DNA from: an uncultured Syntrophomonas sp.
GTDB taxonomy: Bacteria > Bacillota > Syntrophomonadia > Syntrophomonadales > Syntrophomonadaceae
Length of the DNA: 64,000 nt
Direction: 5' to 3'
Assembly (NCBI GenBank): GCA_964494735.1
Contig: CAZBSD010000004.1
Span: forward strand, 10,988-74,987
In this document: piece by piece, positions 1 through 64,000 of the stretch
Position numbering within the stretch: the first letter of the stretch is position 1
Layout of the letters: the number at the start of each line of letters is the position of its first letter
Notes under the pieces: model-generated
The model's input: the letters and a program-made list of their open reading frames with translations, nothing else
What the model was told of the DNA's origin: nothing
Databases searched by the model: none
Made by a program: the position numbers and the translations under genes

Positions 1-521
1 CCCATCAACTGACTGTGACTGTGTTCTTGGGAAGCCCCCGCAAAGATGCCTCGATTCTTATAGATCTGGACATATTTAATCCTCAGGTCGGAAGACAACT
101 CAATGTAACGTCTCTTCCAAATCCTCAGTATCTGGGCTATCTTGACCACATCGAAATCATGCATATCGATGCCATGCCGGGGGTCTTCAATGACGACCTC
201 CTGACTACCAACACCACTAAGAGACTGGTAGATACCGGTGTGGTATTCTGCCAACTCACCCTCCAGCTTAAACACCGCAAACTTGTTGGGGACCACCCTT
301 ATCGACCATCCCGGCGTGTCAGGGGCCGAGCCTTCCTCACGCACGGCAAGTATCTCTGGAGGTGTGGCCCCCTCATGTCCGGCGCAGAACGGGCAGAAGA
401 CCTCGTTGCCGATGGAGTCGATGCCTCTCCTCTTTATAGGAAAATCACGAGGTTTTAACGCTGATTCAGGGGCTATGGCCACCCAGTTGTTCTTTAGCAA
501 GTCCCTTCTGATCTCCGCCAT
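1..521 (-). CDS. galT: galactose-1-phosphate uridylyltransferase-like (HIT superfamily) protein, N-terminal ~173 codons; 3' end lies outside the window
   Basis: Absent from the ORF track because it runs off position 1. My reverse-strand translation from ATG 521..519 (SD GGGAGGTG upstream) is open to the window edge. It reads MAEIRRDLLKNNWVAIAPE..FCPFCAGHE..VVPNKFAV..IYKNRGIFAGASQEHSHSQLMG. The CxxC zinc motif plus the HxHxQ motif is the GalT signature. The + ORFs 15..458 and 238..639 are antisense shadows. Confidence 0.7.
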   Translation of the reverse strand, partial: MAEIRRDLLKNNWVAIAPESALKPRDFPIKRRGIDSIGNEVFCPFCAGHEGATPPEILAVREEGSAPDTPGWSIRVVPNKFAVFKLEGELAEYHTGIYQSLSGVGSQEVVIEDPRHGIDMHDFDVVKIAQILRIWKRRYIELSSDLRIKYVQIYKNRGIFAGASQEHSHSQLM

Positions 522-811
522 CTTTGCACCTCCCGGTGTTGCGGCCTGCAATTCTAATGATAACTCAAAACATCGGCTACCTCAAAATTACTATCTATTA
601 ATTATATTCCTCAGCGGCGCAATCTTACCATGTATGTGATATAACATACATACCAAGTTTTTGCCGGAACGTGTTCACTTGGGAATACGGTATATTCACA
701 GCACAAAGATCCCCGTCAGCCAGATGCTAACGAGGTATTGGAGCCTTCGGATGTTCCGTTGGGAAGCTGCGTAAACCCCGGGGGGTTGTCATAAAATCGC
801 CCAACTATTTA

Positions 812-1519
812 TTAAGCCTTGGTAGCCTGCAATCCTATCTCCCTGATCAGTTTGCTGACCGCCCTTTTCTCAATTCTGGATACATATGACCTGGATATGC
901 CCAATTTGCGGGCAATGTCCCGTTGGGTCTCCTTTAAACCGTTACAGAGACCGTAACGCATTTCCACCACCTCGCGTTCGCGCAGCGACAGGGCGTCCAT
1001 TTTATCCTTAATCTGTTCGCCTTGCATTCGGGTTTCGATGATCTCAAGGATCTCACTGTCCGACGTGAGTACATCCATCAGGGATATTTCGTTACCTTCC
1101 TTGTCAAAACCGATGGGATCATAGATCGACATCTCCTGGCGTAGTTTCTTGATGTTACGCAGGTGCATAAGGACTTCATTTTCGATACAGCGAGCCGAGT
1201 AAGTCGCCAGCTTGACCCCCCGCTCATGGTTGAAAGTCTTGATCGCCTTTATCAAGCCAATGGTCCCGATCGAAATAAGGTCCTCCATATCTTCGCCGCT
1301 GCTCTCGTATTTCTTGACCACGTGAGCAACCAGCCGTAGATTATGCTCGATCAGTTTGTTGCGGGCGTCCATGCTCCCCTGCTGCAGTTGGTCCAGATAG
1401 GCCTTCTCCTCGTCGGCCTCCAACGGTTGGGGGAAAACCTGGTTGCTGAGATAACCGAACAACAACAGGGTACCATTGACAACAGCAGTCAATGCCAGTG
1501 CCCAACAAAGGATGCTCAA
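812..1519 (-). CDS. sigK: sporulation sigma factor K (pro-sigma-K), uninterrupted
   Basis: TTG start 6 nt after GGAGGTGG. A hydrophobic pro-sequence is followed by FPQPLEADEEKAYL, LIEHNLRLVAHVVKKYESSGEDMEDLISIGTIGLIKAI, ATYSARCIENEVLMHLR and GISRSYVSRIEKRA. The protein is colinear with B. subtilis pro-sigma-K as I recall it. There is no skin-like insertion. Confidence 0.9.
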   Translation of the reverse strand: MSILCWALALTAVVNGTLLLFGYLSNQVFPQPLEADEEKAYLDQLQQGSMDARNKLIEHNLRLVAHVVKKYESSGEDMEDLISIGTIGLIKAIKTFNHERGVKLATYSARCIENEVLMHLRNIKKLRQEMSIYDPIGFDKEGNEISLMDVLTSDSEILEIIETRMQGEQIKDKMDALSLREREVVEMRYGLCNGLKETQRDIARKLGISRSYVSRIEKRAVSKLIREIGLQATKA

Positions 1520-1553
1520 GAAGTACCACCTCCACAGTTTTTAGCGCGCCCTA

Positions 1554-1581
1554 TACTATATGAAGGGGGAACACGAAAAGT
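1554..1581 (-). promoter_or_regulatory. candidate mother-cell (sigma-E/sigma-K type) promoter upstream of sigK
   Basis: The minus strand reads AC-17 nt-CATATAGTA about 35 nt upstream of the sigK start. This matches the sigma-K consensus AC-N16/17-CATAnnnTA. It is a pattern match only. Confidence 0.3.
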
Positions 1582-1873
1582 ACCTGTGTTGGGAAGGTAT
1601 TTGGTGGATAGGTTTGCATTTAAATGGACTGGGAAGAATTAATGCCTTTTTTTGCTCCATTGGGCGCTGGCCGAAAATGCCTATATCGGTTAAAAAGCAG
1701 ATTAAGGATTCGATCAGTATTTAGTGATAAAATTAGAAAGTGACAACACTATAGAGATGGACAACCGCGACACGATCCGGTTCTGGTCGGATTGGAACAA
1801 TCCGCCAGTTGGATTCGGGACAGCAGGATATTGATCAACAGTGAAGAATGATGAACTAAAGGGAGGGATTTGA

Positions 1874-2284
1874 ATGGAGCACGAACCTTTTCCTATCTAC
1901 ATGCGGGATGTAGCTTACAGCGCCTATAGTGAAGCGGCGACTGGTGCCGGCCAGTTCCTGGGATGGTATCGCGAATATCGCCAACCAGCCGAAATTGAAA
2001 AAGGTTATAGTGAATTGGACTGGGTCCTGACCGAGAAAGCACTTTTACGCATCCAGGTTTCTCCTTCCTCCATCGAGATCAGTACCTTCATACTGAGCAA
2101 ATTGATCCGTGTGACCCGTCACTATATAATCGTGCAAAAACAAGATCGTTATGAACATGTCCTCAACCGGGTGGTTGCCAAGTTCAACAACGGTGAAGCA
2201 TGCGAGTTGATGAGACCCCTGGAAGATATTATCAACAAGGAACAAACCAGCGGCTTCAGTAATCTGGTCAAGCTGCTGGGATAA
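1874..2284 (+). CDS. hypothetical protein (136 aa)
   Basis: ATG preceded by a strong SD (AAAGGGAGGGA). An intrinsic terminator hairpin follows. I recognise no motif. Confidence 0.6.
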   Translation: MEHEPFPIYMRDVAYSAYSEAATGAGQFLGWYREYRQPAEIEKGYSELDWVLTEKALLRIQVSPSSIEISTFILSKLIRVTRHYIIVQKQDRYEHVLNRVVAKFNNGEACELMRPLEDIINKEQTSGFSNLVKLLG

Positions 2285-2343
2285 ATCCCCCCAGTCGCCA
2301 TTTGGTTTTTGCTTGGAATTGGCACTTGCCACAAATGTCAAAG

Positions 2344-2376
2344 AAATCCGCCGGCAGCAAGTGCGGGCGGATTTTG
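2344..2376 (+). terminator. rho-independent terminator-like hairpin downstream of the 1874..2284 gene
   Basis: AAATCCGCC-N13-GGCGGATTT is a 9-bp stem followed by a T run. Confidence 0.55.
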
Positions 2377-2377
2377 G

Positions 2378-2525
2378 GTGTCAAACAAGTTACATTCAGG
2401 CAGACTGAGCAAAAAAGGCTTAGAGCAAGGCATTCGGGAGCCCCGTGATTAAGGCGTACATGAGATACGTCGATTGAACGTGGATTCCGTATTAACGCAG
2501 CTATGGGCCTTTTTTGACGGTCTGA
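2378..2525. repeat. copy 1 of an unclassified ~135-148 nt structured intergenic repeat
   Basis: Hand alignment to 26085..26221 and 38982..39124 gives ~92-95% identity in the same orientation. It begins ..GTGTCAAACAAGTTACATTCAGGCAGAC and ends GGCCTTTTTTGACGGTCTGA. It lies between convergent genes. Confidence 0.85.
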
Positions 2526-2563
2526 ATCCGCCCGCATTAAGTGTGGGCGGATTCTTGCCTCTA

Positions 2564-5500
2564 TCAGCTGGCATTGCGAAGATATTCAGCCATCTTGGGC
2601 ATGAAATAGGGGATGATCTCGGGCAACATCTTGGGCATCAAAACCGCCATAGTAGGTGGCATCAGATCAGGCATCTGTTCCTCCATATAGGGCGGCATAG
2701 GGATAGCCTGACCTACCTTCTCCAGCATCTTGGGCATCACCTTGGGCAAAATATCGGGCAGCAGCCGCGGAAACAAGGCCGGCATTACTCCGTTCATCAT
2801 GGCTATCATCGGTTCTTTGAATACATCCGGGGCCTTGATGACAGTGGCCATCATGGTGCGATACATCTCCGGCATTGCTTGTATCATATCGGGAATCATC
2901 TCCGCCATCAGGTCGGCCATGCCCCATGGTGTCATCATGCGAATCATGGCTTCGAACACTGCCCATTTCTCGTCCATCACTGCATTGGAGGACGGCACTG
3001 TATGCCCCATGGCTTCAGCCGCCAAGGTGGCAAGATCCTTTATGTCGATCGGCAAGCCGCCTAAATCGCGGGAACGGGCTAACTGCACCCGGCAACAGGG
3101 GCAGGCGGTGAGCAGGGTGTCAGCGCCAGTATCGACTGCCTCCTGCACCCTCATGATACCGATCTTTTCAGCAACATCGGGGTCAGCCACCAGGCTCAGG
3201 ACCGCCCCGCAGCAGTGGGCATCGTACTGGTTGAAACGCATCTCCCGGAAATTGGAGCCCGGAATAGCGTTGATCAAAGTGCGCGGACCCTCAAAACGGA
3301 CACCGGCCCGACCCATATGGCAGGGGTCATGGTAGGTAACCCGGCGGGCAACGTCATTGGGGAGAGCAAACTCACCCGCCTTGATCTTTTCGGCCAGAAC
3401 ATCGGCATAATGCATGGCGTGGAAAGGATAATCGATGCCCCTTTCCTCAGCCCAGTGCCGGTAGTATATCTCCCACACCAGCCAGCAGGCAGGACAGGTG
3501 GTCACTATCCTGGTGGCGCCGGTCTCCCTCATCAGCTCAATATTGTGGGCGGCGGTTTCATCGAAAACCTCCCAGCGCCCGGAAACCAGCATAGGAATAC
3601 CACAGCAGTGTTCCCCTTTGCCCATGTAGGAGAATTCGATGCCGGCATCATTGAGCAAGAGTGCAGCCGACTGGGCTACGTCCTGTTCCACGTAACTGGA
3701 TGTACAACCAGGGAAAAATGCGTATTCGGCACTCTCCTTGATCATGGGTCGAATCTCCTCAGTAATCCAACCGTCCCGGTTCTTGGCATATTCACCCCAT
3801 ATGTTGCCCTGTTGGCGCATGGTATTGGCCATGATCTCAAAAGGCGGGAAGGTGTGGTAACCGCGTCCGTCTATCAGGAGACCGCGCAGTTTCAGCCATG
3901 ATGTCTCATTAGGCAAATCCAGCTGACAGGTTCGGTTGCACATCTCACAGGTCGTACACGCCATAAAGGTATTTACCGCCCGCTGGTCAAATTCTGCTTC
4001 ACCCTCCATGACCATCTTCAAGAAAGTCCATTTCCCCCGGGGTGATTGTGATTCCCATCCGCGCCCGTAATACTGGTCGCAATGGTCGATACAGTATCCG
4101 CACTGGGAGCACGCATAGGCATACCAGGCGATATCACCCGGTATCCCCTTTTTCTCCTCAAATACCTCCCCGCTTTCTTTGCCCTTGGCAAGGTTGCCGA
4201 AGACCCGGATAAGCGGTTCAATCGCGCTGGCCATCTTCAGTCCCCCGGCCACCAGAGTTCCATCCATTACCTTACCGGGATTCATCAGGCCCTCCGGGTC
4301 CAGGCTTCGTTTATAATTTACCAGGGCATCGAGATGTTCCTGACCCAAGATCTCTTTGGCAAATCCGCTGAAATATAGGCCGGTGGCGTAGGGACGGCCT
4401 CCGTGTTTTTGAGCCATTTTCAAGGCGGTCAGGGATAGACCATAGGCAAGGTTGAATTTAAACTTGCGTTCATCATGGGGAATGAAACCCAGCAGCACTA
4501 CCTCGCGCCGGTTGGTGGTAAATCCCTCAAGTATGAAGGGATGTGCGATCTCCTGGCTGGTATCGTTTATTACCTGGGCTAGCTTTTCAACCGGCACCAC
4601 CACTTCACTGGGTATAAGTGAGGGAGCGATGCGCTTGGCCCTCATGGGCTCGAAACGTGCCGCCCATTCATGTTCGGCTATCTCCGGATTCAGTATCTCG
4701 CCTTGATCCTTCACCGCCAAGGCCATTACGTCATCGCTGACCAAGTCACAACGGTCGGATGTACAGGCTAATAGAACTATGAATTTCTCCGGCAAGACCA
4801 CCTTATGGCTTTCTGCCACCGGATGACCGTGATGGAGATGAGGCGGAAAGCTGTTCCTCATTTTGGCAGCTTCAGGGTTGATAAAAGTCACCGACCAAAT
4901 CGGAACTTTGCGATTATAGATACCGGTTATGAAAGATGTCATCTGCTCAGCTGTACTGAAGGCAATCGCGTTGACATGCATTGGCTTCAATGGTTTGACC
5001 CGCAGTTTGATCTGACTGATGAAACCGGTGGTGCCGTTGGCTTCACTGACCAGATTGAGGTCCTTGCCCTGCAGGTTTACTATACTGCCATCTATCTGCA
5101 CTAATCGGGCCGAAAAAACATTATCTTTGAAATAACCGTACTCATAGCTGCCAATGCCAGCCCCACCCTGGGCCAGCCATCCCCCTACTGTAGATGATGG
5201 GGCACTGGTAGGATAGAGAGCCAGGGTCAGTCCCTTCTGATTGAGGTGATATTCCAGTTCATTCCAGACTACCGCAGGCTCCACAGTGGCACTGCGTTCC
5301 TCTTCGTTTATGGCGATTATCTTTTTCATGCGGTTAAATTCGACTACCAACCCGCCTTCGACCGGCAAAACACCCCCATACCCGGAGGTAGCCTTTCCTC
5401 TCGGGGTCAATCTGATTCTCTCCTGCCGTGCCATATTCATCAGATCGGTCAGTTCCTGCTCCGTCTCTGGCTGCACGATTCCATCGGGTACCGGATTACC

Positions 5501-5635
5501 GACCAGAGGTTGAACCAAGGATGGCATTACTCCCATGTCGCGAGCATATATCTTGCGTTCCAGTACATCAAAGCTTATTCTCGAGCCATAACTTTCTATC
5601 AACCTCTTCTTTAAATCTTCCCTGATCTTTGGCAT
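2564..5635 (-). CDS. FAD-linked oxidase (GlcD-like) fused to an HdrD/GlpC-like Fe-S/CCG module, with a Met/Pro-rich C-terminal tail
   Basis: Start taken at ATG 5635 (MPKIREDL; SD AGGGGG 8 nt upstream), not the ORF-track start at 5677. The N-terminal part is an FAD-binding oxidase. Two ferredoxin motifs are present (CSQCGYCIDHC, CTTCEMCNRTC). Two CCG domains are present (HCCGIPM with TCPACW, and HCCGAVL with CPCCRVQ). The last ~127 aa are about 20% Met. Confidence 0.85.
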   Translation of the reverse strand: MPKIREDLKKRLIESYGSRISFDVLERKIYARDMGVMPSLVQPLVGNPVPDGIVQPETEQELTDLMNMARQERIRLTPRGKATSGYGGVLPVEGGLVVEFNRMKKIIAINEEERSATVEPAVVWNELEYHLNQKGLTLALYPTSAPSSTVGGWLAQGGAGIGSYEYGYFKDNVFSARLVQIDGSIVNLQGKDLNLVSEANGTTGFISQIKLRVKPLKPMHVNAIAFSTAEQMTSFITGIYNRKVPIWSVTFINPEAAKMRNSFPPHLHHGHPVAESHKVVLPEKFIVLLACTSDRCDLVSDDVMALAVKDQGEILNPEIAEHEWAARFEPMRAKRIAPSLIPSEVVVPVEKLAQVINDTSQEIAHPFILEGFTTNRREVVLLGFIPHDERKFKFNLAYGLSLTALKMAQKHGGRPYATGLYFSGFAKEILGQEHLDALVNYKRSLDPEGLMNPGKVMDGTLVAGGLKMASAIEPLIRVFGNLAKGKESGEVFEEKKGIPGDIAWYAYACSQCGYCIDHCDQYYGRGWESQSPRGKWTFLKMVMEGEAEFDQRAVNTFMACTTCEMCNRTCQLDLPNETSWLKLRGLLIDGRGYHTFPPFEIMANTMRQQGNIWGEYAKNRDGWITEEIRPMIKESAEYAFFPGCTSSYVEQDVAQSAALLLNDAGIEFSYMGKGEHCCGIPMLVSGRWEVFDETAAHNIELMRETGATRIVTTCPACWLVWEIYYRHWAEERGIDYPFHAMHYADVLAEKIKAGEFALPNDVARRVTYHDPCHMGRAGVRFEGPRTLINAIPGSNFREMRFNQYDAHCCGAVLSLVADPDVAEKIGIMRVQEAVDTGADTLLTACPCCRVQLARSRDLGGLPIDIKDLATLAAEAMGHTVPSSNAVMDEKWAVFEAMIRMMTPWGMADLMAEMIPDMIQAMPEMYRTMMATVIKAPDVFKEPMIAMMNGVMPALFPRLLPDILPKVMPKMLEKVGQAIPMPPYMEEQMPDLMPPTMAVLMPKMLPEIIPYFMPKMAEYLRNAS

Positions 5636-5775
5636 GGCTGTATACCCCCTAATGGTATTTTCTACATTATAGCACAACCATTCTGGAGGGGAACGGAATA
5701 TTTTTGTATAAATAGTTTATACTGCCCATTATCATTGGGGCCAGTAGTTACGGTGTCAAATTGATGGATCCTGGA

Positions 5776-7482
5776 TTAGAAATACTTGAGTATCCCGCGG
5801 CTGATATCCCGAAAAATGGGGGCGCAGTTCTGGGCTCCGGAGCTGCCTTCTTCCACCATGACCACTATCGCCCAGCGTGGTTCCTGGGCCGGCAGGTAAC
5901 CAGCAAACCAGGTGTTCAGCGCCTCCTTATCATCGTACAATGTCCGGCCTGTCTGGCTGGTGGCAGTTTTGCCTGCCACCTGGACTTCGGGAATAGCCGC
6001 GGTACGTCCGGTGCCTTCCTCCACCACCTTTTCCAGCAGTTCTTGAACCTTTACGGCTGTATCCGGTCTGATTACCTGCTCCGGTTGGCCGCTGGCCATA
6101 AACACCTGTTTACCGTCGCGGTCAATAGTATATTTAACCAGCGATGGTACAGTCCATACCCCGTCATCGGCAATAGTAGCCAGCAGTGAAGCAATTTGCA
6201 CAGGGGTTACCATTACCCCTTGCTGCCCCAGCGACGCATTGCCCATTGCCGCTGCGCCTCCGTCGACCCTAACATAGGAGCCCATGTCCCCTTGGCCCCA
6301 ACCGATTACGGTTTCGTCGGTGAGATGCATCTTATCCACATAGTAGAGCAGACGGGTTCGGCCCAGGCGCAAACCCAACTCGATGAATGACGGGTTGCAG
6401 GATTTGGCAAAAGCTTCATCAAAACGGAGTTGCCCGTGACCTTCCTCCTTAAGACATGATATCGATACCTGCTGGTTAAAAACGTACTTGCCGGTACAGT
6501 TGAAATGGGACTCGAAATCCACCAATCCTTCTTCCAGGGCTGCGGCCGTAAGCAAGATTTTAAATACCGATCCTGGGTAATAACTGCTGACAGCTCGATT
6601 GGTCAGGGGACTGCGGCCGTCGAAGCTGATTGCTCCCTCGATCCGATGGGGGTCGAAGGTGGGGCGGCTGACCATCGCCAATATCTCTTTGCTATGTATA
6701 TCCATTACCACAGCTGCACCTTTTTCCGCTCGGTGGTCCATGGCTTTCTCAACCACTTCCTGAACACGTTTGTCTATAGTGAGAACTACTGTAGCCTGGT
6801 TAGACTGATCCGGTTGAATCTTTCCCACCAGCCCCGGAATGGGACGGCCGATCGCATCTACCACCGTAACCAGTTCCGGTGCGCGGTTATCTTCCCGCAG
6901 GATAAGATCGTAGGTCTTTTCTATCCCCGCCTGCCCTGCTCCATTTGAACTCTGGTCGGTATAGCCGAGGAGATGGGCGCAAAACCCATCATCCCCATAA
7001 CGCCGGGTATAGGGGGCCATAACCAATCCTGTCAAACCAGCCGATTCGAGGCGGGCGACTTCGGAGGATGTTAAATTGGGTTTGATCATAATAAAGCTGG
7101 AGGCAACCGGGTTGGCTTGAATAGCTGCTTTAATCTGCTCCGGGCTCATGTCATCGATCAGTTGGGCGATAGTTTCACTAAGGGATTGGACCTCATCTCC
7201 ATCTCTACGCATCCTGGATAAAGAATCACGATTAACTCCGCCAACCACAGGAGACAGAAAAAGAGCGGTTGAGGTTCGGGTATTGGTCAGGGGTAATAGA
7301 TTGCGATCCAAGATATCACCGCGGATCTGTTCACTAAGTTGCACGCTCTGGCTGCGCATGGCGACAGCTTTGGCTCTTATCTCCGCGCCCTTTATGGCTT
7401 GAAAATAAAATATCCTGCCCAATAAGGCTATCGACAAAGTCAAAATAAGCCCCATCAACAGGAATAATCTGCGATAATTCAA
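5776..7482 (-). CDS. class B penicillin-binding protein (SpoVD/FtsI-like transpeptidase, no PASTA domain)
   Basis: TTG start 7 nt after GGGGG. It has an N-terminal membrane anchor. SxxK is present as GSVFK and SxN as KSCNP. The third motif reads KTA (AGKTATSQ) instead of KTG. Confidence 0.85.
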   Translation of the reverse strand: MNYRRLFLLMGLILTLSIALLGRIFYFQAIKGAEIRAKAVAMRSQSVQLSEQIRGDILDRNLLPLTNTRTSTALFLSPVVGGVNRDSLSRMRRDGDEVQSLSETIAQLIDDMSPEQIKAAIQANPVASSFIMIKPNLTSSEVARLESAGLTGLVMAPYTRRYGDDGFCAHLLGYTDQSSNGAGQAGIEKTYDLILREDNRAPELVTVVDAIGRPIPGLVGKIQPDQSNQATVVLTIDKRVQEVVEKAMDHRAEKGAAVVMDIHSKEILAMVSRPTFDPHRIEGAISFDGRSPLTNRAVSSYYPGSVFKILLTAAALEEGLVDFESHFNCTGKYVFNQQVSISCLKEEGHGQLRFDEAFAKSCNPSFIELGLRLGRTRLLYYVDKMHLTDETVIGWGQGDMGSYVRVDGGAAAMGNASLGQQGVMVTPVQIASLLATIADDGVWTVPSLVKYTIDRDGKQVFMASGQPEQVIRPDTAVKVQELLEKVVEEGTGRTAAIPEVQVAGKTATSQTGRTLYDDKEALNTWFAGYLPAQEPRWAIVVMVEEGSSGAQNCAPIFRDISRGILKYF

Positions 7483-7538
7483 ATCCCAACCCCCGCGGCT
7501 TTTAAAATATCTTGCTTCGCGGCAGGTTATATTATACT

Positions 7539-7745
7539 TTAGCCGGCCAATATCTCCAGCGGGAAAGGCAAATTGTGCAATATCTCCAGCATCTCATCGT
7601 ATGTATCCCAGGTCACTCGGATAATCACCCGGCCCGCCGACTGGTCTATAGTCGAGACAATGCCCAAGTTATCATAGGCTTCCACCAGTTTGGTCAGCAT
7701 ATCGATCTTCTCCGGCGCCACCCGGGCGTAGATCTCATCCTTCAT
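7539..7745 (-). CDS. DUF4911-like small protein
   Basis: 68 aa, overlapping the U32 stop by 11 nt. From memory, a small protein of this kind is commonly encoded just downstream of U32 peptidase genes in Clostridia. The family call is tentative. Confidence 0.55.
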   Translation of the reverse strand: MKDEIYARVAPEKIDMLTKLVEAYDNLGIVSTIDQSAGRVIIRVTWDTYDEMLEILHNLPFPLEILAG

Positions 7746-9003
7746 GAGATACTCCCGCTCGCCTCAATATGCTGTATTCGGGTAAGGCGCGATCATAGGC
7801 AAAAAACACCTTCTGGAGCGGATGACGGGCCCGGTCGAGCCACTGTCCCTCCTGATCGAACAACGCCGACACACTTATATCGATAATATCGCCGCCGGGT
7901 AAGAGTATCTGCAGGGGATCCCCGGGCCCAAAATTGGCCCGTTGCTGGATTTCCACCCAGCCCCGGTGGTAGTCATAGCCCTGCACCAATCCGCAGAAAT
8001 CGGCCCTGCCACTGACCTTGGTTTTATCCAAGTCCATCATCGACGGTGAATCCCCCTGTATAAAACCATCCGTAAAAGGCCGGGTCGCTACCGTATGGAG
8101 TTCGGTCATCCAAGATGCGATCTCATCTTCTGAAAATGGTCGACTGGTGGTTAGGCAACGGTCGATAGCCTGGCGATAGACCCGGGCTACGGTGGCTACA
8201 TAAAGCGGGCTTTTCATCCGTCCTTCCACTTTGAAAGCCTCGATACCGGCTTCTATCAATACCGGCAGATGCGGCAACAGACAGAGATCACGGGAATTGA
8301 AGATATAGCTGCCCCGCTCATCCTCCTCAACCGGGTAGTATTGTCCGGGACGCTTCTGCTCGACCACCTGGTAAGAATAGCGGCAGGGATGGGCACATTC
8401 GCCGCTGTTGGCACTCCGGCCGGTCATATAATGGGAGAGAAGGCAACGCCCTGAATAGGAAACGCACATCGCTCCATGCGCGAACACCTCCACCTCAATG
8501 TCCGCCTTTCGTTTAATATCGATTATCTCATTTAGGCTGAGTTCACGAGCCAGGACGATTCGCTTTGCCCCCAGATCTCGATAGAAGGCGGCCGCTTCAT
8601 AGTTGCTGACATTGGCCTGGGTGCTGATGGTAATGGGGAGTTCGGGGGCATAGAGCTTTGTCATCCTCAGAATGCCCGGATCCGCAACTATCAGCCCGTC
8701 TATTTCCAGGCTGGCCAGCGCTTCCAGAAAGGCAGGGAGCGACTTGATATCCCGGTTATGGGCCAGGATATTGACGGTAATATACAACCTCTTCCCTTGC
8801 CGATGGGCCAGTTGCGCTCCGGTGCCGATATCATCCAGGCTAAGGTTACCCGCATAGGCGCGGAGACTAAAATCCCTGCCGCCGGCATACACCGAGTCTG
8901 TCCCGAATAATAGAGCGGTCTTCAGCTTGTCCAGGTCACCTGCCGGCATCACCAGTTCGGGTTTACGGATCACAGCCTCATCGCTGCCATGTTTACAATC
9001 CAT
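7735..9003 (-). CDS. peptidase U32 family protein (collagenase-like / RNA hydroxylation family)
   Basis: KPELVMPAGDLDKLKTALLFGTDSVYAGG...GKRLYITVNILAHN...EVFAHGAMCVSYSGRCLLS is typical U32. Start chosen at ATG 9003, which overlaps the mltG stop. The ORF-track start at 9075 would lie inside mltG. Confidence 0.8.
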   Translation of the reverse strand: MDCKHGSDEAVIRKPELVMPAGDLDKLKTALLFGTDSVYAGGRDFSLRAYAGNLSLDDIGTGAQLAHRQGKRLYITVNILAHNRDIKSLPAFLEALASLEIDGLIVADPGILRMTKLYAPELPITISTQANVSNYEAAAFYRDLGAKRIVLARELSLNEIIDIKRKADIEVEVFAHGAMCVSYSGRCLLSHYMTGRSANSGECAHPCRYSYQVVEQKRPGQYYPVEEDERGSYIFNSRDLCLLPHLPVLIEAGIEAFKVEGRMKSPLYVATVARVYRQAIDRCLTTSRPFSEDEIASWMTELHTVATRPFTDGFIQGDSPSMMDLDKTKVSGRADFCGLVQGYDYHRGWVEIQQRANFGPGDPLQILLPGGDIIDISVSALFDQEGQWLDRARHPLQKVFFAYDRALPEYSILRRAGVSHEG

Positions 9004-10021
9004 ATTTGGCCTTGGCCGCCAGGTGTTCGGCATAAGTAGTGGAAAAATGGTGACTGCCGTCACCTTTGGCCACATAATAAAAATAATTATTGGCTTCCGG
9101 TGTCAGCGCAGCAACGATGGATGGTCCGCCAGGGGAGGCGATGGGACCGGCCGGCAAGCCGGCATATTTATAGGTATTGTAAGGCGAGTTAATTTCCAGG
9201 TCTTTGTAAGTCAACCTCTCTCGATGTTCTCCCAAGCTGTAAATAATTGTGGCATCGATCTGGAGCGGCATACCGGCTTGGAGGCGATTATATATCACGC
9301 CGGCAATCCTTTCCCTTTCCTCGGCCACCCGAGCCTCTCTTTCTATCAGTGATGCCACGATCACTACCTCACGTACGCTTAGTTTCTTAATCTCTGCCTG
9401 CGCTGCAAATTGTTCATCCCACCGTGACCGGAAGTGATCCAACATCATCGCCAGTATATCTTGGGCGCTGCTGGCCTCGTCGATGGAGTAAGTATCCGGG
9501 TACAAATAGCCTTCCAGTCGTTTCTCCGGCGTTGATGTAAGCGGGGGTAGAAAGTCATAGTCGCCAGTAGCAGCCAAAGCTGCTGCCCATTGCTGCGGGG
9601 TACAAATCTTTTCCTTCACCAACAGATCACCAATCTGTTTGACCGTGTAGCCCTCCGGGACAGTCAGGGTCCTGCTCTTGACACTTCCCGAGGCGATCTT
9701 CACCGCCAATTGAGGCACTGACATGCTGCGGCTTAGTTCATAGAGCCCGGCTTTGAGTTGCTTGTCCAATCCCTGTTGACGGCAATAAAACAAGAACACT
9801 TCTTGATTACGGATCAGTCCATTTTGCGACAACAGAGCAGCGACATCGCCAGCAGTACTATTCTCTGGCAGGCGCACATCAATTGTGGTGACATCGGTAC
9901 GGTCGACCGGTTGGAGCTGCAGATTAAGGAGTTGCCAGCCTGAAACCGCCAAGGCCAATACCAGGACCAATAACAAAACAAATATTCTGGGTCGGGACGT
10001 TTTCATTTCGGTCTCAATCAT
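8993..10021 (-). CDS. mltG: endolytic murein transglycosylase MltG (YceG-like)
   Basis: Single N-terminal TM segment. The C-terminal region reads SPYNTYKYAGLPAGPIASPGGPSIVAAL..YFYYVAKGDGSHHFSTTYAEH. Start at ATG 10021 (SD AAGGTG 7 nt upstream). Confidence 0.85.
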   Translation of the reverse strand: MIETEMKTSRPRIFVLLLVLVLALAVSGWQLLNLQLQPVDRTDVTTIDVRLPENSTAGDVAALLSQNGLIRNQEVFLFYCRQQGLDKQLKAGLYELSRSMSVPQLAVKIASGSVKSRTLTVPEGYTVKQIGDLLVKEKICTPQQWAAALAATGDYDFLPPLTSTPEKRLEGYLYPDTYSIDEASSAQDILAMMLDHFRSRWDEQFAAQAEIKKLSVREVVIVASLIEREARVAEERERIAGVIYNRLQAGMPLQIDATIIYSLGEHRERLTYKDLEINSPYNTYKYAGLPAGPIASPGGPSIVAALTPEANNYFYYVAKGDGSHHFSTTYAEHLAAKAKYGL

Positions 10022-10092
10022 CTCTACACACCTTTGCAATAAGCCGCCCGGTGGTTCAGTCGAGCTCAGACCCGCCCTGCCGGATTATCATT

Positions 10093-11601
10093 CTATGGCT
10101 GGATAGTGGGTCGATTTAACGGCGTCTCATCTCTTTCATTTTCACCGCGGGGTTTGTCGGGGGAAAATCGCGGCGGCTTGGCTGGCCTGGTGTTTTCGTC
10201 GCTATCCGCCTCACCCGGCTGCAGGGGGGATACCGGTATGACTGCCGGGCCTTTCAATATCAGTCGGTTTAGAGGTCTATAGGTGTCGGTGTCCAGTTGC
10301 TCGGTGCGCACAATCTTGCCGTTTTTATCGTAGAAGGTACGGAAGGACCTTGCCACGTATCCCAACTGCCCTTTATTGTTTACTACCTCCTGACCTGGAG
10401 CCAGGGTCTCATCCAGCTCAGTGACGGTTGAAAAGTCCAATGTCTTGTCGATGATACTTGATATTTCTATATGTTGTTTATACTCGGTATTTCCGTATAT
10501 ATTCACCAACAGCTTGCCACCCGAGGTCATAACCCGGATATAGATGGGGCGATCGGTGTTGTTCTTGAACCTATAATCCTGCAAACCATAGTTCACGGTG
10601 GCGTCGCGTCCGACCTGGACATAGGCCACCGCCAGATTATGGTTGTGGCGTTCCACGATCTCAAGTCCCGCCAATAGAGAGGCGTTGTATAAGGTGGATG
10701 ATACCTGGCAGATCCCGCCGCCCAGCCCCGGTTCGAATTTGTTGCCAACTATGACCATGGCGTCCAGGTACCCTTTCTCCATGGTGCGCTGTCCCACTGT
10801 CTCGTTAAATGAGAATACCGCGCCGGGCTCCAGGACCTTCTTGTTGATGCTGGCTGCAGCCTTGCGCAGATTATGACTGCGGTTTATCTCGCCGGTGTTG
10901 AAGTAGGTGGAGAAACTGCCCAACTCGCCCATGTTCTGGAGAATGTCAGCGGATACCCGTGGTTGGACGGACGCAATGATTACCGGTAAACGCAACGGTT
11001 CGACCTTATTAATGGTCTGCGGCAGTCCGCTGAAAATCTGCTCGATGTCTACTTTGTATCCGGCGATGCCGGGTACAACCACCAATCCGTTCAGGTCATC
11101 CACATCCAGGCTGGCATCCTGGGGCGCCTTACCCCATTTGGACTCCCATTCCGCGGCCAGGCTGGCTTTCTTGTCAGCATTTATCTCGACTGGAACCGGA
11201 TATGATATGTTTTTACCGCTGGCCAGGTTGGCTGCTTTGGCTTGCCAGCTTCGACTATTCTCTTGCTCCCAGATCCGATCCACTATTTCAAGCGCGCTGG
11301 CTGGCTCACAAAGGTCGCCCATTTTGCTTTCCAGGCTGTAATCGTCTTTATAGAAAGTCACTTTGGCCGCATAAAATTCTTCTAAAGACTTGCCCAGCGC
11401 AGCCACTGCCTGCTCCTTACTGTAGTCCTCTACCAGTACCCCGCCGATCTCCACCCCGGCTGCAAATGTTTTGCTGCTGGAAAACCAATAGTACATCCCC
11501 AAACAAGTGAATCCAATTACCACTACCACAGCCACAAAGCCCTGGACCAATCGCGACGGAAGTTTTCTCTCTCCCCTGGCCTGTTCTTGTTCCTGTTCCA
11601 A
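10093..11601 (-). CDS. VanW-family protein with C-terminal G5 domain
   Basis: TM anchor followed by the VanW core FSFNETVGQRT..GYLDAMVIVGNKFEPGLGGGICQVSSTLYNA. The C-terminal segment is G5-like (QLGYVARSFRTFYDKNGKIVRTEQL). Confidence 0.8.
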   Translation of the reverse strand: MEQEQEQARGERKLPSRLVQGFVAVVVVIGFTCLGMYYWFSSSKTFAAGVEIGGVLVEDYSKEQAVAALGKSLEEFYAAKVTFYKDDYSLESKMGDLCEPASALEIVDRIWEQENSRSWQAKAANLASGKNISYPVPVEINADKKASLAAEWESKWGKAPQDASLDVDDLNGLVVVPGIAGYKVDIEQIFSGLPQTINKVEPLRLPVIIASVQPRVSADILQNMGELGSFSTYFNTGEINRSHNLRKAAASINKKVLEPGAVFSFNETVGQRTMEKGYLDAMVIVGNKFEPGLGGGICQVSSTLYNASLLAGLEIVERHNHNLAVAYVQVGRDATVNYGLQDYRFKNNTDRPIYIRVMTSGGKLLVNIYGNTEYKQHIEISSIIDKTLDFSTVTELDETLAPGQEVVNNKGQLGYVARSFRTFYDKNGKIVRTEQLDTDTYRPLNRLILKGPAVIPVSPLQPGEADSDENTRPAKPPRFSPDKPRGENERDETPLNRPTIQP

Positions 11602-11830
11602 ATCCCATCCCTCACTAATGCTTGCAAAATCTTTTCCCTAATTATATTATAGCTGGCGGGTTATATGAAGATTAACGATATCGGCCAAAACATGGCAAAT
11701 ACGGAATTATGCATATTTGAAAAGCCCATTCAATCAGCATATCAATCGATACACATCAATCATGGGCCGACGATCCCTGTCTTATTAAGTTACGGTCCGA
11801 ACCAGAGGTAAATCTACCTATGAGCAAGGA

Positions 11831-12139
11831 CTAGACGTCCTCATCACTATCGGCTAGCTCCTGCCAGGCATCCGCTACCTTTTCCCATTCCTCGTCATCT
11901 TCTATATCTCCCAGGTATTCGTTGCCTTCCTCATCGTAGACCACCTTGAGAATGACCACCTCAACCTCTTCGTCTTCGTCCTCGCTCGGTTCCTCTTCAC
12001 TGTATGGAATTAAAACCCGGTAATTCTGGTCCTCGACTTCCAATTCCGCCAAGAGCTCAAATTCATGCTCTTCGCCATCCTCATCAACTAAAACAAGTAT
12101 AGGAAATTCCTCATCGTCAAAGATTTCTTCATTATCCAT
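11831..12139 (-). CDS. DUF1292-like acidic protein
   Basis: 102 aa and highly acidic (..LVDEDGEEHEFELLAELEVEDQNYRVLIPY..). It sits where B. subtilis yrzB lies, between ruvX and mltG. Confidence 0.7.
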   Translation of the reverse strand: MDNEEIFDDEEFPILVLVDEDGEEHEFELLAELEVEDQNYRVLIPYSEEEPSEDEDEEVEVVILKVVYDEEGNEYLGDIEDDEEWEKVADAWQELADSDEDV

Positions 12140-12198
12140 TTATTAACCTCCTAACTAAACTATCGTAATTCTAATCTTAGCGGCCATCCTTTGTCAAA

Positions 12199-12615
12199 CT
12201 ACTTGTTGGCTTGCCGGTCCAGATACCCCTGCAATATGTTGACCGCCGCCAGCTTATCAATCACTTGTTTACGCTTGCGGCGGCTCACATTGGCTTCCAC
12301 CAGCACCTTCTGCGCAGCTACCGTGGTCAAGCGTTCATCCCAATACTCAATCGGCAGGCCGATATTGTCCTGCAGCAACTGCCCAAATTCCATAATTTCT
12401 TGGCCTTTAGGACCTATGGTACCGTTCATGTTGCGGGGAAATCCAAGTACTACGGTACCGATTTGGTTATCTGCACAGAGCCCGGCCAGCAACTTCAGGT
12501 CCTGCTGCAGGTTTCCCCGCACCAGCACCGAATGCCCCTGAGCGGTCCATCCCAGTTGATCACTGATGGCGATACCTATTCTTTTTTCACCCACATCTAA
12601 CCCCATTATTCTCAT
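12199..12615 (-). CDS. ruvX: Holliday junction resolvase-like RuvX (YqgF)
   Basis: MRIMGLDVGEKRIGIAISD is the N-terminal signature. Start at ATG 12615. Confidence 0.85.
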   Translation of the reverse strand: MRIMGLDVGEKRIGIAISDQLGWTAQGHSVLVRGNLQQDLKLLAGLCADNQIGTVVLGFPRNMNGTIGPKGQEIMEFGQLLQDNIGLPIEYWDERLTTVAAQKVLVEANVSRRKRKQVIDKLAAVNILQGYLDRQANK

Positions 12616-12734
12616 AAAGTCCAATCCCTATACAGAATCTCCCAGTGAACGGTTGCCTAGTTATGAACATCACCAAACCCGGGATTCCTTCCAAAATAAA
12701 GCCCCCGGGCGAGTGTTCGGGGGCGTCAGGCGGT

Positions 12735-12989
12735 TTACTCCAGATATTTCTTAAGCAGTACCTCCATTATCTCATCGCGGTCTATCTTGCATATCAGGTT
12801 ACGGGCTTGCTTGTGGCTGGTTATATAGGCCGGTTCACCTGATATCATATAACCCACCAATTGATTTAAAGGATTATACCCCTTTTCCTGAAGGGCCGCA
12901 TATACAGTTTTGAGAATACTGTAGACTTGATCGGGATCTTCTTTCTCCCATTTGAAGCTGACCGTCCGGTCGCCATGATCCTGTGACAT
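12735..12989 (-). CDS. ireB: IreB-family regulatory phosphoprotein (UPF0297)
   Basis: Motif ..VYAALQEKGYNPLNQLVGYMISGEPAYITSH..AR. Start at ATG 12989, 6 nt after GGGAGGTG. Confidence 0.8.
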   Translation of the reverse strand: MSQDHGDRTVSFKWEKEDPDQVYSILKTVYAALQEKGYNPLNQLVGYMISGEPAYITSHKQARNLICKIDRDEIMEVLLKKYLE

Positions 12990-13048
12990 ACTGGCCACCT
13001 CCCTTTCAACCCTATAATTCTATTTTGTTGTGCTTATCTCCTGCCCAA

Positions 13049-15688
13049 TCAGGCCAGGGATTTCCCCACCATGTCTCGGGCCGACGTCAAGGCGTTGGAT
13101 AACTGGTCAACGTCCTTACCGCCTGCCTGGGCCATATCAGGCCGCCCTCCGCCTCCGCCGCCCGCAATCCTGGCAGCGGCACCGGCAATCTTACCCGCAT
13201 TTAGGCCCCGATCGATCAGATCCTTGCTGACGAAGCAAACCAGAGTTACTCGATTATCGATGACCGCACCCAAGAGCACCACGGCACTGCCAAGCCTGTC
13301 TTTTATCCTCTCCGCACTCTCTCTAAGGTTATTGGCATCCGTACTTTGAACTTCCGCCATCAGGACCTTGGCACCATTTATCTCCTCCGCCTGGTCGATG
13401 ATGTCTTCACTGGCGGCCTTGGAAAGACGCCCTTTTAACTGCATGATTTCCTTGTCCTTTTCTTTCAGGACCCGGTTGAGTGCATCGATGCGCTTGACAA
13501 CATCGGAGGGATTAGTTTTTAGGACACTAGCTGCTTCCTTTATCTCTTTTTCGAGCTCATTGAGATATCCCCGTGCCCCTCGGCCAGTAAGGGCTTCAAT
13601 CCGGCGAAGTCCAGAACCGATGCTGCCCTCGCTGATAATCTTGAATAATCCGATCTCGCCGGTATTATGAACATGAGCCCCGCCACACAACTCCAGGCTG
13701 AAGTTATGGACCTCTACGACTCTGACCTCATCACCGTATTTCTCCCCGAACAGGGCGGTGGCCCCCATTTCCCGCGCATCATTGATATCGGTTATAGTGG
13801 TCCGCACCGGGTGACTTTCAAGTATGGCCTGGTTGACGATCTCCTCTATCTCAACCAACTGCTCCATGGTTAGAGCCGACAACTGAGAGAAGTCAAACCT
13901 GAGTTTGGCAGGTTCCACCAGTGAGCCCTTTTGTTGGGCGTGCTCTCCGAGGACCATCCGCAGCGCCCTGTGGAGCAGATGGGTGGCGGTATGATTGCGC
14001 GAGGTGTCCAGCCGCAAATCCGAATCCAATTCCAGGCGGACCAAATCTCCCTCACGCATGCTTCCCGTCAAGATACCGCGATGTATTATCCATCCGGCAA
14101 TCTTTTGCGCATCCAGCACCCGGACCGAACCGGTATCACCGTAAATATATCCGGTGTCAGCCACCTGCCCTCCACTTTCAGCATAGAACGGTGTGCTGGA
14201 GGTAATTATGATTACTTCGGCATCAGCGGCAAATCCTTCCCGTTTTTCGTCTTTGATGATCGCTACAACCACTGATTCGTCTTTAAAACGTTCGTATCCG
14301 GTAAATCCAGTTTCGGCCACATCGGCCAATACCTGTGCAATCAGCTGCTCCCCGGCGTAAGCGCTGTCGCTCTTGTGAGCCTGCCGAGCCCGATTGCGCT
14401 GTTCTTCCATCATATCGTTAAAACCAGCGGTATCCACCGTGAATCGGTTCTCTTCCGCCATGTCCTCGGTCAGGTCCAGGGGAAAGCCGTAAGTATCATA
14501 AAGGGTAAATGCTTCTGCTCCGGTTATCTCACGGCGGCCTTCGCTATTGGCGATCTGGATTATCTCTTCCACTTTTTTGACTCCCTCTTTGAGGGTGACA
14601 AAAAAGCGCTCCTCTTCAATCTTGATCACGTCCTGGACAAAGTCCTGTTTCTCCCGTAACTCGGGATAGGCATCCTGCATGAGTCTTGATACAACCTCGA
14701 CGTTCTTGTACAGGAAAGGCTCCTCGAGACCTAAAAATTGTCCAAATCTTACTGCCCGCCGCAAGATACGACGCAGCACATAACCCCTGCCTTCATTGCT
14801 CGGCAGCACCCCATCAGCTATCAGGAAGGTGCAGGCGCGGCTGTGATCGGCGATCACCCGGAAAGGAAATCCAGCTTCGCCGCGATCATAGGCTCGGTTG
14901 GTGAGGACCTCAATATTTTTTATGATGGGTGTAAAGAGGTCAGTCTCGAAGTTACTGTCGACGTTTTGGAGTATCGAGGTGAGTCTCTCCAGGCCCATCC
15001 CGGTATCAATGCTGGGCCGGGGCAGCGGCATCATCTCCCCGTCTTCATTACGATTGAATTGCATGAAAACCAGATTCCATATCTCCAGCCAGCGGTCACA
15101 ATCACACACCCCGATGCCACATTGGGGGTGTCCACATGAATATGATTCACCCCGGTCATATAGGATCTCACTACAGGGACCGCAGGGACCGGTGTCGCCC
15201 ATACTCCAGAAATTATCCTTTTCTCCCAAACGGACTATCTTATGGCCAGGCACCCCGATCATATCCCGCCATAGGTTGTAAGCATCGTCGTCATCCTGGA
15301 ATATGGTCGGCCAGAGCCTTTCTGCCGGCAATCCAACCACATCGGTAAGAAACTCCCAGGCATATTGGATGGCATCCTCTTTGAAATAGTCACCGAAGGA
15401 GAAATTGCCCAACATTTCGAAGAAAGTATGATGGCGAGGGGTACGCCCCACTGTATCCAGGTCGTTGTGTTTGCCGCCCGCCCGCACACATTTCTGGGAG
15501 GTGGTGGCGCGGGTATAGGGTCGTTTATCAATCCCCAGGAATACATCTTTGAATTGGTTCATCCCGGCATTGGCGAAGAGCAGGGTGGGGTCGTTATAAG
15601 GAACTAGTGAAGAACTGTCCACTACCATGTGCTGGCGTTCCTCAAAATATTTTAGGAATGTCTTACGAATCTCGCTGCTGGTCAGCAC
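13049..15688 (-). CDS. alaS: alanine--tRNA ligase
   Basis: 879 aa. Motifs include FANAGMNQFK, QKCVRAGGKHNDL..VG and HHTFFEMLGNFSFGDYFK. The editing domain carries HTATHLLH. GTG start 7 nt after AGAGGGGGA. Confidence 0.95.
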   Translation of the reverse strand: MLTSSEIRKTFLKYFEERQHMVVDSSSLVPYNDPTLLFANAGMNQFKDVFLGIDKRPYTRATTSQKCVRAGGKHNDLDTVGRTPRHHTFFEMLGNFSFGDYFKEDAIQYAWEFLTDVVGLPAERLWPTIFQDDDDAYNLWRDMIGVPGHKIVRLGEKDNFWSMGDTGPCGPCSEILYDRGESYSCGHPQCGIGVCDCDRWLEIWNLVFMQFNRNEDGEMMPLPRPSIDTGMGLERLTSILQNVDSNFETDLFTPIIKNIEVLTNRAYDRGEAGFPFRVIADHSRACTFLIADGVLPSNEGRGYVLRRILRRAVRFGQFLGLEEPFLYKNVEVVSRLMQDAYPELREKQDFVQDVIKIEEERFFVTLKEGVKKVEEIIQIANSEGRREITGAEAFTLYDTYGFPLDLTEDMAEENRFTVDTAGFNDMMEEQRNRARQAHKSDSAYAGEQLIAQVLADVAETGFTGYERFKDESVVVAIIKDEKREGFAADAEVIIITSSTPFYAESGGQVADTGYIYGDTGSVRVLDAQKIAGWIIHRGILTGSMREGDLVRLELDSDLRLDTSRNHTATHLLHRALRMVLGEHAQQKGSLVEPAKLRFDFSQLSALTMEQLVEIEEIVNQAILESHPVRTTITDINDAREMGATALFGEKYGDEVRVVEVHNFSLELCGGAHVHNTGEIGLFKIISEGSIGSGLRRIEALTGRGARGYLNELEKEIKEAASVLKTNPSDVVKRIDALNRVLKEKDKEIMQLKGRLSKAASEDIIDQAEEINGAKVLMAEVQSTDANNLRESAERIKDRLGSAVVLLGAVIDNRVTLVCFVSKDLIDRGLNAGKIAGAAARIAGGGGGGRPDMAQAGGKDVDQLSNALTSARDMVGKSLA

Positions 15689-15776
15689 AATGCAGTCCCC
15701 CTCTATTCCATTTAATACTTTATTAGACTATTTTCTTTTATAAATGAGTCCGTGTCAATAAAGGCGCCCCTGCAAT

Positions 15777-16808
15777 TTAGGACTGGACCAGCTTCAAATA
15801 CAGGTATGTTACTATTATCCTGAGCGAGGCCGCCAAGGGAACGGCTACCAGCATCCCCCCCAGTCCCATCAATTTCCCTCCGGCCAGTAAAGCGAAAACC
15901 ATAAACAACGGATGGATGCCCACCCGTTCCCCAATCAGCCGGGGAGTGATGATATTGCTCTCTGCTTGTTGGATTATTACTATGGCCGCCAACATATAAA
16001 TGGCATCGGTTGGCGAATGAGTCAGTGCCAGTCCCACAGCAGGTATGCCCCCCAGCAAGGGACCGAAAAACGGTATCAGTTCTCCTATACCACCTATTAC
16101 ACCAATGAGAAAAGGGTACGGTACTCCTATTATGTAAGCGGCAGTGCCGATCATCATCCCAACCATTGCGGCAATCATCAGGTATCCTTTGCAAAACTCT
16201 ATTATGACTGCGTCTATGCTGAGGGCCAGGGCGCCCAGCTCGCGGCGTGTGGCCGGGGGGAAGAAGCCCGCCAGGACCTTCTTTATGTGTTCCCAGTCTT
16301 TGATAATGTAGAAAGCCATGATGGGAGCAAATATTATCAATAGCGCCTTGCTTAGCAGGTCATAAATCGAAGTTGCTATATTCTCCAGGGCTGAATAGAT
16401 GGTGTTTTCCAAACGCCCGGTAAACTGGCTGATAATTTCACCCAGTTTACCAGGCAACTGCATGCCGTCGAAACGTTCAGCCAAGGTCTCCAGCCGCAGC
16501 TGGTATTCAGGCAACAACCGGGCTAATCTTCCCAATTCGGTCATTAGGCTGGGGACGGTGAACCACAATATCGATCCTATCCCGATGATCAAAACCAGAT
16601 ATACCAGCAGTATTGCCAATGTGCGTTTAGATCCCCGGCGCTCCAACCATAAAACGGGTCGATACAGAAAATATGCCAATACTCCAGCGGCTATGAAACT
16701 GCCGACTATTTCCCGGACCAAGTACAAAAAATAGAAGGTGGTTCCCACCACCCCAATCAATAGTATCGAACGAAATATTCTGTTGTGCCACCATGCCACC
16801 CCGATCAC
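15777..16808 (-). CDS. AI-2E family transporter (UPF0118/PerM-like)
   Basis: Polytopic membrane protein of 343 aa with the family-typical C-terminal half (..IGELIPFFGPLLGGIPAV..PRLIGERVGIHPL..). Confidence 0.75.
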   Translation of the reverse strand: MIGVAWWHNRIFRSILLIGVVGTTFYFLYLVREIVGSFIAAGVLAYFLYRPVLWLERRGSKRTLAILLVYLVLIIGIGSILWFTVPSLMTELGRLARLLPEYQLRLETLAERFDGMQLPGKLGEIISQFTGRLENTIYSALENIATSIYDLLSKALLIIFAPIMAFYIIKDWEHIKKVLAGFFPPATRRELGALALSIDAVIIEFCKGYLMIAAMVGMMIGTAAYIIGVPYPFLIGVIGGIGELIPFFGPLLGGIPAVGLALTHSPTDAIYMLAAIVIIQQAESNIITPRLIGERVGIHPLFMVFALLAGGKLMGLGGMLVAVPLAASLRIIVTYLYLKLVQS

Positions 16809-16850
16809 CCTACTTTCGGCAGCCTTTCCAGTTTGAGCTTTTCTCCGTCT

Positions 16851-17027
16851 TTAAATCAGACCGGGAAACTCATCGATGGCCGTTAACATACCGTCCTCGC
16901 CCACCTCAAATAGATTTAATCGTCCCCGGGCATAGTTGAACTCCAGGAAACAATTCCAGCAGTAGTACTGGTCGCTGCCCACCTTGCCTACCTGCAGTCC
17001 TCTGCAAACCGGGCATTTCAACGTCAT
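16851..17027 (-). CDS. small zinc-ribbon protein (58 aa), below the ORF-track cutoff
   Basis: My translation is MTLKCPVCRGLQVGKVGSDQYYCWNCFLEFNYARGRLNLFEVGEDGMLTAIDEFPGLI. It has CPxC...CWNC cysteine pairs. Its ATG overlaps the TGA of the upstream PRC-barrel gene (ATGA), which suggests translational coupling. Confidence 0.5.
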   Translation of the reverse strand: MTLKCPVCRGLQVGKVGSDQYYCWNCFLEFNYARGRLNLFEVGEDGMLTAIDEFPGLI

Positions 17028-17494
17028 TTCGTATCGCTTCCTTCCTGAGAGATTATTGCGTTTTCCTGGCTCACCCAGCGTATCACCTGCAAGGGTAGCT
17101 CCCGGCGCCCCTCCAGGATGTCCTTAAAAACCCCGGCTGAGACCTCTACCCTATTGATCTTCTTCTGGTTCAAATCGATGATAAAATCGCTAAGTATCCC
17201 CAATTCTTGGCCAGCTTCATCAAACAGGGTGTCTCCGCACTTCTTCTCATATATGGATGATTCTTCCCCGTGAGCATAGGATTTAATACTATCTGCATCG
17301 GAAATCATCACTGCCGAAATTCCTAGTTTTAGATCTTCTCCCCTGATTATGCCCGGTTCACCCTTATTCGTTTCTACTACCAGGTATGCCAGACTGTAAT
17401 CATCCCCCACTACTGCCTTGGTCACTCGGCCGATAGCCTCTGCGGTCGCCTCCAGCAAAACCGGCAGGTTTTCCAGACTCCTTAGCTTCATCAC
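17024..17494 (-). CDS. PRC-barrel domain protein (two PRC-like halves)
   Basis: 156 aa with repeated segments resembling YlmC/YmxH-type PRC barrels (..AIGRVTKAVVGDDYSLAYLVVE.. and ..ELGILSDFIIDLNQKKINRVEVS..). Fold assignment is from memory. Confidence 0.5.
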   Translation of the reverse strand: MMKLRSLENLPVLLEATAEAIGRVTKAVVGDDYSLAYLVVETNKGEPGIIRGEDLKLGISAVMISDADSIKSYAHGEESSIYEKKCGDTLFDEAGQELGILSDFIIDLNQKKINRVEVSAGVFKDILEGRRELPLQVIRWVSQENAIISQEGSDTK

Positions 17495-17734
17495 TATTCC
17501 CCTTCAGATTAGTGGACTATCATCCGGCAATAGTTTTTCCACACCGTCCAAAAATATGTGGTAAATGGTCGCTGACCGGCATCAGGACCTATCCATAATG
17601 ATCAGGATCGTGATCAGCTCGGGAAAATCCTATTATCGCTGCCCATCTGTTTTATGCCTGCTATGGCAGGCCGCCGTGGCATGATTTATAATTAATCCCA
17701 ATAACGATCGATTTAAACAGCGGAGGTCGGCCTG

Positions 17735-19060
17735 GTGGATTTGTTTTCGGCCGGAGATGAAAAGAACAAAGAGATGAGCGCTCCCCTGGCTTGGCGGATG
17801 CGTCCCCAAACCCTGGATGAGGTGGTGGGCCAAAGCCACGTGGTTCGGGCTGGGGCACCATTGCGGGTTGCTATTGAAAGAGATCAGCTGCACTCTTTTA
17901 TCCTCTACGGCCCGCCTGGCACTGGCAAGACCAGTATCGCCCGCATAATTGCGAGGATGACCAAGGCCCATTTCGAATATATGCAGGCGGTCACCGCCGG
18001 GGTTGGTGATATCCGCAAGATCGCCCGCGATGCCGCCGACCGGCAAAAATACTACCAGCTGCCCACCATCCTTTTTGTGGATGAGATCCATCGCTTCAAC
18101 AAAAGCCAACAAGATGTACTGCTGCCTTTTGTTGAGGACGGAACCCTTATCCTGATAGGGGCAACTACCGAAAACCCTCTCTACGAATTGAATACCGCCC
18201 TGCTCTCCCGACTTAAGCTCTATATCCTGGAAGCGTTGGATGCCCCAGCCATCAGCACAATAATTGTCAAGGCCTTGCAGGACCAGCAGAGCGGATTGGG
18301 AGGGCGCAATATCACTATCGAAGATGACGCTCTGAACCACATCGTGCAATCCTCTCAAGGTGACGCGCGCATGGCACTCAATATTCTTGATGCCATCAAC
18401 AACTCCTTCGGCACCAGCGATCACCCTCTGCTGATCACCTCCGATTTAGTGGTCAGAGTGACCGGCAAACTGATATTGAAATATGACCGGAGCGGAGATT
18501 ATCACTACGACACCATCTCCGCCTTCATAAAGAGCATTCGCGGTTCCGATCCGGACGCGGCCTTATATTGGATGGCGGTGATGCTGGAAGCCGGTGAAGA
18601 TCCCCGCTACATAGCGCGGCGCCTGATCGTGCATGCGGCTGAAGACATCGGTTTGGCAGATCCGAATGCCCTCTCCATGGCTACTGCAGCAGCTTCCGCA
18701 GTAGAATACGTCGGTCTCCCTGAAGCCCGCATCCCCCTGGCGGAAGCGGTCATATATCTCTCCACCGCCCCCAAAAGCAATAGCTCCAAAACCGCCATCG
18801 ACAGTGCCCTGGCTGCGGTACGCTCCAGCAACCGCATCAAGGTCCCTGCTCACTTGGGGGACACCTCCCACCGTTTGTCTGGTCCACTGCTGGGTAAGGG
18901 GACAGGCTACAAGTATCCGCATGACTTCGGGGGGTATGTTAAACAGGATTATCTGCCTCCTGAGTTGGGCCAGGTGTCTTTTTACCAACCAGGCAGCAAC
19001 GGTCACGAAAAAGAGATACAGCGGTATCTGGAAACAATTCGCCGCCAAAATAAAAGGTGA
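17735..19060 (+). CDS. rarA: replication-associated recombination protein A (AAA+ ATPase RarA/MgsA)
   Basis: [17 protein letters not shown], Walker [10 protein letters not shown], Walker [13 protein letters not shown], and a MgsA C-terminal domain ([22 protein letters not shown]). GTG start 8 nt after GGAGG. Confidence 0.9.
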
Positions 19061-19111
19061 CCGTCAATCACACGACGATCACCCTATCAAACCCTAGTAT
19101 TTTTTTGACCC

Positions 19112-19438
19112 TTAACCTACTACCTCATCGATAGTCTTCTGGAGCTGACTCTTGTTCTGCCCCCCAACGATCCGCTTAACCTCTTGCCCCCCTTTGAAGA
19201 AGAGCAGGGTCGGAATGCTGCGCACGCTAAACTGAGCTGCCAACGAAGGATTCTCGTCTACATTCAATTTGCCGACTTCTATCTTCTGGACATTTTCATC
19301 AGCCAGGACCTCGACCACCGGGCCAATCATCTTACAGGGACCGCACCAAGGTGCCCAGAAATCAACCAAGACCGGTTTCTCCGCCTTCATAACATCATTC
19401 TCGAAGTTGTCGCCAGTTATAATCTTAACATTGGACAT
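19112..19438 (-). CDS. trxA: thioredoxin
   Basis: WAPWCGPCK active site. Start at the second ATG (19438), 8 nt after AAGGAGG. It lies 19 nt downstream of csoR. Confidence 0.9.
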   Translation of the reverse strand: MSNVKIITGDNFENDVMKAEKPVLVDFWAPWCGPCKMIGPVVEVLADENVQKIEVGKLNVDENPSLAAQFSVRSIPTLLFFKGGQEVKRIVGGQNKSQLQKTIDEVVG

Positions 19439-19457
19439 AATCATTACCTCCTTGTAT

Positions 19458-19721
19458 CTATTTAATAAATCTACCCATTACCTTAACCATCTCTTCAAAA
19501 CTCTGGTCACTTTTGCCTTGCTGCAGCGACCTGGCGATACAATCCTGGGCGTGGCTCTCGAAGATGATAACCCCGGCCTGGTGCACAGCCGATTTAATGG
19601 CTGCTATCTGATTGAGGATTTCACTGCAGTCGGCTTCTTCCTCTATCATCCGCTGCACACCGCGCACCTGTCCCTCGATACGTTTCAACCGTGATATCAC
19701 TTTTCTTTTTTCGGTTTTCAT
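19458..19721 (-). CDS. csoR: CsoR/RcnR-family metal-sensing transcriptional repressor
   Basis: 87 aa. RLKRIEGQVRGVQRMIEEEADC..ILNQIAAIKSAV..ESHAQDC fits the family, with C-H-C ligand positions (DC ... HxxxC). Confidence 0.85.
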   Translation of the reverse strand: MKTEKRKVISRLKRIEGQVRGVQRMIEEEADCSEILNQIAAIKSAVHQAGVIIFESHAQDCIARSLQQGKSDQSFEEMVKVMGRFIK

Positions 19722-19735
19722 CAGGTCACCTCATT

Positions 19736-19752
19736 ATACCCTGCACGGGTAT
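19736..19752. promoter_or_regulatory. candidate CsoR operator (perfect 6-5-6 palindrome)
   Basis: ATACCC-TGCAC-GGGTAT lies between the promoter and the csoR start. It resembles GC-cored CsoR operators of the TACCC..GGGTA type. Confidence 0.55.
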
Positions 19753-19762
19753 GGTTGATAAT

Positions 19763-19792
19763 ATTATAGGTGGAGAGCGCATTCTCTGTCAA
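19763..19792 (-). promoter_or_regulatory. sigma-A type promoter for csoR-trxA
   Basis: The minus strand reads TTGACA (19792..19787), an 18-nt spacer, then TATAAT (19768..19763). Both hexamers are consensus. Confidence 0.6.
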
Positions 19793-19877
19793 CCTGAACG
19801 AGATCTTCCAGTCCCTTGCACTGACAGACAAAGAGCAGTTGCTGTCAACCGCTCCTTTCAATGACCTCTTCAATAAT

Positions 19878-19985
19878 TTATCTCCATGCTGTTAGAAATA
19901 TTCCTATCCCCGCTCCCATGGCAATGACAAACCAAAACGCCGTCCTTAATATCTCATGCTTCACTTGTTTGGCCAGTTGTTCCAC
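19878..19985 (-). CDS. possible 35-aa membrane peptide
   Basis: GTG start 6 nt after AAAGGGGA. My translation is VEQLAKQVKHEILRTAFWFVIAMGAGIGIFLTAWR, with one TM helix. A possible promoter AAGACA-17-TATAAT lies near 20050..20078. No homology evidence. Confidence 0.25.
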   Translation of the reverse strand: MEQLAKQVKHEILRTAFWFVIAMGAGIGIFLTAWR

Positions 19986-20117
19986 CGTAATTCCCCTTTC
20001 CGCGAGTATGTATTTCCACGTATAAATCCCCTTGATCGTATAGAATTATACTGCAAAAATCATGACTTGTCTTGTCGCGGGTAAATCAGCGGCCGAAAAC
20101 ATCTATCCACCAGCCTC

Positions 20118-20591
20118 TCAACCCATTCCTTTTATGGCCGGTTTGATATGCCCGGGATCCACTTCAATCAGGGCATAACTGCCTTGACCCGAGAATCGCG
20201 GTCGGGACGGACTGCCTGGGTTGATCATCCAGATATCACCCATTCTTTCGCAGAAGGGATTATGGGTATGGCCAAAAACCACCACATCCGCTTCCATCGC
20301 GGCGGCATAATAATAAAGGCGGTTGAGGGTCTTCTTAACCCCGTGCTGGTGACCGTGGATCAACAAAAAGCGATGCCCTGCAAGATCCAGCAATACTTGC
20401 TGTTGATCACGGTGAATCGCATCGCTGTTGCCGGAAACGATAGCGGCGTCGAGTTGGAGCCTTTTGGCTATTGCGCGACCATCGCGGTAAAAGTCGCCGG
20501 CGAATAGCAGGTAGTCAGGTTTTGCCACGGTCAACCGCGCAATAATCGCGTCAGTCTGACCATGGGTGTCTGACACCGCCGCAATCAACAA
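20118..20591 (-). CDS. YfcE/YsnB-like metallophosphoesterase
   Basis: Motifs AVSDTHG, FAGDF, GNSD, HGH and FGHTH. TTG start just after the rdgB stop. This matches the B. subtilis rph-ysnA-ysnB order. Confidence 0.8.
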   Translation of the reverse strand: MLIAAVSDTHGQTDAIIARLTVAKPDYLLFAGDFYRDGRAIAKRLQLDAAIVSGNSDAIHRDQQQVLLDLAGHRFLLIHGHQHGVKKTLNRLYYYAAAMEADVVVFGHTHNPFCERMGDIWMINPGSPSRPRFSGQGSYALIEVDPGHIKPAIKGMG

Positions 20592-20593
20592 AC

Positions 20594-21202
20594 CTATCCC
20601 TCCGTCTCCAGATATCGATACAGAACCGGTTTGGCCTTCTGCAAAGCCCGTCCGCGATGGCTGATCTCGTTCTTTATCTCTTCGCCCAGTTCCGCGAACG
20701 TCTGATGGTAGCCGACCGGTACGAAGAGAGGATCATAACCGAAACCCTGCTCTCCCCGGGGCTGCTCTATTATCCGGCCTTCGCAGATCCCCTGGACGGA
20801 ATCCACTCTACCGCCGGGTATTGCCACCGCAATCGCACATACAAATCTGGCTGTACGTTGGGCGGCTGGAATCCCGTTCAACAGTTCTAATAATTTGGCG
20901 TTATTATCCTGGTCACTGCAGTTGGGACCCGCGAACCGGGCCGAAAATATGCCTGGTGATCCATCCAGGGCGTCAACCATCAGCCCGGAATCATCCGCAA
21001 TGGTGACTCGTCCGCTCAATTCAGCCATAGTGCGGGCTTTCTTGATGGCGTTCTCAGCAAACGTGGCTCCATCTTCCTCCACCTCCGGCAAACCTTTAAT
21101 ATGGTCCAGACTGAGCAGGCTGACATTCCCGTCGGCTAGAATCTCCTGCAGCTCGGCCAGTTTGGCGCGGTTTCTAGTAGCTATCAGCAATTCCCGGGCC
21201 AT
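20594..21202 (-). CDS. rdgB: XTP/dITP diphosphatase (RdgB/HAM1 family)
   Basis: [13 protein letters not shown].., ..ADDSGL.VDAL.G.PG..SAR.., ..GFGYDPLF.. Start at ATG 21202. Confidence 0.85.
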
Positions 21203-21929
21203 GACCAAAGCCCTTTCCAATTATATTCGATTGCAGGGCTATTGTTTCCTGGATCCCCTTTTCCGCCAAGGCCAACATCTGGTCCAATTGAGCTTTGCTG
21301 TAGGGGTTCCCTTCGGCAGTTCCCTGCACTTCCACGAAGTCGCCCCGGCCAGTCATGACTACATTCATATCTACATCAGCTCTGGAATCCTCTATGTATT
21401 CAAGATCCAACACGATTTCTCCATCCACCATACCAACGCTGGTAGCGGCCACATAATCGAGAATGGGCAGCTCATTTATGATGGCTTCCGCCTGGAGCTT
21501 CATCAAGGCCAGGCATAACGCCACGAAAGCCCCGCTTATGGCAGCCGTGCGGGTACCCCCATCAGCCTGCAGGACGTCGCAATCGATCCATATGGTGCGC
21601 TCTCCCAGTGCCTTAAGGTCGACAACGGCTCGCAGGGACCTCCCTATCAAGCGCTGGATCTCCGAGGTCCGACCGGTTATTTTGCCTTTGGACGCCTCCC
21701 TTTGGGTTCTTGTTTCGGTCGATGAAGGCAGCAGGGAATACTCCGCCGTCACCCATCCCGAACCGGTCCCTTTGAGAAATGAGGGTACCTTGGGTTCGAT
21801 CATGGCGGAGCATAACACCATGGTATCCCCGGTCTGTACCAATACCGAACCATCAGGATTTTTCGTAAAACCTGGAGTGAAACGGACTTGCCGCATCTCA
21901 TCGTTTTGCCGGTTGTTGGGTCTGGTCAT
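21174..21929 (-). CDS. rph: ribonuclease PH
   Basis: Start at ATG 21929 after AGGAGGA. Sequence: [58 protein letters not shown]...[14 protein letters not shown]. It overlaps the rdgB start by 29 nt. Confidence 0.9.
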
Positions 21930-21939
21930 AATTTCCTCC

Positions 21940-22473
21940 TTACCTTTTCTTGAGATCATAAATATCGCGGCCGAAGGCATCTATGGCCACAACGCAGGGA
22001 AAATCACTCACTTCCAGTCGGTGGACAGCCTCTGGACCCAAGTCCGCATAGGCTACTACCTTAACGGAAATAATCCTCCGCGCCAGATAGGCGCCGGCAC
22101 CACCCACCGCCGCCAGGTAGACCGCCCCAAACTTTTGCATGGCGTGTTTAACCAATTGGTCCCGCTCGCCTTTGCCAATCATTACTTTTAGTCCGCGTTC
22201 AATGAGCAGAGGAGCGTAGGGGTCCATCCTGCCGGAGGTAGTCGGCCCAGCCGAACCAATCACCCGTCCGGGCCGCGCCGGACTGGGACCGGTGTAGTAC
22301 AGAACTTGACCCTCGGGATCGAAGGGCAGGGATTGCCCGGCCCGGATGGCCTCCACCATCCTCTGGTGAGCGGCATCACGGGCGGTATAGACAGTGCCAT
22401 TGACCAACACCGCATCGCCTGCGACCAACTCTAATATGTCTTCCTGTCGTACCGGAGCCTCTATCACTTTCAT
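21940..22473 (-). CDS. class I (Fe-S) fumarate/tartrate hydro-lyase, beta subunit
   Basis: ..[14 protein letters not shown].., ..[24 protein letters not shown].., KVMIGKGER. Confidence 0.8.
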
Positions 22474-22563
22474 TATCCATACTCCTGCCATTATCTGGAT
22501 CGCGAGCCAGGTTCGATCCTGTCGAGCTTATCCGCCCTGACCCATTTCGCCGGTATGGCTCAT

Positions 22564-23406
22564 TTATAAGTCGACAGTGATCCGGCGGGTAGAATTGCAT
22601 CCCAGGTTGACAGCTACCGGCAAGCTGGCCATATGTGTCGGATAGGTCTCGATGTTCACCACCAGGGCGGTATTTTCCCCACCCAAACCCTGCACTCCAA
22701 CGCCCAAACCATTTATCTTTTGCAGCATCTCAGCCTCCAGCGCAGCCATATCGGGACGGGGATTCGGCTGCCCGATTGGGCGCAGCAAAGCATGCTTGGC
22801 CATAAGGGCGGCTTTCTCCATGTTACCACCGATTCCAACCCCGACCACCATGGGTGGGCAGGGATTGCCACCCGCTTCCCGGACCACTTTGAGGATGAAC
22901 TCCTTAACTCCATCGACTCCCGCGGCCGGTTTAAGCATGGCCAGCTGACCCATGTTTTCACTGCCGGCGCCTTTGGCCGAAATCAAAATCCGCATCCTAT
23001 CACCTTCTACAAGACGGATATGGATTATGGCCGGGGTATTGTCGTTGGTATTGATCCGCTCGAAGGGATCCCTTACTATCGATTTGCGCAGGAATCCCCG
23101 CTGGTATCCATCCCGGACTCCCTGGTTGATGGCCTCCTCCAAAGAACCGCCCACGACCTGAACACCTTGTCCCAACTCTATGTATGCTACTATCATACCG
23201 GTGTCCTGGCACAAGGGTACTTGATCCTGGGCAGCGATAGCGGCATTTTCCAACAACACCTGGAGACTTTGGCGGGCTGTCGGATTGGTTTCTCTGCTCA
23301 GGGCTGCCTCCAAACCATTTTGGATGTCCGCGGGCAGGTAGGTGTTGACCCTGATGACCGCTGCCGAGACGGCCTGTTGGATGGTATCAACCGCTATGGT
23401 TCGCAT
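22564..23406 (-). CDS. class I (Fe-S) fumarate/tartrate hydro-lyase, alpha subunit
   Basis: Start at ATG 23406 after GAGGAGAAGG. Motifs ..VPLCQDTGM..V, ..RKSIVRDP and ..KGAGSENM. Confidence 0.8.
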   Translation of the reverse strand: MRTIAVDTIQQAVSAAVIRVNTYLPADIQNGLEAALSRETNPTARQSLQVLLENAAIAAQDQVPLCQDTGMIVAYIELGQGVQVVGGSLEEAINQGVRDGYQRGFLRKSIVRDPFERINTNDNTPAIIHIRLVEGDRMRILISAKGAGSENMGQLAMLKPAAGVDGVKEFILKVVREAGGNPCPPMVVGVGIGGNMEKAALMAKHALLRPIGQPNPRPDMAALEAEMLQKINGLGVGVQGLGGENTALVVNIETYPTHMASLPVAVNLGCNSTRRITVDL

Positions 23407-24241
23407 AGCCTTCTCCTCTTCGCCCAGGCTTAATCTTATCGCTGTCCATGCTGTGCTTGCGGACCGTGTCGATCGCATCTCCGATCAGTATGCGGCCCAC
23501 CTTATAAAAAAAATCAGGGTCACCGCTGACAAAATAACTGCGGGTTGCAGCCGGCTGGTCGTTATTCATCAGGCCCCGAACGGTTAGGATATCAATAAGT
23601 TCAGCCACCGTCTCCTCGGCAGGGTCGACCAGGGCTACCCCGGGACCAGCCAGCTCCGCGATTACCGGTGCCAGGAAGGGATAGTGGGTGCAGCCCATCA
23701 CCAGGGTGTCTATCCCTTCTTCCAGCAAGGGTGTTATATATTCGCGTACCGCTTGCCTGGTGGCAGATCCGTCCAGCAATCCGCTCTCTACCAGCGGGAC
23801 AAATTGGGTGCAGGCGGTGGAATGTATCACACAGCTGGAGTCGATGGACTTTATGGCTTTGGTGTATGATCCGCTGTTCACACTGGCCTGGGTGGCTATA
23901 ACACCAATTCTGCCATTGCGGGTGGCCTTAACCGCTGCCCGGGCTCCCGGCTTGACCACTCCTAACAGCGGAACCCGGCAGGAACTCTCCATCTCCGGTA
24001 AAGTCACCGAGGAATGGGTTCCACAAGCGACCACAATGCCCTTGACATCATGACCGAGCAGGAAATCGGTGATGTCGTATGCGTATCCAAACAATTGCTG
24101 CCGGGTTTTGGTGCCGTAGGGCACGTTGGCGGTATCGCCGTAATATACAAAACTCTCCCCCGGCAGTTTGTCTATCAAGGTTCTTACTACGGTCAGCCCA
24201 CCTACCCCGGAATCGAAAACGCCGATGGGTCTGCTATCCAA
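23387..24241 (-). CDS. murI: glutamate racemase
   Basis: PIGVFDSGVGGLTV, two catalytic Cys contexts (VVACGT.. and VMGCTHYP). Start moved to TTG 24241 (SD GGAG 8 nt upstream), so the start codon is uncertain. Its end overlaps the fumarase alpha start by 20 nt. Confidence 0.85.
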   Translation of the reverse strand: MDSRPIGVFDSGVGGLTVVRTLIDKLPGESFVYYGDTANVPYGTKTRQQLFGYAYDITDFLLGHDVKGIVVACGTHSSVTLPEMESSCRVPLLGVVKPGARAAVKATRNGRIGVIATQASVNSGSYTKAIKSIDSSCVIHSTACTQFVPLVESGLLDGSATRQAVREYITPLLEEGIDTLVMGCTHYPFLAPVIAELAGPGVALVDPAEETVAELIDILTVRGLMNNDQPAATRSYFVSGDPDFFYKVGRILIGDAIDTVRKHSMDSDKIKPGRRGEGYANHSG

Positions 24242-24366
24242 ATCAAACACTCCATTCAATCGATCGGACCGTCGGGTATTTTCGCATCCAGGTACAATCC
24301 ATTAAATACTGTATCACTTTTATACTTCTTATTCCAGTTCAGGCCAGCGGAGACCAGACAATATTA

Positions 24367-24397
24367 GGAGAAGCCCGGGTTTGCTCCCTGCTTCTCC
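24367..24397 (-). terminator. hairpin downstream of gerM-like gene (weak terminator)
   Basis: GGAGAAGC-N15-GCTTCTCC is an 8-bp stem. The trailing U-tract is poor (TAATATTGT). Confidence 0.35.
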
Positions 24398-24429
24398 TTC
24401 AACACATATTCTCTTTTGTACCTGAAATC

Positions 24430-25023
24430 TTATTTATGGTGGTAGGGGGCCAGCACCGGTTGGCTTATATCAACTGTTCCTAAAACCCTGACCTTCTCTC
24501 CATCCACCAGAAAACTTACTTCCCGCACACTCGAAAACTGCCCCAATGTGTCAGCTATGGCCTGAACCATCAATTCACCCTGCTGAGGACTGTTGACCTG
24601 GTTCGCCTCTCGGCTGAGATCGACTATACACAGACCGTCCGACTTGATATTGATATCCAGAAGCTGGGTTCCAGCCGGAACAACTGCCTGCAATCCCTGT
24701 CTTGTCGGCCCCTTGAGCAATTCATGCATGGTCTGGCGGGCAATGCCCTCTACTTTCTCGATGCTGCGTTGCTCTAACACCAGTTGTTTGGTTTGACTGT
24801 CAACAAAATAGAGGTTTACAACCATCTGCTCGACGGCAGGACTGATCAAATCCGGGATCATGGCTGGTTGATCGCTCGATTTGCTGTTATCGCCTATCAC
24901 CGGTATCTTGAACATGTCTTTCCAGGATTCCACCTTACTGTCATCGATACGGGAACACCCCCCGCTGATCAGGCATACTGCCAAAACTGCCATAGCCATG
25001 GTCATCATGAATTTTTTGGTCAT
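24430..25023 (-). CDS. gerM: GerMN-domain lipoprotein (GerM-like)
   Basis: Lipobox LISGGC. The GerMN-like core reads VNLYFVDSQ..LV.EQR.I....GIARQTMHELLKGP.. Strong SD. Confidence 0.75.
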   Translation of the reverse strand: MTKKFMMTMAMAVLAVCLISGGCSRIDDSKVESWKDMFKIPVIGDNSKSSDQPAMIPDLISPAVEQMVVNLYFVDSQTKQLVLEQRSIEKVEGIARQTMHELLKGPTRQGLQAVVPAGTQLLDINIKSDGLCIVDLSREANQVNSPQQGELMVQAIADTLGQFSSVREVSFLVDGEKVRVLGTVDISQPVLAPYHHK

Positions 25024-25152
25024 TTCTACTATCCCCCCCTTTTACTTCCTAGAAAAAAATATGAGCCAAGCTCGGGATTTATTACCCTAAATTAAAGGCG
25101 CTTGGCACTGTCAGGCCAATCTGCTATCCTATCATGCAAAGGAGTGGTAAAA

Positions 25153-26034
25153 ATGCGTTACGAAGGCACTGTCTACCGGCCACCCAGCGAAGCGGGAAGC
25201 CTGCTGATCCAGGCTACCATCGGCTGTCCCCACAATAAATGCACCTTCTGTTCGATGTACAAGAATACACGTTTTCGGATACGTCCGGTGGAAGATATCA
25301 AGGAAGATCTGGTAACGGCCCGGTCCTATTACGGCCCGTACGTCGAATCCATCTTCTTCCCTGACGGTAACACGATAATAATGAAGACCGATCAACTGCT
25401 GGAAATTCTCCGTTTTGCACATGAGTTGTTCCCCGAATTACAAAGGATAACCATTTACGGTTCAGCCCGCTTTGTGAACAAAAAGAGCGGGGCAGATCTG
25501 AGGCAGCTTAATGAGGCAGGCCTGACCAGGATTCATATGGGCATGGAAAGCGGTGATGATGTCACCCTGCAGAGGATATACAAAGGGGTCACGGCGGCTG
25601 AGATTATTACCGCCGGGCAAAAACTAAAGCAAGCTGGCATAGAAGTCAGTGAGTATTATCTGGTGGGGATTGCGGGTGAATCCAGGTGGCGCGAACATGC
25701 CGAAAACAGCGCCCGGGTATTGAATGCGATATGCCCCCAATTCATCAGATTGCGGACCTTCGCGCCGGAATACAAGACACCGATCATGGATGAGATCGAT
25801 GACGGGACTTTTAAGTTGTTGAGCCCCCATGAGGCCCTTTTGGAGATCCGGGTATTGATTGAAAACCTGCAATGCGACAGCGGCATGGTAGTCAGCGATC
25901 ACATCTCCAATTACTGGAACATCAATGGTCATCTACCCCATGACCGGGACAAAATGTTGGCGGAGATCGACAAAGCCCTGCAAATAGAAGAGTCACGCTT
26001 CCGCACCCCGGATATGCACCACCCAACTTTGTAG
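25153..26034 (+). CDS. radical SAM protein (function unknown)
   Basis: Start at ATG 25153 after AAGGAG. Sequence MRYEGTVYRPPSEAGSLLIQATIGCPHNKCTFCSMY carries the Cys cluster, spaced CX4CX2C here. A GMESGDD glycine-rich motif follows. Confidence 0.75.
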   Translation: MRYEGTVYRPPSEAGSLLIQATIGCPHNKCTFCSMYKNTRFRIRPVEDIKEDLVTARSYYGPYVESIFFPDGNTIIMKTDQLLEILRFAHELFPELQRITIYGSARFVNKKSGADLRQLNEAGLTRIHMGMESGDDVTLQRIYKGVTAAEIITAGQKLKQAGIEVSEYYLVGIAGESRWREHAENSARVLNAICPQFIRLRTFAPEYKTPIMDEIDDGTFKLLSPHEALLEIRVLIENLQCDSGMVVSDHISNYWNINGHLPHDRDKMLAEIDKALQIEESRFRTPDMHHPTL

Positions 26035-26084
26035 TAAGTGCTGCAAAAAAACAAGGAGTCGGTTTTATGGAACGACTCCTTCAG

Positions 26085-26221
26085 GGTGTCAAACAAGTTG
26101 CATTCAGGCAGACCGAGCAAAAAAGGCATTCGGGAGCCCCGTGATTAAGGCGTGCATGAGGTACGTCGATTGAACGGGGATTTCGTATTAACGCAGCTAT
26201 GGGCCTTTTTTGACAGTCTGA
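26085..26221. repeat. copy 2 of the structured intergenic repeat (carries a 12-nt deletion)
   Basis: Seven substitutions relative to copy 1 by hand alignment. It lacks TTAGAGCAAGGC, which in copy 1 lies between two AAGGC direct repeats. It sits between the convergent radical SAM and DUF1285 genes. Confidence 0.85.
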
Positions 26222-26378
26222 AGGGATCGTCCTTATGGAACGACCCCTTGGTGATTGCATCAACATTCATCTATGATTTTGGTGTACAGCCCATCTAATG
26301 CCCTAAATCATGGCTGCTGGTATTAATCGACTGGATTCAACGAGGTCAGCCGGGGCTAGAGCATTGAAGGTCAGGCCC

Positions 26379-26804
26379 CTACTGCTCCCTTATGGCCGAG
26401 GGTGGAACGATGTATACATCATCGCCACGATGGTCGAAATACTCGCTTAACTTCCAGTATACCCCTCGACTCAAGCGGGTATCACCTTCATATTGATAGG
26501 ATATGTATGGGACGTCGCCCTTAAAAAACAATTTGATCTCGTGCTCCAGGATCATCTCCTGCAGGTCGTGAAAGACCAGGGTAATCGGCATCTCGCTGTC
26601 TTTGATGCCGCTAGCTAGATACGGGACGTCCTCCACTATCACCGGATTTTCTTCTTGACCCATCTTTATGAAATAACTGCCGTCATCCCGGCGGCACATG
26701 TTCTTGGCCAGTATATTCAGAATCTGACGCCGGAACATTTCTGCCTGGCCAAAATACCATTTGCCGTTTGCTTTGATCGTGATGTCCTGCACCCATTCTT
26801 CCAT
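26379..26804 (-). CDS. DUF1285-like protein
   Basis: ATG 26804, 9 nt after AAAGGAGG. ..ANGKWYFGQAEMFRRQILNILAKNM.RRDDGSYFIKMGQEENPVIVEDVPYL.. fits the DUF1285 pattern as I recall it. Confidence 0.6.
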   Translation of the reverse strand: MEEWVQDITIKANGKWYFGQAEMFRRQILNILAKNMCRRDDGSYFIKMGQEENPVIVEDVPYLASGIKDSEMPITLVFHDLQEMILEHEIKLFFKGDVPYISYQYEGDTRLSRGVYWKLSEYFDHRGDDVYIVPPSAIREQ

Positions 26805-26894
26805 GTACAAGTTCCTCCTTTGACCATCCCTATGCGTTCGGACCGCATGCTAAGATATTCTATCCCGGTCCGCTAATTCCTGCTACATTTGTTC

Positions 26895-29576
26895 CTACAT
26901 ATTTTCGGCTCGCTTGAACTGCAGTGAATTGCGGTATATCTGCTCTATATCGCGATCATCTATCTCATGATTGCCCATCCGTAAACCCGCCAGTGAAAAA
27001 CCATGCTTGCGGGCCAACTCGTGCAGATATTGGACTGTCTCCAGGGAAAGGATGTTACCGATACTGTAATCCCGGCAATTGCCCTCCAGGGCCAGTAATA
27101 CAGTCTCCGACAGGCAGGCCAGATTCACACCGTCACGATAGCCGAGGTTGGCACCGAAGCAAATATCGTCCGGGTATTGCACCAGGCCGCCTTCCAAAAC
27201 CAGGACATCATCTCTTTGTTCATACACTGCGGGAGCCACATCAGCCGGCCGGGCAACATCGCAGACCACCACCCCGGAACGCAGATTGGCGGGATAAATC
27301 AGATATTCCGGGTTGTTGCTGGCTGCCACTACCAGGTTGCAATCGGGAAGGTCAGCGGCAATGTCGGTGCTGGTACTGATCGGTACTGTGAGGTTAAGGA
27401 ATGTACATGCTTCCCGGATAAGTTCCAGGGTCAGTTCTTGGTCCCCTCTGATCCTCCCGGCCAGCAACGCTGATAGCTCGCCAACCGTATTGTCCAATAC
27501 TCTCAGCAGGCGGTTCAGCCAGAGACTCATACCGTCCAGGCTGCCTTGAAGCATGCGCTGGCGGGCATACCCGAGTATATCGCGGGCCAGCGAATTAAGT
27601 CGCAAACGGCTGCTGGTAGGACGCTGGGGACTGCCAAACAGAGTCATCTGGCAAACCCTTTCCGAGACCATCATGGCACAAGCCCGACCGATAGAACCAT
27701 TGGCACCAACAACACCGGCCCGGGCTGCCAAAGGCTCGATATGCATCTTCTCCGCACCCAGAAACAACGCTTCCATCGCCATCAAGGTAGTGAAGCTGTT
27801 GCCGCTGGTTATGGCTACATTTCGTCCCGTGACAGACCGGCCTCCTCTCGTGACCACCGAGGTCAGCGCGCCCAGTCCGACTATCTCAGCACCCATGTCG
27901 CGGCCCATATCTACGGCCCGAGCTATTACGTCCACAACCTCAGCGTTAGGCATACTCATTATTTCCCGGGCTCCCATTGGGACTCCTATCAGCCAACCCT
28001 GAGCAACTGTGCCATCCAATGATCTTATAGCGGGCATGGTGCAGGTCAACCCGGGCTCATTTATCTCGCTCTCCCATTTCATTATCTTGTATAGTTCATC
28101 GCGGTTATAACTGGCGAATGAGGGATTGTTGATAACCACATCTTCTGGAGCCGGATAATGGATGATGAAGGCAAATTTACGGGTCGGCTCTTCCCCAGGT
28201 AGCAGGGCTGAAGATTTGATCTTACGGGAAATGGCCCGGTAGTCACCGATGACTCCCGGTTTGCGCCGATCACCTATCAAGTAGCGATAAAGACTGGCAT
28301 AATCTCGATATTTGAGGAGCTGGCAGACTACCTCCAAGGCTTCCAGAACCCGGTCTATCTCCTCATAACTGATAGTAAGAGTCGGTTCCAGGCGCAGGGT
28401 CATGGAATTGTTCAAAAAAGGCGCCAGTCTTATCTGGTACACATTGAGCAGGAAGCCAACCAACAGGGCGGTGAATCCTCCCTGCTCCTCCATAAAAGCC
28501 ATGTCGAAGGAACCCACATCCTGCAGTGAATGAAATTCGATGCCGACCAGCAGACCCCGGCCCCGTACTTTTTTGATGACTTCCGGGTAATTCCGACCCA
28601 GTGAGCCTGCTCCATCCATAAGGTATTTTCCCTTGGCATCTACTTCCTTAATGAAAAAACGATCATGGGCGCAAAGCTTCTCCAATACGGCGAGACCGAC
28701 GCCGCAGGTCAGGTTATTATTAGCGAAGGTCGAACTGTGCAGCATGCCGAACTCTTCATTCCAGGCCCGGGGCGAACTCAGACAAACCCCCAGGGGGACC
28801 AGTCCGCCACCCAGAGCTTTGGCCAGGGTCATGATATCCGGTTCCAGGCCGAAATGCTCACAGGCAAACAACCGGCCGGTGCGCCCCAAACCGGTCTGTA
28901 TCTCGTCGACTATGAATAACACCTCAAACTCTCTGCATATCTGCTGTACTTCGCGCAGATAGTCGGCCTGCCCAACCACTACCCCGCCTTCTCCTTGTAC
29001 CAATTCGACAATGAATGCAGCCACCTGGTCATGGCGGGTTGCCAATAACCGGCGCAGGCTGTCGGCATCGTTGTAGGGTACCTTTAAGAATCCAGGGGCA
29101 GGAGCCCGGAATGGGGTCTGATAGGAAGTCTTGCCGGTAGCCGAAAGAGCTCCCAGCGTCTTGCCGTGAAAACTGTTGGTAGTCGATACGATAATCTCCC
29201 GGCCAGTCGTGGACCGGGCCAGCTTCACGGCGGCCTCCACTGCTTCAGTACCACTCTGGCAGAAGGTGGAGTAGCACAGCTCTCCGGGGGAACACTCGGC
29301 CAAAGCGTTGGCCAGTCGCAGCGCTTCACCGGGCAGCGACGGCTGTACCAGGCTGGGCAGTTTTCTGTTGCGGGCGCTTATAAGTGCTTCCCACACGAAA
29401 TCGGGGTTGTAGCCAAATGGGATTGCCCCATACTGGGCTATAAAATCGAGGTAACGAATGCCCTGGTCATCCATCAGGTAACTGCCTTCCCCCTCGATAT
29501 AGTTTTTGTCCAACTGAAAACTCTCTAAGATTTTGATCAGACTGGGGTTGAGCAACTCTCTCCGTAACTCTGGCAT
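26895..29576 (-). CDS. bifunctional fusion: class-III (PLP) aminotransferase + acyl-ACP reductase (AAR)-like NAD(P)-binding domain
   Basis: Start at ATG 29576, 6 nt after GGAGG (ORF-track start 29609 is upstream). The N-terminal half has [25 protein letters not shown] and the PLP lysine context LAKALGGG. The C-terminal half is colinear with cyanobacterial AAR as I recall it: [27 protein letters not shown], GxxGxxG as GANGSIG, and [14 protein letters not shown] with the catalytic-Cys position conserved. Confidence 0.8.
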
Positions 29577-29625
29577 CAATGTCCTCCTCTTGTGCACATG
29601 GTTGTGCAAATTGCCGATTACATAT

Positions 29626-29653
29626 ATTTTATATCTACCCCCAGTTTTGTCAA
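29626..29653 (-). promoter_or_regulatory. sigma-A type promoter upstream of the aminotransferase-reductase gene
   Basis: The minus strand reads TTGACA (29653..29648), a 16-nt spacer, then TAAAAT. Confidence 0.45.
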
Positions 29654-29806
29654 ACCCGGAAGAGGCTATACGAAGTTAATAAATCATACAATCCATTTAG
29701 GCGCAAATAATCGTTGCCAGCCTGGAGACAGCCAAATCAAAGACCAGCCCCATGATGAAGCTGGTTGAAGAGATGCTGTCGGCTGGATGGAGTAATGAAT
29801 CCCTGT

Positions 29807-30559
29807 TTATTTGTTGCGGATATATTTTAGGGTGATATGGGGTCGGCTGGACTTGCGCGACTGGATCTCAAATTGCTTGAGGGAGGAAATCAAAGGAGTA
29901 AGCTTGGCATGTCCATAGTTGCGAGTATCGAAATCGGGGTAGCGTTTGTTGAGCCGTTTGCCAACCTCGCCCAGGAACGCCCACCCGTCATCGTCGGAAG
30001 TCTCATTGACAATGGTCCGAATGGTGTTTATCAACTCCTCGATGCTGGCCATGCCATCCTGAGGCACTGTCGTCTTTTCGGTCTTGACAGCTGCTGCCTG
30101 TGTCTTATCATGGTTGGTGGGGACGGCAGCCAGTACCTCCAGGTACTTGAACTTCTCACAGGCGGTTATAAAAGGCAGCGGCGTCTTTTTCTCGCCGATA
30201 CCGACCACGTACATGCCAGCCTCGCGCAGGCGGGCGGCCAGCCGGGTGAAATCACTGTCGCTGGATACGATACAAAAACCGTCTACGTTCTTGGAATAAA
30301 GAATATCCATAGCGTCTATGATCAAAGCTGAATCGGTCGAGTTCTTGCCGGTAGTGTAGCCGTACTGCTGAATAGGGGTTATGGAGTATTTAAGCAGCAC
30401 CGATTTCCAGGAAGACAGGCTGGGATTGGTCCAGTCTCCGTAGATCCTTTTGTAGGTGGGCGTGCCGTGGTTGGAGATCTCGTCGAATATATATTTTATA
30501 TACTTGTCCGAAACATTATCGGCATCGATCAGCACGGCCATCTTTCTATCGTGTTCCAT
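29807..30559 (-). CDS. NYN-domain (LabA-like) protein with C-terminal OST-HTH/LOTUS domain
   Basis: The NYN core reads MAVLIDADNV...YGDW...KN.TD.ALIIDAMD...VDGFCIVSSDSDFT.LA.RLRE.G..V.G.G. The C-terminal OST-HTH-like part reads DDGWAFLGEVGKRLNKRYPDFDTRNYGHAKL..L. Confidence 0.8.
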   Translation of the reverse strand: MEHDRKMAVLIDADNVSDKYIKYIFDEISNHGTPTYKRIYGDWTNPSLSSWKSVLLKYSITPIQQYGYTTGKNSTDSALIIDAMDILYSKNVDGFCIVSSDSDFTRLAARLREAGMYVVGIGEKKTPLPFITACEKFKYLEVLAAVPTNHDKTQAAAVKTEKTTVPQDGMASIEELINTIRTIVNETSDDDGWAFLGEVGKRLNKRYPDFDTRNYGHAKLTPLISSLKQFEIQSRKSSRPHITLKYIRNK

Positions 30560-30656
30560 GTATTATCTCTCCAGACTTCTGCGAATAGCTTTTTACCATC
30601 CCATCTTAGAACACCGCGGTCTTCCCGTCAACTTGGGCCCGGGGCAATTTTTCTGC

Positions 30657-30685
30657 TTGACTATAAGTGAATGCTCATTTATTAT
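30657..30685 (+). promoter_or_regulatory. sigma-A type promoter for the TetR-family gene
   Basis: TTGACT-17 nt-TATTAT, 18 nt upstream of the ATG at 30703. Confidence 0.5.
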
Positions 30686-30702
30686 TCCAATTAGGTGATG
30701 TT

Positions 30703-31266
30703 ATGCGCAGAAAAGATGATCGCAAACAGCAGAATATAAAACAGGCAGTACTGAAGCTGATAGTTTCGGAGGGGCTGCAGGGAGCATCCATATCCAAAAT
30801 AGCCCGGGAGGCGGGAGTGTCACCGGCGACCGTATATATTTACTATGCTAATAAGGAAGCCATGCTCCAGGATCTCTACCGCGAATATCAGCAACAGGTC
30901 AGGAATTTCCTGGCTGAGAAGGTTAGGAAAGATATGTCCGGGGAACAGTTGATAGAAACCTTGGTGCGGTCTTACTACACCTATATAACCAACCACGGAG
31001 AAGTCTTTTATTTCGTGGAACAGTTCTCCAGCTGTCCGGCACTGGTGGAACAATGCCCAGTCAAATCGGAGAGGCTGCCCATGGAAGATGTTCTGGATGA
31101 ATTCAAGCGGCAGCGAATCCTAAAAGACGTGGACAACATCAATATCCAGGCCATATTATTCAACCCGGTGAAAACCATTGCGGTCCAATATCGCAGCCAG
31201 GATGCTGAAACAGCCTCGATGCTGAATGACTTGATCAAGATGATACAGGCTGCTCTATTGAGATAA
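30703..31266 (+). CDS. TetR/AcrR family transcriptional regulator
   Basis: The HTH region reads ..GLQGASISKIAREAGVSPATVYIYYANKEAML. Start at ATG 30703 after AGGTGA. Confidence 0.85.
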   Translation: MRRKDDRKQQNIKQAVLKLIVSEGLQGASISKIAREAGVSPATVYIYYANKEAMLQDLYREYQQQVRNFLAEKVRKDMSGEQLIETLVRSYYTYITNHGEVFYFVEQFSSCPALVEQCPVKSERLPMEDVLDEFKRQRILKDVDNINIQAILFNPVKTIAVQYRSQDAETASMLNDLIKMIQAALLR

Positions 31267-31280
31267 CAACTCTATTTATG

Positions 31281-31300
31281 AAGGGAGTCATCCCTTTTTA
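31281..31300 (+). terminator. rho-independent terminator after the TetR gene
   Basis: AAGGGA-GTCA-TCCCTT followed by TTTAATTT. Confidence 0.55.
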
Positions 31301-31365
31301 ATTTGGCTTCATTATAAACGATTGTTCACTTAATCAAGTGAGGGTAAACGAAAGGATGTACCGAT

Positions 31366-33723
<2,358 letters not shown>

Positions 33724-33798
33724 TTGAGGTTAGATATTAGATAAATTATTTGCAATCATAAACAGGGCGGTAAGCGCCGCCCACCCTTTGATCAAGAT

Positions 33799-33836
33799 AA
33801 GGCACCAGCCTCTGAAGCAGAGCGGGTGCCTTTTTC
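33799..33836 (+). terminator. rho-independent terminator after lon
   Basis: AAGGCACC...GGTGCCTT stem with inner CTCTG/CAGAG pairing, followed by TTTTT. Confidence 0.7.
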
Positions 33837-33955
33837 TCCATCGTAATAATCCGACAAATGACGTATATTATATCCAATGGGTATCTCCCGAAATGTAACT
33901 GTGGGGGATCGACGATCGTATTAGTATTTGGTCGAGAAAGATTGGAGGTGTCAAT

Positions 33956-34393
33956 ATGTCATCGCTGCAATGGATCCTGATCGCCATCTTATGCGGGGCG
34001 GTGGAGATATTTTCTTCAGGATTCTGGTTCCTATGGCTAGCCATCGCCGCCCTGTTGATCGCCGTGGCTTCGGCTTTGGGGATAATCAGCACAATACCTG
34101 CCCAGCTGCTGGTCTTTTCTATCATCACTTTGGTGCTGATCGTGTTTACCCGGCCGCTGCTTATGAAGACCATCAAAACAGACGACAAGGTCAGTAATAT
34201 CAAGGCTTTGATAGGCCAGCAGGGCATGTCCCTGACTCCGGTAACCCCATTACACTATGGTCAGGTCAAGGTCAATGGTGAGATTTGGACAGCCGTATCA
34301 GAAGAATATATCGAAGAGAACATCCGAGTAGTGGTAACCGGAGTCGATGGCGTCAAGCTGGTGGTCGACAAAGCCTTTATCAATTTGAACTGA
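33956..34393 (+). CDS. NfeD-family membrane protein
   Basis: Three N-terminal TM helices plus a C-terminal OB-like segment (G.V.V.GE.W.A.S...I..G..V.V..V.G..L.V). It is paired with the SPFH gene downstream. Confidence 0.8.
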   Translation: MSSLQWILIAILCGAVEIFSSGFWFLWLAIAALLIAVASALGIISTIPAQLLVFSIITLVLIVFTRPLLMKTIKTDDKVSNIKALIGQQGMSLTPVTPLHYGQVKVNGEIWTAVSEEYIEENIRVVVTGVDGVKLVVDKAFINLN

Positions 34394-34423
34394 AATACGT
34401 TCGCTTAAGAAAGGATGAGATGA

Positions 34424-35380
34424 ATGGATACCCTATTAAGTATTTTCGTCAATCTGGTTTTGGTTATGTTCGTAGTGCTGATAGCCTGGTCCTCCATCAA
34501 GATTATCCGCCAGGCATCAGTGGGTATAGTAGAACGACTGGGTAAATACCATAAAACTGCCGAACAGGGCATCAATATGCTGATACCATTCGTGGACAGT
34601 TTCCGCTCCATTGTCGACCTGCGGGAGCAGGTGGTCAGTTTTGCCCCTCAACCGGTTATCACCAAGGATAACGTGACCATGATGATCGACACCGTCATTT
34701 ACTATCAGGTGACCGATGCCTTCCGCTTCGTATATGAGATCCAGAATCCCATCTTTGCCATCGACAATCTGACCGCCACCACTCTGCGCAATATTGTCGG
34801 TGATTTGGAGTTGGATGAAACCCTGACCTCACGTGATCTGGTTAATACCAGGCTGCGCGTTATCCTGGATGAAGCTACCGACAAGTGGGGAATCAAGGTC
34901 AACCGGGTGGAGTTGAAAAACATCCTCCCGCCCGAGGATATCCAAACTGCGATGGAGAAGCAGATGCGAGCCGAGCGTGAAAAACGTCAGGCCATATTGC
35001 TGGCCGAAGGGCAGAAGACGGCCGCGATCTTGGAAGCCGAAGGCAGAAAACAGTCCAATATACTCAATGCCGAAGGAATCAAGGAATCAAATATCCGGAC
35101 CGCGGAAGGCTCTCGCCAAGCCAAGATCCTTGAGGCCGAAGGCGAAGCCCAGGCTATCCTCAATGTTCAACGCGCCTTCGCCGACAGCCTGGTGATGCTG
35201 CGGGAGGCGGGCATAGATGATAAGGTGGTGGTCCTGAAGTCACTGGAAGCCATCAAGGCTCTGGGCGAAGGACAGGCTACCAAGTTGATAATCCCCAGTG
35301 ATCTGGCTGGTCTGGGCGGGGTATTTGCCGCCCTCAAGGAAGTCGCTGCCGATAGTACCGGTACCAGTGGTACCAAATAA
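34424..35380 (+). CDS. SPFH/band-7 (stomatin-like) protein
   Basis: TM anchor followed by ..IIRQASVGIVERLGKY......PQPVITKDNV....D.V.YY.V.D...  and a coiled-coil EAEG repeat region. Confidence 0.85.
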   Translation: MDTLLSIFVNLVLVMFVVLIAWSSIKIIRQASVGIVERLGKYHKTAEQGINMLIPFVDSFRSIVDLREQVVSFAPQPVITKDNVTMMIDTVIYYQVTDAFRFVYEIQNPIFAIDNLTATTLRNIVGDLELDETLTSRDLVNTRLRVILDEATDKWGIKVNRVELKNILPPEDIQTAMEKQMRAEREKRQAILLAEGQKTAAILEAEGRKQSNILNAEGIKESNIRTAEGSRQAKILEAEGEAQAILNVQRAFADSLVMLREAGIDDKVVVLKSLEAIKALGEGQATKLIIPSDLAGLGGVFAALKEVAADSTGTSGTK

Positions 35381-35454
35381 ACAACGCGACTGCCCGTACA
35401 GATTAATCTGCCCAGCGGCGGCGGGAAAATAATCCGAAAGGGATTGATCGATTC

Positions 35455-36654
35455 ATGGCAGGTGCAAGTCAGAAACCCATGGCGGTACTCTTCGGCTCCA
35501 TCTTTCTGGTGGGGATGGGGTTTAGCATCATCATGCCGGTATTGCCTTATTATGCAGAGTCGATGGGGGCCAGTGGGTTTCAACTGGGCCTTCTGATTAC
35601 CATCTATGCAGTTTGTCAATTCATATTTGCCCCCATCTGGGGGGCGTATTCAGACCGCGTTGGTCGCAAGCCGGTTCTGTTGCTTGGTATCATCGGGTAT
35701 GCCATTACCTTCCTGTTATTTGGCTTTGCCGACGAACTCTGGATGCTTTATGTGATCCGGGCCATAGGCGGCAGCCTCTCCTGTGCCACCATGCCTACCG
35801 CCATGGCCTATGTAGCTGATTCCACCAGCCTTGAAAAACGCGGTCCGGCGATGGGCATGGTCGGGGCCGCCATGGGTATGGGCATGATCTTTGGCCCCGC
35901 TTTGGGTGGTATCATGTCCAATATTTCCCTGGGCTTCCCTTTCATCTTCGCTGGCCTCCTTGGGGTCATCAATACCGTTGCCATATGGGTATTGCTGCAT
36001 GAATCACTTCCGCCGGAGCAGCAGGCGGCACAACACCAAAAGATAGAAAGGGCTTCATTGCTGGAAGGACTGCGGAGCCCTTTAGTGGTCTTTTTTCTGG
36101 TCATCCTGGCGGTCAGCATCGGCGAATCCATCAATCACGGTACATTCGCCCTTTTTGTGCAGGCCAAGCTCTCTTTCACGGCTCACGATGTTGGCTGGTC
36201 GTTTACTGTTGCAGGCATAACCTCAGCTTTAATCCAGGGACTGTTGGTAGGTCGGATGATCAACAGGTTTGGCGAGGAGAGGACCGCAGCCGTTGGCATC
36301 ACCCTTTTGGGGGCTAGTCTGTTCTTATTCATTTTCACCTACGACATACTCAGTTCCATCATTTTTATGGCCATATTTTCGGGTGGGGTTGGACTCACCC
36401 GCCCATCCATAACTGCTGCGGTATCCAAGCGAACCGTTACCGCCCAAGGTTCAGCCATGGGGATACTGCAGGGCTACGACAGCCTGGGGCGGGCGATCGG
36501 CCCGGCCTTAGGGGGCTGGATGCTGGACCGGGGGTTGAATCTGGGCTATTATACCGGGATCGCAGTTACTGTTGTCGGTCTGGCAACACTGGTGATAGGC
36601 TCCCGGCTTCGTCCTTTGGCCCCCATTACCGCGCGCCGGGAAGTAGACAACTAG
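35455..36654 (+). CDS. MFS transporter (DHA1/TetA-like)
   Basis: 12-TM pattern. The loop 2-3 motif reads GAYSDRVGRKPVLL. Confidence 0.8.
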   Translation: MAGASQKPMAVLFGSIFLVGMGFSIIMPVLPYYAESMGASGFQLGLLITIYAVCQFIFAPIWGAYSDRVGRKPVLLLGIIGYAITFLLFGFADELWMLYVIRAIGGSLSCATMPTAMAYVADSTSLEKRGPAMGMVGAAMGMGMIFGPALGGIMSNISLGFPFIFAGLLGVINTVAIWVLLHESLPPEQQAAQHQKIERASLLEGLRSPLVVFFLVILAVSIGESINHGTFALFVQAKLSFTAHDVGWSFTVAGITSALIQGLLVGRMINRFGEERTAAVGITLLGASLFLFIFTYDILSSIIFMAIFSGGVGLTRPSITAAVSKRTVTAQGSAMGILQGYDSLGRAIGPALGGWMLDRGLNLGYYTGIAVTVVGLATLVIGSRLRPLAPITARREVDN

Positions 36655-36710
36655 GACAACCTGCGGGCGCTGTCACCCAATACGATCAGTAAGGAGAGAA
36701 TAGACGAACG

Positions 36711-37199
36711 ATGGTACCGATCATTAGTTTCGTAGGCCGTCATAACGCCGGCAAGACTACCGTCTTGGGGAAACTTATTACCCTCTTGACCCAAGAGGGA
36801 TTTAAGATCGCATACATCAAACACGTTCATCATAACCTTGATATATTTCCGGGCCAGGATTCTGAACTGGCCCTGCAAGCGGGGGCTGATTATGTGGTGG
36901 CCAGCTCGCCCCGCCTGCAAGTCCAATACCGGAGATACTCCGAAGAACCAAGTTTGGAAGAACTGATCGCGGCTGTTCCGGCAGATATCGATCTGGTGAT
37001 AGTAGAGGGATTCAAAAAGGAACCTCTGCCCAAGGTAGAGGTGGTACGGCAGGCTATCGATCCCGTTCCTATGCTCCTTCCCCGCACGTTGGCATTGGTA
37101 AGCGATTTTCCTCTGCAATCAGAATTGCCGCTGATACCAGCTGACGATACCGAAGCCCTGGCCCGTTTTGTGTGCCATTTCGGCGGATTGTCACAATAA
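36711..37199 (+). CDS. mobB: molybdopterin-guanine dinucleotide biosynthesis adapter MobB
   Basis: The N-terminus reads IISFVGRHNAGKTTV..KLI..L...G.K.A.IKH.HH. The central region reads DLVIVEGFK. Confidence 0.8.
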   Translation: MVPIISFVGRHNAGKTTVLGKLITLLTQEGFKIAYIKHVHHNLDIFPGQDSELALQAGADYVVASSPRLQVQYRRYSEEPSLEELIAAVPADIDLVIVEGFKKEPLPKVEVVRQAIDPVPMLLPRTLALVSDFPLQSELPLIPADDTEALARFVCHFGGLSQ

Positions 37200-37478
37200 A
37201 CACATCAGGCAGATGCCCCCGTTGGTCATCTTCTCAGTCTCTCCCCGGCCAATGCTGGTTTCGGTCGAATAGTTTTTACCCTGACCGGGGAACCATTTAC
37301 AGTGTCTGATTTCACTTCAGCTGCTCACCCATACAGCTTCTCAAACCCCGCAAGCATGTTCGTCCATTTTCCTGAATAGAATTAGTTAGACTGTGGGCGC
37401 CACCGATAGGATGGTTGGCACTGCGCTGCCATCACCGGTTGTATGCCTTGGCGCCATTTCGAAAGGGAGGGAATGATT

Positions 37479-37973
37479 ATGAAGAGGTATTTCTGGATAG
37501 CGGCGGCGGTGGTGATACTGGCAGGGGCAGTACTTTATTGGACTTCTATGGGAAAAGCCGACAAGGTACAGCAGATTCCGGAGGTATTTCGGGACCAAGG
37601 CATCGGGTGGATCACCAATGATGGTATAACCCTTCTCCAGACCAGGCAGGGGGCATCCATATATCCGGTCACCCATGATAGTCAATATCTCTATGTATTG
37701 AGCGGCAACGCCGATAAAATCAAGAAATATCATGTTGACAAAATCAGTCAGGAAATTGTGATAGAACAGGTTATGGTGGATCCCAAAGACCGTGGAGAAG
37801 CATACTTCCAGGTTGTAAAGGTCCCCACCGCCAAATACCAGGGGATAATCAAGGACGGAGCGGTCACGATCAGGGTCAGATTCAACTACCTGGATAATCA
37901 GTCGCTCTATGTGAGCTACGATATTGATACCAAGACCACCAAATTACTGGACGGCACTCTGCTCAACCAATAA
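37479..37973 (+). CDS. hypothetical membrane-anchored protein
   Basis: Start at ATG 37479, 8 nt after GGGAGGG. One N-terminal TM helix, then a soluble, apparently beta-rich domain. No motif recognised. Confidence 0.55.
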   Translation: MKRYFWIAAAVVILAGAVLYWTSMGKADKVQQIPEVFRDQGIGWITNDGITLLQTRQGASIYPVTHDSQYLYVLSGNADKIKKYHVDKISQEIVIEQVMVDPKDRGEAYFQVVKVPTAKYQGIIKDGAVTIRVRFNYLDNQSLYVSYDIDTKTTKLLDGTLLNQ

Positions 37974-38278
37974 AATGCGGATGGAGAAAGCCTCTCCCCA
38001 TGCCGTGAAATTCAAGCGATCCACTATGCACATTGAATGTCCGCAACAATCAACCACCTGGATATAAGGGTATATTGGCACTGGAACCGGTTGTTCCCAG
38101 TGAATTGAATTGAATAGGCTCAGCTGCCGGGGATGATGATTCTCCGGTGGCTTTTTAAGACATGAATACGGCTGATTGGCGCACGTATTGCCAAAATTGC
38201 ATTATGCGGTTGGCTAAACAAATGGATTTAGGCTAGACTTATTTTAAGGAAAGAAATATTGGAAAGAGGTGTTGGTTT

Positions 38279-38881
<603 letters not shown>

Positions 38882-38981
38882 CCATACTTCATTGCCGAAA
38901 AAAAATGGTCGGCAAAAGGGTTGATGTTGGCGATCCGTTTAGGTTAACCATGTAAAGACTCAGCTAATGATATTCCTGTTG

Positions 38982-39124
38982 TTAGACAAGTTACATCCAG
39001 GCAGACCGAGCAAAAAAGGCTTAGAGCAAGGCATTCGGGAACCCCGTGATTAAGGCGTACAAGAGGTACGTCGATTGAACCGGGATTCCGTATTAACGCC
39101 GCTATAGGCCTTTTTTGGTCTGAC
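38982..39124. repeat. copy 3 of the structured intergenic repeat
   Basis: About 12 substitutions and a 3-nt deletion relative to copy 1 by hand alignment. Same orientation. It lies between convergent sodA and flxA. Confidence 0.85.
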
Positions 39125-39165
39125 GGGATTGGCCCCAGCCAATCCTGTATCTTTATTAACTTAAA

Positions 39166-40017
39166 CTACCACTCGGCCGGCAGGTCCCGCAGTTGTTTCA
39201 GATAGTAGACCGGACCATCCAGGCAAATGAACTCGCTGCCGATGTTGCACCGCCCGCACTTGCCTATCCCGCACTTCATTCTCATCTCCAGGGTGGTTAT
39301 AACCTGCTCATCATGGTAGCCCATTTTCTCCAGGGACTGCAGCACGAACTTGATCATGATCGGCGGTCCGCAGACAACCGCTATCGCACCCGCCGGACTG
39401 GGGCTGAGTTCTTCCAGGTAGGAGGGCACAAATCCGACATGACCATCCCATTCCAATTCAGGATTATCGATGGTGACAAACACCTGGGTATCCTTCTCCT
39501 GGGGCCACTGTTCGAACAACTCCTCCTTGAAGCAAAGGTCGTCCTGGCTGCGGGAACCATAGATAATGGTAATCTGGCCATAGTCCTCCCGATGCTTGAA
39601 ACAATACTTTATAAAGGAGCGCAAGGGAGCCAGGCCGATACCACCGGCTATGAACACCATGTCTTTGCCCTTGCAGGCTTCCACCGGGAAACCGTTACCG
39701 TACGGACCCCGGACTCCAATCTGCTGCCCCACTTCAATCCCGTGCAATTCATCGGTCAGCAGTCCTACCCGTTTGATAGCAAACTCCAGGTACTCTTGCT
39801 CTTCCTGCCAGGTGCAGGAGATCATAGCCTCCCCCACCGGAAGGTGCGATATCATGGCACATTGGCCGGGAGCTACCTGAAATGGCACCCCCTGGCCGGC
39901 CAGGTTTCTAACCAGGAAACTCTTCACGTCCGGGGTCCGGTCGATGATATCTATGACTTCCACCACTGTCGGTACCAGCGGCTGCTCAATGGCCATACCT
40001 TTATTAGACTGATCCAT
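39166..40017 (-). CDS. flxA: FAD/NAD(P)-binding oxidoreductase with C-terminal [2Fe-2S] (FlxA; PyrK/AsrB/HydG-like)
   Basis: Start at ATG 40017, 4 nt after the flxB stop. It has a ferredoxin-reductase-type fold (..RPYS-like FAIKRVG.., GGIGLAP). The C-terminal cluster reads CGIGKCGRCNIG....C. Confidence 0.8.
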   Translation of the reverse strand: MDQSNKGMAIEQPLVPTVVEVIDIIDRTPDVKSFLVRNLAGQGVPFQVAPGQCAMISHLPVGEAMISCTWQEEQEYLEFAIKRVGLLTDELHGIEVGQQIGVRGPYGNGFPVEACKGKDMVFIAGGIGLAPLRSFIKYCFKHREDYGQITIIYGSRSQDDLCFKEELFEQWPQEKDTQVFVTIDNPELEWDGHVGFVPSYLEELSPSPAGAIAVVCGPPIMIKFVLQSLEKMGYHDEQVITTLEMRMKCGIGKCGRCNIGSEFICLDGPVYYLKQLRDLPAEW

Positions 40018-40021
40018 AATG

Positions 40022-41029
40022 CTAATCCGCCTCCTTAACTGCATCGATGATCCTGATGATGTTTACGTCAGTTGGGCAGACGATTATACATCTTCCGCAA
40101 CCGGTGCACAGAGGAGTACCATAGCGTTCCTGGAAGAATTCCAGTTTGTGCAGGAAGCGCTGCCGGAACCGTTCTTTGCCAGCCCCGCGCGGATTACCGC
40201 CCCCAGCCTCCCGGGTGTACTCTTCGAACATACATGAGTCCCAGGCCCGGAACCGGTAACCCTTCTCGCCCCACATCTTGACCTGAATGTCAAAACAGTA
40301 GCAGGAGGGACAGACGTAGGTGCACATGCCGCAATTTATACAAGGCTCGGACATCTTGTCCCAGATGGGATGTTCAAACGTATCCTTGAGTTTCTCAGCT
40401 ACCCCGCTGTAATCCACCTGTTGGGTGAACGGCTGGGCGGCCGGCAGCTTGACATCCTTATCCTCCAACAATCCTGCCAACTGACCAGTGACTGTTTCAC
40501 CCTTGGCGGTCTTGGCCTCCCAGATGAAATAGTCGCCCCCATCCCGGATGATGACATCGGCTCCGGCCGGTTCCAGATGGTCAACCTCCATGGCATTGCA
40601 GAAGCAATTGGGCCCTGGTGCGTAGCAAGCGTTGGCGATGATGATATTATTACTGCGCCGCGCCTGATAAAAACTATCGATGAAACCACGGGTCAGGAAC
40701 ACCTCATCCATGGCCAATATACCTTTGACATCACAGCCCCGGGCTCCAAAAATGAGGGTGGGGTGATTATCTTCAAAGGTCTGGTCGATTTTGATCGCCA
40801 TTCCCTCGCCCTGAATACCGTACATCTTCTCGGTCTGGGGCAGAACCACGTTTTTCGGGGATTGGTAGACGTTTAGCGCTTCCAGCATCAGTTCATCCCG
40901 ATCGGTCTGGAAACTGGCCCAGCTGAAATAGCCACTCTGCCCGCCCCTCTGCAGCGGTACAAAGACCTCCTGCTGGTCACTCAGTTTATTCAATGCTTCG
41001 GTAAGCTTGCTTTTACTTAAAATCTTCAT
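40022..41029 (-). CDS. flxB: 4Fe-4S dicluster protein (FlxB; AsrA/HydB-like)
   Basis: The C-terminal clusters read CINCGMCTYVCPSCYC and CTGCGRCIIVCP. Start placed at ATG 41029 (SD GGGGGTGG 8 nt upstream). The GTG at 41041 is an alternative. Confidence 0.8.
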   Translation of the reverse strand: MKILSKSKLTEALNKLSDQQEVFVPLQRGGQSGYFSWASFQTDRDELMLEALNVYQSPKNVVLPQTEKMYGIQGEGMAIKIDQTFEDNHPTLIFGARGCDVKGILAMDEVFLTRGFIDSFYQARRSNNIIIANACYAPGPNCFCNAMEVDHLEPAGADVIIRDGGDYFIWEAKTAKGETVTGQLAGLLEDKDVKLPAAQPFTQQVDYSGVAEKLKDTFEHPIWDKMSEPCINCGMCTYVCPSCYCFDIQVKMWGEKGYRFRAWDSCMFEEYTREAGGGNPRGAGKERFRQRFLHKLEFFQERYGTPLCTGCGRCIIVCPTDVNIIRIIDAVKEAD

Positions 41030-41044
41030 CTTCTCTGCCACCCC

Positions 41045-41950
41045 CTACAAAAAGCTGTCCGGGTCATCGATGCGGTAGACACTCAAAGGGGGTTTGGACC
41101 CTTCCACGTATTGCATACCCGCTTCCGCTCCGCCATATAGCGCGCCAACATCCTTGATCATCTTTTGGTTCAATAGCATCAAGGGGATGTTGACCGGGCA
41201 GACCCGTTCACACTCGCCGCACTCGATGCAGCGCCCCGCCATGTGAGCATGTTTGACCAGGTGGTACATCATGTTATCGGTGGTGCTGTTCTCCCGGCCT
41301 ACCCATTGCGGTTTCATCTCGTCGAAAATGCAGGTGCGGCAGTCGCAGGCCACGCAAACCTGGCGGCAGGCATAACATCGTATGCAGGTGGACAGTTTAT
41401 CCTCCCAGAACTTATAGCGCTCGTCGGCCGACATCTGCTCCAGTTCTTTCACCCGGGCGAAGCGATCCCCTTGCTGGCGGGGGCTTTGGGCTGGTCCGAT
41501 GATCTCGTCGTAGATAACCGGGTTGGGCTGAATACAATCGAGGCATTTCTGAGCCAATCCATCCGCTTCCGCTTTCTGGCTGAACCCGCCATAGTTGCGG
41601 GCTGCCGCCAAGGGATCCTTAAGGCCCGGACAGGGGATCCCCACTATATATAATCTATCCCGTTTGATCTGCAGGTCTTCCAGCAATCTGACCACCCCGC
41701 GGGAATCGCAGCCTTTGACGGCGATCCCTATCCGCTCATGGCCATCACGGAATTTGAGCAGGGAATTGGATACGTTGTATATGCTGTATTCATTGAAAAC
41801 TATATTCTTAACATCCTCTTTACTGCGGGCTACGTAAGATTTGGTTTGAAACTCCTTCTCACCCTTCTCCCAGGCCAGGAAAATATCTATCTTGGCTTCA
41901 TCGAAAAGGCGGGCCGCAATAGCCTGGATCTTATCGGTCATTTCTTTCAT
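41045..41950 (-). CDS. flxC: Fe-S protein (FlxC; FrhB/4Fe-4S ferredoxin-like)
   Basis: Motifs CIRCYACRQVCVACDCRTC and CIECGECERVCP. Its ATG overlaps the flxD stop (ATGA). Confidence 0.75.
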   Translation of the reverse strand: MKEMTDKIQAIAARLFDEAKIDIFLAWEKGEKEFQTKSYVARSKEDVKNIVFNEYSIYNVSNSLLKFRDGHERIGIAVKGCDSRGVVRLLEDLQIKRDRLYIVGIPCPGLKDPLAAARNYGGFSQKAEADGLAQKCLDCIQPNPVIYDEIIGPAQSPRQQGDRFARVKELEQMSADERYKFWEDKLSTCIRCYACRQVCVACDCRTCIFDEMKPQWVGRENSTTDNMMYHLVKHAHMAGRCIECGECERVCPVNIPLMLLNQKMIKDVGALYGGAEAGMQYVEGSKPPLSVYRIDDPDSFL

Positions 41951-42381
41951 TGCGCATCCCTCAACTTTCGATTGGGTCCCATCTTCTTGACATCGGCGAC
42001 CAGTTTGGCCATGGTCTCCTGGAACTTGATACCTTCCGCCCCGGATATCCAGGAAACCTGGTATCTATCCGGCTCGATGCCGATAAATTCCATCAGGCTC
42101 TTCATCACCGTCTGGCGGCGGCGCTGATAGTAATTGCCACTACCATAGTGGCAGTCGCCCGGGTGTCAGCCCGACAACAGCACCCCGTCCACCCCACGGT
42201 TGAAGGCCCGCAAGACCAGCATCGGGTCCATGCGCCCTGAACAGGGGGTACGGATAATGCGTACATCGGCTCCATATTCAAGGTGGTTCAGACCGGCCAG
42301 GTCCGCGGCCGCGTAGGAACACCAGTTGCACGCAAACACGATGATCTTGGGCTCCCAGCCCCCTTTGGCATCTATAGACAT
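41947..42381 (-). CDS. flxD: MvhD/FlxD-like [2Fe-2S] protein, selenocysteine-containing (UGA 42166..42168 read as Sec)
   Basis: The ORF track stops at TGA 42166..42168 after ..GVDGVLLSG. My translation continues in frame: U-HPGDCHYGSGNYYQRRRQTVMKSLMEFIGIEPDRYQVSWISGAEGIKFQETMAKLVADVKKMGPNRKLRDAQ, ending at stop 41947..41949. The TGA sits exactly where MvhD proteins have the Cys of GCHxGDCHY. Confidence 0.8.
42136..42152 (-). other. candidate bacterial SECIS hairpin for flxD
   Basis: The minus strand reads GCCACTA-TGG-TAGTGGC, a perfect 7-bp stem with a GG-containing apical loop. It starts 13 nt after the UGA (17th nt counting from the U). Confidence 0.55.
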
Positions 42382-44363
42382 AATGCATCCACCTCCGCTA
42401 CCAATTGGTCATTGCTAAAGCCCTTCAGATTCAGGGCCAGGGTACGGCAGGCGGGCAGACAGGAGCCGCATCCCTGGCACAGGCTGTTGTTGATAACCGC
42501 CACCTGGCGGGTAAAAGGACCATGGCCGTGTCCGCCCCGCTCCTGGTACTCCTGCAGGGAGATAGCTGTATACGGGCATATCGGCACGCACAGACCACAT
42601 CCGGAACACTTGCTGATGTCTACCTCGGACACCATCGGTTCGGTGGCCAATTCGGTCTTGGACATGAGTCCCAGCACCTTCACGGCTGCCCCGCTGGCCT
42701 GGGCTACGGTATCGGGTATGTCCTTGGGGCCCTGGCAGGTGCCGGCCAGGTATACCCCGGCAGCAAAGGTTTCCACCGGCTGCAGCTTGGGATGGGCCTC
42801 CTGGAACCACCCGTCCTTGTCGACTGAGAAACCGACCATCTTGGCCAGTTCGGTCGCTCCGGCCGCAGGAACCATGGCCGAAGCCAGGACCACCATATCA
42901 GCCTCGACTTCTAGGGGCATACCCATCAAGGTATCTTCGGATTTCAGGATCAATTTATCTCCGCGGGGATAGATCTTGCTGACCCGGCCGCGGATATATT
43001 TGGCGCCGGCATTCAAAGCCCGCTGGTAAAACTCTTCGTAGTTCTTGCCGGCAGTGCGGACGTCCATATAGAAAACATAGGCTTCGCTGTTCTCGATCTT
43101 GGTCTTGACCTGGTAAGCATGCTTGGCGGTATACATACAGCAAGCCCGGGAACAATAACTCTTGCCTTTGGTATCATCGCGGGAGCCCACGCATTTTATG
43201 AAAGCAATATTCTTGGGCTCCTTGCCGTCGGAGGGACGCAGAATCTGTCCTCCGGTTGGTCCGCCAGCCGAAACCAGCCTTTCGAATTCCAGTCCGCTGA
43301 TTACATCGGGGTACTTGCCGTAACCATATTCACCATAGGCGGATTTCCAATCGAATTGGTCATAGCCGGTAGCCATGACGATAGCCCCGATGTCCAGCTC
43401 CTTATATACCACCATGTCCTGGAATCTGATGGCGTCGGTGGGGCATACCTTTTCGCATATGCCGCACTTGCCGCTGGTCAGCTTGGTGCAGGTAGCCGCA
43501 TCTATATACGGCTTGCCGGGCACCGCCTGGGGAAACAGTTTGTGGATGGCAGTCCTTTTGCCCATACCGAAATCAAACTCGTCGGCTACCTTCTTGGTCG
43601 GACATTTATCGATGCAGGTACCGCAGCCGGTACATAAATCCCAATCTACATATTTAGGCTTCTGTTTAACAGTAACTTTGAAGTTGCCTATATATCCTTT
43701 GACATCGGTTACTTCTGAATAGGTCATCAGTTCGATGTTAGGGTGCTGCGCCGCAGCCACCATCTTGGGAGTGCCAATTCAGGCGGCACAGTCCATAGTG
43801 GGGAAGGTTTTGTCCAGCTGGGTCATCTTCCCGCCGATGGACGCCTCTCTTTCCACGATGATCACCTGGTGCCCGCCCTCGGCTATATCCAGGGCGGCCT
43901 GCATGCCGGCGATACCTCCGCCAATCACCAAAGCTCGTTTGGTAATAGGAACGGTAGAGACCTGCAGGGGTTTGTTGTGCAAGGCCTTGGCTACCGCCAT
44001 CCGCAACAGCGATTTAGCCTTGGCAGTAGCCTGCGATTTGTCGTGATGGACCCAGGAGTCCTGCTCCCGTATGTTGACCATCTCCATCATATAGGCATTC
44101 AAACCGCCAGCCGCAGTGGCTTTGCGAAAAGTCGGTTCATGCATGCGCGGTGAACAGGATGCCACCACCACCTGCTCCAGTTTGTGCTCCGCGATAGCGC
44201 TGCGGATCAGTTCCTGGCCAGGATCTGAACACATGTACTTATAGTTGGTGGAATAGACCACCCCCGGCAAAGTCTTGGCAAATTCCGCCACTTGTACCGT
44301 ATCGACCGTAGCTGCGATATTGGTGCCGCACTCGCAAACAAATACCCCAACTCGCTTTTTCAT
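42372..44363 (-). CDS. hdrA: heterodisulfide reductase subunit A (HdrA), selenocysteine-containing (UGA 43779..43781 read as Sec)
   Basis: The ORF track gives two in-frame pieces, 43779..44363 and 42372..43763. The junction reads ..KTFPTMDCAA-TGA-IGTPKMVAAAQHPNIEL. It aligns with the HdrA motif FPT.DC..C.L.PKM, with the TGA at the second Cys. GGGIAGMQAALD is the FAD motif. Several 4Fe-4S motifs lie downstream. Confidence 0.85.
43742..43761 (-). other. possible SECIS hairpin for hdrA
   Basis: The minus strand reads GGTGGCTGC-GGC-GCAGCACC, an 8-bp stem with one bulged G. It begins 17 nt after the UGA (21st nt counting from the U). It is less clean than the flxD hairpin. Confidence 0.35.
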
Positions 44364-44430
44364 CTCTCCGTCTCCCTCCTGGTTGGACTGTGTAACCCTC
44401 TATAATAAGCCCATGCCAATCGTAATTGGA

Positions 44431-45741
44431 CTAGTCCTGGCATTCACCTTGTCTCTTCAGTTCCTGTTGTACAAAGGCGGCCGCCGCCTTTTTGGCCAAT
44501 TCCATATCCCGGGCCATCAGATTAGCCAACTTGCCTATCCGCTTCTCATCCAGGATCGACACTAATATACCAGCCTGGGCCGGGTCGGCCACCAGTTTAA
44601 CCGCCATCTTATCGGGATTCTTGGTCAGAGCGGTGACAAAAGCGTCCACCTTCTTCTGGTCAGGCTCGGCAGTAGCCGCCGGCTTGGCGGGCTTGCCCTG
44701 GGCTGCCCCGCTGACCTCTCCTCCCTCCGGGCTCTCGCCGGCTGCACTGGCCTTGGCGGCTGCTTTGGCGGCTGCCGCCGCTCTGGCCGCTGCGGCCGCT
44801 TCAGCTTTGGCCCGGGCCTTCTGGGCCGCTTCCTGGGCTGCCTTTTCAGCTGCCGCTCGGGCTTCTGCTCCCCGGACCTCTATCATCTTCAAATACTGGC
44901 CAGCTTCTACGAAGTGCTTCTCCAACCCCACTTGTTGAGGCTGGTCACCACAAGCCAGGGCCAGCAGTTCGGTCACGTAATAGACCGGCAAATCGAATTT
45001 CTCCCCGAACTGTTTCTCGATTGCGGCCTGGCGCATATCTAAATTCAACATACATAGCGGACAAGCTGTGACAATGCATTCCGCTCCTGATTCTTTGGCG
45101 TCCTTCAATACCCGGTACAGCATCGTCATCCCCACATCAGGCCGGGAGGTAACCAGGGCTGCTCCGCAACATTCAGTCTTATGGGACCATTCCACCGGAT
45201 CTGCTCCCAGGGCCTTCATTATCTGGTCCATCGACTGGGGATCTTCCGGATCGTCAAAACCGGTGTGCTCCGCCGGCCTTACCAGCAGGCAGCCATAGTA
45301 GCTGGCCGCTTTCATGGTGGTCCAGGGTTTGGTCACCTTGGCCGCGATGGCATCGATGCCGATCTTGTTGACCAGCACATCCAGGATGGAAAGGGTCTCG
45401 GTATTGCCGGCCAATTCCATCTCCAGCACCTGCTCTACTTTTTGGCGCATCTCCGGGTCATGCTGGATTGTGTGTTCGGCGTACCGGTGGCGGCTGTAAC
45501 AAGCTGCACAAGGGGAGATTATCATATTTAGACCGCTCTTCTCGGCGATGGCCAGATTGCGGGCGGGCAGAGCCACCGACAATAATTTGTCGGTATTGTG
45601 ACCGGAGGTTGCTCCGCAGCAATTCCAGTCCTCCAGTTCTTCCATCTTGAAATCCATTATGTGCGCGGTTCTCTCCATCGACATATGGTACTCGATACCG
45701 CTGCCCTCAGATGCACATCCCGGATAATAGGCAAATTTCAT
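44431..45741 (-). CDS. hdrB: heterodisulfide reductase subunit B (HdrB) with a ~145-aa C-terminal extension
   Basis: Two CCG domains (NCCGAT.., ECCGAAL..; PCAACY, CPLCMLNLD). After about residue 290 comes an Ala/Lys/Glu low-complexity stretch and then a ~65-aa terminal segment. Confidence 0.85.
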   Translation of the reverse strand: MKFAYYPGCASEGSGIEYHMSMERTAHIMDFKMEELEDWNCCGATSGHNTDKLLSVALPARNLAIAEKSGLNMIISPCAACYSRHRYAEHTIQHDPEMRQKVEQVLEMELAGNTETLSILDVLVNKIGIDAIAAKVTKPWTTMKAASYYGCLLVRPAEHTGFDDPEDPQSMDQIMKALGADPVEWSHKTECCGAALVTSRPDVGMTMLYRVLKDAKESGAECIVTACPLCMLNLDMRQAAIEKQFGEKFDLPVYYVTELLALACGDQPQQVGLEKHFVEAGQYLKMIEVRGAEARAAAEKAAQEAAQKARAKAEAAAAARAAAAAKAAAKASAAGESPEGGEVSGAAQGKPAKPAATAEPDQKKVDAFVTALTKNPDKMAVKLVADPAQAGILVSILDEKRIGKLANLMARDMELAKKAAAAFVQQELKRQGECQD

Positions 45742-46311
45742 TTACTCTTCCCCCCTGAACTGCTCGACCCGCTCAAAGATCTTCTTCATTTCCTGGCGCC
45801 CTTTTATCATATGCGGCAAGGGACTCGCTTTACCCCGCTGCAGCATTGGCAATCCCAATTCCATGTCTTTTAACGGCTGGCCGGTGGTAAGGTTGTATCG
45901 CAACAATAGACCCGCTTCAAATGTGCGGCCGAAATTCTTGACGTTGGATAAGAAGGCTTTATTGAAAGCAGCTACTTTCTTATCGGTTTTTCCGCGCTTT
46001 AAGGATTCCCGCCGCATGGTATCCATCAGTGATGCTATGTCAACCCCGCGCGGGCAGCGGCTCGAACAGGTCTCACAGGATGCGCATATCCAGATGCTGT
46101 TGCTATTCAACGCCATCTCAGCAAGTCCCAGCTGCAGCATACGGATTACCTGGCGGGGAGGGTAATCCATCGCAAACGCGGCCGGACATCCTGCCGTGCA
46201 TTTGCCGCATTGGTAACACAGGTTGACACTGGTGCCTGCTTCTTTTTCTAATTTGGCTATCAAAGACTTTTGCTTGTTATCGGTTGGAGACAGCAATACA
46301 GAATTCCCCAA
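45742..46311 (-). CDS. hdrC: heterodisulfide reductase subunit C (HdrC)
   Basis: Motifs CYQCGKCTAGCP and CASCETCSSRCP. Its stop abuts the hdrB ATG (TAAATG). Confidence 0.85.
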   Translation of the reverse strand: MGNSVLLSPTDNKQKSLIAKLEKEAGTSVNLCYQCGKCTAGCPAAFAMDYPPRQVIRMLQLGLAEMALNSNSIWICASCETCSSRCPRGVDIASLMDTMRRESLKRGKTDKKVAAFNKAFLSNVKNFGRTFEAGLLLRYNLTTGQPLKDMELGLPMLQRGKASPLPHMIKGRQEMKKIFERVEQFRGEE

Positions 46312-46399
46312 GAATCTCTCTCCCCTTTCAAATCCAAAGCTTCCTTATAAACACAAAAGTTCGACTAAAAGTCGACCTAAAAGGCCTAGAATGCAAATT

Positions 46400-46428
46400 A
46401 TTGTAACACATTTCGCCTTTATTGATAA
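46400..46428 (-). promoter_or_regulatory. candidate promoter of the hdrCBA-flxDCBA operon
   Basis: The minus strand reads TTATCA-17 nt-TACAAT with a TGT extension directly upstream of the -10. It lies about 90 nt upstream of the hdrC start. Confidence 0.4.
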
Positions 46429-46779
46429 CATTTTATTCTTGGAAAATCAGGTTGGCTATAGAAATGACGAAATCCGAAGTCGGCCCAGGCGCCGCCAAAT
46501 CAAAGACCATCTATTTGAGGAATATAATATACGTTTGTTTGGAAGTGGGTTGATTGGAGCCATGTCATTACCTAATTATTACAGAATAATACTCGTACAA
46601 ATGTGCACAATATACTCAGAAGCAGCGACGGTTGTAAGGAGTCGCGACAAAGGTTCAAGTCTCCGCAAGGGATAAATCTTGAATTGGATACCTTAAATCC
46701 TGCAAGGGATAACAACCAAAAAGCTGTTTCTTTAAAGGTCCGCCGGGAAAATTTACTGCCATCGTAAACACGATGACAA

Positions 46780-47247
46780 TTAAATGGAACCGGCGGATCT
46801 AATTTTACTCTGCTTTTTTAAAGCGGGAAAATAATAATAGAAAGACATTAGCGGCGGTATCAGGAATAGAAAGTAATAATAGAAGGGACGGTCCAGCCAG
46901 GTCCACACGGGCAGAAGTGAGATGAAAGGCAATAGCGGCGTGTCCCACAATTCCAAAATAAAAATGAAATAATAGGCAAACTGGGATACGACATCGAGTG
47001 ACAATAAAATCGATCCGGCCAGGAAATAGCCGGGCAGCTGCCATAACACCGCCACTGCCGCAACACCCGCGCGGCTGCACCTTTGGCGGCAGTATATCGC
47101 TTCTTTCCAGACCAGGTAAAGGTAGCAAAAACCCAGGATGAGATCCAGACCGGGAAAGTACATGGCCAGAGAAATAGCCAATATGGCGCTCAGTTGCAGG
47201 ATTAATGCCCGTAATAATGACCCCAGAATGTTAAATCCCCTTTTCAT
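46780..47247 (-). CDS. hypothetical integral membrane protein
   Basis: 155 aa with about five hydrophobic helices. It overlaps the upstream gene by 17 nt. No motif recognised. Confidence 0.55.
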   Translation of the reverse strand: MKRGFNILGSLLRALILQLSAILAISLAMYFPGLDLILGFCYLYLVWKEAIYCRQRCSRAGVAAVAVLWQLPGYFLAGSILLSLDVVSQFAYYFIFILELWDTPLLPFISLLPVWTWLDRPFYYYFLFLIPPLMSFYYYFPALKKQSKIRSAGSI

Positions 47248-47887
47248 ATAGGATGGTCACCCGTCGGCTGTTGGCCAGACTTTCGGGTGCGATCCACAAG
47301 TCGCCTATCTCGTCGAGGTTTATACCCTGGGCATCGTAAGCCCGCCAAATTATTTTGCTGCAATTCCACAATCTATCCCCACTCTTAAAGGCCAACGGAT
47401 AGAACATCTTTTTCTCCTGTTCCAAAGCCAACCTGACTGCCCTGGCTTTAACATCAGCGGGAGCATTGACCCGCAGCAGACATATCAAAGAATAATCCTC
47501 ATAAGTGCGCACGTCCTGGACACTCAAACCATAATCCACGTATCCCTCCAACACCTCATCGCCGCCCAGATACAGCCCGGCATGTGAATAACGTCCATAG
47601 GCGGTATTGGGCCATCCGCCGAGGACTATATCGCCGGGCTCCAACCGGTCAAAAGGCACCGAACCCTGTATGGGAGCACCATAACCGGTCCCTATTTCAC
47701 CTTCCGCAAAGCTGGCCACATAAGTGTAGATGACCGATCCTGAACTCCGAGTGAGCAGGTGACGGTTGAACCCCATTACGATCATCAGCAGAATAAGCGC
47801 CAGCAAGGGAAAAATAGTTATTCGCGCCCTATCGTTTACAAATATAAATCTGGCCCGGTAGTCTTTCACCGGCTTAACACCGCCCAT
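47231..47887 (-). CDS. YiiX-like permuted papain/NlpC-P60 superfamily protein
   Basis: TM anchor followed by GDIVLGG....YGRYSHAGLYLG..EVLE ... LWNCSKIIWRAY. The His comes before the Cys, as in permuted papain-like enzymes. The start at ATG 47887 is uncertain. Confidence 0.55.
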   Translation of the reverse strand: MGGVKPVKDYRARFIFVNDRARITIFPLLALILLMIVMGFNRHLLTRSSGSVIYTYVASFAEGEIGTGYGAPIQGSVPFDRLEPGDIVLGGWPNTAYGRYSHAGLYLGGDEVLEGYVDYGLSVQDVRTYEDYSLICLLRVNAPADVKARAVRLALEQEKKMFYPLAFKSGDRLWNCSKIIWRAYDAQGINLDEIGDLWIAPESLANSRRVTILYEKGI

Positions 47888-48029
47888 CCAGGTCGAGCCT
47901 GCTCTTTTTTGGTACCAACAAATACTAGGGCTAAGTTGCAAGTCCCGTGTCAAAAATTAGTATATAGGTTATAATCATGCCGAATTATGTTTTTTCCGAA
48001 TAGTTTATTGCCGCAAGGAGGATCGGGTC

Positions 48030-48920
48030 ATGAAAAAAAATAGCAAGATTCTTATTATAGTTCTAGTCATGATTATACTTGGCTCCCTGTCAGGCTGCAA
48101 ACCCACGCCGCTGCCGGGACCGGCTCCCAACGACATACCTGGAAACGACATAAGCGGCCCGGTGGACCCGACCCCCAATCCCCCGCCGGCTACACAACCT
48201 GAGCCGACTACACCGGAACCACTGCCCGCTTCTCCTGAAACCAAGACCCATTCCTGGTGGTTTACCCGCAATAAGCAGCATCAGATCACCACTGTAAACC
48301 AGGAAACCCTGCAGCTGCTCTCGCAATATAATGGTTTCTATGTGCTCCCCAATAACAGCAAGAAGATATATCTGACCTTCGACAATGGGTATGAATTGGG
48401 TTATACCGCCAAGATTCTGGATATACTGGATCGCCAGAAGGTCCAAGCCGCCTTCTTTATCACCGGTCAATTCATTGAAACTCAGCCGGGCCTGGTCCAG
48501 CGCATGAATGCCGCGGGCCACCTGGTGTGCAGCCATACCTGGAACCATCCTGATCTCAGTACTGTCTCCCAGGCGATTTTCAAACAGGAATTAGCCCGTT
48601 TGGAACAAAGATATACGGCCCTGACCGGAGATCAATTGGACCGTTATCTGCGGCCGCCGATGGGAAATTATTCAGCCACTTCATTGCGGTGGGCAAACGA
48701 ATTAGGCTACCGCACTGTTTTCTGGAGTATGGCTTTCCAGGATTGGGACCCCAGTAATCAGCCCGGGGCCGCTTATTCCTACCAGCATGTTATGGACAAC
48801 ATCCACCCGGGGGCAGTTATCCTCCTCCACGCGGTCTCCCAGAGCAACACTGAAGCCCTTGAAAAAATCATTACCGATCTGCGTGCCCAGGGTTATAATT
48901 TTAGTACGTTCAATCAATAA
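48030..48920 (+). CDS. pdaA: polysaccharide deacetylase, PdaA-like (delta-lactam-biosynthetic de-N-acetylase)
   Basis: Lipoprotein-like signal (LGSLSGC) and a Pro-rich linker. The NodB domain reads YLTFDNGYELGYT..ILDIL....V.AAFFITG......P.LV.RM...GH.V.SHTWNHPD. Confidence 0.8.
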   Translation: MKKNSKILIIVLVMIILGSLSGCKPTPLPGPAPNDIPGNDISGPVDPTPNPPPATQPEPTTPEPLPASPETKTHSWWFTRNKQHQITTVNQETLQLLSQYNGFYVLPNNSKKIYLTFDNGYELGYTAKILDILDRQKVQAAFFITGQFIETQPGLVQRMNAAGHLVCSHTWNHPDLSTVSQAIFKQELARLEQRYTALTGDQLDRYLRPPMGNYSATSLRWANELGYRTVFWSMAFQDWDPSNQPGAAYSYQHVMDNIHPGAVILLHAVSQSNTEALEKIITDLRAQGYNFSTFNQ

Positions 48921-48940
48921 GCTAGCCAGGAGTGCTGCAG

Positions 48941-49645
48941 ATGCGGTCTATATTGCGCAAGTTGTATCGGGGCCAGGATTTGAATGATGAGGAATACGCC
49001 CGCCTGGCAGGTTATGCGGATGAACTGCGTGCCAATTCGCCTCATTCCTACCAATTATTCTATGAGCGCTTCGCACCCATCCTTCACCGCGATTATGGTA
49101 TTCACCTGCCTCGCTTCTATTTCGGTATAGATGATGTCTATGAATATCTGCTCTCCCATCCGGAATTGACCGCTCGCCTCCGCACCGAGCCCCTGGATGC
49201 GACCGTTTTTCCCGCTCACCTGCGCGAATACCTCTTATCCCCCGAAGGCCAGAACGCCTTATATACGTCGCTCCTGCCGGCGCTGGAACACCCCGATTAT
49301 GGCCGGCCTGACAATAAGGAGCTGCCCCGTCCCCGCCTAACCGAGGCAGTCGTCAAATTCGAAAGCGGCAATCCTTTGAAAGAGACCGGGCTCAAGGCTC
49401 ATTTCAATCGCCTCATCGCCTTCCCGTTCGTAAGCCGGTTGCAGAGTGTGCGTTATCTGCGCGGTACCAAAGCCAGCCAGGACAAGATTGACATCATCAC
49501 CGGCAACTGTCTGGGAGGTATTTTTACCAACAAAGAGAAATCAATATATTATTATATATTCCTTACGGAGGACGACCGCAGTAAGGCCGAAAATGCTTGC
49601 CGACTTCTCAACCAGACTCTGTATGGAATCAGCGGCGGGGAATGA
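48941..49645 (+). CDS. hypothetical protein A of a four-gene cassette
   Basis: ATG 8 nt after AGGAG and 20 nt after the pdaA stop. 234 aa with no TM segment and no motif I recognise. Confidence 0.6.
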   Translation: MRSILRKLYRGQDLNDEEYARLAGYADELRANSPHSYQLFYERFAPILHRDYGIHLPRFYFGIDDVYEYLLSHPELTARLRTEPLDATVFPAHLREYLLSPEGQNALYTSLLPALEHPDYGRPDNKELPRPRLTEAVVKFESGNPLKETGLKAHFNRLIAFPFVSRLQSVRYLRGTKASQDKIDIITGNCLGGIFTNKEKSIYYYIFLTEDDRSKAENACRLLNQTLYGISGGE

Positions 49646-49649
49646 ACTC

Positions 49650-51116
49650 ATGCACACCATTATGGAAACACTGGCGGCGGGGCCGGTCGAACAAGATCTG
49701 TTCGGTTATTGGCGCAAGGAACTCGAACTGCGCCGGATGCTGAAGGACGCCCTCGACGGACCGACGGTTCACATCGAAAACCAGGCTCAATTCGATTTCC
49801 TCAGAAGAGGTCTTTTCTACGGCCCCCACCAGGATTCGTTTTTTAACGTACTATGGCGCAATATGGCGGAACCGGCGGTCATCACCATGGTGATGGATTC
49901 ATCGCCATCAGTCGTGGTGCAATACTTGGACTATCTTACTATTCATATGACTGATCAGCATCGCCCCGCCCCTTCCCTGCGGTTCTTGATAAATCTCTAT
50001 AATGAACATTGGCAGCCTCAATATGCCCGACTGATTCAGACCCTGGATGCTGAACAGTGCGGATACCTGGTTTCCCGCACCGGCAATGGGGACCTGCGCC
50101 GGATGCTGAAAGATCGCCTGGAGAAGATCAAGGATCATGCTGCCCATAATGAGCCCATGACTGGCGACAAACAGCCGGTGACGGCCTGGCCCAGTATCCA
50201 TGGCGATAAGGTAGAACTATTGTCGGCCGCCGCCACCGTGTTGCAGGGTTGGGACCAGGCCGGAGCTGTTCCAAACCAAAGCCTGGCGCGAGTGGAGACT
50301 CTTATGGATGGAGCCGAACTGCTGTTTCGGGCTGGATTGCTATCCGATTGTATGGCCGTGCTTAACCGGATGTTCTCCGATCGCGAACTGGAAAGACACT
50401 CCGCGCTGTTGTCGGCCACCGGTCCCCTGGGTGGGCGGCTGCTCCGGCTGTTGGACCGGGTGGTTCCTATATTTGGCCTGCTGGTGGATCCCTTCCATCC
50501 ACGCAGTCATGTCCTCAGCAATTACCGCAATCTATTCCCCGGTTGCAATCCCGATCCGGCTTCTCTGCTCTACCTTGACCTTTACGCCCTGGTGCTGGCC
50601 GGCTTGCAAAAACGACGCCATTATGCCAGCTTCGAGATAGTGCAAAAAGCATCCGCAATCCGATCCCTGTGTGATGATGACCGGCTGGTTCAACAATTGG
50701 TGGTATGGGGGCACAGCGGTGTTTTTAATGGTTCCGGACTATTAGACTTTCTAGGCTCCAAAATGATGCAGCGCCCCCACGAGACCCTGGCTGGTCTGGA
50801 AACTCTGCGCTATCTGCATATGCGGGGGGCGTTGTCCCTGGACAGGCCAACCGCCTCTGGGATGCTGTCTGTATTCCTGCAGCTTTTCTATTGGCTGCCC
50901 CACCCAAGCTTCATTAATAGCCAGCTTGTCAAACAGATTGGACCGGAGAGCGATGAGGAGGTTAGAAGAGAATCAGAACAGATTCTGGTCTCCTGGCACC
51001 GGGTCTGGCATGATAATAAGGATACTCCAGCGGTCCCGCCCCATCACCAGCAAAGCGGTGCAGAGCAGGCGCTGGATAAGATGATTCGCTTGAGCCGATC
51101 GATGGGGGTGTTATAG
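49650..51116 (+). CDS. hypothetical protein B (488 aa, apparently helical)
   Basis: ATG 4 nt after the stop of A, with GGGGA upstream. The ORF-track start at 49446 overlaps A and is unlikely. No recognisable motif. Confidence 0.6.
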   Translation: MHTIMETLAAGPVEQDLFGYWRKELELRRMLKDALDGPTVHIENQAQFDFLRRGLFYGPHQDSFFNVLWRNMAEPAVITMVMDSSPSVVVQYLDYLTIHMTDQHRPAPSLRFLINLYNEHWQPQYARLIQTLDAEQCGYLVSRTGNGDLRRMLKDRLEKIKDHAAHNEPMTGDKQPVTAWPSIHGDKVELLSAAATVLQGWDQAGAVPNQSLARVETLMDGAELLFRAGLLSDCMAVLNRMFSDRELERHSALLSATGPLGGRLLRLLDRVVPIFGLLVDPFHPRSHVLSNYRNLFPGCNPDPASLLYLDLYALVLAGLQKRRHYASFEIVQKASAIRSLCDDDRLVQQLVVWGHSGVFNGSGLLDFLGSKMMQRPHETLAGLETLRYLHMRGALSLDRPTASGMLSVFLQLFYWLPHPSFINSQLVKQIGPESDEEVRRESEQILVSWHRVWHDNKDTPAVPPHHQQSGAEQALDKMIRLSRSMGVL

Positions 51117-51117
51117 A

Positions 51118-52695
51118 TTGGAATCGGAAAATCCCACCATACAATATAACCAAATCATCGAGGAGATGCTGGCCCGACTGCGCAGCGACCTTGACCGTCA
51201 GATTAAACAGTGCCCTGAGTTCGGTGATCAGGATGGGCTGGACCAATACATTCTGGACTTGAATACCTTCTATTATGAAAGCTTCCATGACCATTTCATG
51301 CCTCGATACCGGCAAGCGATCGAGACCGACATGCGCCGGATTCATAATCTTAGCCGCCAGGAGGATTCGGTAAGGGCAGATTTGATTACATTGCTCAGAT
51401 TCCTGATAAGGTCTTTTAATCTGACTAAGGCTACTATGGGGCAATTGCATGTGCAGCGGGGAGAAATGGAATCACAGCTGCTGGCTCTGCAGACCAGCCT
51501 GGAAACCGGAAGTGTCGATCTTCTCTACCTGTTAAAGGAGCATGCCGAGGCCTGGGCATCCTTCCGAACCCAGTTGGATGTCGGCCGCACCATATCTTCG
51601 GACCGACAGCTGCTCAGCAGTCTCGAACATTCTCCCGTCTGCAGCCTGGCGGCCTCCCTGTTCCGAGTCTGGATGCCCACCAGCAACAAGGACAAACGTG
51701 ATTTCAACCGCTTGTTGGCGCAATGGCAGCTGGCTTTGAAACTGTTGCTGAAAATGCAGGAAACCCAATCCCCCGGCAAAGACTGGCTGACCGCCCAGCT
51801 GAATGAACTGGAAAAGATCGATGCCGGCTGGGATAACCGTAAGGTGCCAGCCCCCATTCGGGGATGGTACAAGCTTAACCTTCAGCCCACCTATCAGCTC
51901 TACCAGGAGGTGCTGAACGGCTCGACCGGGAGAAACGACCAACGCAGGATTATGCGGGTGGCCTCCCAGTTTCACGATTGGCTGCAGGCTTGGCTTATTG
52001 TTGTGGAGCGTTGCCTGGATTACTCCTCCCGAGGGTGGGACAACTGGATGGATCAGATTACGTCCCTATTAGGCCGAGATGAGAAATACTGGCTGGCCTG
52101 GGCTGACTACGCCCAGAAGAGCCTGCACTCCATCGACGAGCTAATAGTGGGTCTGTCAAACTTGCGCAGTGCCAGCTATGAACCATTCAGCGGCCGCAGT
52201 CGGCAGATCCTGACCGATGCCTGCCAATACCTGCTGCAGACTATCGGTGAACAGCCGGTTTCGCCTTTGCGAGCGGCGGCGGAAAAACTCCGGTCAGAGG
52301 CGGGGATGACTCTGCAGGGGATTGAAATCATGGCTGAACGGGAGACTCATATCCGGACCGCGATGGAAACATATACCGCTATCCGCACCGCCATCGGCTC
52401 AGACATCGATACACTTGAATCGGCCCAGCGGGACCTGGAGAAGATGCTCGACAAACGGGTTCTCGCCGACAAATTCGGGGATATGGATATAAAATTGGAT
52501 CATATCGTCATCCAAACCGGCGCCGCATTTCCCTCCGCCTATGTTCATCTGTTGGATAGAGCTCCTATCGAAACCAAGGCTTCCGATGCTCCGGCTGGTA
52601 ACGTCATTTACCAAGAAGGGGACATTTTCATAATCCGCTCGGGGGGCCGGAGCTATGAAGTAATACCCAGAATAATCGTGGCCGGGAAAGGATAA
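51118..52695 (+). CDS. hypothetical protein C (525 aa, helical/Trp-rich with a C-terminal beta-rich segment)
   Basis: TTG start 1 nt after the stop of B, with GGGGGTG 7 nt upstream. No recognisable motif. Confidence 0.6.
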   Translation: MESENPTIQYNQIIEEMLARLRSDLDRQIKQCPEFGDQDGLDQYILDLNTFYYESFHDHFMPRYRQAIETDMRRIHNLSRQEDSVRADLITLLRFLIRSFNLTKATMGQLHVQRGEMESQLLALQTSLETGSVDLLYLLKEHAEAWASFRTQLDVGRTISSDRQLLSSLEHSPVCSLAASLFRVWMPTSNKDKRDFNRLLAQWQLALKLLLKMQETQSPGKDWLTAQLNELEKIDAGWDNRKVPAPIRGWYKLNLQPTYQLYQEVLNGSTGRNDQRRIMRVASQFHDWLQAWLIVVERCLDYSSRGWDNWMDQITSLLGRDEKYWLAWADYAQKSLHSIDELIVGLSNLRSASYEPFSGRSRQILTDACQYLLQTIGEQPVSPLRAAAEKLRSEAGMTLQGIEIMAERETHIRTAMETYTAIRTAIGSDIDTLESAQRDLEKMLDKRVLADKFGDMDIKLDHIVIQTGAAFPSAYVHLLDRAPIETKASDAPAGNVIYQEGDIFIIRSGGRSYEVIPRIIVAGKG

Positions 52696-52699
52696 CCGT

Positions 52700-53968
52700 A
52701 TGCACGTAGTTATAGACATGGGCGACAAAAACACCGTACTGGCAGCCTGGCGAGAAGGTCAGCCCCTGGATGACCCGTCCATTCTGGTAAATTTACCAGG
52801 TCTTAACGATTCCACCACCGGGGTGAATGATGACCCCTGGAGCCGGGCCAGTTTATATCGCCATGTAACTAATCTGTACCGGGAATATCTGCTGCCCAGC
52901 CGGTTGTCAATCAGGTCTCTGGCAGCAGCCATACCAGATATATCCGGAGTGCCATTAAGGCGGACCCTGCTGGATGTTTTCGAGGAAGTATTGGGTTTGG
53001 AGGAAGCCATCATTGTCCCTCGCTTCCTGGCCATGGCCGCCGGCTGGCAGCTCCACAGTCCACAGTCCTTGGGGAATATAATGGTGCTGGATGCTCAAGA
53101 TGAAGAGGAAGAAGTCGCCTTCATCAGCGCCTGCCCCGATGTGACGCTCACCCTGGAAGGACAGTATCCCGGAAATCTTCGGACCATCCGGGAAGCGGCT
53201 GCCCGACTGGGGTTTCTGTCCTCTTCCGGGTGGAACCTCGACCACCTTTACCTTCTGAATAATGTTGGAGCCAACAGCCAGATAAGGCGGTTGATATCGG
53301 GCCTGCCCAGCCGGGTGACCATCCACAATGGTGACAATCCTGGCCGGGCTGTGATGGAGGGTCTGGTTGCACACGTATATCAGGGCTTCTCTCCAGGGAG
53401 ATTAAGCGTGATTTATCCTTTTGACTTTTACCTGGCCAGCTTCGACCAGGAGGAACAAATGAATTCCATCCACAGGTTGCCTTTCGATACCAACAATCTT
53501 GAGCTCGACTGCACCTCCTGCTACAGGCTGGCCCGTCTGGTCACGACAGATATTCCCGCCAGTGAGGCAGACCCGGAGCAGTTACGGCTCGGCATCTTCG
53601 AGATCGGCCACCAGGACCGCATCGAGCTAGACAATTTATCACTGGCTCAATCAATACTCAATATAGATTGCTGCCGCACCGATCTGCCTGACCGGGTGGA
53701 CCTGATCCTGGATATGGCAGCCGCCGTTATCCGTCCCGACCTGGACTCCGGCCGTGATGAGGGAGACCTTCTAGATCCGGCATCCTTTTGGGAACACTAC
53801 CACAACAGGCTCTCCCAGGACCATACCATTGGGCAACTATCCACACCAGCCCCTGACCCATCATCATCTTCAAGCGATCCGGCCGTCACTTTCTCCCCCC
53901 TGGACAACCAGATAGCTGTTACCCTGGCCCGGCTGCAATCACTATTGGGCCAGTGGAAACATTTCTAG
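52700..53968 (+). CDS. divergent Hsp70/EutJ-like ASKHA-fold protein (protein D) with a ~190-aa C-terminal domain of unknown function
   Basis: ATG 4 nt after the stop of C. Five segments appear in the order expected for the fold. [13 protein letters not shown] is phosphate-1-like. [40 protein letters not shown] parallels DnaK VP....AQR.A..[38 protein letters not shown] sits at the phosphate-2 position without glycines. [16 protein letters not shown] sits at the adenosine-motif position. [11 protein letters not shown] matches NPDEAVA.GAA. Confidence 0.6.
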   Translation: [422 protein letters not shown]

Positions 53969-54124
53969 TCCCTGCATTTATATTACAAATTTCGCCCCTA
54001 ATTAGAGGACATCTTGAACGGGGTGTCGAATCCTCACTTGTTCTATTTTTCTCAATCTTTACAAAGAAAGGAGGCAGGAGAGGGGTAATCCTTTTCACAG
54101 TTTAAAACGAATTAGGAGGTTGTC

Positions 54125-54775
54125 ATGTCAGCAGCAAATGAAATGAAGGTCTCTGGACACGTCCAGGAACTGGTCGCCAACCCTACCCCTTTAGGATTAC
54201 TGGGGCTGGCCATGGTCACTCTGGTTGCTTCTTCACAAAAGCTGGGCCTTACCGCGGGGGTCGCATATATGATCCCCTGGGCCATCTTCCTGGGAGCGGC
54301 CGCGCAATTCATAGCCGGCATAATGGATTTCAAACATAACAACACCTTTGGCGCCACCGCCTTCTGTGGATATGGCTTTTTCTGGTTTGCGGTCGGTACC
54401 ACCTGGTGGATGCAGACCAGTGGCCTTATCGGCAAAGGAGCCGGATTCGACGCCCACCAGCTGGGCTTCGCCTTTCTCGGTTACTTTATCTTTACCGTCT
54501 ATATGACAGTTGGGGCAATGGGAACCAACAAAGTATTGTGGTTCATCTTCTTCCTCATCGACCTGCTCTTCCTGGGCCTGTTTATGAGCACCCTGGGCTG
54601 GGGCGCGGAACATACCTGGCACCAACTGGCCGCCTACTCGGAAATGGCCATATCGATATGCTCCTTCTACTTATCAGGAGCCGTAATCCTGAACACTCAA
54701 TACGGTTATTCGGTGCTGCCCACCGGAGCCCCCTTCGGCCCGCTGTATCGCAAGTCAGTGGCTCTGAAAGGCTAG
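54125..54775 (+). CDS. satP: GPR1/FUN34/YaaH-family acetate/succinate channel (SatP-like)
   Basis: ANPTPLGLLGLAMVT, ..FKHNNTFGATAFCGYGFFWF.., six TM segments. AGGAGG SD. Confidence 0.85.
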   Translation: MSAANEMKVSGHVQELVANPTPLGLLGLAMVTLVASSQKLGLTAGVAYMIPWAIFLGAAAQFIAGIMDFKHNNTFGATAFCGYGFFWFAVGTTWWMQTSGLIGKGAGFDAHQLGFAFLGYFIFTVYMTVGAMGTNKVLWFIFFLIDLLFLGLFMSTLGWGAEHTWHQLAAYSEMAISICSFYLSGAVILNTQYGYSVLPTGAPFGPLYRKSVALKG

Positions 54776-54799
54776 TCTCAAATTTTGCCCACCAAATAT

Positions 54800-54836
54800 A
54801 AAATACCGCTGGCCATCCCGCCAGCGGTATTTTCTT
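54800..54836. terminator. bidirectional rho-independent terminator
   Basis: AAAATACCGCTGGC-CATCCC-GCCAGCGGTATTTT is an 11-bp stem flanked by A and T runs. It lies between convergent satP and the glucosaminidase gene. Confidence 0.8.
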
Positions 54837-54921
54837 AACATGGATCTTTTGTTTATCTACCTGTTCCAAATTCCTAAGCCGATGTTGCCAGACTGTCCGG
54901 TTGGAGATCTGGCCCCAGTTT

Positions 54922-56181
54922 CTAATAGGCTTTAGCCCAGTAATCAAATATTATACTCTGGCCGTAGGTTGTCCCCGGAACCGCCCAGCGGGCGTTGAGC
55001 CCCAGCCAAGTGGGAGCGATGCCGCGCGACACCAGGGTGTAGCGGGGATCCACCAGCTCTTTGCCAGCCGGCAGCTCTTTCTTGGCCGCATATGCGTAAA
55101 GGTGCTGGATATGGGCTTCTACCCCAGCCTTGGGGGTGGCGAAGATAGCACCGTGGACCCCGGGCATCAACCACACCAGGCCCGGGTCAGCCCCATTGAC
55201 CGATTCCAGGCCCGTCAAAGGGCTGCCGATGGCGTAAAGGCCGCAATAGTTGTTCTGCCAGGGCTGTACACTGCCCATAAACTGCCAGTAACCAGTTTCT
55301 TTAGCAGCCTGGCAGAAGGCCAGGTCACCACGCACACCATATTCGGCTCCTATCTTTAGATATAGTTCGGCTACCTTTGGAGTTATGTTGATGCCTTTCC
55401 CCTGGCTGGCCAGGGATGGAGTAAGCCGGGCCACTTGCTGATCCACCCAATCCTCGAGTTGGTCCGCAGTCAAGTAGGATTTGCCCATGATGCTAAGATC
55501 GGCGGCATTGATAGTCTCCCCGCCGGGCAGTATGACATTGGCGCTATAGCGAGCCAGGTCGCTGCGATATTTCTCTAAGGCCGCAATCTGTTCGCTGCTG
55601 AATGAAGAGGGATTCTGGCTGCCCAAGGTACTCGAGTTTATTACTGAGCCGTCCAGCAGCTTGAGATTGGTCTTGTAAGCAGCCAGGTCAGTGAACAGCC
55701 TCCGGTCCTCAACCAATTCTTTCGAGTCTATCTGCACCGTATGCGATTGGGCCTGCCACTGGACCTCGCAATCCAGGGCCTCTCCTACCGCCCGCAGGGG
55801 GATCATGGTCCGCCACTGGCTGTTGATGAAAGGCTTGCCGTAACTTGATGGTATCTTCAGCATCTGCCCGTCCAGGATTATGTCAATGTCGCCTGAAGTG
55901 CGGGGCAGGTCCGGAGTTGATTCGGTCTTCCAATTAATGACCACCTGATGGGATTCCTCTGCCCAGTTTACCTTGGCACCCAGGTTTTCCGATACCACCC
56001 TTAAGGGCACATAGGTACGGCCGGCCACGATAACCGGCTGAACATCTGAATCCACTTGGCGGCCGTTGATAATGATCTTGACGGTAGGCGCTGCTTCGAC
56101 TGCCGGAGCACCAAACCATAGGGCCCATGCGACCATAAGGGATGCTGCCGCCAGGACACGTCTATAGGCAAACAGTTTCAA
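54922..56181 (-). CDS. cell-wall hydrolase: copper-amine-oxidase-N-like stalk domains + mannosyl-glycoprotein endo-beta-N-acetylglucosaminidase domain
   Basis: Signal peptide followed by ..INGRQVDSDVQPVIVAGRTYVPLRVVSENLGAKVNW.. The C-terminal region reads ..YGVRGDLAFCQAAKETGYWQF.. and ..YGQSII.DYW. TTG start 5 nt after AGAGAGGTG. Confidence 0.75.
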   Translation of the reverse strand: MKLFAYRRVLAAASLMVAWALWFGAPAVEAAPTVKIIINGRQVDSDVQPVIVAGRTYVPLRVVSENLGAKVNWAEESHQVVINWKTESTPDLPRTSGDIDIILDGQMLKIPSSYGKPFINSQWRTMIPLRAVGEALDCEVQWQAQSHTVQIDSKELVEDRRLFTDLAAYKTNLKLLDGSVINSSTLGSQNPSSFSSEQIAALEKYRSDLARYSANVILPGGETINAADLSIMGKSYLTADQLEDWVDQQVARLTPSLASQGKGINITPKVAELYLKIGAEYGVRGDLAFCQAAKETGYWQFMGSVQPWQNNYCGLYAIGSPLTGLESVNGADPGLVWLMPGVHGAIFATPKAGVEAHIQHLYAYAAKKELPAGKELVDPRYTLVSRGIAPTWLGLNARWAVPGTTYGQSIIFDYWAKAY

Positions 56182-56224
56182 ATCGACACCTCTCTTCGTA
56201 TGTTCGTATTACCAGCCTTCTTTT

Positions 56225-56335
56225 CTGCATTACGAGGTCTTCTCCACAAGGGATTCCCTCTGATTCGGGATAATTCCTGCTTTTTTCTATAAAATCCCCC
56301 AGTCTGCTGCCAAGCTGCTAAATTTATGCATCCTT
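56225..56335 (-). promoter_or_regulatory. candidate atypical ydaO/c-di-AMP-type riboswitch leader
   Basis: The minus strand contains GGGGGA (56300..56295), CCCGAATC (56269..56262) and GACCTCGTAATGC (56239..56227). These are in the order of the ydaO consensus ..GGGGGA..CCCGAAUCC..CAGCUAACCUCGUAAGC as I recall it. The CAGCUAA segment is replaced by a small hairpin (AGGGAATCCCT). TGCAT/ATGCA could close a P1 helix. Confidence 0.3.
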
Positions 56336-56588
56336 GATATTTACGTCTGTCTGTCTCCAATCCTTGCATTTTCGCACAATTTTGTCAGCTCCGGATGACC
56401 ATTAAGCCCGATTAATCGATGAATACCATTTATTTATCAATATGCGACCCGCTTCGCCAGGAAATTCCCGAAAATTTCTTGCCCCCGTCGCCACGGAAAG
56501 ACATTTTTTTCCTAATCGATCAGATATGCTATGGGTACGGCCTTGCATGGGGAGATTAGGGGGAGGAGGTCTAATCGGCTTGAAATTT

Positions 56589-58136
56589 ATGGAATTTGAT
56601 CAAGACGCTGTAAACTTGGTGCTCGGCCCGGACCTTGCCAAGTCTTACTCCACTCAGGAAGAAAAAGAAGTCAAAGCGCTATTCGCCGAGCGGTTCCTAA
56701 CCAACCTGACCCACGTGCTGCGCACACCTATGATCGGCATCCTGGGTTCGGTCGACTTGCTCGAACACATTCCTATGGACCCTTACCAGGATAAACTGGT
56801 GAACGATATCAGGATTTGCGGAGAACTGCTCCTCAATAAAATCGATGATGTACTGGAGTTGTCCAAACTCCAGAACGGATTAGCGGAAATGGAACGCTCG
56901 TCTACCGACCTGAACGAGCTGCTGCCCCAATGGACTTCAGCATTTAGGCCTCTGCTCGACAGGAAGGGACTCCGGTTGGAATTGGACCTGGATCGCGCCT
57001 TACCTGCCAATGCCAGCCTGGACCAGCTCAAATTAAAGCGGGTGATCAACAATCTGTTCTTCACACTCATGGATTCATCTCATCAGGAAGGAATCAGGAT
57101 TTCGCTACGGGCAGCGTCTTTACCTTCTCTCCCTCCCCGGCTCCTGATAACTATTGCTGAATTCGGTGCCTCCCCGCCTAACCGGCAAGGTGTAGAGTCA
57201 GGTGCACAAGCTCATTCTGAGGCCGACGTCGGTCATCTATCACTGGCGATGAGCCTCGGAATGATCGTCAGCCAGTACCTGGTAGAATTGATGGCCGGGG
57301 AATTACATACTGTGACCCGGCCCGATGCCGGTATCAGCTTCGAGGTGAGCCTGCCCCTGGAGACAATCCAGCCAGCCGCTCTCCCGGCAGGCCGCGGCCC
57401 CGGCATCGCAGCAGCCCTGGATGAGGCATTCATGGCCTCCTTCCAATCGGTCTCCATTCTGCTGGTGGACGATAATGAGCTGAACCAGAAATTGATCGGT
57501 CAGATGCTCACCAACTATGGTTTTGAGGTGATAACCGCATCCAACGGCCTGGAAGCTTTGAACACCCTGGAAAGGAAACACTTCGACCTGATCCTGATGG
57601 ACATGCAGATGCCCCGTATGGACGGCTATGAAACAACCCGTCTGATCCGAGCCAATCCGATCCAGACCAATATCCCGGTCATTGCCATTACCGCCAACTC
57701 GCACAGCAGCGATCGGGACAAATGCCTGGCTTGCGGCTGTACCTCGTATCTGGCCAAGCCGTTCCGCTCCGAAGCCCTGGTGCGGGAGATCAAATACCTG
57801 CTTAACAACGAGTTCATCAAGGACAAGCAGGCGGACATCTATTCCCAGCAGATCATACTGGAGCTGCTGCCGGAATTTCTGGAGATGCTGGAGGAGATGC
57901 TGAACCAACTGGAAGCCGCCATCAAAGCGAAAGACCGGGCCAGCATCAGGGACATCAGCCACAGCCTCAAGGGGATGGCTGGCATGTACGGATTCATGAG
58001 GATTTCAGAGCTGGCCCTGGCCATGGAGAAAGCCATTGCCGGCGATAATTTCGGCAAGCTCACTTCTTTATGTCAGCAGATAACCGCCCTGGCTCAGGAA
58101 TCGCAATCGCGCCTAAGCCAGCAAGGGATAGTATAA
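56589..58136 (+). CDS. hybrid histidine kinase-like phosphorelay protein (HisKA + degenerate HATPase + REC + HPt), no TM/sensor domain
   Basis: The H-box reads LTHVLRTPM. REC has DD..LMDMQMP..AITAN..AKP. HPt has HSLKGMAG. In the ATPase region the N-box Asn is Thr (INNLFFTLMD), G1 reads AEFGAS, and G2 is not recognisable. The start is uncertain: ATG 56589 or TTG 56580. Confidence 0.75.
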   Translation: MEFDQDAVNLVLGPDLAKSYSTQEEKEVKALFAERFLTNLTHVLRTPMIGILGSVDLLEHIPMDPYQDKLVNDIRICGELLLNKIDDVLELSKLQNGLAEMERSSTDLNELLPQWTSAFRPLLDRKGLRLELDLDRALPANASLDQLKLKRVINNLFFTLMDSSHQEGIRISLRAASLPSLPPRLLITIAEFGASPPNRQGVESGAQAHSEADVGHLSLAMSLGMIVSQYLVELMAGELHTVTRPDAGISFEVSLPLETIQPAALPAGRGPGIAAALDEAFMASFQSVSILLVDDNELNQKLIGQMLTNYGFEVITASNGLEALNTLERKHFDLILMDMQMPRMDGYETTRLIRANPIQTNIPVIAITANSHSSDRDKCLACGCTSYLAKPFRSEALVREIKYLLNNEFIKDKQADIYSQQIILELLPEFLEMLEEMLNQLEAAIKAKDRASIRDISHSLKGMAGMYGFMRISELALAMEKAIAGDNFGKLTSLCQQITALAQESQSRLSQQGIV

Positions 58137-58349
58137 AGATAACCGATCAATGCCCCATTCCAGACCATGGTGCCTGGCGAAAAAATAAATGCCGGAAAGA
58201 AATATTACGGGCAGAATATTTTCAATGCCCCGGTCGGTGGTTCAGGCGGGCATGCCAAATCGAAATTTTGTAGGGCATTGATCTACAGCCAGAGATACGC
58301 TATCATGCCCAGCTGGATACCTGTCGTCAAAAGGTGCCCGACCACCCGG

Positions 58350-59891
58350 CTAGTCTTTTCCTACCCCATTTTCCTCTTCTTTGACCAAAGCCGAATGGTC
58401 GCGTCCGGTATAGTAGTTATACCAGGCCGAGGTCTGGTAGAGATCCCAATTGACCGGGGGCAGATACCGTTGCAATTCATGTTCGCGATGGTAGGCCTTA
58501 AGCATCGAGTAGGCCTTGACCCAAACACATTTCTCCTGGTTGGGAAATACCTCGCACCACCCGTCCCGGCTGCCGCCGCAAGCACCGTTGCGTTGTTTTT
58601 TGGGGCACTTCGACATGGGACACAGGTAAGCCATATCCAGCAAGGCACAGTCACCACAGTCCTTGCAGTCGTTACCGACTACCTTGAGCAGATGCTCAAT
58701 TGGGTAATGGGACGGGTCCCTGACGGCTTGATAGCGCCGCTGTATCCAGGGAAACAGTTTTTCACCAGGGGTGAATGCCAAATGGTGCACGGCCCGCATG
58801 ATGCGGTGATTGAGAGTCACCGGATAGTCCGCCCGAAGTCCGCTCCGCTCCGCCGGAATCGGGGTATTCAACCCGGTATTCGGATCTCTTTCGTAGTAAT
58901 AGAATCCGCCTGGTTGGGGATAATCGAATTCGGAGATAAGCGCCAGCCAATCATGGGCCAGTTCCTCACCTTGGTCAATGATGTATTGCACCTGTTGGTA
59001 ACTGATATTGTGACCGCCCAGGTGCACCCCATCGAAACCCATCCCTTTCATCAAGGCATACATCTTGGCCGCCCTCAGCAAGCGGGCGGCGATCCCTTTA
59101 TCCTCTTCCGCCCTCTCCCGGTCGATCTGGGCCAGGAGTTTATCCGTAACCACACACCCGGGCAGCTGGTTGGAATTCATCATCCGGGCTGCCCCGAACG
59201 GTAGGATGTATATATTACCGATCACCGGTAAGCTGGGCTCACAGGTCCTGACAAACTGTAAAACCTCATGAAACTTGCGGGCATCATAACCCAGTTGGGT
59301 GATGACGAATCCGGCTCCAGCAGCTATTTTCTTCTCCAGCTTATAATACTGAGCCATCAGCTCCGCTTCAGTGGCCTTAAAAGGCGACACCACACATCCG
59401 GCAAAAAATGGGCGGGATTGGGGTTGGTTGGAACCTTGCAGAACAGGGGCCGTCAAGCCTTGATTTATAGCCTGGACCATCTGCAGGACATGGATCGGGT
59501 CCAGGTCAAATACCGGCATGGCACCTCCCTTAAAACCATCAACGGGATAATCCCCGCTCATAACCAACAGGTTGTGAACCCCGGCCCGGTCCAGGGCGTA
59601 GAGCTCGGATTCCATCTGGTTGCGGTTCTTGTCTTTGCAGGTGAAATGGACCAGCGGTTCAATACCCAATTCTACTATTTCCATACCCAGGGAAACAGCT
59701 GATAAAGCCGGCCTTCCGCCGGGATTATCGGTGATGGCCAGGGCATCTACCCATCCCTCCCCGGCTGCCTGTTGGGCGGACCTCATTAGCTCATCCTGTG
59801 ACTTCTCCCGGGCTCCCCGACCGGGGACTAATTCCCAGGTCACCGAAAAGGTGTCAGTACTTAATAAAGAGTCCTTGAATCGGTTGCTAAT
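58350..59891 (-). CDS. metF: methylenetetrahydrofolate reductase (MetF-like) fused to a MetV-type Cys-rich C-terminal domain; probable AUU start
   Basis: The MTHFR core reads ..VHFTCKDKNRNQ.ES.L..L...GV.NLLVMSGD.. The C-terminal domain reads DCKDCGDCALLDMAYLCPMSKCPKKQRNGACGGSRDGWCEV. The ORF-track GTG at 59843 has no SD and truncates the first beta-strand. In-frame upstream sequence reads I-SNRFKDSLLSTDTFSVTWELVPGRG, with ATT 59891..59889 lying 6 nt after GGGAGGAG. Confidence 0.75.
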   Translation of the reverse strand: MSNRFKDSLLSTDTFSVTWELVPGRGAREKSQDELMRSAQQAAGEGWVDALAITDNPGGRPALSAVSLGMEIVELGIEPLVHFTCKDKNRNQMESELYALDRAGVHNLLVMSGDYPVDGFKGGAMPVFDLDPIHVLQMVQAINQGLTAPVLQGSNQPQSRPFFAGCVVSPFKATEAELMAQYYKLEKKIAAGAGFVITQLGYDARKFHEVLQFVRTCEPSLPVIGNIYILPFGAARMMNSNQLPGCVVTDKLLAQIDRERAEEDKGIAARLLRAAKMYALMKGMGFDGVHLGGHNISYQQVQYIIDQGEELAHDWLALISEFDYPQPGGFYYYERDPNTGLNTPIPAERSGLRADYPVTLNHRIMRAVHHLAFTPGEKLFPWIQRRYQAVRDPSHYPIEHLLKVVGNDCKDCGDCALLDMAYLCPMSKCPKKQRNGACGGSRDGWCEVFPNQEKCVWVKAYSMLKAYHREHELQRYLPPVNWDLYQTSAWYNYYTGRDHSALVKEEENGVGKD

Positions 59892-60111
59892 CTCGTTCTC
59901 CTCCCTGCCGCAGACGTGTCCCCGACCAAGGCCAGGCCGGCCAACCTACTGCTGGCACCAGCCGCTATAGGTGGCTCGATCGTCGCTACCAAATGCATTA
60001 TAACACAACCCATCGCCCCCATTTAACTGTTTCGGCCATCGGGCTGGCGGGTGCCAGATACTTTCTTTTTTGCTATCATAAGCAGAAGACCAATTCTGGA
60101 GAAAAGGTTGG

Positions 60112-61935
60112 GTGAGGATGATCAAGCTGACCAAGACACCTTTTATATTCGACGGAGCCATGGGCACCTATTATGCCAGCATCGCCCCGGATCCGCTCAG
60201 CACCTGTGAACTGGCCAACCTGTATGACCGGGAAACAGTTATAAACATTCACCGTCAATACATTAAAGCCGGCTGTCAGGCTATCAAGACCAATACCTTC
60301 GGGGCCAACCGGCTCACTCTGGGATGCGATGACGGGACACTGCAGAGGATCATCGAACAGGGCTTTTTCCTGGCTATGGAAGCTGCCCGGGGGACTGATA
60401 CCCAAGTTTTTGCCGACATAGGTCCGCTGCCGGACGAGGATGATCGTGACCTGTGGGACGACTACCGCCAGGTGGTGGACATGTTCCTGGCTCAGGGAGC
60501 CGTCAATTTCTTGTTCGAGACCTTTAGCAGCGAGGAATACCTGGCCCGTCTGTCCCAATATATAAAAGATAAGAATCCATCGGCATACGTCATTGTATCC
60601 TTTGCGGTGTCCCCGGAAGGACTGACCCGGTTGGGCAAATCGGGGCGCCAGCTGCTGGAGCAGGTGCTGCCGGTGTCAGCCATCGATGCCGCTGGCTTCA
60701 ACTGCTATTCCGGCCCTTCCCATCTGCTGGAATACATAAAAACCCTGCACATCGGAGACAAAACCATCTCCATCATGCCCAACTCAGGTTACCCGGCCAT
60801 AATCAACAATCGCACCTTCTTCCAAAATACCAAGGAATATTTTGCCGGCCAGATGCTGGAGATCGCCCGCCAGGGGGCAGCCATACTGGGGGGCTGCTGC
60901 GGCACCACCCCGGAATACATCGAGGAGATGGCAGCCCGGCTGAGATCTTTTAAGCCCGGTCAAGTTGTGAACAAGACACCCTTGGGAAAAGAGATGTTAA
61001 GGAAAGAACCGTTCCGCAATCCCCTCCTGGAGAAGATGGCCCGTGGCTGTAAGATCATCGCCGTCGAACTCGATCCCCCTATCGATACCGACATCGATTT
61101 TTTCCTGGACAGCGCCCGGCTCCTAAAAGAACAGGGCGTCGACGCCATAACCATCGCTGATTCTCCCTTGGCCCGGGCCAGGGTGGACAGCAGTCTCATG
61201 GCCTGCAAACTGAAGCGGGAAATGGGCATAACCCCCATCCCTCACCTCACCTGCCGGGACCGCAACATCAATGCCACCAAGGCCTTACTCTTGGGTTTGA
61301 ACGTCGAGGGGATAAACAACGTGCTGGTAGTGACCGGCGACCCGGTACCCACCGCCCAGCGCGACGAGGTGAAAGGGGTGTTCAGTTTCAACTCGGCGGT
61401 GCTGGCCCGCTATATAAGTAATTTCAACCAGACTACCTTCACCTCCCCATTCAACATCTGCGCGGCCCTGAACGTAAACGCCAGGAACTTCTCCAACGAG
61501 TTGCAGAGAGCCCGCAGAAAGATCGACAACGGGGTGGCCATGTTTTTGACCCAGCCGGTGCTCAGCCCCACAGCGGTGGACAACCTAAGAATCGCTCACC
61601 GCGAACTGGCCGCCAGGATCCTGGGCGGAATCATGCCCATCGTCAGCTATAAAAATGCCTGCTTCATGAACAATGAGATCGCCGGGATAACCGTTGCAGA
61701 AGACATAGTTGAATCGTACCGGGATCTTTCCCAGGAGGAAGCTGGTTCTCTGGCAGTCGAGATAGCAGTCCGATTCGCGCAGGAAATCTATCCATTCGTG
61801 GACGGCTACTACCTCATAACCCCTTTCAAGAGGATCGATATCGTGACTGCGGTGATAGCCCGAATGCAAGCCCTGAAGCCGCTGGTGTCCGCAACCGATA
61901 CTATAGGTTGGGATCCACCGTTCCAATTTGATTGA
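60112..61935 (+). CDS. yitJ: bifunctional homocysteine S-methyltransferase / methylenetetrahydrofolate reductase (YitJ-like)
   Basis: The N-terminal Hcy-binding domain has FDGAMGT, ..TNTFGAN and GGCCGTTPE. The C-terminal MTHFR domain reads ..PHLTCRDRN......L.GL...GI.N.LVVTGD. The start may be ATG 60118 instead of GTG 60112. Confidence 0.85.
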   Translation: MRMIKLTKTPFIFDGAMGTYYASIAPDPLSTCELANLYDRETVINIHRQYIKAGCQAIKTNTFGANRLTLGCDDGTLQRIIEQGFFLAMEAARGTDTQVFADIGPLPDEDDRDLWDDYRQVVDMFLAQGAVNFLFETFSSEEYLARLSQYIKDKNPSAYVIVSFAVSPEGLTRLGKSGRQLLEQVLPVSAIDAAGFNCYSGPSHLLEYIKTLHIGDKTISIMPNSGYPAIINNRTFFQNTKEYFAGQMLEIARQGAAILGGCCGTTPEYIEEMAARLRSFKPGQVVNKTPLGKEMLRKEPFRNPLLEKMARGCKIIAVELDPPIDTDIDFFLDSARLLKEQGVDAITIADSPLARARVDSSLMACKLKREMGITPIPHLTCRDRNINATKALLLGLNVEGINNVLVVTGDPVPTAQRDEVKGVFSFNSAVLARYISNFNQTTFTSPFNICAALNVNARNFSNELQRARRKIDNGVAMFLTQPVLSPTAVDNLRIAHRELAARILGGIMPIVSYKNACFMNNEIAGITVAEDIVESYRDLSQEEAGSLAVEIAVRFAQEIYPFVDGYYLITPFKRIDIVTAVIARMQALKPLVSATDTIGWDPPFQFD

Positions 61936-62008
61936 CGAAGAAGGCCTGTTGAAACCAAGGGCAGCGATGCCTTCCCACTCCCCGTTTACAATGTATGGAT
62001 CGCCCAAC

Positions 62009-62054
62009 AAAAAATCAGGGTTTCAGCCGCGAGTACTGAAACCCTGATTTTTTC
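62009..62054. terminator. bidirectional rho-independent terminator
   Basis: AAAAAATCAGGGTTTCAG-N9-CTGAAACCCTGATTTTTT is a 14-bp stem flanked by A6/T6. It lies between the convergent yitJ-like gene and icd. Confidence 0.85.
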
Positions 62055-62133
62055 TGCTTATGGTATGCGATTGCCTGTTGCTGGGGATGGCTGTGGCTGC
62101 CAATGGCTTAATCCGGATAGATGTACTCCCAGA

Positions 62134-63408
62134 CTACATGTTTTTTATCAACTCATCGGCGAATTGCGAGCACTTGACCTCGGTGGCTCCGTCCATCAGC
62201 CGGGCGAAATCATAAGTGACAATCTTGCTGACAATGGTCTTTTCAATGGAGGCGGTGATGAGGTCGGCCGCCTCATTCCAATGAAGATGCTTGAGCATCA
62301 TGACCGCCGACAGGATGACCGATGAGGGATTAACTTTGTCCAGGCCGGTATATTTGGGAGCCGTCCCGTGGGTGGCCTCGAAAACAGCATGGCCGGTCAA
62401 ATAGTTGATGTTGGCTCCGGGAGCGATGCCGATGCCTCCCACCTGAGCAGCCAGGGCGTCGGAAATATAATCCCCGTTCAGGTTGAGGGTGGCAACCACG
62501 TCAAATTCGCGGGGCCGGGTCAGGATCTGCTGTAAGAAGATATCTGCGATGGCGTCCTTAATGATCAGCTTGCCAGCCTTCTCGGCGTCGGCCTGGGCCT
62601 GGTCAGCAGCCTGGGTACCTTTCTCATCCTTGATACGGTCGTATTCATCCCAGGTGAACACCTTGTCCCCATATTCCTGTTCGGCTACCTCATAGCCCCA
62701 TTGTTTGAAGGCGCCTTCCGTGTATTTCATGATGTTTCCTTTATGCACCAGGGTCACACTCTTGCGTCCTTCCGACAGAGCATAATCGATGGCCGCCCGC
62801 ACCAGTCTTTTGCTGCCCTCCTCCGAAACCGGCTTGATCCCCAACCCTGAACTGCCCGGGAAACGTATCTTGGTCACTCCCAATTCGTTCTGGAGGAAAT
62901 CGATAAGCTTCTGGGCCTGGTCCGAGCCTTGCGGGTATTCGATACCGGCATAGATATCCTCGGTGTTTTCCCGGAATATGACCATATCCACGTCCTCGGG
63001 GCGTTTCACCGGGGAAGGCACCCCCTGGAAATACCGGACCGGGCGCAGGCAGGTATAGAGGTCCAGGCTCTGCCGCAGGGCCACGTTGAGCGATCTGATG
63101 CCGCCCCCAATAGGAGTAGTCAAAGGCCCTTTGATAGCGATTATATATTCGTTGATATCATCCAAGGTAGCCTGGGGCAGCCATTCCCCGGTCAGGTTGA
63201 AGGCTTTCTCCCCGGCCAATACTTCCTTCCAAACGATCCCCCGCTGCCCCTGGTAGGCTTTGTCCACCGCCGCATCCACCACCCGCGATGATGCCGCCCA
63301 GATGTCGGGGCCGGTACCGTCTCCGATAATGAAAGGTATGATGGGATGGTCGGGTACGTTCAGAACCCTATCCTTGACGATTATCTTTTCTCCCTGTATG
63401 CCAGCCAT
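62134..63408 (-). CDS. icd: NADP-dependent isocitrate dehydrogenase
   Basis: 424 aa. Motifs [14 protein letters not shown], ..[19 protein letters not shown].. and [29 protein letters not shown]. Confidence 0.95.
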
Positions 63409-63534
63409 GATGAACCCCCTACAATTATTATCTCCAATACAACTTGTCCGATTGATGTTACCGGGAAAACTGACTCTAAACCGGTGTTTCCATTTGGATT
63501 CCGACCAGACCCCGCTCAGTTCGATCTGTCTGAT

Positions 63535-64000
63535 CTACCCTGCCTGGCCATGTTTTTGCTCGGCCAGGAAGCCCTTATAAATATAAGCCATTTCCTTGTC
63601 AAACAGCGACCGCTTCTTTTCGATCGCCATCTGACGGCAGCGGTTCAGGATTTCCTGGGCATCGGCTTCGCTGATTTCAACCCCGTATTCCATAAACTTG
63701 GACTTGATAGCCGCCGAACCGGAATGCTTGCCAATAACTATCTGCCTCTCCAGGCCTACCTCCTCTGGTTTGAAGGCCTCATAGGTGAGCGGGTTCTTCA
63801 GTACTCCGTCACCGTGGATGCCCGACTCGTGGGCAAATATATTCAAGCCTACGATGGGATTGTTGAGACCTAACGCCCGACCGGAAGCTTCCGCTACATA
63901 TAAGGCCACCTCTCTGAGCAGGGTAGTTTCATAACCAACATTGATTTTGAGGAGATGCCTTATGCCCATGATCACCTCCTGGAGTGAGGCGTTGCCGGCT
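63535..64000 (-). CDS. homocitrate/(Re)-citrate/isopropylmalate synthase-family protein, C-terminal part (5' end outside window)
   Basis: The frame is open to the window edge. It reads ..AGNASLQEVIMGIRHLL..., ..FAHESGIHGDGVLKNP.TYE.F.PE.VG..R.IV.GKHSG. There is no LeuA-type regulatory domain. Its position next to icd would fit a Re-citrate synthase, but I cannot decide that from sequence. Confidence 0.7.
   Translation of the reverse strand, partial: AGNASLQEVIMGIRHLLKINVGYETTLLREVALYVAEASGRALGLNNPIVGLNIFAHESGIHGDGVLKNPLTYEAFKPEEVGLERQIVIGKHSGSAAIKSKFMEYGVEISEADAQEILNRCRQMAIEKKRSLFDKEMAYIYKGFLAEQKHGQAG

Follow-up and report, generated by a model that had tools for sequence, protein, structure and literature searches.

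Element copies in the window

Three copies of an intergenic element lie on the + strand of the window (the whole stretch of DNA analysed, 64,000 nt from an uncultured Syntrophomonas sp.), each between convergent ORFs and at the places reported in the first-pass annotation (Table 1). The three were recovered as one family of repeats using MAFFT and a repeat finder, and they were the sole matches of a covariance model in the window, scoring 105-141 bits (E 1e-23 to 1e-32), far beyond chance. Matches of the encoded proteins assign the host to the Syntrophomonadaceae. Each copy is 139-149 nt long, the flanks differ among all three, and about 3 of the 7 convergent-gene junctions in the window are occupied. 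Gap-free pairwise identity was 94.9% between copies 1 and 2, 91.8% between 1 and 3, and 91.0% between 2 and 3, so that the range of ~92-95% estimated earlier by hand is now 91-95%. The alignment also shows both deletions described at that stage, 12 nt between AAGGC repeats in copy 2 and GAC missing from the 3' closing arm of copy 3, the left terminus of which is mutated (TGTTAGAC).

The closing helix proposed earlier, CAGAC..CAAAAAAGGC / GCCTTTTTTG..GTCTG, is present, with arms (CAGACCGAGCAAAAAAGGC and GCCTTTTTTGACGGTCTG) that form inverted repeats of ~19 nt. The ~25 conserved nucleotides noted 5' of this helix were found again as a 25-nt extension outside it, and conservation does stop abruptly at GTCTG(A) on the 3' side. 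The element termini are without clean inverted repeats, their likeness being limited to GTGTCAAACAAG and CGTCAAAAAAG. In the apical hairpin, previously given as CGTRC-N5-GTACG, copy 3 pairs perfectly, whereas copy 1 contains a C/A mismatch and copy 2 a G.T wobble.

Table 1. Positions of the element copies, their parts and their flanking hairpins in the window
Feature	Position	Strand	Remarks
Copy 1, left palindrome (29 nt)	2345-2373	+	AATCCGCCGGCAGCAAGTGCGGGCGGATT; target-site duplication; terminator hairpin of upstream gene 1874-2284
Copy 1, 2 nt before element	2374-2375	+	either flank or element
Element copy 1	about 2376-2524	+	covariance model match 2401-2525, 141.4 bits
Copy 1, 5' extension	2376-2400	+	GGGTGTCAAACAAGTTACATTCAGG; precedes structured core 2401-2524
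Copy 1, conserved heart	2446-2478	+	columns invariant in 7-sequence alignment
Copy 1, internal loop, 5' strand	2446-2453	+	TGATTAAG
Copy 1, apical hairpin	2454-2471	+	GCGTAC-ATGAG-ATACGTC
Copy 1, internal loop, 3' strand	2472-2478	+	GATTGAA
Copy 1, right palindrome (29 nt)	2525-2553	+	AATCCGCCCGCATTAAGTGTGGGCGGATT; adjoins element 3' end GTCTG directly
Copy 2, left palindrome (29 nt)	26053-26081	+	AAGGAGTCGGTTTTATGGAACGACTCCTT; target-site duplication; 23/29 identical to single hairpin of L008
Element copy 2	26082-26220	+	with 12-nt deletion; covariance model match 26109-26221, 105.5 bits
Copy 2, right palindrome (29 nt)	26221-26249	+	AAGGGATCGTCCTTATGGAACGACCCCTT; 25/29 identical to hairpin of L008
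Copy 3, possible left remnant, 3' arm	38972-38979		ATTCCTGT; judged by eye
Element copy 3	38980-39122	+	3-nt deletion in 3' closing arm; covariance model match 39002-39123, 137.3 bits
Copy 3, terminator hairpin	39123-39148	+	ACGGGATTGGCCCCAGCCAATCCTGT; adjoins copy 3 3' end; terminator-like match
Element ends			5' GGTGTCAA...; 3' ...GACGGTCTG

Two other regions of the window were recorded separately. Three close-packed ORFs of 556, 525 and 422 aa (49446-53968, + strand, gaps of 1 and 4 nt) follow a 525-nt gap and gave no Pfam match at E <= 0.01 and no NCBIfam match at E <= 1e-3; within the 556-aa ORF, a 32-nt sequence is repeated (49725 and 50091), and the start of the 422-aa ORF (MHVVIDMGDKNT...) looks by eye like an actin/Hsp70-type ATPase. 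At 2591-2785, three diverged 60-nt direct repeats lie in the 3' end of a 1037-aa FAD/Fe-S (CCG-domain) gene on the - strand and encode a repetitive Met/Pro-rich C-terminal tail (...MPKMLPEIIPYFMPKM...).

Homologues in other genomes

Homologues were sought by scanning genomes and metagenomes with an exact pattern of the conserved core, a search by which relatives of the L023 or L015 type (below) are missed. Four were found at unrelated loci in other Bacillota: L001, a Bacillota MAG; L002, Syntrophomonas sp. UBA1376 (identical to L003 and L004); and L005 and L006, both metagenome contigs. Together with the three window copies, these gave seven sequences from five lineages, which were used for the covariance model and the fold alignment. 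Between subfamilies, the 5' region shows no conservation. A convergent host ORF runs into the 3' arm of the element in L001 and L006, so that its final codons and stop lie there, and the element of L005 and L006 has an antisense orientation to the genes on either side; host ORFs ending inside the element and its antisense orientation are properties of a selfish insertion and not of a conserved gene. The two ORFs concerned are a RidA-like ORF (L001, 750-779, ...VKKAQ*) and a 342-aa ORF (L006, 2394-2418, ...GKKSQ*), and in both the TAG stop is supplied by the reverse complement of the element in that frame.

The copies of L001 and L005 contain a nested block of ~110-145 nt (L001, ~860-1000, - strand; L005, 6258-6372) made of ~47-nt units ending in ATTAAKGTTGC, located in the 5' arm in L001 and, inverted, in the 3' arm in L005. 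The block has a small hairpin followed by GATTAATG, resembling the core of the element itself, and in L001 the ~47-nt unit also occurs ~600 nt away as a two-copy tandem array (~1630-1720).

Another relative (L023) has, at its SodA locus, a decayed and diverged copy that scores 37 bits by the covariance model. This partly decayed homologue lies directly after sodA (L023, L024, and L025 at 3145-3274; 92% SodA orthologue), with the apical hairpin kept and the 3' closing arm degenerate. Both strands of its internal loop are altered, from GAUUAAG / GAUUGAA to GGCAA / GGCAAC.

Rfam 15 at the gathering threshold gave no match in the window, L001, L002, L005 or L006, in line with the first-pass view that the RNA class is an unrecognised one, and a permissive Rfam scan of 2300-2600 (copy 1) returned two chance-level matches (E ~9). 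No tRNA or tmRNA gene was present, a distant blastn search with copy 1 returned no plasmid relatives from PLSDB and no phage relatives from INPHARED, and a pattern scan of viral contigs gave no match. A protein-coding reading was considered for the - strand frame, which is the sole one open across copies 1-3 and L002 and in which both indels are multiples of 3; it was rejected on a stop in L006, on non-conservative residue changes caused by helix covariation, and on the lack of a start codon or ribosome-binding site.

Fold and selection

The consensus fold comprises, from 5' to 3', the closing helix, a second helix, a 12-bp helix, a 7+7-nt internal loop and a 7-bp apical hairpin. Fold statistics were computed on a 7-sequence MAFFT alignment that was not fitted to structure. 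In this alignment, 93.8% of cells were paired, and 13 pairs showed changes on both sides, compared with 5.6 ± 1.5 in column shuffles (reached by 0/500 shuffles) and 1-6 in slid controls. One G·U pair is invariant (7/7 sequences), G·U cells number 22 vs 2 A·C cells, and the + strand fold is more stable than that of the - strand under RNA and DNA energy parameters alike. Covariation, G·U excess and + strand stability thus indicate that the fold is selected in a single-stranded state and on one strand, and the earlier structural proposal is upheld in the homologues from other genomes, in which the closing and inner helices are kept through compensatory changes. The + strand thus forms a three-helix rod that is under purifying selection as RNA or single-stranded DNA.

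Helix sequences vary freely between genera, whereas the two strands of the internal loop (UGAUUAAG / GAUUGAA) are invariant and alike, giving the loop a conserved pseudo-two-fold symmetry. We infer that a mobilising protein, probably acting as a dimer, recognises the element at this loop. The joint change of both loop strands in L023 would fit a co-evolving protein-loop pair.

Flanking hairpins and element-free loci

Copies 1 and 2 each lie between two palindromes of 29 nt. The left and right palindromes are 25/29 identical at copy 1 and 23/29 identical at copy 2, while those of copy 1 and copy 2 are 12/29 identical to each other, i.e., unrelated; the palindromes are therefore a property of the locus and not of the element. 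These duplicated terminator hairpins, absent from the first-pass annotation, are the most informative feature of the system. At copy 3, the evidence is weaker, since of the left hairpin a possible 3'-arm remnant alone survives. The GTCTG end stands directly at the foot of a hairpin in copies 1-3 and in L002, and the length of the duplication is uneven: 29 nt at copy 1, 29 nt at copy 2, a remnant at copy 3, and an 11-nt half-hairpin in L002. An obvious flanking duplication was not seen in L001, L005 or L006. In the left palindrome of copy 2, a G-C pair has become A-T through compensated changes, which suggests that both hairpin copies at this locus still function as hairpins.

Orthologous loci were reached via the flanking proteins, and element-free sites were found for all three copies. 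For copy 2, L008 and L009 (radical SAM orthologue 91% identical, same neighbour genes) lack the element and align with the window locus on both flanks, L008 base for base, which makes it the clearest case; a single hairpin (AAGGGGTCGTTCTCATGGAATGACCCCTT) stands where the window has two hairpin copies and the element, and the flank beyond the right palindrome of copy 2 (GGTGATT...) runs on as in L008. In a third relative (L011, 83% orthologue), the spacer at this locus is 45 nt long and holds one hairpin without the element. For copy 1, L020 (85% orthologue) has a single CCGCCCG...CGGGCGG bidirectional terminator hairpin, and for copy 3, L022 (97% SodA orthologue) lacks the element and contains the homologous hairpin, ACGGGATTG...CCAATCCCGT, a single time. 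A filled site thus differs from an element-free one by the element and one extra hairpin copy, as results from an insertion that duplicates its whole palindromic target. Orthologous element-free sites show insertion polymorphism, and with it mobility, directly.

Paired hairpin copies differ at 14-20% of positions and element copies at 5-9%; the insertions are accordingly old, and the polarity of the change (insertion, or loss via recombination between the repeats) is unprovable, while parsimony across three outgroups favours insertion over loss. Two unoccupied convergent junctions of the window carry perfect bidirectional terminator palindromes, one at 54800-54833 (14-bp stem, A4/T4 flanks) and one at 62009-62053 (18-bp stem, A6/T6 flanks), and both are potential target sites.

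Two further readings of these loci were set aside. The flanking hairpins were considered as element-borne, in the IS110-like manner, or as an antiterminator, and this was rejected, as each belongs to its locus and corresponds to the one hairpin at the element-free orthologous site. L022 was considered as a deletion footprint of the element, and local alignment was no better than shuffles (332/500 score as well). L022 does have a partial second 3' hairpin arm (CAGCTAATCCCGT) at 1072-1150, 24 nt downstream of the complete hairpin, and the left flank of copy 3 in the window has a similar CAGCTAAT...CCTGT.

A different long-hairpin element occupies the orthologous site of copy 1 in L015 (3412-3636; GCA_034678805.1, JAXDBN010000259.1; 88% flanking protein). 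It has the 5' module alone in common with the window element (AAAAAGCTTATTGCAAGGTAATCGGGAG vs AAAAGGCTTAGAGCAAGGCATTCGGGAG, 22/28 identical). The apices of the two are unrelated, and the L015 element gives no match to the covariance model, which suggests either a wider modular superfamily or an insertion hot spot.

Interpretation and alternatives

Repetition, insertion polymorphism, hairpin duplication and a conserved strand-specific fold are all observed, and the element is probably a non-coding, non-autonomous, MITE-like element (~125-150 bp) that is moved in trans and targets and duplicates terminator palindromes. As expected of a MITE, it is small, non-coding and dispersed in copies with unrelated flanks, and it is absent from orthologous sites of all three copies (L008, L009 and L011 for copy 2, L020 for copy 1, L022 for copy 3). 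A target-site duplication is found at copies 1 and 2, at 29 nt far longer than usual, whereas copy 3, L001, L005 and L006 have a partial one or none. The targeting and duplication of inverted repeats of variable sequence, the mark of IS1630-type insertion, is seen in the two unrelated 29-nt palindromes. Among the three options left by the first-pass annotation (small RNA, 3'-UTR or terminator-associated element, mobile element), the mobile element has thereby gained the orthologous sites without it, and the stand-alone small RNA has received no positive support. The element family is new and narrowly distributed, structured and non-autonomous, and it targets and duplicates terminator hairpins.

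A Pfam scan of 28 window ORFs returned housekeeping genes or no match, with neither a transposase nor an autonomous parent among them, and for this reason the mechanism is conjectural and the enzyme class a guess. Insertion probably takes place between gene 3' ends, at the 5' foot of the palindromic hairpin of an intrinsic terminator, and a trans-acting transposase would perform two strand transfers, one on each side of the palindrome; we infer staggered cuts across it. The palindrome may be extruded as a cruciform or hairpin at transfer, with its feet adjacent, and gap repair would then duplicate it, copying the whole palindrome to give the order hairpin - element - hairpin. In that order, the terminator is kept by both flanking genes and little harm is done.

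A double-stranded DNA DDE mechanism alone leaves the selected, strand-specific, single-stranded fold unexplained. A further reading is a structure-guided system of undescribed type, in which a single-stranded rod (RNA or DNA) offers its two-fold symmetric loop to a dimeric recombinase that reads hairpin shape in both element and target, and so integrates at any terminator palindrome and duplicates it; we rate this as rather unlikely. The structural evidence (strong covariation, the invariant G·U pair, the ratio of 22 G·U to 2 A·C, the greater stability of the + strand, and loops unchanged across genera) is also what would be seen in a multi-copy gene for a trans-acting small RNA or a protein-sequestering RNA, the loop binding a protein or a target RNA and the spread being incidental. 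Element copies that are less diverged than the flanking duplicated hairpins, and a terminator hairpin after the element in L002 and copy 3, would agree with such a gene, and ssr9 of ISPpu9 is a precedent for a small-RNA gene moving as its own module (PMC12288879), by which an sRNA gene and mobility are not mutually exclusive. No sigma-70-like promoter was found in, before or near any copy, however; the 5' region is unconserved between subfamilies, orientation relative to the neighbours is inconsistent, with L005 and L006 antisense to both and copies 1 and 2 enclosed by two terminators, and the decayed copy in L023, the host ORFs running into the element and the lack of a matching Rfam family also speak against a gene. 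On these grounds, the stand-alone small RNA is unlikely.

Two further routes of mobilisation start from the strand-specific fold. It holds with DNA energy parameters and tolerates G.T pairs, and the element might be single-stranded DNA mobilised by an HUH/Y1 enzyme in the manner of an IS200/IS605 PATE or of REPIN-RAYT, with the hairpin and loop as a one-strand recognition and cleavage site. The three window copies share one orientation, the elements are extragenic and at gene 3' ends, and the two like half-loops around the hairpin are reminiscent of iterons flanking the hairpin of a nick site. Target-site duplications do not accompany the insertion of IS200/IS605 elements or REPINs, whereas a 29-nt duplication is documented here. 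There is also no Y1 transposase gene among the scanned window ORFs and no REP-type GTAG or CGTC tag (criteria of PMC3733652), and this route is very improbable. GC skew, negative over most of the window, weakly suggests that the folded strand is not the lagging-strand template, and this replication-strand argument was set aside as too weak. A SINE-like retro-element, spreading by target-primed reverse transcription, would have a + strand RNA intermediate, which would explain both the RNA-type structural selection and the variable lengths of the duplications (29, 29 and 11 nt); the strand-specific structure rich in G·U pairs and the 5' region, variable or truncated between subfamilies, would agree with this. 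Against it, neither the surroundings of the element nor the scanned window ORFs yielded a reverse transcriptase, the element lacks a 3' A-tail or any other priming motif, and the duplications are bounded by palindrome feet and not by random nicks. To our knowledge, there is no bacterial precedent of such small size, and we regard this origin as the most doubtful one, with scarcely any probability.

Implications

Read as a MITE-like element, the repeat is a clean sequence-level example, outside the Mollicutes and in miniature, non-coding form, of a mobile element that goes into terminator palindromes with duplication of the whole hairpin, an insertion strategy nearly harmless to the host, as both neighbours keep a terminator. 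Whole-palindrome duplication, cross-genus covariation and the invariant symmetric loop point to a possible recognition of DNA or RNA shape over sequence. Should the mobilising enzyme be found, it would shed light on the choice of structured targets by transposases and be relevant to hairpin-targeting tools. The element explains enlarged, repeat-containing intergenic regions in Syntrophomonadaceae genomes, and annotators are cautioned against labelling these repeats as sRNA genes or the duplicated hairpins as independent terminators.

Comparison with known systems

IS200/IS605-derived PATEs have subterminal hairpins at both ends and insert 3' of a fixed tetra- or pentanucleotide without target duplication. 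Membership in this group, or identity with an omega/reRNA, was rejected, since a duplication is present, the left flanks share no motif, and the HEARO and IS605-orfB models of Rfam gave no match even at E <= 10. Class C group II introns, which consist of ribozyme domains I-VI, measure at least ~600 nt and insert after a terminator stem-loop without duplication, were likewise rejected for an element of 125-150 nt that makes a duplication and has no group II intron match in Rfam.

Like MITEs and palindromic repeats (ERIC/IRU, Correia/NEMIS, RUP, BOX, bcr1, RPE), the element is small, non-coding, multi-copy, intergenic and folds into a long hairpin; such repeats too are present or absent between relatives and may give their neighbours stop codons or terminators. 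Typical MITEs have target duplications of 2-9 bp and clear terminal inverted repeats, whereas here an entire 29-nt terminator palindrome is duplicated, the internal helices covary across genera, and the loops are invariant.

With the REP/REPIN repeats of RAYT (Y1) systems, the element shares extragenic hairpins at gene 3' ends, selection on arm pairing, and single-strand recognition. REPs are units of 20-40 nt with GTAG/CGTC tags, and a REP survey reported none in Bacillota (PMC3733652). Their insertion involves no target duplication, and a genome usually has tens to hundreds of copies. Membership was rejected on the length of 125-150 nt, the 29-nt duplication, the lack of a tag at the hairpin foot, and the lack of a Y1 gene among the scanned ORFs. 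The short sRNA module ssr9 of ISPpu9 (IS110 family) is moved into extragenic palindromes by a transposase encoded elsewhere (PMC12288879). IS110 recombination is guided by a bridge RNA at a specific core and leaves no long duplication, unlike that of the element, and the palindrome adjacent to ISPpu9 is carried by ISPpu9 itself (A box), whereas the palindromes flanking the element are locus-specific and match the element-free site.

Whole-palindrome duplication is unusual, with a precedent in the IS30 family. As far as the cited descriptions go, IS1630 of Mycoplasma fermentans inserts at variable inverted repeats and duplicates them (PMC2853133, PMC3317919, PMC7648426), and ISMhom-1 behaves in the same way (PMC7648426). 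In those descriptions, as here, insertion sites are intergenic or at 3' ends, the whole inverted repeat is duplicated (16-26 bp for IS1630, 29 bp for the element), and the flanking ORFs and terminators are left intact. IS1630 and ISMhom-1 are autonomous insertion sequences of ~1.2-1.4 kb from Mollicutes hosts that encode a DDE transposase and are bounded by 27-bp terminal inverted repeats, whereas the present element measures 125-150 bp, has no ORF, and is a full-length hairpin under strand-specific structural selection; the likeness is one of behaviour.

Follow-up and report, generated by a model that had tools for sequence, protein, structure and literature searches.

The tambjamine YP1 pathway of Pseudoalteromonas tunicata contains PtTamH, in which an N-terminal class-III transaminase is joined to a C-terminal AAR-type thioester reductase with a GxxGxxG motif and Cys887 (PMC9594044). 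In vitro, PtTamH turned TamA-bound acyl chains (acyl-ACP) into amines by reduction followed by transamination of the aldehyde, while free C12-CoA was not accepted, so that direct acyl-CoA use is not established for this architecture (PMC9594044). The title of Figure S14 of that work names the detection of C12 aldehyde from the PtTamH and PtTamA cascade without L-Glu (PMC9594044). The second described enzyme of this kind, PigE of Serratia (PDB 4PPM), belongs to the pig cluster and the MAP pathway of prodigiosin, with a 3-acetyloctanoyl thioester as substrate. Its N-terminal domain is AAR-like, with Cys296 equivalent to AAR Cys294, and it likewise reduces a thioester and then transaminates the product (PMC8341465). 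Cyanobacterial acyl-ACP reductase (AAR; TIGR04058; PDB 6JZQ/6JZY) itself occurs as a separate protein of some 340 aa, with the aldehyde-deformylating oxygenase (ADO) as its partner. The same logic of reductive release and transamination is found in coelimycin-type TR plus transaminase systems and in Streptomyces TabE/TabA, but there the two activities reside on separate polypeptides, and the reductases are unrelated to the AAR type, being an SDR-type TR domain and the ALDH/LuxC-like TabE, respectively (bioRxiv 10.1101/2025.08.11.669332).

Here we analysed a gene in a 64-kb stretch of Syntrophomonas DNA (the window) that joins a transaminase and an AAR-type domain in a single polypeptide. We consider it probable, by analogy with AAR, PigE and TamH, that this gene encodes a TamH-type bifunctional enzyme converting an acyl thioester through an aldehyde into a primary amine, with fatty acyl-CoA or acyl-ACP of fatty-acid synthesis as candidate substrates. 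The reading draws on homology, the fold of both domains, their order and the conservation of catalytic residues, from which we infer the chemistry.

The gene occupies 26895..29576 on the minus strand, as do all features given below, and runs from an ATG at 29576 to a stop codon at 26895-26897, encoding 893 aa. The first-pass annotation left the strand unstated; translation of the plus strand at the same coordinates gives stops only, and that reading was dropped. A ribosome-binding site, AGGAGG (29583..29588), is visible 6 nt 5' of the ATG. Because nearly all homologues are about 893 aa long and their alignments begin at residue 1, we assigned the ATG at 29576 as the start; a TTG at 29609 was dropped in its favour, given the position of the ribosome-binding site and the homologue lengths. 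Upstream, the near-consensus promoter noted earlier does exist as a sigma-70-like match, TTGACA-16-TAAAAT (29626..29653), with 11 of 12 consensus positions. The same consensus scan found 7 promoter-like sites in the region where chance alone predicts 5.3, and the match is therefore suggestive only, a putative promoter identified by its likeness to the consensus.

The N-terminal domain (residues 1-434; 28275..29576) is a class-III PLP aminotransferase, matched by Pfam PF00202 over residues 26-415 with an E value of 1e-84. Lys253 (codon 28818..28820), the predicted PLP Schiff-base lysine, lies in LAKALGGG (residues 251-258), aligns with the PigE lysine and is invariant in 23 homologues, in agreement with the complete aminotransferase and lysine context described in the first pass. 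The nearest solved relatives are the transaminase domain of PigE (E 6e-81) and the E. coli putrescine aminotransferase YgjG (E 5e-79), both of which interconvert an aldehyde and a terminal amine. A Foldseek search placed the transaminase part at a target-normalised TM-score of 0.75-0.85 to YgjG, PigE and ArgD, and the full-length model returned aminotransferases only in its top 50. An inter-domain linker (residues 435-465; 28182..28274) follows, with low conservation and no regular secondary structure in the AF2 model.

The remainder of the protein (residues 466-893; 26898..28181) is an AAR homologue, assigned as an acyl-ACP-reductase-like thioester reductase domain by NCBIfam, PDB and Foldseek matches. 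Pfam scanning, proposed earlier as a check of the domain boundaries, recovered the transaminase but no model above threshold on this C-terminal half. The half matched the PigE N-terminal region in NCBIfam NF053554 (E 1e-47) and the AAR model TIGR04058 (E 5e-15), and a PDB sequence search with the domain returned PigE (1.4e-27) and the SeAAR chains (1.8e-10), supporting the proposed two-domain composition and colinearity with cyanobacterial AAR. Modelled alone by AF2 (pLDDT 88, pTM 0.88), the domain found SeAAR 6jzy as its top Foldseek match (E 1.9e-19) and has the same fold, with a target-normalised TM-score of 0.77. It also has in common with AAR, in the same order, the His of FxFIxH, GLGxxTS, T(S/T)GN, GAxGxIG and ACxxE. 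It differs from AAR in several respects: identity is only about 19%, the score of 55.7 bits against TIGR04058 stands below the cut-off of 449.7 bits, and the domain is fused to a transaminase rather than free-standing. Its membership extends to the wider AAR superfamily and not to the AAR equivalog.

All sequence motifs quoted in the first-pass annotation could be located in the translation. Besides an 11-residue aminotransferase motif at residues 224-234, these comprise, in the second domain, FAFIIHYP at 468-475, another 11-residue motif at 565-575, ITSGNSFT at 589-596 and a 14-residue motif at 819-832 that bears Cys821. The Rossmann dinucleotide-binding motif GANGSIG (residues 624-630; 27687..27707) aligns with GATGDIG of SeAAR, and its residues G624, A625, G627, S628, I629 and G630 are invariant. 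Cys821 (codon 27114..27116), the predicted acyl-enzyme nucleophile, is invariant in homologues, aligns with the PigE cysteine and stands opposite Cys294 in the 'FAC' of AAR in the alignment with the solved SeAAR chains, as expected if the acyl-enzyme cysteine of AAR is retained. Relative to AAR, the domain adds a C-terminal extension and a helical insertion of about 80 aa (residues 651-730; 27387..27626) between Rossmann strands beta2 and beta3, delimited by aligning fused and stand-alone proteins. The transaminase-fused AAR domains in our alignment have this insertion, and the stand-alone AAR-like proteins lack it; it contains four predicted helices (pLDDT ~90) and has a mean identity of 37%. 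Together with the linker, whose mean identity is 50% against about 70% in the domains, it forms the least conserved part of the protein.

The Foldseek search also bears on whether the C-terminal domain is a reductase at all. Structures of the carmabin NRPS terminal amidation domain (TAD; 9e4x and others) scored almost level with AAR (E ~6e-18), and TAD likewise has an invariant Cys and an NAD site, with a chemistry described as unresolved (bioRxiv 10.1101/2024.10.28.620694). The domain could on these grounds be TAD-like, or a non-catalytic nucleotide-binding or regulatory module on an ordinary aminotransferase. We regard this as highly improbable, since the sequence matches PigE and AAR and not TAD, neither the Cys nor the GxGxxG motif varies, and the figure title cited above for PtTamH, an enzyme of the same architecture, names an aldehyde formed when L-Glu is left out (PMC9594044). 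TAD chains were absent from the PDB sequence matches of the domain even at E values up to 10, and the likeness to TAD is structural only, with no NRPS context.

We next compared the protein, as an AAR-type thioester reductase fused to a transaminase, with its two characterised relatives. Judged by the published description of its architecture, PtTamH is built alike: a transaminase with its Lys comes first, then a linker of about 30-50 aa, then an AAR-type reductase with GxxGxxG and a catalytic Cys. The G-motif and the Cys are 180 residues apart in TamH and 197 in the fusion protein, as against about 133 in stand-alone SeAAR, which implies that TamH carries an insertion comparable to that described above. 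The chemistry demonstrated for TamH, from acyl thioester through aldehyde to primary amine, is the one predicted here. The two differ in that TamH has 941 aa and its PLP lysine at position 340, whereas the fusion protein is about 50 aa shorter and comes from a strict anaerobe of the Bacillota. TamH moreover belongs to a pyrrole-alkaloid cluster and receives its substrate from a dedicated adenylation-carrier protein, TamA, and in the window we found neither a TamA-like adenylation-carrier partner nor a tambjamine or prodiginine cluster; a conserved DUF1285-like partner stands in their place.

Each half finds its best sequence match in PigE (E 6e-81 for the transaminase and 1e-27 to 1e-47 for the AAR-like domain), and the PigE model NF053554 is the best family match of the whole protein, at 524 bits with both halves matched. 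The conserved Cys and Lys are the same, and the two catalytic activities of PigE are those predicted here. The domain order is reversed, however, with the AAR-like domain of PigE at the N-terminus and its transaminase at the C-terminus; the match to NF053554 falls into four separate stretches in reversed order, and its score lies below the 850-bit equivalog cut-off. Scoring under both curated cut-offs, the fusion protein is an equivalog of neither PigE nor AAR. These comparisons overturn two statements of the first-pass annotation. It assigned the reductases of TamH- and PigE-type enzymes to another family, yet the PigE N-terminal domain is the best match and the PtTamH reductase is of the AAR type (PMC9594044); and it took an AAR-type partner for a distinct solution, yet PtTamH has the identical architecture in the identical order (PMC9594044). 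The fusion enzyme is a new representative of a published AAR-type reductase plus transaminase design.

More than 100 homologues of similar length showed 62-100% identity over 97-100% of the query, and within the Syntrophomonadaceae the fusion protein forms a tightly conserved clade (58-86% identity). Across these Syntrophomonadaceae homologues the transaminase domain averages 69% identity and the AAR core 71-72%; each domain is intact, and the two are conserved to an equal degree. In 23 aligned homologues there is no variation at Lys253, Asp224, Gln227, Arg395 and Cys821 or in the GxGxxG motif. The distribution of the fusion, which had been marked for checking, proved to be wide. Among the best 150 representatives of 50%-identity clusters for the C-terminal domain, 83 have the transaminase-AAR order, and such enzymes also occur in Brevibacillus, Planctomycetota and many metagenomic lineages. 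PtTamH was sought among the 150 representatives by a motif-position screen and among the named relatives of 927-991 aa, and was not present. When seven diverse fused AAR domains served as a search profile, most of the hits were AAR-like proteins without a fusion partner, some 360 aa long and in many cases annotated as 'shikimate dehydrogenase'. Some relatives have AMP-binding and phosphopantetheine-carrier domains fused to the pair, in the orders ANL-ACP-TA-AAR (P0141) and TA-AAR-ANL (P0142), which is the arrangement expected for a route from carboxylic acid through thioester and aldehyde to amine.

In the mechanism that we propose, with steps modelled on those of AAR, PigE and TamH, the C-terminal domain would load Cys821 with the acyl group of a phosphopantetheine thioester, either acyl-CoA or an acyl-carrier protein. 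The acyl-enzyme would then be reduced by NAD(P)H bound at GANGSIG and the aldehyde released, after which the N-terminal transaminase, through Lys253, would convert the aldehyde into a primary amine with an amino acid such as glutamate as donor. The first pass had proposed the same sequence from thioester through aldehyde to alkylamine, and homology supports it well, as PtTamH and PigE, the closest characterised relatives, proceed in this way. Our best guess for the substrate is fatty acyl-CoA, or acyl-ACP from fatty-acid synthesis, with an alkylamine as product, because the surroundings of the gene hold no adenylation or carrier partner and the host lives on acyl-CoA metabolism. PigE, the best overall match, takes a 4-oxo-acyl thioester, the transaminase domain is near to putrescine and acetylornithine aminotransferases, and universal conservation in one family together with the housekeeping context suggests a role in primary metabolism. 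The thioester used might accordingly have a functionalised acyl chain of short or medium length: an oxo-acyl group, like that of the PigE substrate, would for example give a cyclic imine, and a dicarboxyl- or amino-acyl-CoA an omega-amino acid or diamine, for use in cofactor, polyamine or small-metabolite synthesis. We think this unlikely: the pathway context points to no such product, and relatives in the wider family adjoin an SCP2 lipid-transfer protein or carry fatty-acid-type adenylation domains, which favours lipidic substrates.

We then examined the surroundings of the gene. As described in the first pass, it is flanked downstream by a DUF1285-like gene and upstream by an NYN/OST-HTH gene; its surroundings are housekeeping genes and not a biosynthetic cluster. 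The DUF1285-like gene (26379..26804; 141 aa) has its own AGGAGG and matches Pfam DUF1285_N with an E value of 7e-6, a match under the Pfam gathering score. It is separated from the fusion gene by 90 nt, in which no terminator-like site was found. Of 20 informative loci, 19 have it next to the fusion gene, and in 18 it is directly downstream on the same strand. The earlier view of a gene with no obvious pathway partners has to be qualified accordingly. The homologues found for the DUF1285-like protein all measure about 133-149 aa, and those bearing a source name are nearly all from Syntrophomonadaceae; none was found beside the transaminase-AAR genes in the Brevibacillus or MAG locus. The protein may serve as an accessory ligand-binding factor. 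In the window, tblastn with ANL-ACP, ANL and ACP queries detected no TamA-like or ACP gene, searches found no diiron/ADO homologue and no pyrrole or alkaloid cluster, and an Rfam scan gave zero matches. A horizontal-transfer island was also considered and dropped, as GC content is uniform (0.50-0.55) and synteny is conserved.

This setting raises the question of whether the enzyme might run in the catabolic direction, oxidising a primary amine (an alkylamine or biogenic amine) through the aldehyde to acyl-CoA with NAD(P)+ and CoA, for entry into beta-oxidation. The host family consists of beta-oxidising syntrophs, the window holds no adenylation or carrier partner that could supply a thioester, the gene has housekeeping neighbours and is not part of a biosynthetic cluster, and the transaminase domain is as close to the catabolic putrescine aminotransferase as to PigE. 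CoA-acylating aldehyde oxidation is, in addition, thermodynamically favourable. Conversely, all characterised AAR, PigE and TamH members run reductively, and no conserved amine transporter or amine-responsive regulator adjoins the gene; the sequence itself carries no sign of the direction of reaction. Taken together, we consider amine catabolism quite unlikely, and prefer reductive amine formation. An amine product has, as far as is known, no role in the physiology of a strictly anaerobic fatty-acid oxidiser, and we found no literature on Syntrophomonas combined with this enzyme type or with alkylamines. As a tentative, rather doubtful extension, the Syntrophomonadaceae fusion could act in core lipid and acyl-CoA metabolism, using acyl-CoA directly without a carrier and with the clade-restricted DUF1285-like protein as an acyl-CoA- or nucleotide-binding partner; the alkylamines might then go into an amine-containing cell component not described so far, or the reverse reaction might feed amines into beta-oxidation.

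With an AAR-type reductase and transaminase fusion already published, our analysis adds little on enzyme architecture. What is specific here is the tight Syntrophomonadaceae clade, the housekeeping setting, the lack of an adenylation or carrier partner in 64 kb and a small DUF1285-like gene that nearly always follows the fusion gene. Reduce-then-transaminate enzymes of the TamH and PigE kind are not limited to the pyrrole-alkaloid pathways of Proteobacteria, and the fusion gene and the DUF1285-like gene constitute a conserved, apparently housekeeping pair across the strictly anaerobic, fatty-acid-oxidising Syntrophomonadaceae. If direct use of acyl-CoA holds true, the enzyme would offer a compact way to produce fatty amines with one protein as biocatalyst, which the TamH work names among its aims; it would also point to an unknown amine metabolism in syntrophs.

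The 893-aa protein that the first-pass annotation had proposed for 26895-29576 is encoded by a single long open reading frame, which lies on the minus strand and runs from the ATG at 29576 to the stop codon at 26895-26897. A ribosome-binding AGGAGG precedes the ATG (29583-29588, minus), and the near-consensus promoter noted earlier was recovered as a promoter-like TTGACA-16-TAAAAT ahead of the gene (29653-29626, minus). All motifs named at first pass were located, at residues 224-234, 251-258, 468-475, 565-575, 589-596, 624-630 and 819-832. Since GC content is uniform over the whole window (0.50-0.55), the gene appears native.

The N-terminal half is, as first read, a complete PLP aminotransferase domain (Pfam class III, residues 26-415, E 1e-84). 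Its nearest solved structures are the transaminase domain of PigE, the Serratia prodigiosin enzyme (E 6e-81), and E. coli putrescine aminotransferase YgjG (E 5e-79); an AF2 model of the whole protein (pLDDT 78.8) gives target-normalised TM-scores of 0.75-0.85 to aminotransferase relatives including these two. For the C-terminal half, a Pfam scan returned no model above its threshold. In NCBIfam it matched the PigE model over that model's N-terminal part (E 1e-47) and also the cyanobacterial acyl-ACP reductase (AAR) model TIGR04058 (E 5e-15); among PDB sequences it matched PigE in full length (4PPM sequence, E 1.4e-27), as well as the AAR of Synechococcus (SeAAR, E 1.8e-10). The AF2 model of this domain alone (pLDDT 88, pTM 0.88) has SeAAR (6JZY) as its top structural match (E 1.9e-19, target-normalised TM-score 0.77). 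In the alignment, Cys821 pairs with the catalytic cysteine of AAR, which by count is residue 294; the first-pass prediction had depended on this correspondence. Close behind SeAAR among the structural matches came the 'terminal amidation domain' of the carmabin-pathway NRPS, a recently described AAR relative (bioRxiv 10.1101/2024.10.28.620694). We consider a TAD-like or non-catalytic C-terminal domain very improbable, the least likely of three rival readings.

Lys253, Asp224, Gln227, Arg395, His473, G624xGxxG630 and Cys821 are invariant in 23/23 aligned homologues. The two domains are equally conserved (identity 69% in the transaminase, 71-72% in the AAR core), and the variable parts are the linker (50%) and a Rossmann-fold insertion (37%). 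This insertion, of ~70-80 aa between strands beta2 and beta3, is common to all aligned transaminase-fused AAR domains and missing from three aligned stand-alone AAR-like proteins and SeAAR. In the studied protein, alignment and AF2 place it at residues 651-730 (~80 aa; window 27387-27626, minus) as four confident helices; it is confidently predicted yet poorly conserved in sequence, and may form an inter-domain interface or an aldehyde tunnel. The spacing from G-motif to Cys is 197 residues here versus ~133 in SeAAR. In PtTamH, the Pseudoalteromonas tunicata tambjamine enzyme, G707 and C887 lie 180 residues apart (PMC9594044), and an insertion of the same kind is therefore implied. Homology, fold, domain order and catalytic-residue conservation are shown for the studied protein.

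The whole protein's best family match is the PigE model, which matches both halves and scores 524 bits; the cut-off for an equivalog is 850 bits. [quoted passage not shown] PtTamH, by its published description (2022), shares both architecture and order: it begins with a class-III transaminase, which a linker of ~50 aa connects to an AAR-type thioester reductase at the C-terminus; the reductase carries GxxGxxG and Cys887 and was 'confidently classified as an AAR'. Given NADH and glutamate, PtTamH makes dodecylamine from C12 acyl chains bound to TamA, and homologues are on record from Pseudoalteromonas, Chitinimonas, Paucibacter and Streptomyces (PMC9594044). Both papers (PMC8341465, PMC9594044) and our own searches contradict the first-pass statement that the reductases of TamH and PigE come from another family. 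Since these enzymes pair exactly an AAR-type reductase with a transaminase, an AAR-type partner is no 'distinct solution', and the novelty claimed for it falls away. Other reductases, which may have been meant, do exist: actinobacterial alkaloid pathways contain SDR-type TR domains, and TabE is ALDH/LuxC-like (bioRxiv 10.1101/2025.08.11.669332). The studied protein belongs to a known enzyme kind and is distinct in taxonomy and gene context.

By analogy with the AAR, PigE and TamH mechanisms, a thioester-to-aldehyde-to-primary-amine route is a reasonable prediction: Cys821 would take over the acyl group of a phosphopantetheine thioester, NAD(P)H would reduce this group to the aldehyde, and PLP-dependent transamination at Lys253 would yield the primary amine. 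The donor is most likely acyl-CoA or FAS acyl-ACP, because there is no TamA-like partner and the host lifestyle is acyl-CoA-centred; however, PtTamH does not accept free C12-CoA (PMC9594044). A functionalised substrate instead of a plain fatty acyl seems unlikely, and a catabolic reverse direction, from amine via aldehyde to acyl-CoA, appears rather unlikely next to the published direction of PigE and PtTamH.

An exhaustive HMMER search of 1.84 billion 50%-identity cluster representatives with the C-terminal domain gave 2540 matches at E <=1e-3 and 406 at E <=1e-30. Among the best 150 of the 2540, sorted by architecture, 61 combine transaminase and AAR-like domain in the studied order (TA-AAR), 11 carry an extra N-terminal region before TA-AAR, another 11 an extra C-terminal region, and 67 have the AAR-like domain alone, some being fragments; the PigE order occurs in 0/150. 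Named members include Brevibacillus (AAR domain 41% identical) and Planctomycetota. One metagenomic protein checked from each extended class is a megafusion: P0141 (1599 aa; ANL-ACP-TA-AAR, with AMP-binding and PP-binding domains) and P0142 (1423 aa; transaminase, AAR, AMP-binding), on paper complete one-polypeptide routes from carboxylic acid to amine. Stand-alone AAR-like proteins of ~360 aa (P0290-P0380) from Alkaliphilus, Natronincola, Clostridium formicaceticum, Armatimonadota and Anaerolineae are labelled 'shikimate dehydrogenase' in NCBI records, probably a misannotation from a Shikimate_DH NAD-binding Pfam match. Outside Syntrophomonadaceae, TA-AAR is followed in Brevibacillus (L027 10730-11620) and in a bacterial MAG (L028 7916-8863 and 8860-9237) by a ~300-aa protein with ExxH motifs, homologous to the 'VlmB homolog' ferritin-like diiron protein (PDB 6D9F, E 3e-19); aldehyde decarbonylase and RNR-R2 are weak Pfam matches of this protein, and its next neighbour in L028 has an SCP2 lipid-transfer domain. 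The arrangement suggests further processing of the amine or aldehyde product by a diiron oxygenase in aerobes.

The full-length search returned >100 clusters of ~893 aa at 62-86% identity, all source-named ones from Syntrophomonadaceae (Syntrophomonas, Thermosyntropha) or unclassified Bacillota MAGs; the 23 species-representative loci are all Syntrophomonadaceae except one unclassified Bacillota MAG. Housekeeping genes surround TA-AAR (among them glutamate racemase, RNase PH, RdgB, fumarase, GerM, Lon, a TetR regulator, AlaRS, PBP). Upstream synteny is confined to the closest relatives, and elsewhere extra genes are inserted further downstream. In S. erecta (L024) a type I-C-like CRISPR-Cas operon (1-6421; Cas3, Cas5d, Csd1, Cas7, Cas4, Cas1, Cas2) lies upstream, and the gene after the DUF1285-like one belongs to the DegV fatty-acid-binding family. 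Elsewhere in the window, three successive large ORFs of 556, 525 and 422 aa (49446-53968, plus) have no Pfam match at E <=1e-6, while a 1037-aa fusion of FAD_binding_4, FAD-oxidase_C, 4Fe-4S dicluster and CCG domains (2564-5677, minus) and a row of Fe-S and CCG (Hdr-like) proteins (40022-45741, minus) together look like electron-transfer machinery.

The first-pass remark that the gene has no obvious pathway partners holds for AMP-binding, carrier-protein and diiron homologues, none of which was found within the 64-kb window, but not for the DUF1285-like gene (141 aa; 26379-26804, minus). This gene starts 90 nt downstream with its own AGGAGG, with no terminator-like site found in between, and is the sole conserved companion, placed immediately 3' of TA-AAR and co-oriented with it in 18/20 informative loci. 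The exceptions are S. zehnderi, where it is inverted (L018 10910-11317), and one incomplete TA-AAR copy at the end of a contig in a Syntrophomonas MAG (L022 1-1008), followed by unrelated genes, which may be a second paralogue. Nearly all source-named DUF1285-like homologues come from the same family as the TA-AAR clade, and they diverge at an equal rate; the sole structural study of DUF1285 put forward a nucleotide-based ligand (PMC2954208). The remaining interest lies in the role of the TA-AAR enzyme in syntrophic anaerobes and in this conserved DUF1285-like partner.
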